A stretch of 64,000 nucleotides of DNA from Entomortierella parvispora E1425 (GCA_020891255.1 BQFW01000009.1:806001-870000); one strand, 5' to 3'. Shown: positions 1-64,000, counted from the stretch's first letter. Program-made: numbers and translations. The notes: a model not told the origin generated them from the sequence alone.

Positions 1-582
1 CCAATTGCCTCGATCATCAAAACTAGAGTCAAAGGGCCAAGTTGGTGGCGGAAATACTCCAGCACAGCTCTTTGGCCAAAGCCACATTCCACAGGTCAAA
101 GTGAGAAACTGGCAGACCGGGAAGTGTCACTTTGGAGACGCGACACAGCGCCGCGAGGGTCAACGGCGCAGTGGCTGACAAAGTGCATGCGCAAGGCGAG
201 GATGACGGCTGGGCCGGAGCGGCCAAGAAGAGCAAGCCAGCAAGAAAAGAGCAGCGGCAGCGGCAAAGCCCCAGGGCCGAGTAAAAAGCCAATAGGATTT
301 TTCAGCGAGCCAAAAAATAGCCGCGAAGAACCCGGCCCGCATCACGTGGCAGCTGTCAAAGTGCCGATCGGCATTTTTTTTTTTTTGGACTGCAGGCACT
401 CCCTTTGCTCGACCCTTTGCACCCCCTTCCTCCTTACTTCGTTCTCTTCACTTTCCTCTTCCCACTCTCTCCACTCTCCACTCTCCACTCTCCACTCTCT
501 ACACCTGTTCTCTCCTCACCTCATCTCCCATTCAAACCCCATACCTCGGTTTCATCAATTCCCCCCCCCCCCCCAACTCAAA

Positions 583-1722
583 ATGTCCGCAGACGTCTCC
601 GCCCTTCAACTCTCCCCGTCTCCAGCTGCCACCGGTCGCCTCGACATTGTCTTCAGCCAAGCGCCCACTCACATGCGATGGATTGAATCCACCACTGAAT
701 GTCGCCACATTGAAGCTCTCTACCTCCTCGTCGACGACGCTCGCGACGCTCATATCAAGCAGCTCCTTGCCTGCTTCCCTACCCTGACAGAACGAAACCG
801 TGTGGTCCGTTATGCCAACGTCAAACTCGATCAGAACTTCCCCGGATCTCAGTGTCGGTTCCCAGACCACCGGGACCCCCATCGAACCCGCCCTCCATTT
901 GGTCAATTGATCCGTGTCGAAACTCGATTCACAGCCCTGGGAAACACCTCCTTGACGTTTCAGCACCGTTTTTTGACTGTGCCCAAGTCGCAGGCCAATC
1001 GGGATTTTAACAACCGGAACGAGGATCATTTGTACAGCCAGTTGGAAGAAGGCGACGAGCCCGAGCGGGTCTTTGCCAGTGCTGAGGGAGGGATTGTGTG
1101 CATCAAGTGGCAGACGGACGAGAAGGGCTTCCGATTCTTCAGACCGACCCCAGGCATCTTTTCGCATGGAAACCTTCGTCAGACCCTGGTGGCGCCCTCG
1201 GTCGTTAATTTTCTGCGATCAGAGGCACCGGAAAGGAGAGCGATTGGATCGGCGAGACCCAAGAATGCGTTCAGGGTTGAGATTCATCTCCGAAAATCAG
1301 ACGAGGATGAGCTGGGACATGTTACCAACTCGAGATATGTTTCGTTGGTCCACGATGTGCTCACCTTTGGATTGAGGACTGGATACTATGCCAACGGATC
1401 AGGAGCACAAAGGACGCAACTGGACTTGCCCGTGGATCCTGAACATCAGATGGTGCCTCCCTCCTCCGCGGTCGCCGTCCCCGCTGGATCGGCTTTTTAC
1501 AAGAAGGGCAAGGTCTTCGAGTTGTACACGGGTTATGAGCGCGAGTTGAAGGTCAAACCCGAGGTCTATGTCTGGAGTTGGGTCGAGCCTACGAGGATTG
1601 GGGGTGAGTTTGATGTGATTCGATTCGAGATCTGCTCCACGGATGCTCAAGGTCAGGAGCAGATTGTGTCGTTGTGCAGGACCATTATTCATGATGATAC
1701 CCAACTGCAAGCGTCGTTGTAA
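583..1722 (+). CDS. Double hot-dog fold acyl-CoA thioesterase-like protein (379 aa, apparently intronless)
   Basis: The first ATG after a pyrimidine-rich leader is at 583, in frame with track ORF 124-1722. The C-terminal half has the thioesterase motif LRKSDEDELGHVTNSRYVSLVHD. The N-terminal half has a degenerate copy (MRWIES...HIEALYLLVDDAR) and the typical IRVETRFTALGNTSLTFQHRF strand. Confidence 0.75.
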   Translation: MSADVSALQLSPSPAATGRLDIVFSQAPTHMRWIESTTECRHIEALYLLVDDARDAHIKQLLACFPTLTERNRVVRYANVKLDQNFPGSQCRFPDHRDPHRTRPPFGQLIRVETRFTALGNTSLTFQHRFLTVPKSQANRDFNNRNEDHLYSQLEEGDEPERVFASAEGGIVCIKWQTDEKGFRFFRPTPGIFSHGNLRQTLVAPSVVNFLRSEAPERRAIGSARPKNAFRVEIHLRKSDEDELGHVTNSRYVSLVHDVLTFGLRTGYYANGSGAQRTQLDLPVDPEHQMVPPSSAVAVPAGSAFYKKGKVFELYTGYERELKVKPEVYVWSWVEPTRIGGEFDVIRFEICSTDAQGQEQIVSLCRTIIHDDTQLQASL

Positions 1723-4701
1723 AACAGAAGAAAAAAGAAAAAAAGAACAAAAAAAAGGGAAAGATTGGGCCAACAAAGCTCGGAAGATATAGAAACAGGA
1801 AACACTCGCATCTCGTAGAAACAGCATCTTTATAAAATCTACCTACTTGTAACCTTGAGAACTGTGGCACCAGCTATGGTGAAGCATCATGATATCAAAG
1901 TGTAGCTGGGGATATTCTCATTATGTACGGTCGACAGATCGTGTGGAGGCGGTGGGAAAGTTTTATGGTCATCTCCATTGCAGACTCCATGGTGAAAGCA
2001 CGAATCATAACCTCACTTTGCATGAACCATTGAGTCATTGACACCAGGAATAGAACGCCTGAGAGGTAGGGGGCACACATTCTGGTATCTTTCAACCACG
2101 CAGTAATGACTCGGAGTAAACACTTGTCTTCATTCTTGGCCTGTAACATATGAAAGACAGTGTGGTCAACTTGCGGTCAATGTCGTTGATTGCGGTCTAC
2201 AATGGATTGCTGTGTAGGACGTGACAGAGTCCAGAACTGAATCTACCAAAGATAGATATCATTGAGTGTTCACCTGATAGCAAAGCAAATGCACTGGAAG
2301 AGGTACCCCTTTGTACTATAGTATAGTACAGTACAATTGACAACTTCAATTGGAAAACCTGACATTGATCTGTGCGCACTGCCGATCTTATTCTGGCACC
2401 ACCTTTGGCTCCATCGTCGTACTTGACATAGAAATCTTCACATCAGCATGCTTCAACCACAAAAGTGCTTTGAGTGAGTACGGACCCTTAATAGGCCATT
2501 TGTCATGTTGCAATTGCAATGTGAGGGCTGTGTTCCCACGGAAGAGTCTGTCCTGCATGATCTTTGACCCTGCGTTCAGCAGTGTTGACAGTGGGGATTG
2601 CCAAGTCAATGCTTCCTCTCTTTTAGCTTTCATTGGGGAAAACATGATTCAGGGGTAAGTGAACATCCAAAGCGCGCCACCAATTCAGTGCTCTCGCTGA
2701 TCGGCCCGACTCTCAGGACCCTTCCCCATCCTCTCCCATCTTTCATTATCTGCCTCCCAGGAATAAAGGAGATGTCTGCGCGTATGAAGGGATGATTGAT
2801 GATCTACTTGCATGACTACAACATATCTTTCGTTTACAAAAATAACGACTAAAAAAAAAAAAAAAAAAAAAAAAAACAAGGTAGCGCTCGTGCTCCAATC
2901 ATGCAACGTGAGTTGAAGCCACTTGTACCTTGTGTCCAAGACGAACAAGGGTTGATCGCCAGTTTTTTTTTTGCTTTGTTTTGTTTTTTGCTTGTTGTTG
3001 TTGGGCGAGGTGGAAGGAAAGATTTGTTGCCCTCATGGCACGAGGTGGGCCGATTTATTTTTGCAAGGACAAAACAAAAAGATCTCATGCAAGGCATTTT
3101 TTTCCTTTTTCTTTTTCTTTTTTTGTTGGATCCATGCATGGGTTGGCACAAAAACGAGGGAAAAGAACGCTAGGGTAGAATGATCATGTCAGCATGGATT
3201 GCTTCGAGAGCCAGGGTGGAAGTGTCCGGTGCACGTACCTAGCCCCGTCCAAATTGACTACCACAAGCTGGAGGATCCCGACACATCCCTGCCTGAAATC
3301 TTGCACAAACCAACCAAAGCCGTCGAGCTCAATTGGAAGGTGAAAAGTTGGGAAGGGTAAGAGGACTAAGAGAACGGAGCAGTAAAAGGAAGTGTTTACG
3401 GTAGGTGAGGGATATTGGGATCAAATCGAATCAAGGCCGAACCACTTTGCTTCGGCAGTTGCTAGGGGGTATCAAGGGGGTTGCACCAATCGTCATGATT
3501 GGAACAGAAGGATGGGCGGACGAACAAGCAAGCCGTTGCTGAAATGATGATGCCTGCAGCGGCAGGGGAACGTCAGAGAGTAGAAGGAGCGGGACAAGGA
3601 AATGAACGACAAGGTGAGGATATCATTCAACGATGGGTCTCGCCAGGAGAAGAGTCCTCGTTTGCAGGGCGCATCCTCGCCAGCGCTATCAACGCAGCGC
3701 AACGTGTCAGGGAAGAGTCGTCTGGCCTGTGCTCTGCTGCAGGAAAAGACGAGCAGGTGGCACACAGCCAAAACAAAAAAAAAATACAAAAAAAAACAAA
3801 GCAACGGGTTGGGGAATGAGCAGCCAACCATGGAGGGCCATGCATGCTTTAGCGTGTTCGTTCGCTCGTCGATGGAGTCGGGGATGGAGGAAGAAGCGAG
3901 GGAAGCGAGGGAACTGGCCTGCGCTTTGTTTCCTTTGATGCAGTCTGGCTGCACCAGCAGCAACGGCGCCACTCCCGGGCAGCTGACATACCCCAGACGG
4001 ACATGGACCATGCACACAAGGCATGCATGGGTGCTTGCTTACCCATGCCACATCATCCCATGGCCATGCCCCGCGCCAGCGAGAGAGAGCGAGCGAGGAG
4101 AATTTTTCTCACTTTCTCCCCCTCTCCTCTCTCTCGCTCTCTCTTGTTTTTGTTTTTGTTTTCCATTCCTACTCCTCCCCCCATCCTCTGCTCCATCCAT
4201 ACTTTTGTACCCTGCTTTCAGTCTTATTTTTTTTGGTACCATTGGCAACTTTTTTTTTTTGAGATCGCTAATCCATTCTCTCCGCCTTCCCAACCCGTCG
4301 TTCAATGAGCGCTTTCGTTCCCTGGCTCTCTCCTTCTTGACCAACCCTTCTTTCTTCCCACCCTTCTCTTGCCGTGCTCACTTTTACGTTTGACTATCGA
4401 ATCGACGCGCGCGTGCTTTTCTTCCCAACTGGCCCCCTGCCGTTTTCCCTATCCAGACGACTTCATCGCCCATAGTCCACACAGGGAGCAAAAGGAAAAC
4501 AAAAAAACAGAACAGCATAGCAAGCAACAAGGTCTTCCTTGCCATCTACCCGCTCGCTCCTCACCGACCCCGGATTCCCGCCAAAAGAAGCATAGCTGTC
4601 CACCGACAGACAGGACTCTTTTCCATAAAAAAAGGACCGGGAATAGACAAGACTGTCAGACGCGTCAAGAGAGTGGTCAGAGAGACAGATAGAACCAATC
4701 G

Positions 4702-7429
4702 ATGATGAACAACGCCAGCTCATCCGCTTCGTCCTCCTCCTCGACGTCTGCAGCTTCATCTCCGTATACATACATGCCCTTCTCGGCCACATCCTCCACC
4801 CCTAACGCGCCCGCGTCCCAGATGACATCCCCTGGCTCAGCTGCAGCTCAAGCAGCTATTCATATCCACGGACTTCGACAAGAACACTTGGACCATGTCG
4901 GCTCTGGTGGTGGCTCACCCTCCGCTCAATTGTCAGCCATGCACCCGTCCCTGCGCCCCTCTGCTTCTCCGTCAGGATCGTCACCCTCTTCTATCAGCGT
5001 GAGCCTCGGTGGAATCGGAAGTACCCCTACCGCCTCTGTGAACCAGCACCATCACTCATTGAACGGAAACGGCAATAGCAACGGCAATGGCCACCCCAGC
5101 AATGGCCTCCCCCCTATCAACACAGACATGCTGGCCAACTTTAGCTCCATGCTGCCTTCGCCACAACCTTCCTCCCAGCTGTCTTCGTCTGCTTCTGCAG
5201 GCTCAGTTTTGCCCACGACTCCGCCCCAAACAGCAGACTTGGACACGATCCTTGCTATGTATGCTGGACAGCCCGAGCTCTTGAAGTTGATCATTGCGTC
5301 AAAGACAGAGGAAGATCGACGATGGGCCGAGGAAGCACGATTCAAGATGATGGATCTGATGATGCGTGAGAATCGAGGCATGCCGCTCATGACTGGCTAT
5401 GAAGGGCTGTTGGCTCCTAGCGGAACGCCAACGTCAGGCGCAGGAGCAACAGGGGCCGACCCGGGAACAGCCGCTGGAACACCAGCGATATCAACAACCA
5501 CAGCAGGTCCGCCCGCCAGTGGTGTCACCACTACAGTGGTTGGGAGCAATAGCGTCCTGTTAGCGAGTCTGGGCATGAACAGTTCGACCAAGCGCTATAT
5601 GGATGATGATGACGAGGGCTTGGATCAGCAAACACCTGGAACGACAGGATCGGGCGCTGGAAACGCTTCACGAGGTCCAGTCCTGGCGACTTCTGGTCTT
5701 GGGAACGGACCCTCTGGCCAAGGAGACCTGCCTCACCCAGGACTGTCGCGCAAGCGGTCAGTGACTTTTGCCCGTGAGGTGCACTCTTCTGGTCACTTGA
5801 GATCCCAGTCCATGTCTTCGATGCCCTCAGGAACCGGATCTTCGGTTCAAATGGGTGTCCTGTCGATGATGCCCCTGAATGGATCTACCCAGTCTTTGGC
5901 ATCACAGCCGCCGCCACCACCCCAGTCAATGGAGCACCACTCCCAACTACAGCAGCATCAGGGTCTACCACCTCCTCTCCAGCAGCACACAAACGGTTTG
6001 TCGATGCAACAGCAATACCAGCAGCATCAGTTCCAGCAGCAGCAGCAACAACAACAGCAACAATTTCAGCAGCAAGCCCCACACCTTTCTCATCATAACA
6101 TGCCACCACAGCCGCCACAGCATCAATTGCATTCACAGAATCAACAGTTGCCACCCCAGTTTGGCCAATACCCGCCAATGTTCTCCTACCATGGCACTCT
6201 ACCCAATTTGCCGTCCCAGCAGATTCGACGAACCAGCTCGTTATCCCATCTCTCTCAGTTTGCCCAAAACTCACACATGGTCGGGTCATCAGAGCAGCAG
6301 CAGCGACTGGCCGCAGGACGATCTAGGAACTTTGGTGCAACATCACACAGGGCAATAGACGATAGTGGTGAGTGTGGGTTGTCGCTTTGCTCGGTGCCAA
6401 TGTACCCTTTTGTTGAGGAATACGTATTTTTTTTTTGGTATTGAGTTGACTAACATTCTCAATGCTGCTGTGCGCATAGATGACGATGAATCCGATGATG
6501 ATGATTATGGCGACCATCCGGTAATGGGTTTGGGCAACTCGAGTCGTCCAGGATCATCACTGGGTATGAACAATACCTTGGGAGGAACTGGGGAGGTATC
6601 GATCACGCACGAGTTCTCGGACATGCTGTCTGGATCATCTGGTCTTGGTGGCGGAGGCGGAGGAGGGCACCATGGACATGGCCATAGTCATAGTCACGGT
6701 GGTGGACCCTTTGGTGGTGCATCCCATCATCAGATGTTCCAGACACATCAACAGCCCCCAGCATACCCCAACCTCTCGCAGCAGCAGCAGCAACAGCATC
6801 ACCAACAGTACTCTGCCTCTTCGCCATCTTCGTCAACTTCTTCGACGGCTTCCAATTCCATGGCAATCTTATCAACCCTGCATGCAGGACTCGGCACAGT
6901 TGTGAACTCCAACGTATTCAATACGGGCGTGGTGTCACCGAACGTGACATTGGTGCGGTCTTCATCTGCGGGAGGCCGAACATCATCGCAGGTAGCAGCT
7001 TCGGATTCAGATCCGAAAAAGAAGCGTAAAAGGCGCGAGATGCAGCCAGTGAACCAGATCATTGAGACCTTTGAGCCGCACGTGGATCAGTACTTGTGGA
7101 AGAACAATGGCAACACAATTCAAAAGAAGACGAAATGCAAGAGTATTTATTACAAATGTTCCAACAGCGGAGGAGGATGCACTGTAAGTTCCAAGTTGGT
7201 TTTAACCTCTGGACTCTTCCCCTCAGATAGGATTCTAATATTGTACTATTTATTTTATCTCATGGACCCCTAGGTCAACAAGACTGTAACAGAGAAAGAG
7301 GGCGGTGGATTTATCACAAAGTACAGGGGCCACCATTTGCCAGACTGCATCAACTTCAAACGGGCACAAATGGCCGTTCAGGCTGCGCAGGCTGCTCAGA
7401 ATGCTTATACGTTAGAGAAAGAGCAGTAG
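4702..7429 (+). CDS. WRKY-like transcription factor of the fungal WKNNGNT type; exons 4702-6367, 6480-7183, 7274-7429
   Basis: GT-AG introns at 6368-6479 (gtgagt...gactaac...catag) and 7184-7273 (gtaagt...tag) join in frame. The spliced C-terminus is KKKRKRR (NLS) then YLWKNNGNTIQKKTKCKSIYYKCSNSGGGCTVNKTVTEKEGGGFITKYRGHHLPDC. The N-terminus is long and S/Q/G-rich. Confidence 0.85.
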
Positions 7430-8027
7430 CCATGCATTGATGGGTCAACGCCCTTGACCTCTCTGTCGCCTTTTTTGCATCACGACTCGACCGAAAATTT
7501 CATTTCGACTTTATGGACGTATCCACAAGACAAAAAGATTCCACAACCCCCTCATACCTTTGGTTCTCTCACAAACCAAGTCATTTCACAACTGCCACAT
7601 CTCAGCCCACCCTCCTCTTTTTTTCCCTCACGACCGGTCTACCATCATGTCCTAGTCATCTTTGCTTTCTTCTTGTTTATTTATATTCTCTGAAAAAGTG
7701 ACCAAGACGCGAGAAGAAAGTAGAAAGAAGGAAAACGTCTGTTCTCTTTTCTACCTGCTTTTACGACCGTTCACAAACAGACCTTGTTCATGAAAGTCGT
7801 CCGGAGCGACAAAAAGAGATATCCGATCAAAAGTACCTTGTATAAACCAAATTGATTCTACAGTATTTGTTTCCAATTACGAATCCCTCCCCTTCCTCTT
7901 TTTTTCTGGAGGGGTGTGTTGAAGTCAAGTTTGCTCCGCATTTTTGAGATTGATCGACCCACAATCAGTCATTTCGTCTTGTGGAATGAAAAAAATGCCT
8001 TTTTTTAATGTTGGAACGATGAAGGAT

Positions 8028-8772
8028 TTAATCTGACGATGATGTCGAACTGGTCACTGCTGCGGTCGAGTCTCGGATATCCTTGTAATTGACCCTGTAG
8101 CCCTTCTTGGCTGCGTTCTCCTCGTCCAAGGCGATTCTCTCCTCCCCTAAAAAAACAAAAAGAAAAAAAATGTAAAAAGAGCCCAGAATAAATGTCAGAT
8201 CCATGGTTTTTGAGAAATCCATGCTCTATCTCGGCATGTCTCCTTCTGTAAAGTTTTCCGACACCATGGCCAGCAACAACAAACGGCGTAGAAAAAAAAT
8301 CTCCTCTTCCCTTCCCGTACACACCATATTTCCTCTTTCCTCTTTCCCTTTTCCTTCCTTCTCTGTTTCCGAAATGATCCGTCTTCCAACTTACATGACA
8401 ACCCTGTCTTTGTAGGGATAGTCTCTGAAGGAACAGCTTGGACTCTCCGACGGAGGTAAATATCGTTCTTGGTCACGGTGTAGAAAGACGCACTCGCTAG
8501 CGAAAATGTACAAAAAGAAATAGAGGTCAATATAGCTTAATCTACCGTATCCTGAAGAGCTCGGATGAAGAAGACTGTTGCCGCTTTAAAACTTACCAAC
8601 AGTCAGGACAGCCCTTTTATATCGATTGATTGAGAGAATATGTTAGAAAATGGTAAGTGTGCGGTGCTTGAAGGACCTGTCTCCTTCCGGGGAAACCCTT
8701 GCGTGTGGCGTAAGTAAAGAATTACCATGTGATCATGACGTGAGAGGGCTTGCTGAGATTGAGACGAGGCAT
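8028..8772 (-). CDS. Small single-TM protein (94 aa), possibly DUF4748-like; exons 8772-8726, 8613-8597, 8496-8395, 8146-8028
   Basis: Hand-spliced with canonical GT-AG sites and a ctaac branch point; exon lengths 47+17+102+119=285 nt keep the frame. Product: MPRLNLSKPSHVMITWAVLTVASASFYTVTKNDIYLRRRVQAVPSETIPTKTGLSWEERIALDEENAAKKGYRVNYKDIRDSTAAVTSSTSSSD. The family call is from remembered resemblance only. Confidence 0.7.
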
Positions 8773-9091
8773 GATGTTACAGTGAATGAACTGAGTATGA
8801 TGGGGATATAGAGTAGGCGTGGATTAATAGATGCGAATGGAGATGAAGAGATAAATAGGTGTCTGCGATGCCGTACCTGTGCATGCATCCGAAGCTCGGG
8901 TCATCGAACTTTGGTGGCGCATTGTTGCTGTCACGTTTTCTTTATTTCCAATCATTCTTGGAAATAAAGGTAGCGTTGGGCTGGGGCGATTTTTTTTTTT
9001 TGACGCCCATGTCCACAATCCCCTGTGTTCCTTTCTTAAGACTGCAACTAAACTTCTATTTCCTTCTTCCCACCCTCATCCTTTCTCCATC

Positions 9092-10153
9092 ATGGCAAGC
9101 ATACAGCGTGCCGCTTTTTCTCGTCTTTCCAGTCTATCGAGACTCGCTCTATCTTCCCCTTCGTCACAGCTCTCAGGACGCCTTCACACACAGCTTGTTC
9201 CCCTCACCATAGGCCACACATATCAGAGAGGTTCGCTACTCATCCGTCAGGGCCAAGCCCCCTTTCAGTGCACATCTCAACGCCCATTTTCATCACAAAA
9301 ATCCACCAATGAGGCTCCAGAAACCGAGATCGAGAAACGGTTGAGGGAGGCCCACCAAGGAGACATCCTGGCTCAATTTAATCTAGGATACGCCTATCTT
9401 CAAGGCGAGGGTGTTCCTCGGGATCTTTCCAAGGCTCTTGAATGGTTCTTGAAATCCGCCAACCAAGGGTTTGCACTTGCCCAGTTCAACTTGGGCAATA
9501 TGTACCGCATGGGCGAGGGCACGCCCCAGGACAACCATCTGGCCTTGGAGTGGTATTTGAAGGCTGGCGAACAAGGATATGCTAGGGCTCAATGTAACCT
9601 TGGCAACATGTACAGTGGTGGCCACGGTGTTCAACAGGACATAGCGAAAGGTTTGGAATGGTATTTAAAGGCTGCCGAACAAGGAGACCAGCATGCGCAG
9701 TGTAATATTGGTCATATGTACAACAAGGGCGAGGTTGTACCGAAGGACGACGGTAAGGCTGGAGAATGGTACTTGAAATCCGCCAAACAGGGTTATGCGA
9801 ATGCGCAGTACCATGTGGGTCTTCAACACGCTTATGGACTGGGAGTTCCGAGGGATTATACCAAAGCAAGGGAATGGTACTTGATGGCCGCCGAGCAGGG
9901 AGACCCCAACGCTCAGTGCAACCTTGGGTCTATGTATTATAATGGTCAAGGCGTGCCACGGGACTTTACCATTGCCGTAGAGTGGGGTTTGAAAGCTGCC
10001 AACCAAGGACATGCGATAGCTCAATTTAACGTGGGCAACATGTACCTACAGGGTACCGGTGTTTCACGGGACAAGTCCAAGGCCTTGGAGTGGTACTTGA
10101 AGGCAGCTAGTCAAGGACTTGTTCCAGCACAGGAGAAGGCCAGCAAGATGTGA
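9092..10153 (+). CDS. Sel1-like repeat (SLR) protein with N-terminal mitochondrial presequence-like leader
   Basis: About seven tandem 36-aa repeats (AQFNLGxMYxxGxGVxxDxxKALEWYLKAAxQG). ATG 9092 begins an R/S/L-rich, nearly acid-free leader (MASIQRAAFSRLSSLSRL...RPFSSQK). Intronless. Confidence 0.9.
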   Translation: MASIQRAAFSRLSSLSRLALSSPSSQLSGRLHTQLVPLTIGHTYQRGSLLIRQGQAPFQCTSQRPFSSQKSTNEAPETEIEKRLREAHQGDILAQFNLGYAYLQGEGVPRDLSKALEWFLKSANQGFALAQFNLGNMYRMGEGTPQDNHLALEWYLKAGEQGYARAQCNLGNMYSGGHGVQQDIAKGLEWYLKAAEQGDQHAQCNIGHMYNKGEVVPKDDGKAGEWYLKSAKQGYANAQYHVGLQHAYGLGVPRDYTKAREWYLMAAEQGDPNAQCNLGSMYYNGQGVPRDFTIAVEWGLKAANQGHAIAQFNVGNMYLQGTGVSRDKSKALEWYLKAASQGLVPAQEKASKM

Positions 10154-10942
10154 GGAGGTGAGAAGGGGATATGAGAGCAAGCGCTGCGCCTATTCGGCTG
10201 CTGTCGTAGATAATAAATCGGGGTTCCCATTCGGGTCTTCCTCTTTTTTTTTTTTGCATCACTCACGGAAGAGGAACGCGAACGACGCTATCGCGATCTT
10301 GGCGTCGGCTGAGCAAAGGTGAGGACAGGCGCGCAGACGTAGGGTGCATATATATATATGTGTGTGTGTGTGGTATCTGCGTATGTCGAAGAATCGAGCG
10401 GTCAGGAGAAGGGTGGGAACAGTCGCAGTCTGTGTCCACACCCTGTTTCTGTCGATGATCGGTCCCCTTCGACTCTTTTTTTTTTTCCTTTTAGGAAGGG
10501 CTTGTCTCTTCTTGGTCCCGCACGGCTCGTTCTTTCAGTTCCACATTCCTCTCTTTCTTCTTCTCCTACCTCGCCCCTCTGTTGTCACCAGCAACAAAAA
10601 AACACAAACCAAAAAGATATTATTATCTGGCACCCAGTCTCGCGTGAGGGACCTGCCCACAGTGGGGCAATCGAGCCCTACTATTCCTCACCCTTCGAGC
10701 CTTGCCCCTCTCTTGTCTGAGAATTCGTTCTTTCTATCGTTTCTCCTTTCGGCATCTTCTATTCTTGCTGTTGTTGTCGCTTTTTTTTTTTTTTTTTTTG
10801 CTGTGCCGTTGTTGTCCTCCTTCTTCTTTCAGAGAGCAAGTGATCATAGGATCCAAGTTGCAATCTGCATCTTTTTCTTTTTTTTTTTCACTTCTTCCTT
10901 TCATTTCTCTTTTTCAACGTCAGACGTCTGCCCACAACAGCC

Positions 10943-13900
10943 ATGAAGTCCGTTCTCTGGAACATGAAGATGTTCAGGTCCAGTAACGATAGCAACACTA
11001 GTCTTAATAGCACCCACAGCATCTCTCATCCTACACCTTTACCAATAACCTCCAACAACTCTTCTAAGGCCTTGACGATTTTGTCTCAACACAATCGGTC
11101 AACGCCCAACTTGGAGTCGTTCACTGTTACTTCTACTCGCCCATCGCCATCAATACCTACCTCCTCGTCAACAATCCCTTCAACAACTGCTGCCGCCACT
11201 ATGTCAAATCCATCTGCGCCCTTGCCATTCAACAATACATCAAGTCCTCCAAAGAAACAGCGTGGATTGTTTTTTGGCTTTCAAAACTCGTCCGTTCAAA
11301 GCTTGCTCCAAATGACTTTTCATTCAAACTCAAGTGATCGTGAACTCTCATCATCGTCGTCTTTGAAAGGAGGTCCTCCAGATTCTCCATTCCACTGTAA
11401 TAAGATGGAGATGGTGGATTCTCAGGCGGCTACCTCTTCGTCCTCTTCCTCGGCTTCTAGATCTGTTTTGATGGAAAGCACCACAATCTATTACCACCCT
11501 CCACCCCCGAAACAAGAATATGAAGATGAGGACAAGCTCGAGTGCATGGATACGATGAGGACTGCAGAAAACAAAAAAGGCAAAGTTAAGAACAAGAGTC
11601 GTCGGGACGAACCACCCGAAATGGATTCTTTTGACCAGAGTCGCAAGCAGCAGCATCCACAAAAGCAGCAAAGTAATTGTGGCCAATGTCATCATCATCA
11701 TGGTCCGTCAAAGGACCGCATGCTGTCTCTAGCTTTGTTCGACAGTATGGATGAACTACGGCGAAGACGGCGCGATCTAGGACAACTCGTTGCTGGCAGG
11801 CTCTCTGCCCCGGATATTCGCACTGCGACCTCTAGTTCGATGGCACCCACCCGTCAGGCATCCCCTACACCAACTCATTACAGTCAACAGGAGTATCATT
11901 CTGCTTCTGTGAATTCAGCTGCGTGGCACACAATGAGCCAGATTCAACATCATCGCCGCGACTGTGAATACGCTTTGCAGTTGCAGCAAAAGCAACAAAA
12001 GAACTTGAACGAAGATGAAAGCGCACCGGGAGTTATCGCGTCGCTCGTGGAGTGGAAGGTGAATCAGCCCAGGCAACAACAACAAGATGACCAAAGAAGG
12101 CCGTTCTTGGACAAACAACTTCCTGACATCCCAATTCAAGCCGCCATCACCAGAGGCGGTACAGGGAGCAGGAACCAAAGGAGGAGATCGCAAACAACAG
12201 CAACGAGCAATGCAAGACAAGTCCCCGATGGATTGCCTCTTCCACAACAGCCAGTGGCACCTCCTCGCCCACCTCCACCTCAATTGCCTTCGTCTATATT
12301 TGCCTCTGGAATGACCACGACACATCGCTCTCGATCATCATCCACCATTAAACCAAGGATCAAAGTGGGAAGCACCAACGTGCCCACCCTCTCGGCTCTC
12401 ACATCTCCGCCTCCGACAACCCCTCTGCCTCCGACCCCTGCTTCAAAACCGCAAGCGCCCCTGCTGCCCTCCCCTCTCCCTTCAGATCACCTAGATGTAT
12501 TCTTTCCGCCACCACCTCCTTCATCGACAAAGCCCGTTGTTCCAACTGTGGACACTTCCATATCATGCTCTTCGTCACCCTCCTCGTCGCCATCCTCGTC
12601 GCCTTCGACAGGGGAGCCCAGGATCGACAATCTAGTCAAGGTTGTTGACAGTCTTAGTGATACCGTCGAGACTTTGCAGCGAAAGATTGCCATGATGCTC
12701 ATGCTCGAGGAGCAGGCAAATGCTTCTCCTGGGACAATAATCAACTTGATCAAGAAAGAACCAGGAACAGGGAGGCATCAGTCGGAAATGATGAAGAATC
12801 AGGTTTGTAAGAGAACCATCGCCAGTGCAAGCATCAGGGACAGTTCTGAGTGGCGCCAAACACAGACTTGTGATATCCAGAGTGCAAGCATAGGAGGAGG
12901 ATGCACGCTTGGTAGACGATCCACCACGGCACACTGCTTGATGAGTGGAGTAGAGTCGCAGGCACGACGCAACATTCGGGGATCGACGCAATGGACGACT
13001 TCAACGGTCGCGTCTGATCCCACAGTCACTGCTGAGAGTGTCACTGGTGTTGGTACTGGGATTGCTACCAGCGGTTTGACAGCGTCGTTGGCAGCGACCC
13101 TGTCGAGCTTTATTCCCTTGGTCACTGCTTTGCCGGTCACGAATAGGATCGTGCCACCTTCATCCACTCTGACCCCCGCCACCACAAGTTCGTCTGTCCC
13201 AGTTCGGCCTTCGCGACCAGATGGGTCGAGCCAGGAGTTGAAAGAGGCTCTGGAAGTCATTGACTCGAGGCTGGTTCTCCTGCAATATGAATGGCCTCAA
13301 ATACCTTATATTGCGGCTGCAGATGCCAGAACCACAGAGCCACGCGCTGTGGCTGCCCCATCTTCCGAAGCCGGCATCTCGCCACCTTCTTCATCATCCA
13401 GTAGCTCGTCCTCGTCCACATTTCTTCGACCGCCTCCGCCACCTTCTATCCTGACTGCACCGACAACCACTCCATCAGGTCATCTCGCACCAGCCTCCCC
13501 TGCTCCTCGTTCATCTACTTCGCCTCTCTCTCAATCGACCACTTACCCGTGCCTTTCCACGAATCAGTTTCTTTTCCCTGCACCACCGGCCCTTCCCTTG
13601 CCATCCCTACCAGCCCCACCGTTTTCCCCTGACGAAATACTCCAAAAAAGCAAGACCGCTTCGTCCTATGCATGCGAGCTCGTGAGGAAAAACACCCGTC
13701 GGTGCCAGACCCTCGATGACGAACTACAATGCATGGTGAATCGCCTTCAAAGCGAACTCAGACAGCAATACAGACGGCAACAGCAACGACGTCGTCTTCA
13801 TGAGCTTGAGCTGGCAGCTGGATTAGGATCGAACCCCAATACAGGCTTGTCAGCAACGACGACGACGACCGCTATGGGAGAGAGAAGAGGCTCTTGGAAA

Positions 13901-14254
13901 GCGAAGCCGACGAGGACGGCGTCATTGGCCTTGTCAGATGCACCCTCCTCTCAAGATGCTCAGCTAGAGAAATCAGCCTCTCGTCGTCGAGGCGACTATC
14001 GCAGACGCGGTCGCATCACCCCGCCTACATCGGCTGCGGTCGCCTCCTCTGCAACAGCAGTGGATTCGGAGAATGAGGACGATTATCTTTTGGACTGTGG
14101 ACCAGAGACAAGACAACTACTGGACAGCATCGAAGAGATTCGGAAACGCGTCTTGGAAGTAGGGCGGCTTGGAGTGGGCATGGGTTTCGGGATCAGCATG
14201 GGGTCTTCTTCACCTCCTTCCTCGGCGTATCCTTGCAGCCACCCCAAGATTTAA
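10943..14254 (+). CDS. Hypothetical 1103-aa Ser/Pro/Thr-rich, largely disordered protein with short coiled-coil segments
   Basis: 3.3-kb uninterrupted ORF with many PxxP motifs and amphipathic stretches (IDNLVKVVDSLSDTVETLQRKI; LDDELQCMVNRLQSEL). No domain recognised. Confidence 0.75.
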   Translation: MKSVLWNMKMFRSSNDSNTSLNSTHSISHPTPLPITSNNSSKALTILSQHNRSTPNLESFTVTSTRPSPSIPTSSSTIPSTTAAATMSNPSAPLPFNNTSSPPKKQRGLFFGFQNSSVQSLLQMTFHSNSSDRELSSSSSLKGGPPDSPFHCNKMEMVDSQAATSSSSSSASRSVLMESTTIYYHPPPPKQEYEDEDKLECMDTMRTAENKKGKVKNKSRRDEPPEMDSFDQSRKQQHPQKQQSNCGQCHHHHGPSKDRMLSLALFDSMDELRRRRRDLGQLVAGRLSAPDIRTATSSSMAPTRQASPTPTHYSQQEYHSASVNSAAWHTMSQIQHHRRDCEYALQLQQKQQKNLNEDESAPGVIASLVEWKVNQPRQQQQDDQRRPFLDKQLPDIPIQAAITRGGTGSRNQRRRSQTTATSNARQVPDGLPLPQQPVAPPRPPPPQLPSSIFASGMTTTHRSRSSSTIKPRIKVGSTNVPTLSALTSPPPTTPLPPTPASKPQAPLLPSPLPSDHLDVFFPPPPPSSTKPVVPTVDTSISCSSSPSSSPSSSPSTGEPRIDNLVKVVDSLSDTVETLQRKIAMMLMLEEQANASPGTIINLIKKEPGTGRHQSEMMKNQVCKRTIASASIRDSSEWRQTQTCDIQSASIGGGCTLGRRSTTAHCLMSGVESQARRNIRGSTQWTTSTVASDPTVTAESVTGVGTGIATSGLTASLAATLSSFIPLVTALPVTNRIVPPSSTLTPATTSSSVPVRPSRPDGSSQELKEALEVIDSRLVLLQYEWPQIPYIAAADARTTEPRAVAAPSSEAGISPPSSSSSSSSSSTFLRPPPPPSILTAPTTTPSGHLAPASPAPRSSTSPLSQSTTYPCLSTNQFLFPAPPALPLPSLPAPPFSPDEILQKSKTASSYACELVRKNTRRCQTLDDELQCMVNRLQSELRQQYRRQQQRRRLHELELAAGLGSNPNTGLSATTTTTAMGERRGSWKAKPTRTASLALSDAPSSQDAQLEKSASRRRGDYRRRGRITPPTSAAVASSATAVDSENEDDYLLDCGPETRQLLDSIEEIRKRVLEVGRLGVGMGFGISMGSSSPPSSAYPCSHPKI

Positions 14255-14383
14255 ATAAAGTCCATCGTCTTTTTACCTTTCCTTGACTGGCAATGAGTGA
14301 GGAATGAAAGGTCGGGAAAAGGTCGATATGACATTTTTATTACGATTATTAGGACGAGTATAAAAACGACAAGACAGAACTTG

Positions 14384-16453
14384 CTAATCATCGTCATTCA
14401 AAACGTTGCGGATCAGGTCTCGAATGTGCGTGACATTGGGCACGGACAAGATCTGGGTGCCAGGCGATCCCATCGACGACACGTTCGAATAACTCATGGC
14501 GGGGGAAGAATCGGCCGCGGACGCAAACACATCCGAACCCGAACCCGTCTCGTAGGCCGAGGATCGCGTGAAGGCATCGGCGTGGTATCCGCCAGACGCC
14601 GTGGTGGGTTGCGATCCGGTCGCGCCTCCCAGGTTGGAATAACCGATGGCGCTGTTGTGGTCAAGGTTGGGTGTGACCGCCAACTGGGTTCCTTGCTCAC
14701 TCGACGCTGCCATGCTTCCGGCAACACCTTCAGCTTCAGACTCGGCCGAGATCTCACGAGCAGAAAGATATGCCTGAGATGGCGAACCAGTGTCCAGGTA
14801 ATAAAGACTTTGACTATCCCCCACATCTTGAACTTCTTCCTGGTCATAGCGGGTGGCCGCCGCCGCCGCCTCTTCATCGTCAAAGGTCTGCTTCAACATC
14901 ATCAAGTGGTTCACAGCCGCTGCTGCCGCACCAGCTCCCAGGGACACAGCCGCTCCTGCACGCGTACTCACAGGGGCATTGTCAGCAGCACCGAAACTAT
15001 CCGTTAGGGAATCTTGGCTGGCGACCGACATTCGGTTCGCAAGATCGTACTGTTGCTTCAATGCATCGCTGGTCGTAGGCGGAACTGGGAAGGACAACAA
15101 GGTCGGATTCGAGGCGGCTCCAGCTCCAGCTCCAGCGACTGCACGGCTAAGCGAGCCACCCGATCCTGCACTTTGATCACTGACACGGCGACTGTTGTTG
15201 GGATGATTTCCATGTCCTTCCACGTCCTCGTATCCATAAGCCCCAATGGCTGCAGCAGCACCCATGCCTGCACCGGCAGCGGCGTACGAGTAATCGACGC
15301 CAGACTGGTAACTGGGCTCGGGTCTGTGAACATATGGTCCTGCCTGATGCAAGCTGGGCAAGCTGGGGGCCGATCCTCCATCACTGCCAGCGTCGACAGC
15401 TGTAGCGCCAAGACCATAGCCGTACTCCTTGCCACCGTACAAATCATCCTCATATCCCGCGCGTGCAATGATGGGGCTGATACCGCCAGCACCACCTCCG
15501 ACCGAGGCTCCGTAGATGGAAAGATCCCTGGCCTGATCCTCTCTAATTCTCTTGCGTTTGCGGGTCATCACGAATCCAAAGACAATCAAGGCAATCGCAG
15601 CAACGCCTCCGACGGCTCCCAGTGCAGCCGCAGGCACGTTGGTGTTATTGCCTGATTTCTGCGTTTGAGGGCCACTGGGGCCTGGGGGCAATCCAGCCAA
15701 GGGGGAACCACTGGGATTGAAGGAACCAGAGCCAGTGGATTGAGTGGGGAGAGCAGCGGTCGAGGTGAAGTTGATTTGGACAACGGTCGTGACAGGGATC
15801 AGGGTCGTGGTGCCAGAGATTACAGTGGGGACTAAGGTATAAGCGGTAGTGTAGGTGGGGACATGGGTCACAGTCGTGCCAGGTGGGGCAGTTGTCGCAG
15901 GGGGGACCGCTGTAGTAGGGGCCTGTGTTGGTGGCAACTCTGTAGACTTTGATGGTGGAGGTGGAGGAGGAGGAGGAGGTGGTGGTGGTGGTGGTGGTGG
16001 AGGAGGTGGAGGTGGAGGAGGCGGAGGAGGCGGAGGAGGAGCTGTGACGGTGAAGGACGAGCACTCGATCCCGAAGGGAATGATATGGGCAAGATGAAGA
16101 AGATCCCAATATGTTCCAGTGTAATATACGTAGTACTGGTTGTTGGAACATCCACTGTTGTAAAGACTCGAGGGGACAGTCCAAGTATCCCCGCTCGAGA
16201 CCGAAAAGGACTCTACTTTGCTGTCGGAGGAGGAGCAGTAGATGTTGGCAGTTGTACCATACATGTATTTGACTTCTGGCCACCAGCCGTTGTCGCTCAA
16301 GGAGAACGTAAGTGAGTTGCCAACCTGATAACTGCCGGTGGGTGACTGACAGCTCACAGAAGCTTCGACAAAGGGGGAGAGAAGGGCCAGGACGACGGCA
16401 ACAGTGGCCGTGGTTGCCCTGGACTTTTTCTTTTTGGAGGGTGTGTATTTCAT
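14384..16453 (-). CDS. Type I single-pass cell-surface protein (signal peptide, 4-Cys ectodomain, poly-Pro/Thr stalk, TM, long cytosolic tail)
   Basis: ATG at 16453 (MKYTPSKKKKSRATTATVAVVLALLSPFVEA|SVSC), about 29 consecutive Pro, a Thr-rich stalk, TM AAALGAVGGVAAIALIVFGFVM, and stop-transfer TRKRKR. Confidence 0.85.
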   Translation of the reverse strand: MKYTPSKKKKSRATTATVAVVLALLSPFVEASVSCQSPTGSYQVGNSLTFSLSDNGWWPEVKYMYGTTANIYCSSSDSKVESFSVSSGDTWTVPSSLYNSGCSNNQYYVYYTGTYWDLLHLAHIIPFGIECSSFTVTAPPPPPPPPPPPPPPPPPPPPPPPPPPPPPSKSTELPPTQAPTTAVPPATTAPPGTTVTHVPTYTTAYTLVPTVISGTTTLIPVTTVVQINFTSTAALPTQSTGSGSFNPSGSPLAGLPPGPSGPQTQKSGNNTNVPAAALGAVGGVAAIALIVFGFVMTRKRKRIREDQARDLSIYGASVGGGAGGISPIIARAGYEDDLYGGKEYGYGLGATAVDAGSDGGSAPSLPSLHQAGPYVHRPEPSYQSGVDYSYAAAGAGMGAAAAIGAYGYEDVEGHGNHPNNSRRVSDQSAGSGGSLSRAVAGAGAGAASNPTLLSFPVPPTTSDALKQQYDLANRMSVASQDSLTDSFGAADNAPVSTRAGAAVSLGAGAAAAAVNHLMMLKQTFDDEEAAAAATRYDQEEVQDVGDSQSLYYLDTGSPSQAYLSAREISAESEAEGVAGSMAASSEQGTQLAVTPNLDHNSAIGYSNLGGATGSQPTTASGGYHADAFTRSSAYETGSGSDVFASAADSSPAMSYSNVSSMGSPGTQILSVPNVTHIRDLIRNVLNDDD

Positions 16454-17722
16454 GGTCGATTTAGAAGGATGGCATGAAGGGGACAGCGATGACGGGGGAG
16501 GATTGGGGTATCGAGATATCTCTCTGCAAGTCAAAGGTGAGTGAAGATCGACGCGGAGGAATGGGAGAAGGGAAGGGGGTCGATTTGTGGAGAGGGCGGA
16601 AAGGGAGAAGGGAAGGGGGGCAGGAAGGAGAACGACAAACCAACAAGAAGAGAAACAAGAGGCAGCAAAGTGAAAGAAAAAGGACGGACCCCACCCCGCT
16701 GGGGGCGGCCATTCAGACGGCCATTCAGGCACAACTCATATCCTCCACGCCGTCGTCCCTCACTGGTCTTTTGTTCTTCAGCCGAAGAGAAAAGAGAGCA
16801 CGCTGCTTCTGGCGAGGGAGAGAGGCGCAGGGACAGAAAGAGAGAGAGAGATGTTGTGCCCTGTTGAGAGCATATTGCTCTACCGCGCACGCTGCTTGGT
16901 TCATCCATCCTCCCCAAACGCTTAAATAAAAAAACCCTCGGGGCCTTTTCTCTCCTCCGCACAATGTGGTCAGACTAGCCCAGTGTTGATTCATCAAGGA
17001 GGAGACGAGAGAAAAAAACTGTTTCGTCATGGAGAGCTTGGATCGCTACCTTGCCGTTGGTAAACCCTCCATTCCTTCTGCTATTGTTGTTGTTGTTGTT
17101 GTTATTGTTGTCGTTGTTGTTGTTGCAGCGGTTGACCCCTCACGTTCACTTTCAAAAGAAAGGCCTCGACTATTTGCCCTCGGCTCCCCGCTGAAAAATG
17201 TGGCCGTTGTTTGTTGACTCAAACACTCAAACACTCACCCACTTCTCTCTCTCGCTCTCTCCCACAAAAAAAAAGTATATGCTCTCTGATTTATCTTTGC
17301 CGTGCGGTATTGAAATGAGGCTGGCTGCCCGACCAGTGGCCACAATCGTTCCTCAGACCCATGTGCCAGTACCTGAGCAATAGAGCATCCATCCATGAAA
17401 TCGATCGAGAAGACGCAGACTGTGCAAAAGAAATTACCATGCCCTCAAAATCAACTGCTTGTGCAACAGTGCGTGAAAAAAACTGCTCACGATTCGCAAA
17501 AAAAAAAAAAAAAAAAAAAAAAAGAGATGGTCAGCTCAGAACGGTGTCCGTGTCCGTGTCCGTGTCAGTGTTAGTTTATTTTGCCGTCCCTTCTTCTTCT
17601 TCTTCGCCCGTGACTTCTTGCGCCTTCACTGCCGAGTTGTTCAAGTGGTCTTTGATTGTGTTGGATGTGCCTCTAGGCATGTTGCGATCTCTCAGTGTTG
17701 AAGCAATGAAGGATCACCTCGC

Positions 17723-17755
<33 letters not shown>

Positions 17756-18488
17756 CGGCACCCGTTGACGGCTCCTCTCGTCAACTTTATCCGAGACGAA
17801 TCGCTGTCCAAGATCCGTCGCTCAACGTTTCTTTGGACATCTAAGGTTTTCCGTTGTGGCTCTGACCTTGCAAGCAGCAGACCAGACGGAGATGTCTGGC
17901 AGGGAACACACAATCAGTCTCGACATGTACTGAACATTCTCAACGCTTCAAAGGCGACATGCGCACGCGCGTGCTAAATCCAAGAAATGATAGTGTGTAT
18001 CTCTTACGTCCTGAAGATACCACTCGAGAGCATGGGACCCGATCGTGCAATGGCTCTGCTGGGTTGTGTCCGCTGCTGTTCCTCCCCCTCCTCCCGGTCC
18101 TTTTGTTCTCGCAATTTGCAGGCACCGTTGCACAAAAATGCACTCAAATGGGTGTCCTGTCAAAACAAACACAAAGTATGCCCTCTACCTTTCCCATCTT
18201 CTCGCGAAGAACAGCTTCACGCCTCCTCTTAGCTCGCCATTCCGGGGAAGGGGAAGAAGGGGGAATTTGTTTCAATCGTTCCTAGCTCGGAACAAAGATA
18301 GAAGCTCGATCCGTTGAGGCACAAAGAAAGCGCCACAATTATTATATTTTTTTTAGGTCTCTTTGTTTGTTGAGAGGGGTTGTGCATTACGGAAATAGAA
18401 AGGGCTTATGAATGTGGTTCTGGAGGGACGGTGGGTGGAAGGCGCCCTTTTTTTTGTTGTTTGTCATCGCTAACGTAACAGCTCTCTC

Positions 18489-20072
18489 CTACCGAGGTGA
18501 TGATGATGAAGGAGCCAGGTCTTGCATTGGGATCCCTTTGTCTTGTTCCTCTTTCATCCCTGCAGTTCCTCCAGAGGCCAAGGTCGGTGATGATACTCCC
18601 GAAGTCTTGGAACTCTCCTCCTCAGGTGTAGGAGCAACGATTAGTTGAGGTGCCCTCCGCGTAGATGAAGACGACGTCAACATTGTGCTGGAGGACGTCA
18701 GTGGCAAACTGTTGAGACTTGCATTCCCAACAATAGCCGATTGCATAGCAGCAGGCGACCTAGCTGCGGAGCTAGGGGGTGGTGGAGGGAAATATCCACC
18801 TCCGGCACCAGCAGCCCCTGCAACACGTGGAGACACTGCAGATGAGACTCCGTAAAGATCGCCTTGATTACCGCCGTTATAGTATGCAGAGCCTGGACCG
18901 CGGTGAGCGGTTGGACCTGGCGTGGCCCCGCCTTGTCCGTAGTAAGGGTTATAATATTCGTCCTCATAGCCCTGCTGGTCATAACCCTCATACCCCTCAT
19001 ATCCCTGATGATAGTTTCCATATCCTTGCGGTGGACTGCGTGCATGAGCGTCGTTATATCCGTAGCCATCTTCTTCATAATACGCTCCAGTTGGTGGCAA
19101 GGGTTTATTCTTGCCCACCCCATAAGCTCCAGCACCTGTCACGGACGAAGCAGCGCCAAAAGAGCGAGGGCCGTCATCCGTCGAGGAGGAAATCTTGGCA
19201 AAGTTGTTGTTAGGTTGGTTGGACCAAGGCATGATCGCGTTCTCCATACGTCTACGTTTCTGTCGACGAAGGTACCACATTGAGCCGAATGCGAGCAGGA
19301 TCAGGACCAATCCAGCAATCTAAGAAAATGAAATAAAATACCAGATGGGGTCAGCTCTCCACAGTTCAGCCTTTCCTATTACCTGGTATCAAATATAACT
19401 TACAATAGCCACCACGACAATAATGGTTGTTGAAGGGCCTGAAGAGTCCTTGTCTGAATCCTTGTTGGTGGGTGTTGGCGTCGCTGAACTGGTCTGCCCT
19501 TTTGATGTCTCCGTGCTCCTGATGGTGGTTGTAGTCACTGCGGTACTTGTGGGCAGGCTGGTAGTGGTTGTGGCTGTTGGTACGGTCATATTGGGGCTCG
19601 GTAAGATCGTGATAGGGTCGCAAGACACTGGCCCCCAAGGAGTGGAGAGGAGAGGAATAGGGGCGTATGTTCCTGAGTAGAAGACATGGAATGCATTCCC
19701 TAAGCATGTTCCGGTAGTTCCCCCTGCTGTTGTGGCATTGCCGACACTGGGTACCGTCCAGTTGTTAGCGTGGGTCCAATCTGTTACAGGGAGCGTTGCG
19801 ATAGTCCGACCATCGTTGCACGCCAAGGTGGCGGTCAATGTAATAAGATTGGTAAACTGGGCACCACTTGTGGTTGCTGTCCAGTCTAGAGTCATGATGT
19901 CGCCTGCGCTGTAGATTCCACCACCCACCGGCTTTGCACAGACAATATCGGCTTGAACAAAGTCGACATTGGTAGAAAGAAGGGCCGTCAAGGCTGTCGC
20001 GAGGAGAAACGAAATACCGTTTCGGCGACGGGACGACTGTGGCCGGGACGGCTGATTTTGGTGGTTCCTCAT
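18489..20072 (-). CDS. Type I single-pass cell-surface protein, paralog of 14384-16453; exons 20072-19404, 19319-18489 (499 aa)
   Basis: Intron 19403-19320 (gtaagt...ttag) falls inside the TM helix and joins ...IIVVVAI|IAGLVLILLAFGSMWYLRRQKRRR. Signal peptide, 4-Cys domain, Thr stalk and a Tyr/Gly-rich tail. Confidence 0.85.
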
Positions 20073-20469
20073 TGTGGGGTTCTCTGAGAGGGGAATGAGG
20101 GGGATGAGTGTGTTGTAGGAGTGGATATGTCAAAAGACGAGGACGACGACAGGTATGGACGAAGAGGACCAATCTTCTACCACCAAAAGAGGACTATAAT
20201 TAAGCGGTTCCTGAACGTCGTGTTTTTGCGCGAAAGCGTCTCTTTGTCTCACTGTGCTGAATACGGAAGAAGAGGAGTGTAGACGGGTTGTTGTACTGCG
20301 TTGCAGGGATGGACGCAGCTTAGTGCAAGGAGGAAGAGATAGAAGGGAGGAGGAAGGAGGGGGCAGAAGGGGCAAGGAGTTGCGTGTTAGAGAGGAGTAG
20401 AGAGGAAAGGGTGTGGGACGAGGGACGACGGCACTCTGTTCCTGGAGGACAACAACGGTCGGGTTGTTC

Positions 20470-20508
20470 CTGGACTGGACTGAGCTGGACTGGACTGGAC
20501 TGGACTGA
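20470..20508. repeat. (GGACT)n pentanucleotide microsatellite upstream of the second surface-protein gene
   Basis: tggactggactgagctggactggactggactggactgag is read directly. Confidence 0.75.
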
Positions 20509-21823
20509 GTTTGGGCAAGAGAAAGAAGGGGGATCCCGTTGCTGATCTGCTCCTGCGGTGATGATGAATGCCAAAGTGGTGGAGATGAAGGAGGACAGAA
20601 CGGCAAAGGTGAATGGGACAAAGGGAAGGAGAAAGAAGGGAGGGAGGGAGAGACACAAAAGCGACCACACACACACACAGGAAAAAAAACGAGGGGAGCC
20701 GGACCTGCAGCGTCGCTTGACCCGAGCACACACAACTCTGTCGGGCAACCAAGCAAACCAGCCCGTTAGTTCGTTAGAGTTTCTGTCTCTGTGAGCACAA
20801 AGCAAGCGGACCCGCCCTTTCTCTCTCTCTCACTCTCTCTCACTCTCTCTGTGTGTGTGTGTGGTGCGTGTGTGTGTGTGTGTGTGTGTGTGCGTCTGTT
20901 GTTTGCCGTTTCTTTTCTTTTCTTTTCTTTTCTTGCTTCTTGGTCTTCTTTCATGTGGGCTCTTGTTCATGGTCATCAAGTGAAAAACAAATATCCTCCT
21001 CAACCTCCTCCCCGAACAGACGACAATTGACGGAGCAATCAACGTTCGCTCCCTCTCCGCTCCTCTCTCTTCTTTGTCGTCAGCAGAGTTATCATCATCT
21101 GAAAGTATAATTCGCTTTCTGTAATCGCCTGGATTGATTATGGCTGCTGCTGCTCTGTTAGTCTACCGCTGCAACTGCATAGCTGCAGTCTACTGCTGCA
21201 AACATCAAACCCCGTTGACCCCCCAGCACCAAGCGAAAGAGAGGGGTTGCGCCCAATGACAGCCCTGGCTTCCACTAGACTCGTTCAACCTGAATCCAAT
21301 AAAACAAAAAATGCAAAAGGATAACCAAGCTAAACGCTTGCGAGTGAAGGTCCCGCTTGTTTGTACAAGTTTACTTTTGTTCTTTTGTTCGCCCTTGCCG
21401 CCCATCAGGACTTTATTTGCTAGCCTTTGGAGTCGTCTTTGGTTTTGTACTAGGTGTTTGTGTTGAGGGCCTCCTCGTCTGATTCATGTACCGCAGAGCC
21501 AGACTACCAGGATCGAAGGACTTGCCGCGGGACCTGCATTCTTACAATGAACAGCACGAGGGAATTACAATAGCAGGGATACCCCAATAGTTTCAAGTAT
21601 ATTTGTCCAATTTCCATATCCTAGCACAAAAACTTTTTGTCTCGATATTTTACATACGAAGAGAGAAGGAAAGAGAGAGAGGAAAGGAAGGAAGAGAAGA
21701 GAGAGAAAGGCATCCTGCAGGGCGCGCTTCGATCAACTCCGTATCTTGTGTCTTCAGGTATACAGCACGTTCTTGGACATCCAAAAACCATCGTCACGAC
21801 TCTTGTTCATCTTGCCCCGTCAT

Positions 21824-24274
21824 TTAGCTGTCAATCAATCCGCTCAGGACCCTGAACACGTCGGTGAGACTGACAACGCCAACGGCACACCCACTATCGT
21901 TCACGACCCACATCCGATGCGCCTTGGTTGCCTGTAGCTTGGATAACGTGTAACCAAAAGTTGATTTTGAATTCACGTCCAAGATGGGGTATTGGTCCTA
22001 CGATCAAAAGAGAGAGTATAACAAAAAAAAAGCGTAATGCAACAGAACAAAATGTCAATGCATGGTAAGAATACATGGGGCACAATACAGAACAGGGGAA
22101 GGCACTCTACCTCTCCGCTCTCGACGCCGTGGGACAATCGAATCTTGCAGACAAGTTGGAAACAACTGATCCACAACCAGGATGTCCTCAGATTTTTCAT
22201 GATATGCTACAGGATGAAGAACAAGAACAGACAATACTATTAGACGCTGCCATATTGCTAGTGAGAACAACTATTTCAGAAACAGACACAAATGCATCTT
22301 GGCCGCCAAGGGACAACTCATACCTTAATGTCCGTCATACTGATGTTACCCAGCAGCATCCCTTGGTCGTCCAGGACGGCAAGTGATGAAACGCTATGTG
22401 TGCCTGGTAATGAACAAATATCCGAGTCAATATAAACCGGTTCAGTGAAAGCACTCTCCCATGGTCCTTCCATGCTGGGAGCGACTCGACTTACTCATAG
22501 AGATCAAGGCATCCAAAACTTTTTCTTCGCCATTGACGGACAAAACTCTGCCGTTTGTGAGTCCACATTGTTGGAGCTATGGAAGGAGAAAAAAAAAGCA
22601 TCGTAAGATTATTTACTTTTTTGAATCAACAACGTCCTAATCATGGTCCACACTGCTTACACTCTTTTGCATTATTGGCTGTAGTTGAGGATATTCACTC
22701 AACTATGAAGAGGGAGACAAAAATGCCAGTCATCAGCGCCAATACGAATGAAAGGGAAGAAGCTTTGGCTGTTTCGTCCACGCGCCATTGATATCTTACA
22801 TGTCGCATCAAGTAGTCCAATGTTGAGGACTGGGACAAGATTCCCTTCATTGTTCCCTCAGCATCCATGACGGCCACTATCGAGTTAGAACAGAGCAATT
22901 GACATTAGACGGAGAGAAATACAGGCCACTACTACAGCTACTTTGCCTTGTTGTACTGTCCTTGAAGTTTCAGGGCTCTGTTGTTGAATGATTGTTCAAA
23001 GGCAAACAGGGATTGATGAAAGGACCTTTCACTTACCGCGATGAATTCCTGTTCCAAAATCATGTACCACAGCCCCCAGCCTTGTCTCGGGCAACACGGT
23101 ACAGAATGGATCCTTGCCCGACAAGTCTAAGAGTTGCATGAAGGTTGAAAGCACGTCAGCACAAATAAAGAAAACAAAAGTGGACGACAACCCAACAAAT
23201 GTAAAGTGGGCCAAGAGTGATCAGTGAATATTTAAAAAGAGAAAACGAAAACAAGAAAACGAAAGCGCGCAAGAAGTGAACGAGGCTAATGTCCCTCATG
23301 GACAAACCAACAAACCCGTTTTTTACCCTCTTCGATCTGAGACGCGCCTGCAGGGCATCAAAGTCTCTTTTTTCTTTTTTTGATGATTTTGGTTTCTGCC
23401 CACATCCCACTGATCACAAAGAAGTAACCCTAGTCCTCTTCCACTCTTTTTTCCCCAAGACCCAAGTCCACCCAAGTTTTCACAGCAGACATCCCTAGGT
23501 TTCGGATTCCTGTTTTGTGCGCATAGGTGTGCTTTGTGAATGGACAAGTTGGCCCAGCAAACTTACCGGAAGCCAGTTTGACGGGGACCGTCTGGCTTTT
23601 GTTAGTCCTTTGGATCAGATCCCGCATTTCCATTGTCTGGTCTTGAAGGGGTACCTCCATCTTCTTGAGCAGCAGCAGGATGTAGGTCATCAGATCCCCA
23701 TAATCAAACATGCCCACGTACACCTGCTTCGCACTGTCATAAACCGGCGCCGAGGTGATTCCACCCCTGAGTAAAACCTATCGGAGAGATCAGACATAAT
23801 TGATCCGCGCGTCAGCCGGAGCGAACAAAAGAGCAGAGAACGAGAGGAACGCGTTTTCCAGAAGCCAAGTCCGCTTGAGAGCGAACCTGTGCCTTTCAGC
23901 CAGCCCTATTGATCTTCTTCCTCGACACTCCTTGGTGGGAGTATGCATATGAGCCCAAGTAATACCTCGCATGCGTCTTCCACGGTCGTTTCGGCATCAC
24001 TACAGAGAGAATGAGAGAAAGAAGAGAGTTCTTGCGCGGTCAGCATTGTCATTTTCAAGAGGTCAAGTGTGCTTTTGGTCAACCCCATGTCTCATGTCCA
24101 TGGATTGTGGGTGCTCGTGGGAGAATGCAATCCATGTCAGGACACTCTTTACATGGTGACTAGGGTCTGCTTCTCGACCAAGGTCCCGGCTTTGACCATG
24201 GTCCAGTCGTGGGAGAGGGTTGTAATGCCCTCTCGATGTTGATGGTGGTTCTGAAGAACACTGTCGCTGCTCAT
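21824..24274 (-). CDS. SDS23: SDS23/Moc1-like CBS-domain protein, about 10 exons
   Basis: Hand-spliced pieces: HDWTMVKAGTLVEKQTLVTIDAETTVEDACEVLLRGGITSAPVYD...YVGMFDYGDLMTYILL...VKLASDLSGKDPF...GIHRVAVMD...GILSQS...VSSLAVLDDQGMLLGNISMTDIK...DQYPILDVNSKSTFGYTLSKLQATKAHRMWVV...VGVVSLTDVFRVL. Canonical GT-AG junctions; the CBS pairs match my recollection of Sds23/Sds24. Confidence 0.85.
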
Positions 24275-27200
24275 GTCGGAGCGATTGTAGTGTGGAAGAA
24301 GGCGCTTGGAGTATGGTTGTGCGAGTATGTAGTGAAAGAAAAAGAGTTGGGAGGAAGGTAACAGGTTGAACGATAAACGGGAATGGACAAACGAGAAAAA
24401 GAACGCAAAGAAGAGAAGTCAAAAAAAAAAAAAAAAAAAAAGTTGAAGCAGGATTTCCCTGGTTGACTTTTCTGTTTCCTTTGCCCTCCCCTTTTCGGTT
24501 ACAAAAGAGAAGGACGAATGAGCTTCTCTCGTACAGTATCGCAAGCTCTCAGTTTTCTGATCTCATCCGCCGCCGACTGGGAGCTCTCTTCTCTTTACTT
24601 CTTGCTTGCTCTCTCTCCCCCGCTGTCTCTCTCTTTCTCTCTTAAGCGGACTCAGCATGCCACGACACATCTGCAAGAATAGACAAGGCGTCAATTTGTC
24701 CAACTGTGTTTTGAGCAAAGAAAGAAAAGCGCTTATTTGAATGCTTGGAAAAAAGAGCTAAGGGGACAAAAAATAGCACAGCTGTCAGAAACGCACCCGT
24801 TGCCGAGAATCTTGATCAGTCATCTTGGATTTCCATTGCAGTCAAGGGCCTTCAGGAGTGTAAATTGACAAATCCTGGAGTCCCAGCGTTTTTGCATTGC
24901 CAGAAGGAAAACTATATGGAAAAGGATTCTTCCTCCTCTCATGCGGCCTCGTGGTATCTGAGTCCGAGTGAAACGGCACAATGCATGAGCATGGCAGTAA
25001 CGGGCAAGAGCAATTGGTGGCGCAGGGGCGTCCAGTGGTGCTAACTGGCCCTGGCCCTGCCAGTCCGTCCCCACCCATTGAGGTCCGACATGAGAGGGGC
25101 AAGACAAAAGGCAAAGGCGGCACAGCAACGTCTCTAGACAGCGAACTCTGGCCTGGATGAACTGTGTCGAATAGAACGGCCATGGTAGAGGGGACAGGGA
25201 AGCAGCGAAGCAAGAGACAGACACGCGCCACTTGGTCTTTGAAATCGCTTCAGCTGCTTCGACCACACGCCACGTTCGATCGCTGTGACCCTGAATTTTT
25301 TTGGGTTGGTCGGAAGTTGGTCTTCTCTTTTTTTAGAGCGTCTTCATTTCTGCAAGGGAGAAGAAAGGACTGAATGACAGAAGGAAGCAACGCCAGGAAA
25401 GGTCAGGTCAAAGTAGATGCAACATGTCAGCAGTCAGCCCTGGAGCCCCGCTCCAGAGAAAAGGAGGGAAGAGGAGACGGAAGGAGGTTGAATTCCAACA
25501 GAAATGATGCAGAGATAGGGCTTCATTCTGGGGGAGCGAACAAACCCAGGCATGGGGTCAGACGAACGGAGGCACATCGCAGAGAGAGAGAGAGAGAGAG
25601 AGAGGGAGGGAGAGACACGCATACAAATTGCATTTGCGTGTGTGTGCACACAGACGAGGCAGAAGGACAAAAGAGCCGACAGGAGGGAACAAAAGTTTTT
25701 TTTTTTTTTGTCTCTCTCTCTCGTTCCCTTTTCCTCCCTCCCTGAACTGACTCTCTTTCTCTTCTTCCCGCTCCCTTTTTTTTTCCTTTCTTTCTCTCGT
25801 CTCTCGTCTCTCGTCTCTCCTCTCTCTCTTTCTCACTCTTTCTTGCACCAAACTTCTCGTCCATCTCATTCTTTTCGTTTGCTCCTTTGTTCATTCACTC
25901 TTTCACTGCTACATACCTTCCTTGTTCGCATCCTTGCTCCCTTCATTGCTTCCCTTTCAAGACTCTCATTGCTATTCACTCAAGACATTCTCCACAGACT
26001 CACATACTCAGGTAACGACAATGCCCTTCCCCTTTTTCGACTTTTTTTTCCCTTTACCTCGCGCGTGAGAGCGCACAAACACAAGCACACCCCACCCCAC
26101 CCAGTCCTTCCTTCAAGCATGCACCCACACACACACACGCATATATATACGCACATACATACACAAACGGCCACCTCAAGCAGGCCAGACCCAAAAAAAG
26201 AGCGGGTCATCATCTTCTGCCATCCGCCAGTGGCTGCTCTCAGCCAGAACTTTTATTTTCCCTCTGAAAGTTAATTATGATCTCAGAAACCAGGCCAAAA
26301 AATGTGGGTGGGTGAGAGTGCATCGACGAGGTGCGCCAGGGAGAGAAGGAGAGCGTAAAGGGACTTGCCGTTATAGTTTTGGTTTCCCTTTTCCTTTTTT
26401 TTCTTGATGTTCCCCCGGAGCGGAGAAACTTGCCTCGCACAAACGATCATCGTCACCATCACCGTGATATGAGTTGATCTCAATCCTGGGACGAGGCAGT
26501 TGTGATAGAGTGCGTGTCTTTTATTTGATGTGCCCTGCTGGGAAAAGAATGCGGGCCTGCACTTCCTTCCCTCCTTCCTGCCTTTCCTTACCGCCTTGAC
26601 TCGCCACCCCCCTGGTCAGAGTGAGTGATAGATGACTGGAGAGAGAGTTGTTCCCTTGTCTTCCCTCTCTTTTCCCTCCATGGGACGGATGGGGTCATGG
26701 CAACCAAAAAACAACAACAGACGAGGACACAAACCAGACGAGGACACAAACCAGACAAAACAAACAAAAACCCAAAACGACGACGGACAGACAGGGCAGC
26801 GCATCTGCATCCCATTGGGGGACTTTGGGCTACTGTTGCTGTCGACAAATGCCTGTGTGTTTGTGTGCGCACCCCTTTTGTTGTGTCCGATTGAATCGGA
26901 CCTTGTCCGTTCTATTCAATCTTTTTTTTTCTCTCTTTCTCATTTCCTTCCTTGCCCCTTCCAACCGTTTTTTTTTTTTTTTTTTTCTCCTCTTCCTCTC
27001 TCTTTTTATCGTCCCTTCTCTTTCCTCCCTCGTCTCCGTTTCTCCTTCCTCTTCATTCTCTCCTCCCGCCACCTCCTCCTTCCTCTCTCACAGCACACGA
27101 ACAAAAGGGAAACATCCACGCCCATCCACCCACGTAGTGATAGTGAGCAACAAGAGCTTTCACTCCACTCAAACCTTGCCTTTTCCTCTGTAAACGAACG

Positions 27201-27391
27201 GTCTCTTCATCCCCCAACTTCCCCACCACCGTCCCTCTACTTCCCTGTAAGTAAAGTTCCATCTACCAGAGGCGCTGTTGTCGACCGTCATTCCTGCTAT
27301 CTTGAAATTCTCTCACCCCGCGCGCGGGTCCCTCCCCCTTTGCACGATCGATATTTCTGTCAAACTTGTGTGTGTATGTGGGTGTGTGTGG

Positions 27392-27425
<34 letters not shown>

Positions 27426-27721
27426 GTTTGTGTGTGCATTGTATGTGTGCGCTGAAGGTGTGGATGCACAGGTGTGGCATCGCCTCTCCTTCTCCTCTGT
27501 GTTATTCGTTCTTCCCTGCACTGCACATCTCGCCCTCTCGCTGAGCACCGAGCACGGGCGAGCCAAGCAGTGTCCACTGTTTGTGTGTGTCTGTTCTTTC
27601 CAACCGACTGACAGGGAAATTATAATTAACGCATCCCTTCCCCTTCGTCCCATCAATTCCCCCTTGTTCTTGTGTTCTACTGCTCTTTCTTTCCATTTTA
27701 GTTTCCACAAAGAAGTTAGCC

Positions 27722-29630
27722 ATGGTCTCGTCGTCTACTGTCTCCTCCGGACCCTCATACCAACAACACTCCAGACAAAATTCATCCTCTACTCCCTATC
27801 ACAATCCACATTTTCCCCACCGCCCTGACTCAGCAGCAATGCATTCCCACCCACTCAAACAACCACAGCACCACTATCTGCAAGGTCCCCCTCAATTCCA
27901 ACAAACCGAACAGACCTTCCCTGGCTATCCCGGCGATATGATGATGGATCCTTACCAGCCCCCAATGCACTACGCTCCTGGCCCTGGAGCTCCTCCCCCT
28001 CCACAGTCTCGTGGCCATGGTCGCACACCCTCGTACACACACTCGCGCTCGGGCTCAACCTCTAGTGTTGGTGGGTTTCCCAACCAGCCAATGCCCGTGA
28101 TGCCTCCTAACGATAACATGCAAATGCATGGACAGTATCGCGGCGCTCCTGAGCACCCATCTTGGTCTCCCTCACTCGCCTACGCTCAACATCCACAGCA
28201 GCACGTCCGCAGAAGTGTTTCGCCGGCCGCTGAACAGGCCCTCCACCAGCGTCCCATTCACCATCCACATCCTTATCACATGGCTCCCGCTCCTCCCACC
28301 AGACCTTCATCTCGCTCTCGTTCGCACTCTCGGTCTCTATCTCACTCTCAGCCGTTCCCACAGCAGTCGCAACCACAATATCAACAGCAACAACTACAAC
28401 ATCAGCAGTCTCTTCCACAGGGTCGACATAGCTCGCCAGCTTATCACCCTTCCTCTTATGGACCAGAGGAGATCATGCACCCTGTTGAGCGGCCTGCTGA
28501 ACCTGTCCGTCCTTTAGTTGCTGCTCCCCAAGAAGAGCAAACCCTTGCCCATCGCACACCAGTGGTGATGGTGGAGGAAGAGGAAGACGATGGCGAGATT
28601 CTGGGTGCGCAAGAAACAAGGGGGGCCATGGCACCTTTGAGTGGAGAAGAGACACTTGACTCGAGCAAGTGCTTGGACTGTGGCAAGGTGTACAAGCACG
28701 CCAATTGCCTTTTGAAGCACCGATGGGAACACTCTGTCTACTGGAAGGTAAGGTTTTGGTGAGGGTCGTTGCACCTGTCTTTATATTTAGAATTCGCGCC
28801 TTTTTTTTTTTTTTTTTTTTTTTTTTTGGTGGCAAATCCTCATCACATCCATTTGCCTTTCAAAATAGCCCGCTGCAAAGTTCCTGCTTTCCAAGCACCA
28901 GCAAGTGCAGCTGATGGAAGCAGCTGCCATCCTCCTTGGTATGGATGACAGCCGCGAACTTGACAGTGACCACGTCGTCAGCACCTTTACAAAGCAACGC
29001 GGCCACCTCGCCACCGTCACCTCCATCGCCTCGGTATCACCTCCTTCCTCCACAAAGTCATTCTCGGCTTCACCCTCTCCTCGTACTGCCGAGCGTCGTG
29101 CCCTAGCGCACGCTACAGTCATGGAGACGCGCCCTCGCGGGGATATTTTGGAAGTACCCCAACACCACCACTCGAGCCAGCAGCAACCCGTGCAGCAGCC
29201 TCAGCACCCCGTGTACCAAGGATCAAACGGTCGAGTCAAGGGATCGTCAACTCGTCACTCTGTCACTTCAACAACTTCGACTGCTTCCTCGCTTTCTTCG
29301 ACACCTCCCTCGTTGGCGCCAGATGATGAGAGTGTAGTGGAAATGGATGATGAGATTCGTTCGTCCCGTCATCACCTTCACCAACAGTACCCTTACTCTG
29401 GCCAGCAGCATGGTATGATGGTCATGGACATGCCACCACCTCCCCCAATGCACCTCAAGCAGCAGCACATGATTGAGCAGCAGCAGCAGCAACAGGCCCC
29501 CTATTACTCGCACGATCCAAGATACCCTCCCTTCCATCACCAACATCAACTGCCTGAACACCATGTCTACCAACAGGGACCTCCACCACCTCCTCAGCAC
29601 TTTGGTGCTCCTCATTACTACCAACACTAA
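27722..29630 (+). CDS. C2H2 zinc-finger protein with Q/P/H-rich flanks; intron 28748-28868
   Basis: CLDCGKVYKHANCLLKHRWEH finger. Splicing gives the fungal-conserved motif WK|PAAKFLLSKHQQVQLMEAAAILLGM. Confidence 0.85.
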
Positions 29631-30276
29631 AAAAAGAAGGATTCTTTTTTTTTCTTTCGAATACTGGAGATCAAACAAGCATTTTTTTTATCCCCTTCGC
29701 GTTATTTACCCACTCTGTAGTTTTTTGCTCGTTCTTTTGTCCTCTTTGCCGCCGTTGTCTATCTCTTTTACTCGACCCCTGTACATAATCCATACTACAC
29801 ATAACAAAAAAAGATAAAAAGATAAAAAAACCAAAATTGGTTCACAACTCTTTCCCTTGTGATACTTGCTTCATTGAACAGGCAAGGAGAAGGACCTCCA
29901 TAAGTAAATACCTGATTCCTGCTATTTTGTATATGAGAGACGGGGAAATTCGACTATTGAAAAAGAAGGACGCCAGGGTCCAGGTTGAACATGCTCCAGT
30001 GTCAATGACACAATCTTGACTATGCGTCGAGCTTTTTTTTTTCTTTTTTTGGAAATCTACGAAATACGGGTACCAGCTTGGTACCGCACGTTCATAGGTT
30101 CGAAGATCAACAGGGTTCATTGTCACTAGGTATATCATCATACCATCACAACATGCTCTTGGGGGTGTGTTTATTCTGTTGATGCGAAGCAGTTCGCTTT
30201 AGTAAAACTTGTAACAACTTTGGACAAAGGGGGGTAACATTTTCTTTTTCCTTTGAAAGGGGAATCTTTGTTTAGT

Positions 30277-31506
30277 TTACGAGGCCAAGATCATCTTGAC
30301 AAAGTCCTCGTAGTTGACCTTGCCGCTGTTGTCAGTCTCGACGCCCTTCATGAGCTCATCCACCTCGGCATCTGTCAGCTTCTCGCCCAAGCTTGTCAAA
30401 ACTAGTGTAGGATAAGAATAAGAGTCACCCAAAGATCAGAATGTGACGACTCGCGTGAGAGCAGACAATTGGAATGTACTATTTTTTTTTTTTTTTTTTT
30501 TTTTTTTTGAAACGGGTGCCATGGTACATACCGTAGCGGAGCTCTCCAGCAGAGATAAAACCGTTGCCCTCCTTGTCAAAGACCTTGAAGCCGTTGATAA
30601 ACTCTTGGTATGTGCCTGCGGGCTTGAATCCATCCTCGCGCATCAAAATCTCCAAGAAAGTGTTAAAGTCGATCGTGCCAGCTCCTATTGGTTTCCAACA
30701 AAGAAGCAAATGAAACAATTTTTTTTGTAAGGTGCATATCCATTGATGGGCCTGTTCCTTGTGTCGCTATCCAATTGAACATGAGGCAGCAAAGAAGAGT
30801 AAAGAGTGTGAATCTTTTACCTGATGGGTCAGCCTTGGCAACGAGCTCACGGACTTGAGCCTGAGTGGGGTTCTGGCCAAGGGCGCGCAAGAGATCGCCC
30901 AAGGACTCTGAAGCAATGGTGCCGTTGCCCTTGCGGTCAAACAGGCTGAAGCCCTCCTTGAATTCTTTACGGAAGAAGAGGTTAAAAAAATAAGCAACTT
31001 AGTCTGGCAAATCCTCATCTGATGAAGAGAATCACTAAAAAGCATTGAATGATGGAAGGACTGAATGGTGTTGATGGTAGACCTAGGTCTCATCCACTCT
31101 ACTCCTGCCATCCCCTCAGAACAATCTTGTTTGCTCTTCAATAGGAAAAAGGCCTTGGCCTCATAACGCAATCCTTGTTTTCAGAGATGACACTCTCCCT
31201 GACCGAAAAGTTGTTTGTACGGGGGAGTTAGGTTTCTGATGGACATTCCACTCATCCTTACCGGCGATTTGTTCTTCGGAAACGGCGGCCTATTGTGAAG
31301 TAGAAAAGACAAAGCTGTTAGTATGCTTGCTTTGTAGAAGTTTTCTCATTGTGACCACAGGGAAAGAGTGTCAACGCGTCATGATTTTGCGCGCGTGGTC
31401 AAGGTTGCATTTCACAGCCAGCAATGACGGCGCTGCCTCCTTTGACTTCCTGTGGTCCATGAAACAAGACAGGATAGCATGCTGAGCTGAGAGTGCCACT
31501 TGCCAT
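30277..31506 (-). CDS. MLC1: Myosin essential light chain (Mlc1/Cdc4-like EF-hand protein), 5 exons; the first exon is ATG only
   Basis: Spliced product M|AAVSEEQIA|EFKEGFSLFDRKGNGTIASESLGDLLRALGQNPT...FKVFDKEGNGFISAGELRY|VLTSLGEKLTDAEVDELMKGVETDNSGKVNYEDFVKMILAS. The start position depends on a GC-AG first intron. Confidence 0.85.
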
Positions 31507-32073
31507 AGTGATGATGTTGATGGGGATGAGTGATGAAAAGGAAAGGAGCTAAAGAGAGATGACAGGTCAGGCACGCACAAACAAGGGGTGGTGTATGTGT
31601 GACCAACCACAGCAGAAAAAAAAAGATGGATCACGTGTTTTGCATGGCATTGTTGCAATTGATCGTCCAGACCTCGACCATGCAACTTCCAATATCCAGA
31701 CCATCCATCCGGGGAATAAATCCTTGGACTTTCTAGCACTGCAAGTGCCTAACTGACTTAATTGACTATAGAAAGGTGCTTTGTTTGATACTTTTTATTG
31801 TACACGATATGTTGTTTTTTTTGTGAGGGCGATCTTCTCGTCTTTTTCTCTCTTTTTTGTTTTTTTCAATGTTGTAAAGATGGAATTGATGAGGGGATAA
31901 TGCAAGGGGGAAAAGGTTATACTGGGTAAGTCAAAAACAAAAACGGAGAGATCCCGAGGCTTCTTTCCGCCTCACTTGGATAAAAAAACTGCGATCAAGT
32001 TCTGCAAACAACGAAAGACGACGACGACGACGACGGCGATGATGGCGACGGCGAACTCTTATGCTTTCCATTC

Positions 32074-33172
32074 TTAAACGCGGTGGATCTCACCATCCTT
32101 GTAGTAGGACTTGAGGGTGACGTGGAACTCGGCCATCTGAACGTGGAACAACTTCAAAAGCTGGGCCTGCTCGGGGGTCAAAGTCTGACCCTCCTTGCAG
32201 ACACGGTACTCGTTCAACAAGGTGACGATACCGTTGTTCAAGACCGTGGGCATACCCAAACTCCTCAACTGGGGCTCCATGTTGTGGGGGAAGATCTCCT
32301 CGCCTCTGTGAACGGGTCCCTCAGGGACAACATATGTGCTGGTGGCCTTGACACCGGAACGGGCATAGTCCGATTCTGTGTAGTTGGCGAAAAACTCCTG
32401 AACCTCAGCGGGCTCGACATTCGTGAACAAGAGACCGACGTGTCCGACGAGCTGTTCAGCGAGCTTGTGAAGGTTATCCTTGTGCTCATCCTCGGGCGAA
32501 GTGCCGAGAGCCTTGGCCATGACCTTGGTGCGACCAAAGAAGAAGCGGGAAGTCTTCCACTCTGAACGGACCGTCTTCAAATAGGTGTTGCGCATGTTCT
32601 CAACCGAGAAGATCCAGATGTACTTGTAAAGATCGGCGCTCTCTCTGATCTGTTGGTTGTTGTGTGGGTGGATTGAGGAGACAATAAAAAAAAAAGTTTT
32701 GGTAAGATAATTGGCGAATGTTCGAGTGATGGCTCTAGGAACGAAAATGATCCATGTCCAGAGCAGAGAACATGAAAAAAGAATTGTAACAAAGGATAGT
32801 CGGTCTTTCTTTTTTTAACAATGATTGACACCGAAGAGGCAAGGGGTCTTTGACTGTACCTGCTCGTAAAGGGCATCCTTTCCAGCACGACCCTTCTTGT
32901 CGGTCTGGGTAAGAGGAACTATTGAAATAGGAAATGACATATTAGAAGAGAGTTGCAATTGAAGGGATGATTGGAAAGCATCTCTGTTCCTTGTCCTTGT
33001 CCTTCTCCCAAGGTCCTCAAGGAATTGCACTGTCGTTCGCTCTCCCTTTGCTTCAAAGTGGCAGCAACAAAGGAAGGTTCTGAACGAATCGTGGTCCTGC
33101 TACATCCTGAAGCAGCTGTGGTCAGCATGGTGAAGACGACTCACCAATCTTGTTGCGCTTTGACTTGGCCAT
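32074..33172 (-). CDS. MRT4: mRNA turnover / 60S ribosome assembly factor Mrt4 (uL10-like), 3 exons
   Basis: [10 protein letters not shown]|[19 protein letters not shown]|[49 protein letters not shown]...[19 protein letters not shown]. Confidence 0.95.
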
Positions 33173-33718
33173 TGTAGGTTATAGTAGGGGATGAATTAAA
33201 GAGTAAGGAGAAAGGAAGGAATGTGACCCTTCTCTGACAGCAAGTCCTTTTGCCCATCTTTTTTTTTTTCTTTTTTTTTCAGGCAAGCCAATGAAAGTGT
33301 AAACACGGATAAGCCACATCTGACCGAGGACGGTTCTTGCACTCAAAAAAAGGCGCATTCTCGACGTGCAAACGGGATATGAGCCAGAGCTCACCCGATG
33401 CCACTCCTTCTCTCACAATAATGGTGACCATGGATAGAGGATCCTACAGGGAGACTTCTCTGGCATTACCCTCATCCTCGCAGCTCAGAACGCTCGCCTC
33501 TCCTGCCCCAGGTGGGTTCATTGCAAGCCAATGCAGAGTGCACGAAATATAACCGTCACAACAGGCGGCGGGGATTCAAGACCCATCTTGCGCATCATCC
33601 CCTTTCTCATTCTTCTCACTCTCGTGCAACAGACAGACCTAACCTTTATCAAGAAACCCCTCCTTATCGCCAGCTCTCTTCCTCGACAAACATCCATTCA
33701 ACACAATAGAGGCCACCA

Positions 33719-35215
33719 ATGCCACCTCCTACAACAGACAAGGATGGACGTCTGGATGTCCTCTCATTAAAACAACAGCTCGCAGAGGCCCTTGGAGACA
33801 ATGGACCCTCATACTGGCAGGCCCTGACCGACTTTGTCTCGGGAAAGCTCAACCGGCAGGAATTCGACTTTTATGCCAACCTATACCTTTCACGACAAAA
33901 TGGTAAGAGCCAAGAATGAATGCGTGTATCCTTGGGACAACTTGTCCTTCCGCATTCAAAAGACTGACGCGTTTTGTGATGTTTGTCCATCAACTTTCTA
34001 GCACCACTACATAATCAGTTCATTATGGCCACCATTCACAATGCACAAAAGGCCACGCCTCCGCCAAGCACACGCTCTGTTGGCTGGTCAAAAGGAAAAA
34101 AGGGCAAGGATGGAAAGCTTCTTAAAGAAAAGGATCCACGGAGGAGAAAGATCAAAAATGAGGTCATGAGTCTAGGCAAAGCTGAGCGCGAGAGAATCAA
34201 AGCAGTGAAGGTAAGGAACGCACAGGAAGGAGGAGTGGATGGATGTATGCAGAGACCTTTTGTTTATTATATCTCTGATGTTTAATTGTCCTCCATGTTT
34301 TAACCTAGGAACAGAATAACAACCGGATAGTAAAACAGAGAGTCAAGGAACACAAGATTGCAAAGCCATTGGCGCCACCGATGCTTCCACAACCACTACT
34401 TGCAGAATATAATCGAGGAGCACATGTACCTCTGTGTTATGATTCCAAGGAGTTGCCAGATTTCGATTCGATGCGGGAGAGAATGACTGCTGTTGCTATC
34501 GAGAACGGTCTCACTGGAGGCGTACAGGAGGACTCTGTAGAGCTGATGCTACATGCATTGGAGGTAAAAGAACACTCGGTGTATACGTTTCTTTTATGAA
34601 GATCGGTGTATACGTTTCTTTTATGAAGACGATGTGCATCAAGGCATGGTACTAAATGCTTTTTATTATTACTCTTCGTCCACTGCCTTGCAGAGCCACG
34701 TCAAAAGTATTATTAGTAATTGTATCATCAAGTTACGGACGAATCGCGCCCTTGGCATTTCAGTACCAAAGAGAGATGCTAATTCGACACCCATGGGAAA
34801 CGGATCCGGTGCAGGAAAATATCCAACACTTGCTCCACCATCATCATCGACCGCCCTCGCTGGCACATCTGCAGTATCAAGTCCATTTCTCAACAGCTCA
34901 TCCTCAACTATACCCCATCTTCATCAAGGATCAGCTATGGATATTTCAGAGTCCAACAACAATAGTACCACTTCATCGTCTCATAATCATGGAGGTGGTG
35001 CAAGTATCAGTGGGAACACGGCATTGAAAAAGACAACGATCACGGCCAAGGACCTAGCGTTTGCGATCGACCTCTCACCGAGTATGATGGTCGAGACGCC
35101 AGCCAACGTAGAGAAGCTGCTAGCGATATTGATGGAGTCTGAAAGCGAGGAAGAGGACGAGGACATGGATATGGATGACGAGGACGAGCTGTCAGACTCT
35201 ATGATCGAACTCTGA
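33719..35215 (+). CDS. HFI1: SAGA complex subunit Ada1/Hfi1; exons 33719-33902, 34002-34210, 34309-34563, 34694-35215
   Basis: RLDVLSLKQQLAEALG...YWQALTDFVSGKLNRQEFD...LHNQFIMATIHNA, plus the histone-fold region LPDFDSMRERMTAVAIENGL...VELMLHALE|SHVKSIISNCI. Confidence 0.85.
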
Positions 35216-35465
35216 GCCTTTCTGCGCTCAATAAAATGCAGACTCTGCCCTGTTCAACAGCAACCTCTGTGGGTGGTGAAGGGACTCTTGAGGTCATTTC
35301 ATAAAATGCCCTATTGCAGAGGGGAAAAGTGACTGCTTCCCCTGTTTACCTTTCGCCCCGCTTCCCGTGCCGGCCCTGGTATTTTTTCTTTTTTTTTTCT
35401 GCTGTCCCCTTTCCCACTCTTTTCCCCTACTCCCTCCATCCTCCATTCCTCTCACTTACTTCATA

Positions 35466-35990
35466 ATGTCCGGACTTCTTGCCTTCACCAAGCTCGCCTT
35501 CGCTGCCCCTGCCCGCTTCGCCGTCGGCAACACCATCGCCGCTCGCGGCTACGCCACTAAGAAGCTCTTTGTCGGCAACATTGCTTGGGGCACCACCGAT
35601 GAGGAGGCCAAGGAGTACTTTGGCCAGTTCGGTACCCTCAAGGACGCCTATTTCCCCAAGGACCCTAACGGACGCACCAAGGGATTCGGCTTTATTGAGC
35701 TCGAGGAGGAGGAGGCCGATCGTGCCATCAAGGAGGGCAATGGTGCCGAGCTCAACGGTCGTCAATTGAGAATCGATGCCGCCAACCCCAGAGAGGAGAG
35801 ACCCCGCCGTGAGTTCAACAACAACCGTGAGGGCGGCTTCCGCAGAAACAACAACGGTGGTGACCGTGAGTTCCGTCCCCGTGGTGGTGACCGTGAGTTC
35901 CGTCCCCGCCGTCAGGAGGGTGGTGACCGTGAGTTCCGCCCCCGTCGTGAGGAGGGTGGTTTCCGCCGTGGCGGTGAGAGCAGCGAATAA
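35466..35990 (+). CDS. Single-RRM RNA-binding protein with mitochondrial presequence and Arg/Gly-rich repeat tail
   Basis: Leader MSGLLAFTKLAFAAPARFAVGNTIAARGYAT, RNP2 KLFVGNI, RNP1 KGFGFIEL, and three GGDREFRPR repeats. Intronless with strong codon bias. Confidence 0.9.
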   Translation: MSGLLAFTKLAFAAPARFAVGNTIAARGYATKKLFVGNIAWGTTDEEAKEYFGQFGTLKDAYFPKDPNGRTKGFGFIELEEEEADRAIKEGNGAELNGRQLRIDAANPREERPRREFNNNREGGFRRNNNGGDREFRPRGGDREFRPRRQEGGDREFRPRREEGGFRRGGESSE

Positions 35991-36430
35991 GTATTCAGAC
36001 AACAACCTCCCCCCTTCTTCTGTTTGTTTTTGATTGTTCCTTCTACCTTTTCCCCCTCTCCTTCCCCCCCTACCTTTAGACAACTTTTTTCATATCCTTC
36101 TTTTGTAGTTTTATTCTTGTCCGCACACATTTCATATTCATCCCCACCCCACCCATCATTTTCTTTTAGCAGCTGACATTGACCCAAAGAATAAGATCCT
36201 TGTCATATATCCCCTTCAGTTTGCTATTAACGTCCTGCTTGTTTTCTTGTTCACTATTGTATTTTTATTTTTCTTTGCTTTTGTATGCTCTGAAATCCAT
36301 ATCATTACGAACACTGGAAATAAAAAAGTTCCTTTCAAAAGAAATAGTCAAAGAAAGTTACTGAAGTTAAATGGGTCACAGGACAATTCAATTTTTCATC
36401 GGATGACAAGTCGATGACTGGACAAAATTT

Positions 36431-38030
36431 TTATTCATTGGACGAGTCTTCCCCATAGAACCTGACATTGATCTCTGGCTTCACCTCCTGCAGCCACCTC
36501 CACTTCTCTGCCTCAAAGCTCCCTTCTTCGGGCTCGGGCCGTGGAGTGCCTAAACGGATCTCATGCAAGTCAGGCCAGTGGTCTACCATCCACTCAAGCT
36601 CTGCTTGTCCGATTTCAGGAACCATTTGATAAGGATTGTTCATACACCTGAAAAAGGACAACTTTTTCAGTCTTTTCAACGTCTTCAACCGATCTAATCC
36701 TGAGGCCAGAGAGAAATCAAAGCCAAGATGACTCTTCACTGCCTTGATACCAACGTCGTCGAATCTCAACCTTTTTAGACTCTTCAACGACTTGAACAGG
36801 TCCTTTCCAGAGGCCATTGAAAGATCAAAGCCAGGATGCGTTCTTGTTGACAATCCAGCGAGACTGTCGCAGTGCGAGAATCCCAACTGAATGGACTCCA
36901 GCGCAGTTAGTTGACTCAATCGCTCGTAGATGGCCAAGACATTCGGATGGGGGAATCGAAGGGAGGGGTCCAGATCCTTTTGCTTGTTCGCCCATCGCTC
37001 ACAATCGCCAGCACGCTTGCACCCGTCTCTAATTTCTAGGCAAATAGATTTCAATCCAAGGCAGGCCCAAGGAGTGGACGGACGAATTGAAGAGATGTCC
37101 AGGAGGGAGACAAAATTTCCAAAAGAATTTTTGTTGATAGACAAGTGCTCCAGGCGCGGACAATGGGTCAGGAAGACTTCGATATCGTGAGGCAGGAGAC
37201 GGAACTGGCACAATTCGACAGACTCCAAGGTCGAGTAATGGCGCTGGAGAGCTTTGCTGAGACTGACAGGGAACTGGAAAAAATATAACCCCGTACATGA
37301 AAAGGATCGCAAGTCTTGCAGCCATGGCTGATCATCATCGTCCCCATGCCCAACTGCCTTTCTTTGGGATCTTTTCGTGAGGTGGGGGACCGTAGCAGGC
37401 ACGTCCTCAGAACCAGTCAGGAAGGTGATCATGGCATCGAACCCCCATACCGCTTTGAAGGCAAGGTCCGTGACTCTAGGACAGTTCTTTTTCAAGATTC
37501 GCCTCAGCCCGCCAGTGTCTGCGTCCGCGTCGACATTCACGAGCGAGAATCGCTTCAAATTAGGACACTCTTGAAAGAATCGATCCAAAGCATCCATGAT
37601 AGGAGTTATACTTGTATCCAAAATCATCGTGAATGAAGTCAAGGCTCAGCATCGGCCTATTCTCTTGGGAAAAGAAAAAGGATCGTAGACTACTCTGCAG
37701 CGGCTGTTGCTGTTGCTGGCCTTCGCTGTCCATCTGTCTTTCTTGCACTTCTCCAGCTGGGTTGGTGACAGTCTGCGAGCTCGCTGGGCAAGGAAAGAGC
37801 TTGACCATGGCTTCCATAACCTTCGATCCCTGGGAAAAAAAGTCGGTGACTTTGGGAAAATTCTTTAACAAGAGTCGACTCAATTCGTCAATGTCTGTGT
37901 CATCCTCGATCTTAAGGATCAAGAATCGCCTCAGGTCAGGGCACTCTTCAAGGAATCGATCCAGTGCATCGTTGATAGAGGCTGGGCGTGTACTTATGTT
38001 CAGTGTGAGCGAGGTCAGAGCTCGTCTGCG
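36431..38030 (-). pseudogene. LRR-like C-terminal part of an F-box-family gene with an internal tandem duplication and frame disruption; intact ORF 37627-36431
   Basis: Two successive modules, RALTSLTLN...DALDRFLEECPDLRRF and *ALTSFTMI...DALDRFFQECPNLKRF, lie in different frames. The C-terminus LSQLTALESIQLG...GFDFSLASGLDRLKTLKRLKKL...LEWMVDHWPDL is typical of fungal F-box/LRR expansions. It could instead be a short intact gene. Confidence 0.55.
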
Positions 38031-38559
38031 ATATAAAGCATCATTAGAGCCCGATCATCCAGTCCTAGTCCCTTCTTACTTTGACAGTTTTTATAAGCGA
38101 AGACCTGGCGCTTCTTCATTTTTTTTTTTTTTTTTCATATCCTAGGGGCCCCTGTCTTGGGAGTTTCATTGCTTTTTTCTTTGGAAGCTGAACCTCAAAC
38201 CCGTCAGGCCCATAAAGGGAGATAATGATTTTAGGGTCAATCTTTGATGAGGCCCCACTCTCAAGAATCTTGGCTCTTGCTTGCAGCCAGTAGTAATAAA
38301 GAGGTTTACAACCAGCTCAGTGGTTACAGGGCTACGGCTGCTGGTACCAAGTTCTTGAGACCAAGATTTGATGTTTGAAATGAATTTGGTCGTTTCTCCT
38401 TAAATAGGCATCGAAAGTGGGTCGAAACCTGGAAAGGAAACATGGCCACAAATCTCCCTCTCCCTTGGCGTGTGGTAGTGCTTGTAGATCACGGTCATTA
38501 CCCGGTATTGCCTTTTTTCATGATTTTTTTTTTTTTTTTTTTTTTGTTCAGAAGCGAAT

Positions 38560-39591
38560 TCATTGATGATATCCCCAGAATGTCGGTTTGGGAACATAGA
38601 GCGCACGAAGGTTAGGGATGACGCCTTCCCTCTTCAAAGCTTTGACAAATGATTCGGGATATGGATAGTATCTGCGTGGAGGCAGCTCCAGACACCTGAT
38701 CCGAGGGAACACTAGTCCACCCTCCTCTGGAGACTTTCTGAGTCGGCTCTCGGTCTCCTCAAGGAAGTTGCCCTCCCTTCGGTCGTGCTTCTTCTCTCGA
38801 TCGTCCAAGGTCTGTTCATCTTCTTCTGTCATATGACCCGGTCGCAAAGCAATACAGGGTCTTTCGCCTCCTCTCCATCCTTCAAAGTGGATCGATTCCA
38901 ACGAGGGATGACGATGACCCAGCTCCATGGCCATCTTGAGAGCACCAGGCTGCGTGGACTTGAACACCTCATCCATCGTGATTGTCAAAGATCGTAGCCG
39001 AGTCAAAGACAAGAACGCCTCCAATAACTGGTCGTTAAACCCACGAATACGGACCAGTTGCGAGTCCAGAGAGACCTCTGTCAAACAAGTATTGTAGCGA
39101 AACACGTCCAAAAGAAAGCATTGTACCTCTACTTGAAAGTCGTAATGCTTGTTCCATTCGTATTCTTCAAAGTGCAATTGAAACTTGAAGTGTTGGAGAG
39201 TCCTGCAGGGCTTGTTCTCGCTGTGGTTGTCTATGACGTGGCTGCTGTTGCTATCCAATGCACCCGTCTCTTCCTCTCGTTCCGGCTGTGGGGTCCTATG
39301 CTGAGCCGCCGGTCCGATGAGGAGATCGTAAATGACCGGGCAATCAGGATCGTTGTAGTTCCGCGGGATACCCAAGACGACCGAGAGGTTGCGCAGATGC
39401 GCCAGATTCTTGTCTAGGAGGGGGTTAGGCGGGTTATCGTAAAAGTATTCATATTCTCGCCAGATCAGAGGTCGGAAAACAGGCTCGAAAGTCTTGCAGG
39501 TTAACGAGAGTCGGCAATATTCGCGGTTGCTCAAGTACCTAGCGAGGAGCAAGGCCAGCTCTGGGATATTGATCAAAGCTGTGAGAGACAT
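38560..39591 (-). CDS. F-box domain protein (N-terminal part, possibly truncated)
   Basis: F-box-like start MSLTALINIPELALLLARYLSNREYCRLSLTCKTFEPVFRPLIWRE followed by LRR-like LRSLTI and LESIHF motifs. Stops at 343 aa just before a long homopolymer run. Confidence 0.7.
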   Translation of the reverse strand: MSLTALINIPELALLLARYLSNREYCRLSLTCKTFEPVFRPLIWREYEYFYDNPPNPLLDKNLAHLRNLSVVLGIPRNYNDPDCPVIYDLLIGPAAQHRTPQPEREEETGALDSNSSHVIDNHSENKPCRTLQHFKFQLHFEEYEWNKHYDFQVEVQCFLLDVFRYNTCLTEVSLDSQLVRIRGFNDQLLEAFLSLTRLRSLTITMDEVFKSTQPGALKMAMELGHRHPSLESIHFEGWRGGERPCIALRPGHMTEEDEQTLDDREKKHDRREGNFLEETESRLRKSPEEGGLVFPRIRCLELPPRRYYPYPESFVKALKREGVIPNLRALYVPKPTFWGYHQ

Positions 39592-39940
39592 GGAGGGGAG
39601 GTGCTGATCGAGAAGTGGAAATGATAATAAAAGGAGGGCAAGAAAGGAGAACAAGAATCTGAAAGAGGCGAAGTTAAATAAGAGGAAGATGGCGCTGCGG
39701 GAGTGTTTGCTGGGCCATTGCAAATTGGTGGTTGAGGTGGTCAAACGAAAAAATGGACTCAAAAGGGAAGGTCTTCCATGCTTAGTTACACCACAAAGTG
39801 CTATGCAGAGGTTGGCCTCGAACTTGTTTTTTTTTTTTTTTTTTGTTCTTGCCCTGAAAGGGATGATATTGTACAATCCGATATTTATTTAGTTTGGGAT
39901 ATTGGTCAAAGAATGCAAATGCTTGTCGCCATTGACAAAC

Positions 39941-42900
39941 TTAGAAGACAGAAAGCACGAATGGGCGCTCGCCCTGCTTTGCCTCCAGCTTACTGCTCTC
40001 AGAAATGGAATCACCGACTGCCATACGAATACGTTCAGGCGTAGCAGGCAAAGACAATGAGAAAGAACCAGGGTGGCCGTTCTCCTGGCGGGCATACCAC
40101 AAGGCGTTGCGGATAGCAAAGTAAACTGAAGAGCCCAAGAACAATGGAGGCTCACCCACACCCTTGGACTTGTAAACAGTCTTCACGGACTCGTGAGTCA
40201 CATCCTCAAAGAAGGAGATGTTGAACTCTTGAGGAATGCACTGGAATCCTGGGATCTTGTAGTTACCAGGTCCCTGGGTAAACAGACGACCGTTGGGGAA
40301 GTAGAGCGACTCCTCCGTAGTAGACCAACCCATACCTTGGATGAAAGCACCCTCAATCTGACCGATATCGATGGAGGGATTGATAGACCGTCCAAGATCC
40401 ATGTTGACATCGGATCGGATGACAGTGTGAGATCCAGTCAACAAATCCACCTCAACCTCGGAAACAGCGGCTCCCATGGTAAAGTAGAAGAAGAGCTGAC
40501 CCTTGTTCTCGCCCCACTTGTAGCCGAGATCGGGCACCTTGTAAAATCCATTGGCCGACAAGTTAACACGGTCAAAGTAGGCATGGTGGACAATCTCCTT
40601 CCAGGCGAGACCCTTGGCACGGTAAGGCTCTAAGCGCTCGTTGATCTGGTCGCAAGCGTTCTTGACTGCCATTCCGTTCATGTCAGAGGAGGCAGAAGCG
40701 GCAGTTGGCGAGGCGTTGGCAACCTTATCAGTCGAGGTCTCGACGATGTGAATCATATCCATAGGGATCTGGAGACCCTCAGCGCAGACCTGGATCATCT
40801 TGGTATGCAAACCTTGACCCATCTCCACACCACCATGCGACAAGAGAACCGATCCATCGTGGTAGATGTGCAACATGGCACCAGCCTGGTTGAGATGCAA
40901 GGCCGTGAACGAGATTCCGTACTTGGTGGGGATAAGAGCCATACCACGCTTGCGCCACTTGGACCTCTTGTTGAACTCCTCAACAGCGGCCTTACGAGCA
41001 TCAAAGTTTGACTTTTCCTTGAGTTGGAAGTATCCCTTGGGCAAGTGCCAGTCCTTGAGCTCCTGGTTGAAGTGGGTCAACTGTCCCTCCTTGTAGAAGT
41101 TTATCTCACGGAACTCCTCCTGGGTCATGCCGATGCGCTCGGCAATCTCAGTCATGTAGGTCTCTGCAATCACATTGGCCTGGGGACCACCGAAACCACG
41201 GAAGGCAGTGTTGGAGTGAATGTTGGTGCGGCAGCACTTTCCGACAGCGCGAACGTTGGGAATGAAGTAGACATTGTCGATATGTCCCAAGGCACGCTCC
41301 ATGACGGCAACAGAGAGATCCGAGGACCAACCAGCGTTCAAGTAAAGCTCGGTATCCAAGGCGACCAATTTGTTGTTCTCATCCAAGCCAACCTTCCACT
41401 TGCCCATGAAGGGGTTACGCTGTCCAGAGATGGCCATATCCTCGTTACGGTCCAACATGCAGCGGACGGGCTTCTTTTGGTGGTAGGAAGCAATCGACAT
41501 GATGCAGGACAAGGGGATAGTGCGTGACTCCTTGCCTCCAAATCCACCTCCCAGACGCTTGACCTTGCAAGACACCTTGTTGGCAGCGACACCAAGAACC
41601 GAGGCCACCACAGCCTGAGTTTCGTTAGCGTTCTGAGTAGAGGCATAGATCTCAAACTCGCTCTCGCCCTTGTAATTAACCAGGACAGCCTGGGTCTCGA
41701 GATAGAACTGCTCCTGACCACCCAGACGAGTCTGACCCTCAAAGACCTTGGCGCAGTTGGCAAAGGCAGCATCAACATCACCCTTGACAATCGACTTGAC
41801 CAAAGGGATATAAGAGTCCGCGGCAATGGCCTCATCGATCGTGACAACATGGGGGAGATCAATGTACTCGATCTTGACCTTGCGGGCGGCTTCTTGTGCA
41901 ATGACCTGGGTATCGGCGACAATCACACCAATAATCTGGCCAACACAGTGGACTTCCTCGGAGGCGAAAATCTCCTCGTCGTCAAACATGGCAGCGCCCC
42001 AGACATTGTTGCCTGGAACATCCTTGTGTCCATAGTAAGCCTTGACACCGGGATGAGCCAAGGCAGCGCTGGTATCGATGCTAACAATCTTGGCATGAGC
42101 ACGAGAGGAGAGGACCATGGCGCCGTAAAGCTCGTTGTGAAGCTTGGGCATATCATCTGTGTAGATGGCCTCGCCGGTCACCTGCTTCATAGCAGCAACG
42201 TGGGCAACACTCTTGGAAACAATCTCGGTGGTCGAGTTTTGGATCGTACCCTTGTCACTCTGGGCACCAAAGGAGAGATCGCGATGGATCTCCTGAGTCA
42301 ACAAGCTCAAGTCACCATTCTCGTTCTGGACATTGAGGTTCTTCTGTTCAATGACATCCCACCAGAAGCGAACAAAGAATGACTTGGCCAATGTACGGCG
42401 GTACTCGGGCTGACCACCAGGAGTCGAAATTTCCATGGGGAAATCCTGATCCAAAGCTTCCAAAGCTCCATCCAAGGCCTCCTTGTCACCCCAGATCTTG
42501 CCCTGCAAGAAGGCCTGGGTCTTCTTGGCCTGGCAAGTGAAGGCGGCCATACCACCAAAACCGAATCCTGTCTCAAGAATGGTGTTGTCCGCTGCAAGTT
42601 GAACACGAATGGCGGCCGTGACAATGGCAATATCGTCATCCTTTCTCTTGGCCTGCTTGAATGAGCGAATGTACTCGCCGGGGCGGGTCAAAGGAATGTG
42701 GATCTCGGTCAAAATGTCGGTGGCAGGGTTCAGTGCAGTCTTGCGATATCCAACAAAGAAATCTTTAGCGGGCACAACACGAGCGGTCGAGTCGACGGAC
42801 TGTTCCGAAGACAAGATGCTGAAGGTCGAGTTGGAGGCAACAAAGACGGGGTTCAAATCCGAAATGGGCGAGGCGGTAGCAATGTTACCAGCAACTGAGG

Positions 42901-44421
42901 CAGCGTTACGGATCTGGTTACCAGCAAAGTACTTGATGTTGGCAAGGAAGGCGCGGAGGACATGGGCCTCGTTCTCAGAGACAGTCTCGATGGCCGCCTT
43001 GAGAGCCTTCTGAAAGTTGGCGACAGTAACGTTGGCACCGATGGTAATACCCTCGGGTGTGATGCTAATTCCCTGAAGCTCGCTCACGTCATGGAGATAC
43101 ACAAAAGGAGAGTATTCCATGTACTTGAACTTGGTCTCGACACCAACCTCGGTGTTTCCTCCAAGGAATTTGGCCTGGGGGTAGGCAGCCTTAATCTGCA
43201 AGACCTGAGCGAGGGTGGTGGGGCGGAACCATTGAGCCTTGCGACCCTGGAAATGCAGGGGTTCGGCAGACTTCTTCATCAGTCTAGGGGGGAAAATCAA
43301 CTCTTGCGTGGGGTCATAAGCCTTGAAGAGGACAGAGGGGAAACGGACCGAGCTCTCCTGGGGGATGGTCGAAGGCAGTTCGGGCTTGTCATCCTTGCAG
43401 CAGCCACCGTTGGGACCAGCACCTCCGCAGCATCCTCCAGCCTTCTTGACCGAGGGAGCAGCAAAGGACTTTGCGGCATCCAGAATGGGGCGGTATCCAG
43501 TGCAGCGGCACAAGTTTCCATCAAAGGACTCTTCGACCTCATGCTCGGAGGGGGTCGAGTTGTTACGGAGGAGAGCATAGAGCGACATGGCAATACCGGG
43601 CGTGCAGAAGCCACACTGGGAGCTAATTGATTGGGCACATAGAGAAGGTCAGTTGACTTGAAACCAGACAGATCGGGACCAGATACATGACGACGATTGT
43701 GGGACTTACCCGTAGCAGAGAGCAATGCGCTCTTGGACAGGATGGGGGTTCTTGTGGTCTCCAAGACCCTCGATGGTGATGACATGCTTGCCATCCACGG
43801 AGCAGAGGGGGGTCAAGCAGGCGTTGACATTCAGGTGCCTAGAGACGCAAGGGAGATAACGAGTCAGCAAAAGATACCCAGATCGAGCAGTGCCAGACAA
43901 CAACCGCTGGACAAAGGCACTCACTTGATGTGCTGTGTAGCCTTGTCGTAGGAAGAGACCATGACCGTGCAGGCACCTGTTGAGAACAAAGAGGAGAGGG
44001 GCGAAGCCTGCGTCAGTCTTTGTTGCATTCATACATTTCACCCGCCGCATGTGCTCGCTTTCGGTCTTGGCTTGCAATCGAGGCCACGGACAATGGTTTA
44101 GCGAGTGATGCCTCGGAGAATTGAAATGGACTCAGGGCACATGAGGATGCTCATCAGTCTAGGTCAACCTCGCACATGCACTCATCACCAGCGCCCATTG
44201 GCTCGGCCGAATCAGTTGTTTTTTGCCAGGATTGACCTTAACCCTGTTTACTTACCACAACCACCCTCGGCGCATCCAAGCTTGGATCCAGTGAGTCCGA
44301 TAGAACGAACATACTGAAGGAGGGTTGTGTCGGGATCAGGGTTATTGAGGATGATCTCAGTGCCGTTCAGATAAAAGTGGAGCGTTGTGGAGAAGCCAGA
44401 GAGGTCAAGAGCGGGCGACAT
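39941..44421 (-). CDS. XDH: Xanthine dehydrogenase (2Fe-2S, FAD and molybdopterin domains), 4 exons
   Basis: KLGCAEGGC|[64 protein letters not shown] and KGVGEPPL. Catalytic Glu/Arg positions are XDH-type. Confidence 0.97.
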
Positions 44422-45304
44422 TGTGAAAGAAGTTCAGAGAAGGGGACGTTCAGAAAAGATGGGAGGAATGGAGTCGTTGTAATAAGGTGACACCGAAAGG
44501 AGGGTATAAGTATAGAGGGAACGAAGAGAGAGAAGAGAAGAGAAGAGAGGAGAGAAGAGAAGAGAAGGATGCCAAATACAAACAGGGAGAATGTCCAAAA
44601 GAGTGTGGGTGGACTGAATCTGATATAGAGTGAAGAAAGAAGAGTGAAGAGAGTGAAGAAGAGTGAAGAAGAGTGAAGATGAAAGGAGGGGCCGGAAGAA
44701 GAAGAAAAAAGAAGAAAAGAAGGGGCGCGCGATCACCGTCTGTTATATAAGAAAAAGAAGCAAAAAAAAAAAGTGGATGCCCACGGACGGACAGACGGGC
44801 ACCCACACACCCACACCCACACACACACACACACACACACACATAGACACACACCCACCCACACTACACCCACGCACCCACCCACAGGCCATTCATTCAT
44901 GGCTGCTCATTGATGGCTCTCGTCCCCTTGGTCCGTCGACCAGTGAGGAAGCAAAGGAAGGAAGGAAGGGAAGGCAGAAAGTGTAAAGAGAGTTTTCCGA
45001 GGGTGGCCAGCCAAGCTCAGGAGCGAACAAAGCCAAAATAAATCAGCAAAAGTGGATGTGGGCGGCAGATAGACAGAGCGAGCGAATGTGGGGAAGGCAG
45101 CGGACTGGTTCGTTGCACGCTGTGGAACCAGGCGAGATGGAACCCACTTTTTCACTGGTGGAGTGACCGCCCGCCGATCTGCTGACTGCATCATTTTCAT
45201 TCATTCATTCGTCTCGTGGTGAGACAGGTACCCTTGCTCTATTCTTACATGTTGCCATGTACGCTGGTGCCTCTCTGCCTTTTCTTCGCCGCTCTTATTC
45301 CTTC

Positions 45305-45347
45305 CTTTCCCTTCCCTTCCCTTCCCTTCCCTTCCCTTCCCTTCCCT
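45305..45347. repeat. (TTCCC)n pentanucleotide microsatellite
   Basis: About eight direct copies are visible at the start of line 45301. Confidence 0.85.
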
Positions 45348-46041
45348 CCTTTTTCTTTCCTACTCTTCACTGTCTTCTCTCTTTGATCCGTTGTGTTGTG
45401 TGCTGCTGCCTCGTATAGTGTCTCTCTCCATCAGGAGCACTCCAATTGAAATGGACCATGCATTCGACCCTTGATCTGAGGCCTGGAAGTTGATATCCAA
45501 GGGTCCTTTCAGGTCTACAGTTGTTGTAGCATAGGACACCTGCGTCAACCCAACAAAAACAAACATGCATTACCATACAAAAAACAAAACAACAACAAAC
45601 GGAAGAGAGCCTTGATCTCGGCATGTCTTTTTTTTTCCGTCGGTTTTGTATAAAAGGCAATGGGTTCCCCCCACCCCCGCCTCCGCCTTTTTCACATTTT
45701 GCTTTGGTGGAACCCAGTAAGAAGAAAGAAAAAAGTTCCTGCGAATGTAATTGCGAAGCGTCCAATCCTTCAAATAGGGTAATTAAGGTTCCGAAGCGTT
45801 ACACAAAGGTGCCACAGGTCCGGCCGCTTCCTTCTTTTTGCAGTGGAACTCACCAAGCCCCGCATTCCAAAACTCAAATCGTCAACAATCTTGCCCTGAA
45901 AAACAACCATCATGACAGTGCGCACGCAAACATCCAAAGTGAAGACGTTATGTAAATCGAGTGCATTGCTTGGTGAAAAGTGCTCTTCGACCTCCCATCA
46001 GTTGGCTCTTTTGTTTTTTCCCTTGCTGTATTGTTGATCCT

Positions 46042-47315
46042 CTATTTCTTTCTTTTCCTTGCATCCCTAGCGTCCTTTGACCGTCGCGCCAATCGATCTG
46101 CATGCTGACCAATGATATCATACTAGGAACAGAGGGATGGGAAATATGGGTTAGCTATCCCCACGTTGCTGTTTTTGTCGCCAATCATCTTGATCCAGAT
46201 CTCAAACACCCCGCATTTTGGGCATTCAGATAATATCGACAAACACCCAGAAACAAAAATAACACAAGGACGTCGGGAGGAAGAATCCAGGCAATGCGAG
46301 TTTGCTCTTCCGTGTATGAGCGCCCCATGTGTCTACAGCCCGTCAAGTCGAAAAATGTCCGGGAATTTAAGAGCTGGATATGACGATCTCGCCCATTATC
46401 CACAGCGTGCTGATTGATCCCCGCTGAGAAACAGCTCCGAGACGTGTGACGCCAAATGCCCTAGTAAAAGTAGGTGCCCTTACCAGACTGGCATTCCTCC
46501 TCGAAGCCAGCTATGAAATAAATGAAAAGACATGCTCATGTCAGTACAACCGGCTAAGGGCGAACTGAATATATTTGACCTCCTTAATGAATCCTCGAGT
46601 TCTCACTGTATCCAGTGCAAATGAGTTCGTACCTTAACATCATCCACATTGATGGTGGACCTCTTGGCGTGCCTGTTATGAGAAAAATATAATTTTGTGA
46701 ATCTTTGATTCCATGATTTAACTCCAAGCGGAGGAAATTGAGGCCAGTGGTGCCCACTTCACATCTCTTCCCTTGCAGCCCCTATGCCCCCATTCTTTTG
46801 TAATGTTGCTCATCCAGCCTGGCATACCTTGCAAAAAGCTCCAGATCTTTTCCCAGTGTTTCTATCCGAGCAGGAAAATCATGTAGTCAGCTTGTCAATC
46901 TCAAGGTCAGTGCTCGATCACAAGCGTGTACGTTACTCCTCACCAACCCTGATCATTACCTGCTTGATTAAACACAATCTCTGCCAGCGACGCCACAAGT
47001 TGGGGTGTTATGACCACGTTCAGGTCGGCCTCTAAGTGTTGAAATAGGAAAAAATATGAGGATGTCTTCGCCGTACAATCCCCTTCCATGTATGTCCTGG
47101 TCCTGACTGTCTGCTCTTCCAGCTCTGTAACGTACTTTGATTCTCGCATATCTCGCCAACCATGAACCAGATTGCAGCCTTGAGTCTCTACGCGTGCGAA
47201 ATGGTGGCAAAAACAAGTCAATTATAATCATTCTTGTGGAAGCAAAGCATTGCACCTTGAATGCTCTAAAAGCAGCAGAGCATACCTCCCGTGGTCCTTC
47301 CTCTGTATCGCTCAT
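46042..47315 (-). CDS. MHF1: CENP-S / MHF1 histone-fold protein (111 aa, 7 exons)
   Basis: Hand-spliced: MSDTEEGPRE|RLKAAIWFMVGEICENQ|KADLNVVITPQLVASLAEIVFNQA|ETLGKDLELFA|RHAKRSTINVDDVK|LASRRNASL|YDIIGQHADRLARRSKDARDARKRKK. All junctions are GT-AG; the signature is KDLELFARHAKRSTINVDDV. Confidence 0.92.
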
Positions 47316-47740
47316 CCTGGCATGGGGTGTAGTAAATGAAATGGGCAGTGAACAATGCAATGCTTCCCCTCCTCGAGTCCATGTGGAGTTCAGAATCGCG
47401 TCTGATTAAGGGGTGCTCAGCTCGGCTTTTTTTTTTTTTTTTTTTTTTTTTTGGCAATGGTCATGCTCGCTACCAACCTTTCCCTACAGCGCCGTAAAAA
47501 ATACTGCAAGTTCAGATTTTTATTTGCGAAATTGGAAACCAAAGATGTGAAAAGTGCAATTTCAGACTATACATCCTGAGGACTATCGCTTCCATGAAAT
47601 GTCGTCCAGGTCTCAAGGTCCTGAAATTGAGTGAAAATGTCCTGGTTGCCGCGTGCGGACCAAATTACAGGAAAAATGAGGAGCAGTTGAACTTGAAAGA
47701 AAACCCAAAAAGCGAAAGAAAGAAAAAAAAAAAAAAAAAA

Positions 47741-47790
47741 GGGTTTATCTATTTGACAACCCAGGTTGTTCGTTTTACCTGACAACCCAC
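47741..47790 (+). repeat. Left terminal inverted repeat of the MULE
   Basis: 46/50 identity to the reverse complement of the right TIR. The TGACAACCCA motif recurs at about 47754, 47780 and 47846, with a degenerate copy at about 47821. Confidence 0.93.
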
Positions 47791-47878
47791 TCTATATTTG
47801 GTTAGTCTCGTTTTTTATTCGGCAACCCACCTGTCATTCCTCAATTGACAACCCAGGTTGCCAAACAAACGTTTATTT

Positions 47879-50530
47879 TTATGAGTGCTGTCTAGAATTG
47901 TGACCTTCCCCGCTGCACACTCCACACTTCGTTGATTTTTTTTTTGTCTCCATGCTACTCTTTATCCGAGAAGTCCTCGGTCTGCCCTTCGTCTTTGTAT
48001 AGTGAGGATCCTTCATACCTTCTTCGCCTGCCCCCCTCACAATGACACGGTTTAGGCCATCTTTAACTGTTTCGAATACTTCTGGATTGGAGTTCACGGT
48101 GTCCATGATATTCTTCATCAGGCCAGATATCTCTCCAATGCGGCGTTTTTTGGAAAGGTTGCGTTTATCAACCCCCGACAGGGATGGCACTGAGGGGAAA
48201 ACCTTCATGATATCGCTCATGAAAGAAGAAGCAGGCTCTCCCTCTGCACTCCCCACCTGAGCGACCGTCTTCTGCGTTTTTGCGCTCAAAAACGCCCCTG
48301 AGAGATCAAGATCTGTTAGGTCCTGCAGTTCTTCTTTAAACCACCGCATCGGAATAAGCCTGACATGATACTTGCATCTGTCACTAACTTGCATCAGATG
48401 GAAATAGTGTCGACATACAAATCCGCTGTTTTGGAGGAGGAGGCAAGTACAAATGTACGAGCCATCAGCCAGTAAAAGTATGTGCTGAAGTGACTTTCGC
48501 TCCGTGTCCAAGCGGAACGTCACGTCGAAGATTTGTACAATTCGATCAGAACCAACGATTGTCTGGATGGACTGGAGAGCTCATTTCGCGATCGTCTTTT
48601 GACGATCTCTCAATCTAAGGACAAAGAGAAGAATAACGGCTTAGTACCTCTATCTGGTCTTAGGATTGCGCTTGGGTATTGGAATGATGTACAAGTACTT
48701 ACTTCCTCGAAATCACCTCCTTCGATTGATCGTGGAGCACAGGCGTCTATACCTGTGTGTGGATTGGACTGATACAAAACAGAGCGCGACATCTCTAACT
48801 TCATCTGACTTTTTGCTGCGATGCCAAGATAGCGATTGTTTGCATCGATAACATCGGCAAACATTTGCTGAACAAACGTCGACGTTGCGGGATCAACCGT
48901 TGTATCCGTCTTGTAGAGAATATACTTTGAAGTCTGGGCTTCATTTGATAGCTTCTTTTCAATTGCCTCGAACAGTGCTGGAAGGGACGTCTTGCCATTG
49001 ACGGCCCTTTTGATGGCCGCATTCATACTCTCCACACGCTGAGTCGACTGCATTCCGGCGGTAAATCTTGTCCCAACCCAAGGCCAAGCCCAGTGCTCGC
49101 GCTTCTCGCTTATCCTTTTCAGGTAACCCTCAATCTTTGGCTTATCAACACCAAAGACCGCAACATGCTCTGACCATCTACGCTCAAAATCGGAGGCCGT
49201 AAGCGCGTTTCGGGTTGTCCAAAAAGCTGATATAAAATCATTCCAGTCTTTGCCTAGCGCTCCGTGGAGGTTTTTGTTCAGGTTTTGTCGCAGATGCCAG
49301 ATACAGTTCAAGACGGTGGTCTTGCTTATAGTTGTGGCACAAGCGGCCTCCATAGCGGGATCTTCGTCGACGAAAATGATATGAGGATATACGTTGTCGC
49401 TTGCCGCCAACAGTTGCTCTAGAATCCACTCATAGTCCTCCACTGATTCCCCAGAAACCAATGAACACCCTACCAAACGACTCTTTCCTGCATTGTCGAT
49501 AATGACTATAACATTAAGAGGCATGCCGAAACGGTTCGTCTTGTAAGTGTTATCGCTGATGACAACATCGCGGTAGCGTCGGTAGAGGTATCTTTGAGAA
49601 GGGCTCATCCAGAACATCCTTCTGAGCCGGCCATTTTCATCCAGATCGGTAGCAAAGAACCAGTCTTTATCGTTGCGCGTTTTATCCTGTAGAATCTTGT
49701 GGAGCTCTGCAGCCTCGGAGCCACCGATGTGAGCACTGTTTTTTGCTTTCTGGATGGCATTTGCGACTGTCCGAAGATCGAACGCTTTGTCTGGCCATTC
49801 ATGTTGAAGCATGTAAACAATAAACTTGGGATCACATTTGCCTGCATGGGTGGTAATAAGCTGGAGCATTTCGGCACTGAGTCGTTTATCACGCTGGTTG
49901 GACTCCAGGATGTCGCATTTCTTGAGTTCGTGGCAGTGGTCTGTGACAAGGGAAGTAATACGCCAACGTGGAAACAACTCCCTTGGAGACCGAACAACGA
50001 TTTGGCATGGGCAGCACTCGCGGCTGGAGGTGCAATTGCGGTGCTTATCTGGGTCAACATTCTTTTGCGGAACATGTTTTCCAGCCTTCTTGCAACCAAA
50101 AATTACTATTCATCGGCAAACCATACTTGTGTCAAAAAGAATTGATCCATAGAGAAAAAAAAACAACCTGCAGATTTTAAGTACCTACCTCGGGGACTTT
50201 GGCCATTCATCCTCTTGAGTCTGGACTGCATCCTTCTCAGGAAAAATCCTTGCTTGCGAGCCCATGCGTGGAGTTTTTTCTTCTAGTTCTTCAAGAGTTT
50301 CATGCAACTGGCCGATATAAGGTGTCCACGGCAGGCTGTCACCCTCTTCAGCACTGTTGCCTGTGATGGCTATGGCGGCAGCCGCTACCTCTGCCCTGGC
50401 CCCACATGAAGAGGGTCCGTCAGCTGCAAGAGCATCACTTGTAATGGTTACGGCGGCGGCCGCTGCCTCTGCCCTGGCCCCACATGAAGAGGGTCCGACA
50501 TTTAAGAAAGCATCACTTGTAATGGTCTCT
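47879..50530 (-). CDS. FAR1/FHY3-like MULE transposase (FAR1 DNA-binding domain, DDE core, SWIM finger, zinc knuckle); introns 50188-50106 and from 48702; possibly frameshifted
   Basis: LHAWARKQGF...VIFGCKKAG...CPCQIVVR...WRITSLVTDHCHEL (FAR1/WRKY-GCM1 fold). DVVISDNTYKTNRFGMPL, IFVDEDPAM, CIWHLRQN and STQRVESMN (DDE). ICTCLLLQNSGFVCRHYF (SWIM). CGVCSGEGHN (knuckle). Confidence 0.92.
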
Positions 50531-51955
50531 CTAGAATAGCCGCATCGGCTACAGCTGTAGTGACCCCATCTTCGGTAGGTATCTCTTCATTGACTGCGAC
50601 TTTTACAATGGCGTTGTCTGTGATGATTGAGTCAGTTGTAACTATGTCCGGATCATTTGCCGACACAATATCGAGATCAGCCACCCTTGCCACCCCTTGG
50701 CCTCGAGAAGCATGTGCTGCATGTTCGATCTAGATGAATTGAGTATTAATCTACGGTGGTCGGACAACGGGGGATTTGTGTCATACGTTACAAACAAGCA
50801 AAGATTCACCTTGTTGTAGCCGGTGGCCAGCTTCAAAAGCCTCAATCGATGATGTGCAGATCGTTCGTGAGTCCAGAGTTCTATTTCAGGATTCATTCTC
50901 CTCTCGACAGCATTGATGGAGTTGACAGCGCACGATCCACTGCTAGCTGGTTGCCGTGGGACATCGAGATGCTCGATGTGGCTGCTCCAACGATCTATAT
51001 CAAGCCCACAGCATCTTATCCATTGTCGTATCGCTTGACAGGCCTCACGAGGTGTGGGATAAGAGAGGGAATCCCCAAATGAGATCTGACATTTAACGAA
51101 ATCGACCTCGATCGCACCCCAATGAGATGGCATATAAACAATCGAGAATGCCTTTTCAACTCGCCCGCTTCGGAGCTCGTCCCTTTTCCATTCCAGGTAT
51201 AGATTCTTTCGCCAGTTGTTGAGTTGAGTAGGTGTGATCAAAAGGTATCGATTGCTTGCCCCATACGACTCGGCAAAGAGCTGCAACACCGTGCGCACGA
51301 CCTCGTCATTAATGAAGCACTCCTTCATGAGACAAAACGCGTTTCCAATGGCCAATGGCGCCTCAGAAGTTGGCTGAAACTCCCAATGGATGATGCCTGA
51401 GGTATTGGAAATTAGGTCGCGGATCCAATCGGCAAAGTTGCGATCCGAGACGGCATCGATCCAGTTAAACATCTCCATCGCTTGAATGATGAAAGTGTGC
51501 GTCTGCACCGCGCCGAGTAAGATTTTGACCGAGGCATGCGAGAAATCTCCAACGCCATGGATGCGAATGCCCCACGCCTTTTGAGACACTGACGCACCAA
51601 CTATAAATAAACATATTGTAACTGTGCTGGTCAGGAGTTTTGCCAATTGACACCTAAACGAAAAGAGCAGCCGATGTTTTCTCTTATTGAACCTACGCAG
51701 CATTTCGTTGGCCTTCATAACAACATCTTGCGAAGGTAGCGTTTTGAGAATTGCAACTCTGGCTTCGAATATTCTCTCTTTGGGCGGTGGCAGCTCATAT
51801 ATGACCTCGACCTCGGTACAAGTTTTAGTAATCGGAAGGGGGATTTTCAGCAGTGCCTTGCCAGTTTGTAGCCTTTGCCAGTATTGGCTGTACATCACTT
51901 TCGATTCTTTCGACGTCCCTGGGTCGTCCACAAGATGATTAACAGCTGACGACAT
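50502..51955 (-). CDS. Ulp1-like (peptidase C48) SUMO protease carried by the MULE; intron 50809-50730; possibly the N-terminal part of the transposase gene
   Basis: CFINDEVV...IVYMPSHWGAIEVDFVKCQISFGDSL...VPRQPASSGSCAV gives the His-Asp-(Gln)-Cys arrangement of Ulp1-family proteases. Confidence 0.8.
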
Positions 51956-52204
51956 CCTATATTTTTTTTAAATGCCAAAATAGACTGTATCAGCAAAACG
52001 CTCCAAAGAACTTCAGTAGGTACGAGACAGACAACAAACCCCGTACAGAGAAGTATGGCTCGGCTGAGGTTATAAGATTCTTGTGAATCTTCGTCGGTGC
52101 CTACTGCCGTAGCTTTATATCAGAAGTTCCAACGTTTCATTGTCTCCGCTTCGAGTAGAGTAACTCAAAACCCCGAACACTATTTGCAGTCTATGTGTAT
52201 ATAC

Positions 52205-55200
52205 CATATATGTACCATAGTCGGCCAAAAAAAAAAAAAGATCCATTTTGCCTTCTGTATGCATGCAATTGACAGGCATCCTCTAAGTCATGGAGGGTGA
52301 TAGTCCAGTGAGCTCTGACCTTGTCCGGTCCGGAAGACTGGAGCGGGTATCAGCCGTGTTTCTTTCCTCTGGTATTGATCTACCCCCGGTCAACCCTCAG
52401 TCAAAAAAAAAAAAAAAAAACCTCTGCATGCAAGAGTAGACCATTCCTAATTGGGACTTCTGGCGACTCGCAAGGACTCGCAAGACGGTATGTGTACCAT
52501 GGTCGGCCAAAAGAAAAAAAAAAGTGCATTTTGCCTTCTGTATGCATGCAATTGACAGACATCCCCTAGGTCATAGAGGGTGATAGTCCAGTGGGCTCTG
52601 ACCTTGTCCGGTCCGGAAGACTGGAGCGGGTATCAGCTGTGTTTCTTTCCTCTTGTATTGATCTACCCCCGGTCAACCCTCGGTCAAATAAAAAAAAATC
52701 CTCTGCATGCAAGAGTAGACCATTCCTAATTGGGACTTCTGGCGACTCGCAAGGACTCGCAAGACGGTACGTGTACCATGATCGGCCAAAAGAAAAAAAA
52801 AAGTGCATTTTGCCTTCTGTATGCATGCAATTGACAGACATCCCCTAGGTCATAGAGGGTGATAGTCCAGTGGGCTCTGACCTTGTCCGGTCCGGAAGAC
52901 TGGAGCGGGTATCAGCTGTGTTTCTTTCCTCTTGTATTGATCTACCCCCGGTCAACCCTCGGTCAAATAAAAAAAAAAAGCCTTTGCATGCAACAGTAGA
53001 CCATTCCTAATTGGGACTTCTGGCGACTCGCAAGGACTCGCAAGACGGTATGTGTACCATGGTCGGCCAAAAGAAAAAAAAAAGTGCATTTTGCCTTCTG
53101 TATGCATGCAATTGACAGGCATCCTCTAAGTCATGGAGGGTGATAGTCCAGTGAGCTCTGACCTTGTCCGGTCCGGAAGACTGGAGCGGGTATCAGCCGT
53201 GTTTCTTTCCTCTGGTATTGATCTACCCCCGGTCAACCCTCAGTCAAAAAAAAAAAAAAAAAACCTCTGCATGCAAGAGTAGACCATTCCTAATTGGGAC
53301 TTCTGGCGACTCGCAAGGACTCGCAAGACGGTATGTGTACCATGATCGGCCAAAAGAAAAAAAAAAGTGCATTTTGCCTTCTGTATGCATGCAATTGACA
53401 GGCATCCCCTAGGTCATAGAGGATGATAGTCCAGTGAGCTCTGACCTTGTCCGGTCCGGAAGACTGGAGCGGGTATCAGCTGTGTTTTCTTTCCTCTTGT
53501 ATTGATCTACCCCCGGTCAACCCTCGGTCAAATAAAAAAAAATCCTCTGCATGCAAGAGTAGACCATTCCTAATTGGGACTTCTGGCGACTCGCAAGGAC
53601 TCGCAAGACGGTACGTGTACCATGATCGGCCAAAAGAAAAAAAAAAGTGCATTTTGCCTTCTGTATGCATGCAATTGACAGACATCCCCTAGGTCATAGA
53701 GGGTGATAGTCCAGTGGGCTCTGACCTTGTCCGGTCCGGAAGACTGGAGCGGGTATCAGCCGTGTTTCTTTCCTCTGGTATTGATCTACCCCCGGTCAAC
53801 CCTCGGTCAAAAAAAAAAAAAAAAAACCTCTGCATGCAAGAGTAGACCATTCCTAATTGGGACTTCTGGCGACTCGCAAGGACTCGCAAGACGGTATGTG
53901 TACCATGATCGGCCAAAAGAAAAAAAAAAGTGCATTTTGCCTTCTGTATGCATGCAATTGACAGGCATCCCCTAGGTCATAGAGGATGATAGTCCAGTGA
54001 GCTCTGACCTTGTCCGGTCCGGAAGACTGGAGCGGGTATCAGCTGTGTTTCTTTCCTCTTGTATTGATCTACCCCCGGTCAACCCTCGGTCAAATAAAAA
54101 AAAAAAATCCTTTGCATGCAACAGTAGACCATTCCTAATTGGGACTTCTGGCGACTCGCAAGGACTCGCAAGACGGTATGTGTACCATGGTCGGCCAAAA
54201 GAAAAAAAAAAGTGCATTTTGCCTTCTGTATGCATGCAATTGACAGGCATCCTCTAAGTCATGGAGGGTGATAGTCCAGTGAGCTCTGACCTTGTCCGGT
54301 CCGGAAGACTGGAGCGGGTATCAGCCGTGTTTCTTTCCTCTGGTATTGATCTACCCCCGGTCAACCCTCAGTCAAAAAAAAAAAAAAAAAAACCTCTGCA
54401 TGCAAGAGTAGACCATTCCTAATTGGGACTTCTGGCGACTCGCAAGGACTCGCAAGACGGTATGTGTACCATGATCGGCCAAAAGAAAAAAAAAAGTGCA
54501 TTTTGCCTTCTGTATGCATGCAATTGGCAGACATCCCCTAGGTCATAGAGGATGATAGTCCAGTGAGCTCTGACCTTGTCCGGTCCGGAAGACTGGAGCG
54601 GGTATCAGCTGTGTTTCTTTCCTCTTGTATTGATCTACCCCCGGTCAACCCTCGGTCAAATAAAAAAAAATCCTCTGCATGCAAGAGTAGACCATTCCTA
54701 ATTGGGACTTCTGGCGACTCGCAAGGACTCGCAAGACGGTACGTGTACCATGATCGGCCAAAAGAAAAAAAAAAGTGCATTTTGCCTTCTGTATGCATGC
54801 AATTGACAGACATCCCCTAGGTCATAGAGGGTGACAGTCCAGTGGGCTCTGACCTTGTCCGGTCCGGAAGACTGGAGCGGGTATCAGCTGTGTTTCTTTC
54901 CTCTTGTATTGATCTACCCCCGGTCAACCCTCGGTCAAATAAAAAAAAAAAGCCTTTGCATGCAACAGTAGACCATTCCTAATTGGGACTTCTGGCGACT
55001 CGCAAGGACTCGCAAGACGGTATGTGTACCATGATCGGCCAAAAGAAAAAAAAAAGTGCATTTTGCCTTCTGTATGCATGCAATTGACAGACATCCCCTC
55101 GGTCATAGAGGATGATAGTCCAGTGGGCTCTGACCTTGTCTGGATCAGAAGACTGGAGCGGGTATCAGCTGTGTTTCTTTCCTCTTGTATTGATCTACCC

Positions 55201-55397
55201 CCGGTCAACCCTCGGTCAAATAAAAAAAAAGCCTTTGCATGCAACAGTAGACCATTCCTAATTGGGACTTCTGGCGACTCGCAAGGACTCGCAAGACGGT
55301 ACGTGTACCATGGTCGGCCAAAAGAAAAAAAGATACATTTTGCCCTCTGTATGCATGCCATTGACAGACATCCCCTAGGTCATAGAGGATGATGGTC
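52205..55397. repeat. Tandem array of about 11.3 copies of a ~281-bp unit inside the MULE
   Basis: GTACCAT unit starts at about 52212, 52494, 52773, 53054, 53337, 53617, 53900, 54182, 54466, 54745, 55026 and 55305. Units are near-identical, differing in A-tract length and about 13 SNP sites. The many short track ORFs here are repeat artefacts. Confidence 0.97.
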
Positions 55398-55550
55398 CGA
55401 CATGTTCTTCTGGTTCGAAACAAAGGGACTGACTCGACTGACTCGTACATCCAGGCTTCTTGTGTCAGCAACTCCCACATGTATAAATATGTGTACTTGC
55501 GGCATCCAGTTCTGTATCTTGTCCTCCTCATCGTTCTCACCTCTTCCAAC

Positions 55551-56402
55551 ATGCCTCGTGGTGCTTGCACTTACGGCTATTGCGCGCTAGGTCTCCTCCC
55601 CCCTGCCGAACCCAAGACCAAAAATCAGAAGAACCATGTTGCAGGGTATCACGTCGACAACCCCATCAAGTTCATGTGCGGGTACACTGATCGACAAGTC
55701 ACCTTTAGTCGAATTCCCACAAAACACATGGATTTCGTCTGCTACTGTGGCCTGACGTTCACCCTTAACTCTTCGATCCATCGCCATTACCATTACTGTG
55801 CCGTTGCCAGGGACGCCGCCCTAAATGCAATCGCACATCCACCTCCTCCTGGTGCAGGTGGTGCAGGCGATGGCAATGGCGTTATTGTTGCGCCGGCGCC
55901 TCCTTCAACGGCCCTGGTGGTAGCGGAGCGCAGCGTCGGGAGCATTCTGGAGGAAAAGTTGATTGAGCAACATCAAGCCTTCCTGGAGACGTTCACAGGA
56001 CAGAGCGCGAAGCTCGTCGAGAGCATGACCCAGTCTCAGTTGTCGTTTCTGAACACCTTCACCGCTTCGTATGCTGAACAAGCTGTGGCACATCAGCGCA
56101 GCATCGCTGAACATAACCGCTTGGCCTTAGAGGAGCAGCGCACGGCCCTCGAGGAGCAGCGAGCTGCCATTGAGATGCAGCGAGCAGCTGTTGAGGAACA
56201 GAGAGTGTTCTACAATCGCCATCAAAACAATCAAGCAGAGATAATGGCCGAGCAGAAGCTTACAAGGGACGAGGTTAGAAACCTCATGTCACTCAAGCGC
56301 GATCGATCTTTCACGTTGGAAGTCAGCGAGCGAGCACTCAAAGGCCTTCAGAGTGACCCATCTTACATGGTCAGCCCCTGCCAGGACGACGAGGACATGT
56401 GA
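55551..56402 (+). CDS. MULE accessory protein with two putative zinc fingers and a coiled coil (283 aa)
   Basis: ATG at 55551 (MPRGAC...). C-x4-C-x17-H-x4-H (CTYGYC...KNHVAGYH), FVCYCGLTFTLNSSIHRHYHYC (C2HC-like), and heptads ALEEQRT/ALEEQRA/AIEMQRA/AVEEQRV. Intronless. Confidence 0.75.
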   Translation: MPRGACTYGYCALGLLPPAEPKTKNQKNHVAGYHVDNPIKFMCGYTDRQVTFSRIPTKHMDFVCYCGLTFTLNSSIHRHYHYCAVARDAALNAIAHPPPPGAGGAGDGNGVIVAPAPPSTALVVAERSVGSILEEKLIEQHQAFLETFTGQSAKLVESMTQSQLSFLNTFTASYAEQAVAHQRSIAEHNRLALEEQRTALEEQRAAIEMQRAAVEEQRVFYNRHQNNQAEIMAEQKLTRDEVRNLMSLKRDRSFTLEVSERALKGLQSDPSYMVSPCQDDEDM

Positions 56403-56649
56403 AAGACAGATAGTGCGCAATCCCACGTCGACGAAGTGTAACAGGTTATGTTCGCAATTATTCAATAAAAATATTCTTGCGAAATATCTTCTGATGCTAT
56501 GGCGGACGAGGTGGACTTTTTTTTTTTTACATATTATTTGCTATGTCGAGACAGTGAAGCGAAGTGCGAGAACAAACTACTAACAATGAAGCCCGAATCC
56601 CCGCGCAACAAATGCCACGACTCATCGCTGTTTAATAAAGAATAAAATG

Positions 56650-57240
56650 TTACAAAAGTGTCGATATATGAACCTGGCCACGCACACCAGCCAGTAAGCG
56701 CTGGTCTGCCAGCTTAAGGTCATCTTGGGCATCTGGGCAACGGCCTTGGTGGTGGCCGGAGTGAGGTTTACCGCATTGGCAGGTGTCTGGTGGTAAGATC
56801 GTAGCAAATGCATTGTTCCAAGGTTGGCCTCGCTGTGCTTGCTTCTTCATCTTGGAGCGGATGCCTTGAGTCTTCTCCCAGGCAATAGTAACCTCGCCGC
56901 GTGTCTTCCGGATACGTGCAAGAGTATCCCTATCCTGACGACGGATAAGTTGATGAGCAACTGCGACCACGACCGAGTGAGGGCCTTTAATAATTGGAGT
57001 CCAGGCCTTGATCGAAGCGCAGTGTAACACTCCTTGGTAGGCAGTGACGACCGACTGAGCCGATGCCAACGGGGCTGGTGCCAACGGGCTGGTGATCTGT
57101 CCCCTCACAGGAGGACAGGTCGTTGGCGAGTCATGGAAGGCAGAGTACAATGATGTCCACAAAGCCGTGTCCGATGGCTGGTACCATGGAGGCGGTTTCG
57201 GGCGGCAACTTCGGGTTTGCGGGCTTGTTGCGAACGAGGT
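56650..57240 (-). other. ATG-less open frame next to the right TIR, possibly a captured gene fragment
   Basis: About 200 codons are open with protein-like composition and a CQCGKPHSGHHQGRCP motif. There is no in-frame ATG; the track start lies inside the TIR. Confidence 0.35.
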
Positions 57241-57294
57241 GGAGCTCACTATCTGACAACCCAGGTTTCCATGCAATTTTCCAAAGTGTGACTG

Positions 57295-57344
57295 GTGGGT
57301 TGTCAAACAAAACGAACAACCTGGGTTGTCAAATAGATAAATCC
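57295..57344 (-). repeat. Right terminal inverted repeat of the MULE
   Basis: GTGGGTTGTCAAACAAAACGAACAACCTGGGTTGTCAAATAGATAAATCC, with an extra subterminal TGACAACCCAGG at about 57254. Confidence 0.93.
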
Positions 57345-57371
57345 AAAAAAAGAAAGCGAAGCAAAAAAGGA

Positions 57372-57466
57372 TTTCCCAGCCGAGGATCGAACTCGGGATC
57401 TTTACGTGACTTTGGTATATTTTGAAAATATAAGCATAACGCCTTAACCGACTTGGCCACTGGGAA
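57372..57466 (-). tRNA. tRNA-Ile(TAT) with 21-nt intron (57428-57408)
   Basis: Acceptor stem TTCCCAG/CTGGGAA, D arm GCCAAGTCGGTTAAGGC, anticodon stem TTATG/CGTAA with loop CT-TAT-A[intron]A, T arm CCGAG-TTCGATC-CTCGG, discriminator A, and a T6 terminator just downstream. Confidence 0.93.
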
Positions 57467-57679
57467 AAATTTCAAAGAGCCCGAGACAAAAATTGCCTTT
57501 TATGCCAGAGGATCAGCATGCTACACGTGATTGCAGCGCATGCGACTATTGTACTTACGGTGGCGTTTTTCAGCGCCCAATATGCTTCCGGAGAGCCATT
57601 TCAGGGATTCGATTGATCAAGACTCGGATTCCATTGTTCTTGGTTCCTCACTCCTCTGCTCCATTCACCACTTACAATC

Positions 57680-58560
57680 ATGCTGCATCTTCTCGGAGTC
57701 AACTTGCCCGACCAGAAGTTGGTGGTATGTTCCCAACAATTAAACAGGACGACCGGATCGGCATTCAGGAACCCGACTACATCACGGAAGCTGGGCATTT
57801 CAGACAGATCGCCCTTCAGGAACTTTGTGTTGATCGCTTTGACGAGTGCGGAACGTCAACTCATGGCCGTCGGGACCATCAGTCTTAATTATAATAGTGA
57901 TACTGGATGATTGGCAAGACTCCAATAACTCTCACCGGAATACTTTGACCAAAGCCGGAACCCTCTCCGCCGTTTTGTTTTTTTCCGGTGGCACTTCACT
58001 GACCCGTTTTTCATGTTCCTGTGTATTCCCACTACAGCAATACGCCCTTCCTCTTTTCTACGGTATCGGTCAAAAGACTTCGCTCAAGGTCTTGGCCTCT
58101 TTGTCGATTCACAAGTCATGCAAAATTGCCGACTTGTCAGAACCCCAGGTCAACCAGCTTTCATCGTTGTTGTCGGATATGAAGATTGAGTCGGATTTGC
58201 GCAAGGAGATCAGAGCCAACATCATGCACCATCGTTCCATTGGTTCCTATGTGGGCCGTCGTCATGCCATGGGATTGCCCGTTCGCGGTCAAAACACGAG
58301 GAACAACGCAAAGACTGCCAGACGCTTGAACGGACGTTGGCTCAAGTCCGAGAAGAGAGAGTACTCTTCCTCAACAAGGTACGGAAGCACTGTCTATGGT
58401 GCAGAGATCGGGATTGATCTGCGGGATATCTCTGGAGAGTTTTTTTGTTACTGAAGCTGACCTTTTGTTTACCTCCGCGCCTTGTTTTCTACGGTTTAGA
58501 TCCGCCATCCCTGCTCCCGACTCTCCTTTCGCCAGCTTCTTCAACCGCTCTTGGTTCTAA
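57680..58560 (+). CDS. SWS2: Mitochondrial ribosomal protein uS13m, 3 exons
   Basis: MLHLLGVNLPDQKLV|QYALPLFYGIGQKTSLKVLA...IGSYVGRRHAMGLPVRGQNTRNNAKTARRLN; GT-AG introns join in frame. Confidence 0.93.
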
Positions 58561-61500
58561 AGAAGAAAACCCACCATTTGTCTTTAGATTGTATTCTTAC
58601 CCCTCATCCTTATAGATCGACTTCATCCCCTTGCAATATACTATATTTTTACCCACAAACGCCAGATAGTGCCCAACAACAATGTCAAATTGAGAAAGGC
58701 GCGCGCGCTTCATACGGGACGTAGGATCCTGCTGACAAAGAATGTGGTGTTTTATCAGATAAATATCCTATCAGTCGACAGGATAGCTAATAAACTCATC
58801 ATTGTATCAAACTTGCGTTCTCGGGCCACTGCCCTCACTCGCACAATCACCATAGCTACCTCTTCTCTGCTGTGGATTATTGCTACTTGTTCATCTAGCA
58901 CACGGCATCCTTCTTCACCAGGTGAAAGCCGACATTGACGATGATCGCCACTTCTGCGACGGATGACCCAGCTGACGCTCTTGTAACATACTTCAGTAAA
59001 AAGTTGGTGTCAAAATCCATCTGCAGCCGAAGAGGCTGTCCTTAGGCCATTAAATGCCCACTTCGAGAACGCCAATCCTTTGATCAGTGGTAACCAGGGA
59101 TCTAGAGTTGCCCATGCTGTTCGATCTAACCATTTGGAAGAGATCACCAGTCGTTGCATCGCAATGACACGTAGGGCGGTCCATTCGCGACTTCGTTTCT
59201 GATGATCCTGGGGAGCGCGAAGGTCCCAGTAAGACCTTGAACCTGGAAGTCTCGTACGTCGAAGTCGATGTGGGTGGAGATGAAGAGGACGCAGCTACTG
59301 TTCATAAGAAGAACATATCTTATTCTACACCGCAATCCAGACTTGACGTGAGTGTCCATTTGAGATTAGCGCGCCTGGACCCCGTATGATGAGGTCCATA
59401 CACAGGTCCACACATCATAAATGCGATACCTAGTGGAGACTACAGCAAGCCCTCGGAGTTGGCCAATCACAACACCAGATCGGGTCACTTTTCTTCCAAG
59501 CCAAGCGCCGCCTTGGAATTGGAGAAGTGTCCTCGGTGTTGGGAACAGACTAGGTCGCCACGCGCATGCAGGAGTACCTTTAAAGCCAAGAGAAATGACA
59601 GTAGAATCCTTTCTCCTCTTCCGAAGTGCTTGGCACTAATAAACCAGAAGAAGAGAACGTGTTTCGTAGGGAATACCTGTACTTTGGCTAGGCCTCGGTA
59701 GGTGAAAATGGGGACCTAATAAGAATGCGGCAATAAAATAAAGGCCAGAGAATCAATAACGATCGGCAGAACCCGATGCAGCCAAATGTATGTACATTTG
59801 AGCAGGCCAGAGCTGATAAGGGTGGCAGGGGGGATTGTTGCTCAAAGTGGTTTGCTGGGAAGTTCAGAAGCCTTGAAAAGACCTTCATAGGCGACCCTTT
59901 CTGTCGGAGATCCAAGATGTCGAGCTACAAATAGCAAAATTGGGGGACACATTGCTCTGAAGGTCTGGTGGACGCTGAAAGCCTTTAAGTAAGTGGAGAG
60001 CTAAACATTTGATTTTAGGAACGGCGAAGAGGCTGATGAGTCTTCTGATAGCAGCGGGCGATGAGGTGCAGGGTCCTCGCTCCCTCGGGATCGAGATGAA
60101 CGATTAACACTCCAGCAAAGGTGCACATGAGTTCGCTTCACCGAGGGACTGGTCCATCTGGCTTCATCAATTCGGTATGAACGAGACGTGTAGCTGCAGC
60201 GCACAATGAAACGCGCTGTTCACAGCGTCCCTGGGTGAACCGTTGTGGGTCTTGATAATAACAGTGTTTTATTGGTATGAGAGTGAGAGTTCAGGTTCAT
60301 AAACGAAGGAGTCTGAGCACAGAGCAACGTGATCAACCATGAAAGAACAGGAGCAACAAAGATCGACGTTGCTTCAGCTTTGGATCAGCCAGTGAGACGT
60401 GATCTTCATGCAAACATAGAGCTTGTCCTTCCATCGCTTCGAAAACTCTCTGGGAGTGTGGCGAGTGATGTTGCATCGAACTGGCTGTCTTCGTGTTTCG
60501 GGAGTCCTCGTCCAGCTGGCTTAATACAGCCTACGTAGCAGGTGGCGTCGTTAACATGTGAACGCAAGATTGGGTATGTCCGAGGTACCTGCAAGGGGTT
60601 CCAAATGCTCTTTACAAGAGAACAGGTCCCATGACCCCATTAACACTTTCTTTTTGAGATAGAGGCGACGTGTTGAACACGGTTTGACAATCGTAGAAAT
60701 CGTAGAAGCGGTATTGGTCCGTGGCAAACGAAAAAAGGAGATCAGTGGGCAGTGTTTTCTTTTGTTGACAGTCTTTGCTTTTGTGTAATGCAGGACTCTA
60801 TGCCCACGGTCAAGTGGTGAACGGAAAAGCAAGAAAAAAAAAAGAGGGGAAGTGGATTTGTGGAGTGGAAGGGAGGGCTGCTTTCCAGTACCGCGCTTGT
60901 GGGCGATGATTGTATTTCTTTTTTGTTGTTGATGTTGTTTGTATCATGTTTTGGCGCCATTGCAGCTTGAGGCGACGCGTCCATGCATTGTAGAACAACG
61001 AGAAGGGAGGGAAGGATGCAGCCTGCTCGGCAGTTGACCCAGATGACTTGTTTCGACATCACGAGGTCACTTTGCTGCAATGACGACAATACACAGAGAA
61101 TGAACACGGGGCAGGAGAAGAAGAGCTGGCTGTTGGACATTGCAGCGGTTGCCTTGCTGTTCCGGATTTTCATCACGTCAGCGGAGAAGGGTGGGGCGAA
61201 GGGCAAGAGAGCAAACGAACGGAAATACAGGCAGATAGGCAGATGCGCATTCAAGACACAGGCAGGCGCGAAATAGACAGGCGAGGGCGAGTTCCCAACG
61301 GCCAATGCGACATTCCAGCAAAGGTGACATTAATGCGGATGTTCCGTATGCACTGCCCAGGCCCAAAGCAACGGTTTGGACCCCTTGTCATGCGTCAAGG
61401 GGCCGATCGCCTATGGGAATGAACAGAGAGAAGGGAGAGGACTGCGTGATTCCTGCGTGTGCGTGTGTGGACAACAACAACCAGCACAGACGCCTGGGGG

Positions 61501-62226
61501 GTGGACACGCATTCGACTGGGCTGGGCTTGGCCGGTCAAGCAAAGCGAAGAAAAAGGCGATGCGAAGAATAAGAACTCCGGACGGGAGAACCAGAGGACA
61601 AGAGGACAAGCAAGCAAGCAGGTAGGCAAGAAATCGAGTTACAAAAAGAGCAAAGAGAGCAGGAAGACGAGCAAAGCGGCCAGCCATTGAGACGAAAGAA
61701 TAGAGAAAGAGAACAGAGCCGAGGAGAACAACAACAAGGAGAACAAGAACAAAGAGCTGCACAACCAGAAAGACAGCCAAGCCAAGCCAGACACACACCC
61801 TTGTGCAACCCCATTCCCGCCCATCGTCGTCTCAAGTCCCATCGATCCTTTATCATCTTTCGCAGCCGCAACTCTGTTTCGCCCTTTTCTCTCTCTCTCT
61901 CTTCCCTTCTTTCATTCATTCATCCACTCCACACACCCGCGCTTTTCTCTTTATTTTTTGCACCACTCTGTCACCCCTCTCGTCTCCTCTTCTCGGGATC
62001 ATTCCTCCATCGCGCTCTCGCGCTCTCATCCTCCACACCCTTCATCTGCATCTCTTCATCTCGTTTCCATCCCCTTCCTCAACTCTTTCCTGACATCCAC
62101 ACTCTCTGTCGCGTCCCTCATCCCGCAGACAAACAAGACGGAAACAGAAAAAGAAAAGGGAAAATACACTCATTTTACCTTTGCCCCCTTCCCCCCACAC
62201 GACTTATTTATAACAAAAATTGCATT

Positions 62227-63895
62227 ATGGGAACCACTCAATCCTCGCTACGTCCTTCCACCTCCCCTTCCTCCCCGTCCCTGAAGCATCATTCACCTTC
62301 ATCACATCCTAGCAGTCTGAAGTCTGGATCGCGCAACAACAGCGGCACCAACCTTCACCACAATGGCCACCAGAACAACCATCATCACCACCACTCCTTG
62401 AGCAGTCTTGGCGGAGCTGGAGGGATCGGAGGAGGAGGATCTTCCACCCATCTCGTATCCGCGACTCCGAGCTCTTCGCTACAAAAGTCCCTTAGCAGGA
62501 GACGGTCCTCGGGCAAGACTGCAGAGTCCAGCTCGAGTCATGAATCCAATGGCTCTGTCAGAAGCAGCGGCCACTCTCAAAAGCAGCCATCCCCACAACA
62601 ACAAGCCCAGAAGTTACCCATTCATCAGGAGGAACCCGAGGAATCCGACTTTCGGATGTACAACGGCCGTCGATTCCACAATACAACACGAAAATACATG
62701 TTGCCGAATGATACCCAGGAGATCGACAGGTAAGAAAGAGAAGAAAAAAAAAGAAAGAGAGCGGCGGTGATTCACGAAAAACACGTTTGACCGTTGGATG
62801 GGAAGAGTGTTTGTTGTGTTTTTGTGTTTGTCATATTTTGCCGTGTTTATCAAGAGTGTTGTGTGCGAGCTGTGCTATCCTGCTCCCTTTGAAGGACAGG
62901 ATGGGGACATGCACAAAAATTGGAGGGAGGGACAGAGCGGGAGAGGCGCAGGATGGGCCACTCTTCTCTATGCACGAAGGCAAGACACCTGCCTAGCCTC
63001 GCCTCGAATAGTAGAACAGAATATCGAGTCCCTGTGTGTCAGGAAAAAGCTCCCGAAGGACAGGGACGGAAAGGGAGATCGTGAGTGTGTTGAAGGTCCA
63101 TCCCTCAGGCTGCCTGGACTCAAGGGTCTTGCAATGGCGTTATCCCATGTCAGACATCCCTTTATTATCCGACCATGCATCACTCTCCTTTTCACCTTCA
63201 TTCCAGCTCTAACAGGACGGAGGTTTGGGATTCTGTTACTCTAACTCAACTCAAAAACGGAGATGTGAGCGACGACGAAGAAACGAGATGTTTCTCGTCG
63301 GGCGTGGGGTTCCGGTGTATTGTGTGTTGAAAGCCCATCACAGTTCAAAACATGGTACGACCTTAATAGCAGCGGTTTTTGGTTCGTACCCTTGTTTCCT
63401 ACCTTTCCCAGCGCAGTGAGGTCAAAACAAAAGATCGTGTTCATGCACGCCAGAGACAACAGGGAAAGAAAAATTGTCGTTGTATTGAGGTGGGGTTCGT
63501 CAAGGCTGATGTGGTTGGCCCGTGTTACCGGCGGGGAAATGGGGAGAGTAAGAGAGAGACAGGCCTCAGGGTGAAGATAGACGAGCAAGCGACCCGACCG
63601 AGCTGCATTCAATTGAATAAGCCCAATCGCATCCAAATATATTACTTTCCCTCTATTCATCCGTCTGGGCCCGACAAGCCGTCTGCTTTGGTGCATATCT
63701 GTCTGTTTGGCAGAGACCAGAAGATGGCTCATGGTTTACTGATCTTTTGTCAACTCGCTCTTTACATCTTGCTTTAGACTTCATCTGCAGCACTACATCT
63801 TCAAGATGGCCATGAACGACAAAAACTTCCACGTGCCATTGCCTGAATGTGCACGCGTCATCGACCTCGGATGTGGCCCTGCCACCTGGACCATG
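62227..63895 (+). CDS. Class I SAM-dependent methyltransferase (LaeA/TAM-like family), 5' part; exons 62227-62729 and 63778-63895, continues beyond the window
   Basis: Spliced YNGRRFHNTTRKYMLPNDTQEIDR|LHLQHYIFKMAM...ARVIDLGCGPATWTM contains motif I (D-x-G-C-G). The N-terminus is MGTTQS followed by an S/H-rich region. Confidence 0.85.
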
Positions 63896-64000
63896 GTACG
63901 TGTACAGACTGTGCTTCAATCAGTTCAGATGTGGGATGCAAGCTCTTTGTTCCATATATTTATTATTTCGGGTTGTCGGGTGAGAGCTGAGCTCTCTTTG

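Follow-up and report, generated by a model that had tools for sequence, protein, structure and literature searches.

A probable autonomous Mutator-like DNA transposon of Entomortierella parvispora with a Ulp1-like transposase fusion, an internal tandem array and a zinc-finger gene, inserted beside a tRNA gene

Segment 47741-57344 of the window (the whole stretch of DNA analysed, 64 kb) from the soil fungus E. parvispora raises the question of whether a transposase, a Ulp1-like domain, a long tandem array and a zinc-finger (ZnF) gene make up one mobile element, and of what the parts other than the transposase may do in it. The first-pass annotation described one TIR-bounded 9.6-kb unit holding all four, and proposed for them an anti-silencing role like that of VANC in the VANDAL elements. 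The unit measures 9,604 bp, and all these parts were found in it by sequence analysis (Table 1). It is probably a Mutator-like DNA transposon that is autonomous and transcribed and was active very recently; this judgement covers the whole explanation given below, that is the fusion transposase, the accessory gene, the array, the insertion in tRNA flanks and the roles assigned to each.

Table 1. Features of the element and of its flanks in the E. parvispora window
Feature	Position	Strand	Description
TSD, left, 9 bp	47732-47740	.	AAAAAAAAA; flank comparison
Left TIR	47741-47790	.	50 nt, 92% complementary to 57295-57344
Subterminal G(A/G)CAACCC repeats	47755-47854	+	four; three more at 57255-57330
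Fusion transposase gene	47879-51955	-	exons 51955-51697, 51600-50810, 50729-50189, 50105-48703, 48614-47879
SWIM-type signature	48407-48451	-	CxCx9CxH, read in translation
MULE DDE core	49282-49566	-	Pfam PF10551, positions 1-99 of 99, E about 5e-20 to 6e-20
Coding tandem repeat	50362-50526	-	78 bp, 2.1 copies; linker between protease and FAR1
Ulp1/SENP-like domain	50810-51598	-	clan CE, C48-type; family profile, AlphaFold2 model, conserved residues
Catalytic codons	His 51122-51124, Asp 51071-51073, Gln 50951-50953, Cys 50930-50932	-	
Unique upstream region of fusion gene	51956-52206	.	RNA contigs stop near 52011
Internal tandem array	52207-55398	.	period 279, 11.4 copies, 95% matches
Accessory ZnF gene	55551-56402	+	283 aa
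Right TIR	57295-57344	.	ends common to copies L003, L004, L005
TSD, right, 9 bp	57345-57353	.	AAAAAAAGA; flank comparison
tRNA-Ile(UAU) gene	57369-57467	-	ARAGORN; 3' end 24 bp from right TIR

Features typical of the Mutator superfamily, a MULE/MURA-type DDE domain, TIRs with 9-bp TSDs, and identical ends at several loci, are all present. VANDALs are not known to carry TIRs. The TIR core TTGACAACCCAGGTTG has four matches in the window, all at element ends (0.14 expected), and a nearly identical TIR bounds the Linnemannia elongata element L001 (3430-3477 and 11406-11453). TSDs of the window copy, A9 and AAAAAAAGA, agree at 8 of 9 positions. Exact 9-bp TSDs flank four other elements, T9, TTTTTCCTT and T9 in the E. 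parvispora copies L003 to L005, and TAATTTTGC in L001, so that clean or near-clean TSDs, mostly T-rich, mark five elements. The motif G(A/G)CAACCC occurs 14 times in the window versus 4.5 expected, and 7 of the 14 sites are at most 115 bp from the element ends. These subterminal repeats are likely binding sites of the transposase, which would cut and paste the element, each insertion duplicating 9 bp at mostly T-rich sites downstream of tRNA genes.

The E. parvispora genome (GCA_020891255.1) hosts the element at four loci on three contigs, with different flanks and nearly identical sequences. The three other copies differ from the window copy by 1- or 2-base indels only, differences amounting to just 7 inserted letters at 6 places across 4.4 kb; judged from this near identity, the element appears to be very young. 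L003 is a deletion derivative which has kept the ZnF gene. The same layout, in the order SWIM-MULE-Ulp, array, ZnF, is found in L. elongata, at 40–63% amino acid identity, with the ZnF gene intact and in the same place and orientation. Whether the four parts travel together had been posed as a check; they do so in the L. elongata element and in each of three full copies of E. parvispora. In Mortierella polycephala and in two metagenome contigs, in contrast, the TIR lies about 350 bp from the Ulp1 start, and neither ZnF gene nor array is present there; the ZnF-array module is therefore dispensable for the family. Family copies devoid of array or ZnF gene had been named as evidence against a joint system: full copies keep both, but such relatives, without them beside Ulp1, exist.

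The protease had been taken as a gene apart from the transposase, and is instead its N-terminal part. A 3,355-nt contig was obtained from run X2, a run from the same sample labelled 'DNA?', which was taken as RNA from its behaviour. The contig skips positions 48615-48702, 50106-50188 and 50730-50809, and the run also shows a joint across 51601-51696; none of the 4 splice joints is present in the DNA run X1. All four introns of the gene are GT..AG on the minus strand. Removal of the introns and correction of read-supported indels leave a single ORF of 1,243 aa (1,217 aa in the transcript form), in which modules are ordered, from N to C terminus, as Ulp1-like, acidic repeat linker, FAR1, MULE and SWIM. 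Ulp1-like and FAR1 regions lie within one unbroken ORF also in the relatives P0014 and P0016. These data show that the Ulp1-like, FAR1, MULE and SWIM modules form the single protein of one spliced gene. Read mapping spanned the left arm of the element, from which the evidence of transcription comes, none being listed for the ZnF gene or the array; X2 depth is 31.8 across 51913-52061, and 0 across 52062-52206.

At least one apparent frameshift is removed, the surplus A at 50274 being an error of the assembly. The dinucleotide GA at 48574, found in the reads and in the three other copies, is missing from the window copy, which may be defective rather than mis-assembled. For the C inserted at 50528, the sole grounds are copy L005 and the reading frame. 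The 78-bp coding repeat is one unit shorter in the X2 transcript contig, with the frame kept. In the FAR1/DDE/SWIM architecture suggested by the first-pass annotation, the DDE core holds (Pfam MULE), with further matches of the transposase to ZSWIM1-3_RNaseH-like and Transposase_mut (PF00872, E 2e-5). The FAR1 (WRKY-GCM1) match, E 1e-4 from the second FAR1 exon alone, is below the Pfam cut-off, and the Pfam search of the transposase gave no SWIM match, the signature in Table 1 being the sole sign of this module.

The window Ulp1-like ORF is not matched by Pfam PF02902, which recognizes only 4 of 14 relatives (best E 0.0035). A 14-sequence family profile run against PDB matched only SENP1, Ulp1, SENP3 and SENP5 (best E 9e-4), with the His, Asp, Gln and Cys residues aligned. 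The AlphaFold2 model of the domain has a mean pLDDT of 73.5, and most 10-residue blocks of its catalytic half (about residues 130-210) exceed 90; the top 37 matches in a Foldseek search of PDB are SENP, Ulp1, NEDP1 and NopD structures (best E 6e-8, prob 1.0). By this model, the predicted fold is that of the CE clan. All 14 sequences have H278, D295 and C342, and almost all have Q335 (ORF numbering); the catalytic triad and oxyanion Gln follow the C48 order and align to the SENP1 residues. The domain is a divergent member of Peptidase C48, and the early reading of a Ulp1 protease with its catalytic residues finds support in both fold and active site. Ulp1 domains occur with transposases in plant KI-MULEs, in Mutator elements of hydra and lancelet, and in Ginger1, and animal and plant elements of the Mutator and Ginger kinds have the two fused (PMC2836005). 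By analogy, the fusion points to a role of the domain in transposition itself, rather than to a partnership specific for the ZnF protein. As in those elements, a C48/Ulp1-type domain is carried by, or fused to, the DDE transposase of a cut-and-paste element; unlike them, the domain escapes direct detection by Pfam, precedes FAR1-MULE-SWIM in a Mucoromycota fungus, the fusion being backed by a spliced contig, and belongs to an element that also has a second gene, an array at the promoter and the habit of inserting in tRNA flanks.

The window contains one tRNA gene, and the chance of its being placed as observed is about 0.003. All elements with both ends visible lie 24–110 bp downstream of a tRNA gene, in either orientation, the distance in the Dissophora ornata element being counted after discounting a nested MITE. 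The E. parvispora copies L003, L004 and L005 are 58, 62 and 37 bp, and L001 108 bp, from a tRNA gene; a MITE recorded with L001 is about 75 bp from tRNA-Met, and L002 MITEs are 76 and 96 bp from tRNA-Pro. The L010 TIR is 112 bp from tRNA-Arg, and L011 about 35 bp from tRNA-Leu. At least nine insertions, in 4 genera and one metagenome, reside beside tRNA-Ile(UAU), Gln, Ile(AAU), Pro, Leu, Met, Arg and Lys genes, always 3' of the gene, as counted over the elements found. At L015, a TIR has no tRNA gene in 2.4 kb outside, and the other end is unseen. Given its consistent placement at different tRNA genes, the element is a tRNA-gene-targeting mobile element. Relatives lacking ZnF gene and array beside the Ulp1 start are tRNA-adjacent too, and the ZnF gene would therefore not be needed for targeting. 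The habit would be a property of the fusion transposase, which would make contact either with the Pol III apparatus or with its open chromatin. Since Pol III terminators are T-runs, T-rich 9-mer targets could explain part of the association.

The plus-strand gene with two zinc fingers and a coiled coil, expected beyond the array, was confirmed. The fingers, CX4C..HX4H (C6, C11, H29, H34) and CXCX12HX3C (C64, C66, H79, C83), lie in residues 1-95, and are followed by a disordered linker (residues 104-127) and a ~140-residue helix, a coiled coil at about residues 130-268. In 30 sequences C6, C11, C66 and H79 are invariant, and the other four ligands are conserved in at least 90%. Finger 2 matches a ZBTB22 finger (E 2e-4); the model of the protein features strand pairs followed by helices at pLDDT >90, and structure searches with it gave weak C2H2 matches. 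The protein is of the C2H2 type, with Cys2-His2 or Cys2-His-Cys ligands and a beta-beta-alpha unit, and may function as a dimeric DNA-binding accessory factor. Pfam found neither DUF1985 nor DUF287, the domains of VANC, in the protein or its relatives; homology to VANC was rejected, and the protein is at best an analogue. The gene is restricted to Mortierellaceae, where all its named homologues are found. As to the suspicion that it is a host gene, the close homologues reside within elements; distant family members (L007-L009) lie among host genes with no detectable transposase nearby. A dN/dS of about 0.2, and of about 0.35 for either domain taken singly when two L. elongata copies are compared, indicates purifying selection, and deletion derivatives retain the gene in two genera (L003, L006). 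Selection would have kept the gene in one subclade, without making it essential to the family.

The array fills the gap between the divergent start codons 51955 and 55551, where it had been placed at first reading. Units measure 279–284 bp and are present only inside copies of the element; array length is identical in L004 and L005. L. elongata arrays hold the same position and bear no sequence similarity to that of E. parvispora, and three independent elements have an array there. Maintenance of position with replacement of sequence is described also for VANC targets (PMC5735166). A search for array motifs in the other non-coding parts of the element revealed no k-mer enriched beyond homopolymers. 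The array may be a fast-evolving promoter-proximal repeat, and the ZnF protein would most likely regulate the bidirectional promoter of the element together with the array.

An anti-silencing system of the VANDAL/VANC kind, in which the ZnF protein binds array motifs, the protease strips SUMO from heterochromatin factors and promoters stay active, had been the initial proposal. What stands of it is that the parts travel together, that the ZnF gene is family-restricted, selected and retained by deletion derivatives, that the element is transcribed, and that the array lies exactly between the two genes and has changed in sequence between genera as VANC targets do (PMC5735166). What fails is the homology to VANC (PMC5735166), the indispensability of the module, missing in relatives at tRNA sites, and the recurrence of array motifs in the element; moreover, the protease is a portion of the transposase, an arrangement known from many unrelated elements (PMC2836005). 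VANDAL21 and VANDAL6 VANC proteins (PMC5735166, PMC10398659) carry DUF1985/DUF287 instead of zinc fingers, their binding and demethylation are demonstrated whereas the present system is a proposal, and the repeats are here gathered in one 3.2-kb array between divergent genes. Such a system, put forward by analogy, seems very unlikely.

The ZnF gene might rather be passenger cargo, a host gene captured as in Pack-MULEs, and the array the product of neutral replication slippage, neither serving the element. ZnF-less relatives, the distant homologues among host genes and unrelated arrays in different genera fit this view, but it has to face a gene intact in divergent elements, at dN/dS about 0.2–0.35, with all named homologues in Mortierellaceae and the close ones within elements, and an array at one site in three independent elements; we hold it unlikely. 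The Ulp1-like domain might also serve mainly to tether the transposase to tRNA genes by way of sumoylated Pol III machinery, the protease fold being the targeting module. Consistent with this, all elements visible in full lie beside tRNA genes, as do ZnF-less relatives still bearing the domain; domain and catalytic residues are conserved across the family; and in yeast, SUMO bound to chromatin is concentrated at genes for tRNAs and ribosomal proteins (PMC4448685). The link is a correlation only, no tRNA targeting is reported for plant and animal Mutator elements with a Ulp1 domain (PMC2836005), and a T-rich sequence preference or the FAR1 domain could direct insertion instead, which leaves SUMO-guided docking quite unlikely. 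It is just as improbable as the anti-silencing system that both ideas hold at once, the domain reading sumoylated Pol III machinery to reach safe sites downstream of tRNA genes and the ZnF protein acting on the array to keep the bidirectional promoter open.

The favored reading, a Mutator-like transposon with an accessory regulator, has parallels in MuDR (mudrA/mudrB) and in Mutyl of Yarrowia lipolytica (PMC5014426), autonomous MULEs with 9-bp TSDs, a transposase and a non-universal second gene. In the present element, in contrast, a central array separates two divergent genes, the transposase includes a protease domain and insertion occurs beside tRNA genes; the ZnF protein showed no relation to MURB in sequence. 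Association with tRNA genes as a safe-haven strategy is shared with Ty1, Ty3, Dictyostelium TRE and Dada (PMC3706591, PMC8869645). Ty and TRE are retroelements, and Dada, of another superfamily, enters tRNA or snRNA genes themselves, at fixed positions, whereas this MULE lies at variable distance downstream of many tRNA genes. A literature search retrieved no description of this combination in Mortierellaceae.

Insertion in tRNA flanks is a classic safe-haven strategy, the mechanism of which has been worked out in detail for retrotransposons only; of DNA transposons, just Dada was found at tRNA genes in the literature search, inserting inside them. A young, expressed MULE with an intact transposase made as one protein, and with this habit shown consistently in several genera, would offer a workable system for learning how a DDE transposase finds Pol III genes, and what purpose is served by the protease domains that recur in plant, animal and now fungal transposases. 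The array and the conserved ZnF gene raise the separable question of a transposon-encoded regulator or anti-silencer outside plants. The element is also a candidate tool for targeted insertion in the oleaginous Mortierellaceae.

The Mutator-type (MULE) transposon of the window is a TIR-bounded unit, and the transposase, protease, tandem array and zinc-finger (ZnF) gene have all been found where the first-pass annotation had placed them. The TIR core TTGACAACCCAGGTTG has 4 matches in the 64-kb window (0.14 expected), confined to the ends of the element, and 7 G(A/G)CAACCC motifs cluster at ≤115 bp from these ends. A 9-bp duplication (A9 vs AAAAAAAGA) marks the flanks. Array units, 11 in number, measure 279–284 bp each. 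GTCAACCC occurs once per unit, one mismatch away from G(A/G)CAACCC, and was dismissed as too weak a match to place the TIR motif in the array. Array motifs were not found in the other non-coding parts of the element, shared 8-mers being accounted for by homopolymers. Long homopolymers, as the two immediately outside the left end, are common in element-bearing loci, and fit the T-rich target preference of the element.

Features of the element and of related loci (window coordinates unless another locus is named)
Locus	Feature	Coordinates	Strand	tRNA gene, distance from its 3' end	Remarks
Window	T26 run	47427-47452
Window	A-rich run	47715-47740
Window	MULE	47741-57344		tRNA-Ile(UAU), 24 bp (right TIR)	9,604 bp; 50-nt inverted repeats, 92% complementary
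Window	Transposase ORF	48610-49977	-		Pfam: MULE (E 5e-20), ZSWIM1-3_RNaseH-like, Transposase_mut
Window	Introns skipped in 3,355-nt contig	48615-48702, 50106-50188, 50730-50809	-		GT..AG
Window	Intron, further joint	51601-51696	-		GT..AG
Window	78-bp coding repeat	50362-50526			linker between protease and FAR1
Window	Modelled protease exon	50810-51598	-
Window	Additional joint	51733-51982	+		GT..AG; skips 248 nt; depth 29, short side 28
Window	Array	52207-55398			Tandem Repeats Finder: period 279, 11.4 copies, 95% matches
Window	ZnF ORF	55551-56402	+		intact
Window	ORF, 218 aa	56650-57306	-		taken as non-coding; no Pfam match, not conserved in L. elongata
Window	tRNA-Ile(UAU)	57369-57467	-		sole tRNA gene of the window
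Window	ORF beyond tRNA	57846-58454	+
L003 (E. parvispora)	Deletion derivative			tRNA-Gln, 58 bp
L004 (E. parvispora)	Full copy			tRNA-Ile(AAU), 62 bp
L005 (E. parvispora)	Full copy			tRNA-Pro, 37 bp
L001 (L. elongata)	8.0-kb element			tRNA-Leu, 108 bp
L001	MITE-like derivative	13817-14233		tRNA-Met, ~75 bp	417 bp
L001	Different element	11525-12256			~730 bp; 48-nt TIRs, 96% complementary; 70 bp past MULE right end
L002 (L. elongata)	Two MITEs	5912-6313, 18739-19166		tRNA-Pro, 76 and 96 bp
L006 (D. ornata)	MULE derivative			tRNA-Lys, ~50 bp	nested foldback element discounted
L006	Foldback/palindromic element	8700-9130			~430 bp; between MULE derivative and tRNA-Lys
L010 (M. polycephala)	Relative			tRNA-Arg, 112 bp
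L011 (metagenome)	Relative			tRNA-Leu, ~35 bp
L011	Linker repeats	2156-2586			differ from 78-bp repeat, same position

Contigs of two sequencing runs of the same sample, X1 and X2, were placed on 47741-52206 only. X1 contigs are unspliced and behave as DNA. X2, labelled 'DNA?', is RNA-like, as its contigs, which are not single molecules, skip four minus-strand introns. Its coverage ends near 52011, about 200 bp short of the array. At 50274 both runs have one A fewer than the assembly. Because X1 and X2 lack it, though all three assembled copies have it, the extra A is an assembly error. The GA following 48574 is found in both runs and in three other copies, and is missing from the window copy. 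Assembly and reads disagree by a single base also at 50154 (an additional A, within the T-run of an intron), and a C at 50528 is peculiar to copy L005. The notion of an element broken by frameshifts is thus rejected for 50274, where DNA and RNA-like contigs are without the extra A, and not for 48574 in the window copy.

Once the four introns are removed, 50274 and 48574 are corrected from the reads, and a C is added at 50528 according to L005, the transposase is encoded by one ORF, which runs from the ATG at 51955 to the stop at 47879 and has 1,243 residues. The form found in the transcript contig, which has one linker repeat fewer, in frame, is open too (1,217 residues); in the uncorrected assembly the frame ends at residue 425. 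In the metagenomic relatives P0014 and P0016, too, one unbroken ORF holds the protease-like part together with the beginning of FAR1. Because of the spliced reconstruction and of these uninterrupted ORFs, the transposase is regarded as a fusion, made by Ulp1-like, acidic repeat linker, FAR1, MULE and SWIM regions. The FAR1 match (E 1e-4) comes from the second FAR1 exon alone and is under the Pfam cut-off, and a CxCx9CxH signature is the sole trace of SWIM. Transposase and Ulp1 protease are hence both present as first annotated, but as one gene rather than two. The linker hosts different repeats in relatives. The additional plus-strand joint of X2 may denote splicing of an antisense RNA that covers the 5' end of the fusion gene, or else be an artefact.

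The protease ORF of the window has no Pfam match. Thirteen homologues of the domain have been identified, and the named ones all reside in Mortierellaceae. Residues H278, D295 and C342 are invariant, Q335 nearly so. Compared with the PDB, the family profile matches SENP1, Ulp1, SENP3 and SENP5 only (best E 9e-4), with the four catalytic residues aligned. The AlphaFold2 model of the exon has a mean pLDDT of 73.5, exceeding 90 in most of the catalytic half (residues ~130–210), and its best Foldseek matches are SENP2, SENP1, Ulp1, SENP5, SENP7 and NEDP1 (E down to 6e-8). Sequence and model both indicate a divergent clan CE/C48-type protease with a complete catalytic set. A metagenome scan with the protease profile detected three short loci only.

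The ZnF family, sorted by exhaustive HMMER search, includes 61 clusters, and named members are from Mortierellaceae without exception. The conserved module corresponds to the N-terminal 95 residues, with ligands C6, C11, H29, H34 and C64, C66, H79, C83; of the two fingers, the second is similar to classical C2H2/C2HC ones (ZBTB22, E 2e-4). In the model of the protein (pLDDT 86.8), a disordered linker connects a small strand-helix domain to a single helix of ~140 residues. Fold and structure searches gave nothing significant, weak C2H2 matches only. The dN/dS ratio of E. parvispora versus L. elongata is ~0.2, with dS saturated, and it is ~0.35 in each domain when two L. elongata copies are compared.

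P0002, a shorter annotated protein of Entomortierella parvispora, is 100% identical to the first 131 residues of the ZnF protein, and exact-protein look-ups revealed further copies of the element on three contigs of GCA_020891255.1. L004 and L005 are full copies. Their sole differences from the window over the 4.4-kb left arm are seven inserted letters, at six places; substitutions are absent there, and identity of the right arm is 99.9%. In L003, a derivative 4.6 kb long that arose by internal deletion, window position 49050 is joined to mid-array, and the ZnF gene is retained (100% aa identity). This junction is present as a loose end in X1 DNA contigs too. Near-identical copies and a deletion derivative coexist in one genome, and very recent movement of the family follows from this. 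Runs X3–X11, deposited under the same species label, share hardly any words with the element, 34–44-bp pieces being all that X9 and X3 matched; going by these runs, other strains may lack the element.

Whether the parts travel together had been asked at first; in Linnemannia elongata they do. L001 is an 8.0-kb element with nearly the same TIR, in which SWIM-MULE-Ulp on one strand are followed by an 857-bp array (units of ~101 and ~210 bp), and this by the ZnF gene on the opposite strand. L002, a degenerate second copy, has a 108-bp x 2.2 array in the same place. The two arrays are homologous to each other, and neither is similar to the E. parvispora unit (local alignment score within shuffle range); a CTCGCA-type hexamer common to both genera was set aside, as expected by chance. 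In the 2.3-kb derivative of Dissophora ornata (L006), the 3' end of the transposase persists, and the ZnF gene is intact. The module is missing at this position in Mortierella polycephala (L010) and in the metagenome contigs L011 and L015, where only ~350 bp separate the TIR and the Ulp1 start and contain neither ZnF gene nor array. Because the module is missing there, and no transposase is found near the distant ZnF-family members L007–L009, it counts as an accessory that is conserved in a single subclade and that the family can do without.

The copies and relatives with a tRNA gene in the table reside close to its 3' end, and the end nearest the tRNA may be the left or the right one. As one such placement in the window has a chance of ~0.003, their joint adjacency is not by chance. 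Read on the tRNA sense strand, most target duplications are rich in T (T9, TTTTTCCTT, T9, TAATTTTGC), and T-runs may be part of target specificity. L. elongata MITE-like derivatives, which carry the family TIRs, measure ~400–430 bp. The tRNA-flank habit is seen in other genera as well, and since relatives without ZnF also sit at tRNA genes, targeting would be a property of the transposase. From the different element of L001, several transposon families appear to collect at tRNA flanks; a foldback element is nested in L006. The ORF beyond tRNA-Ile(UAU), the end of which resembles ribosomal protein uS13 as judged by eye, is probably a host gene adjoining the insertion site.

The element had been viewed as a candidate anti-silencing system of the kind that VANDAL MULEs base on VANC. 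This remains an analogy. The array is suitably positioned and turns over between genera, but has no motifs in common with the rest of the element. The ZnF gene is under selection and is retained in deletion derivatives, but relatives do without the module, and its product has no VANC homology: according to Pfam it lacks DUF1985 and DUF287, the domains of VANC (PMC5735166). The protease, moreover, belongs to the transposase itself, as it does in animal and plant Mutator and Ginger elements (PMC2836005).

Earlier descriptions exist for Mutator elements that bear Ulp1 (PMC2836005), for fungal MULEs with two genes, Mutyl among them (PMC5014426), and for DNA transposons inserting into tRNA genes (Dada, PMC3706591); neither a MULE with tRNA-flank targeting nor an account of this family in Mortierellaceae was found in the literature searched. 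Data are well in support of a young, expressed, autonomous MULE that targets tRNA flanks and is endowed with a protease-fused transposase, an accessory ZnF gene and a promoter array. Since SUMO on yeast chromatin is concentrated at tRNA genes (PMC4448685), it is a testable idea that the protease-like domain might guide the transposase to tRNA genes via SUMO.
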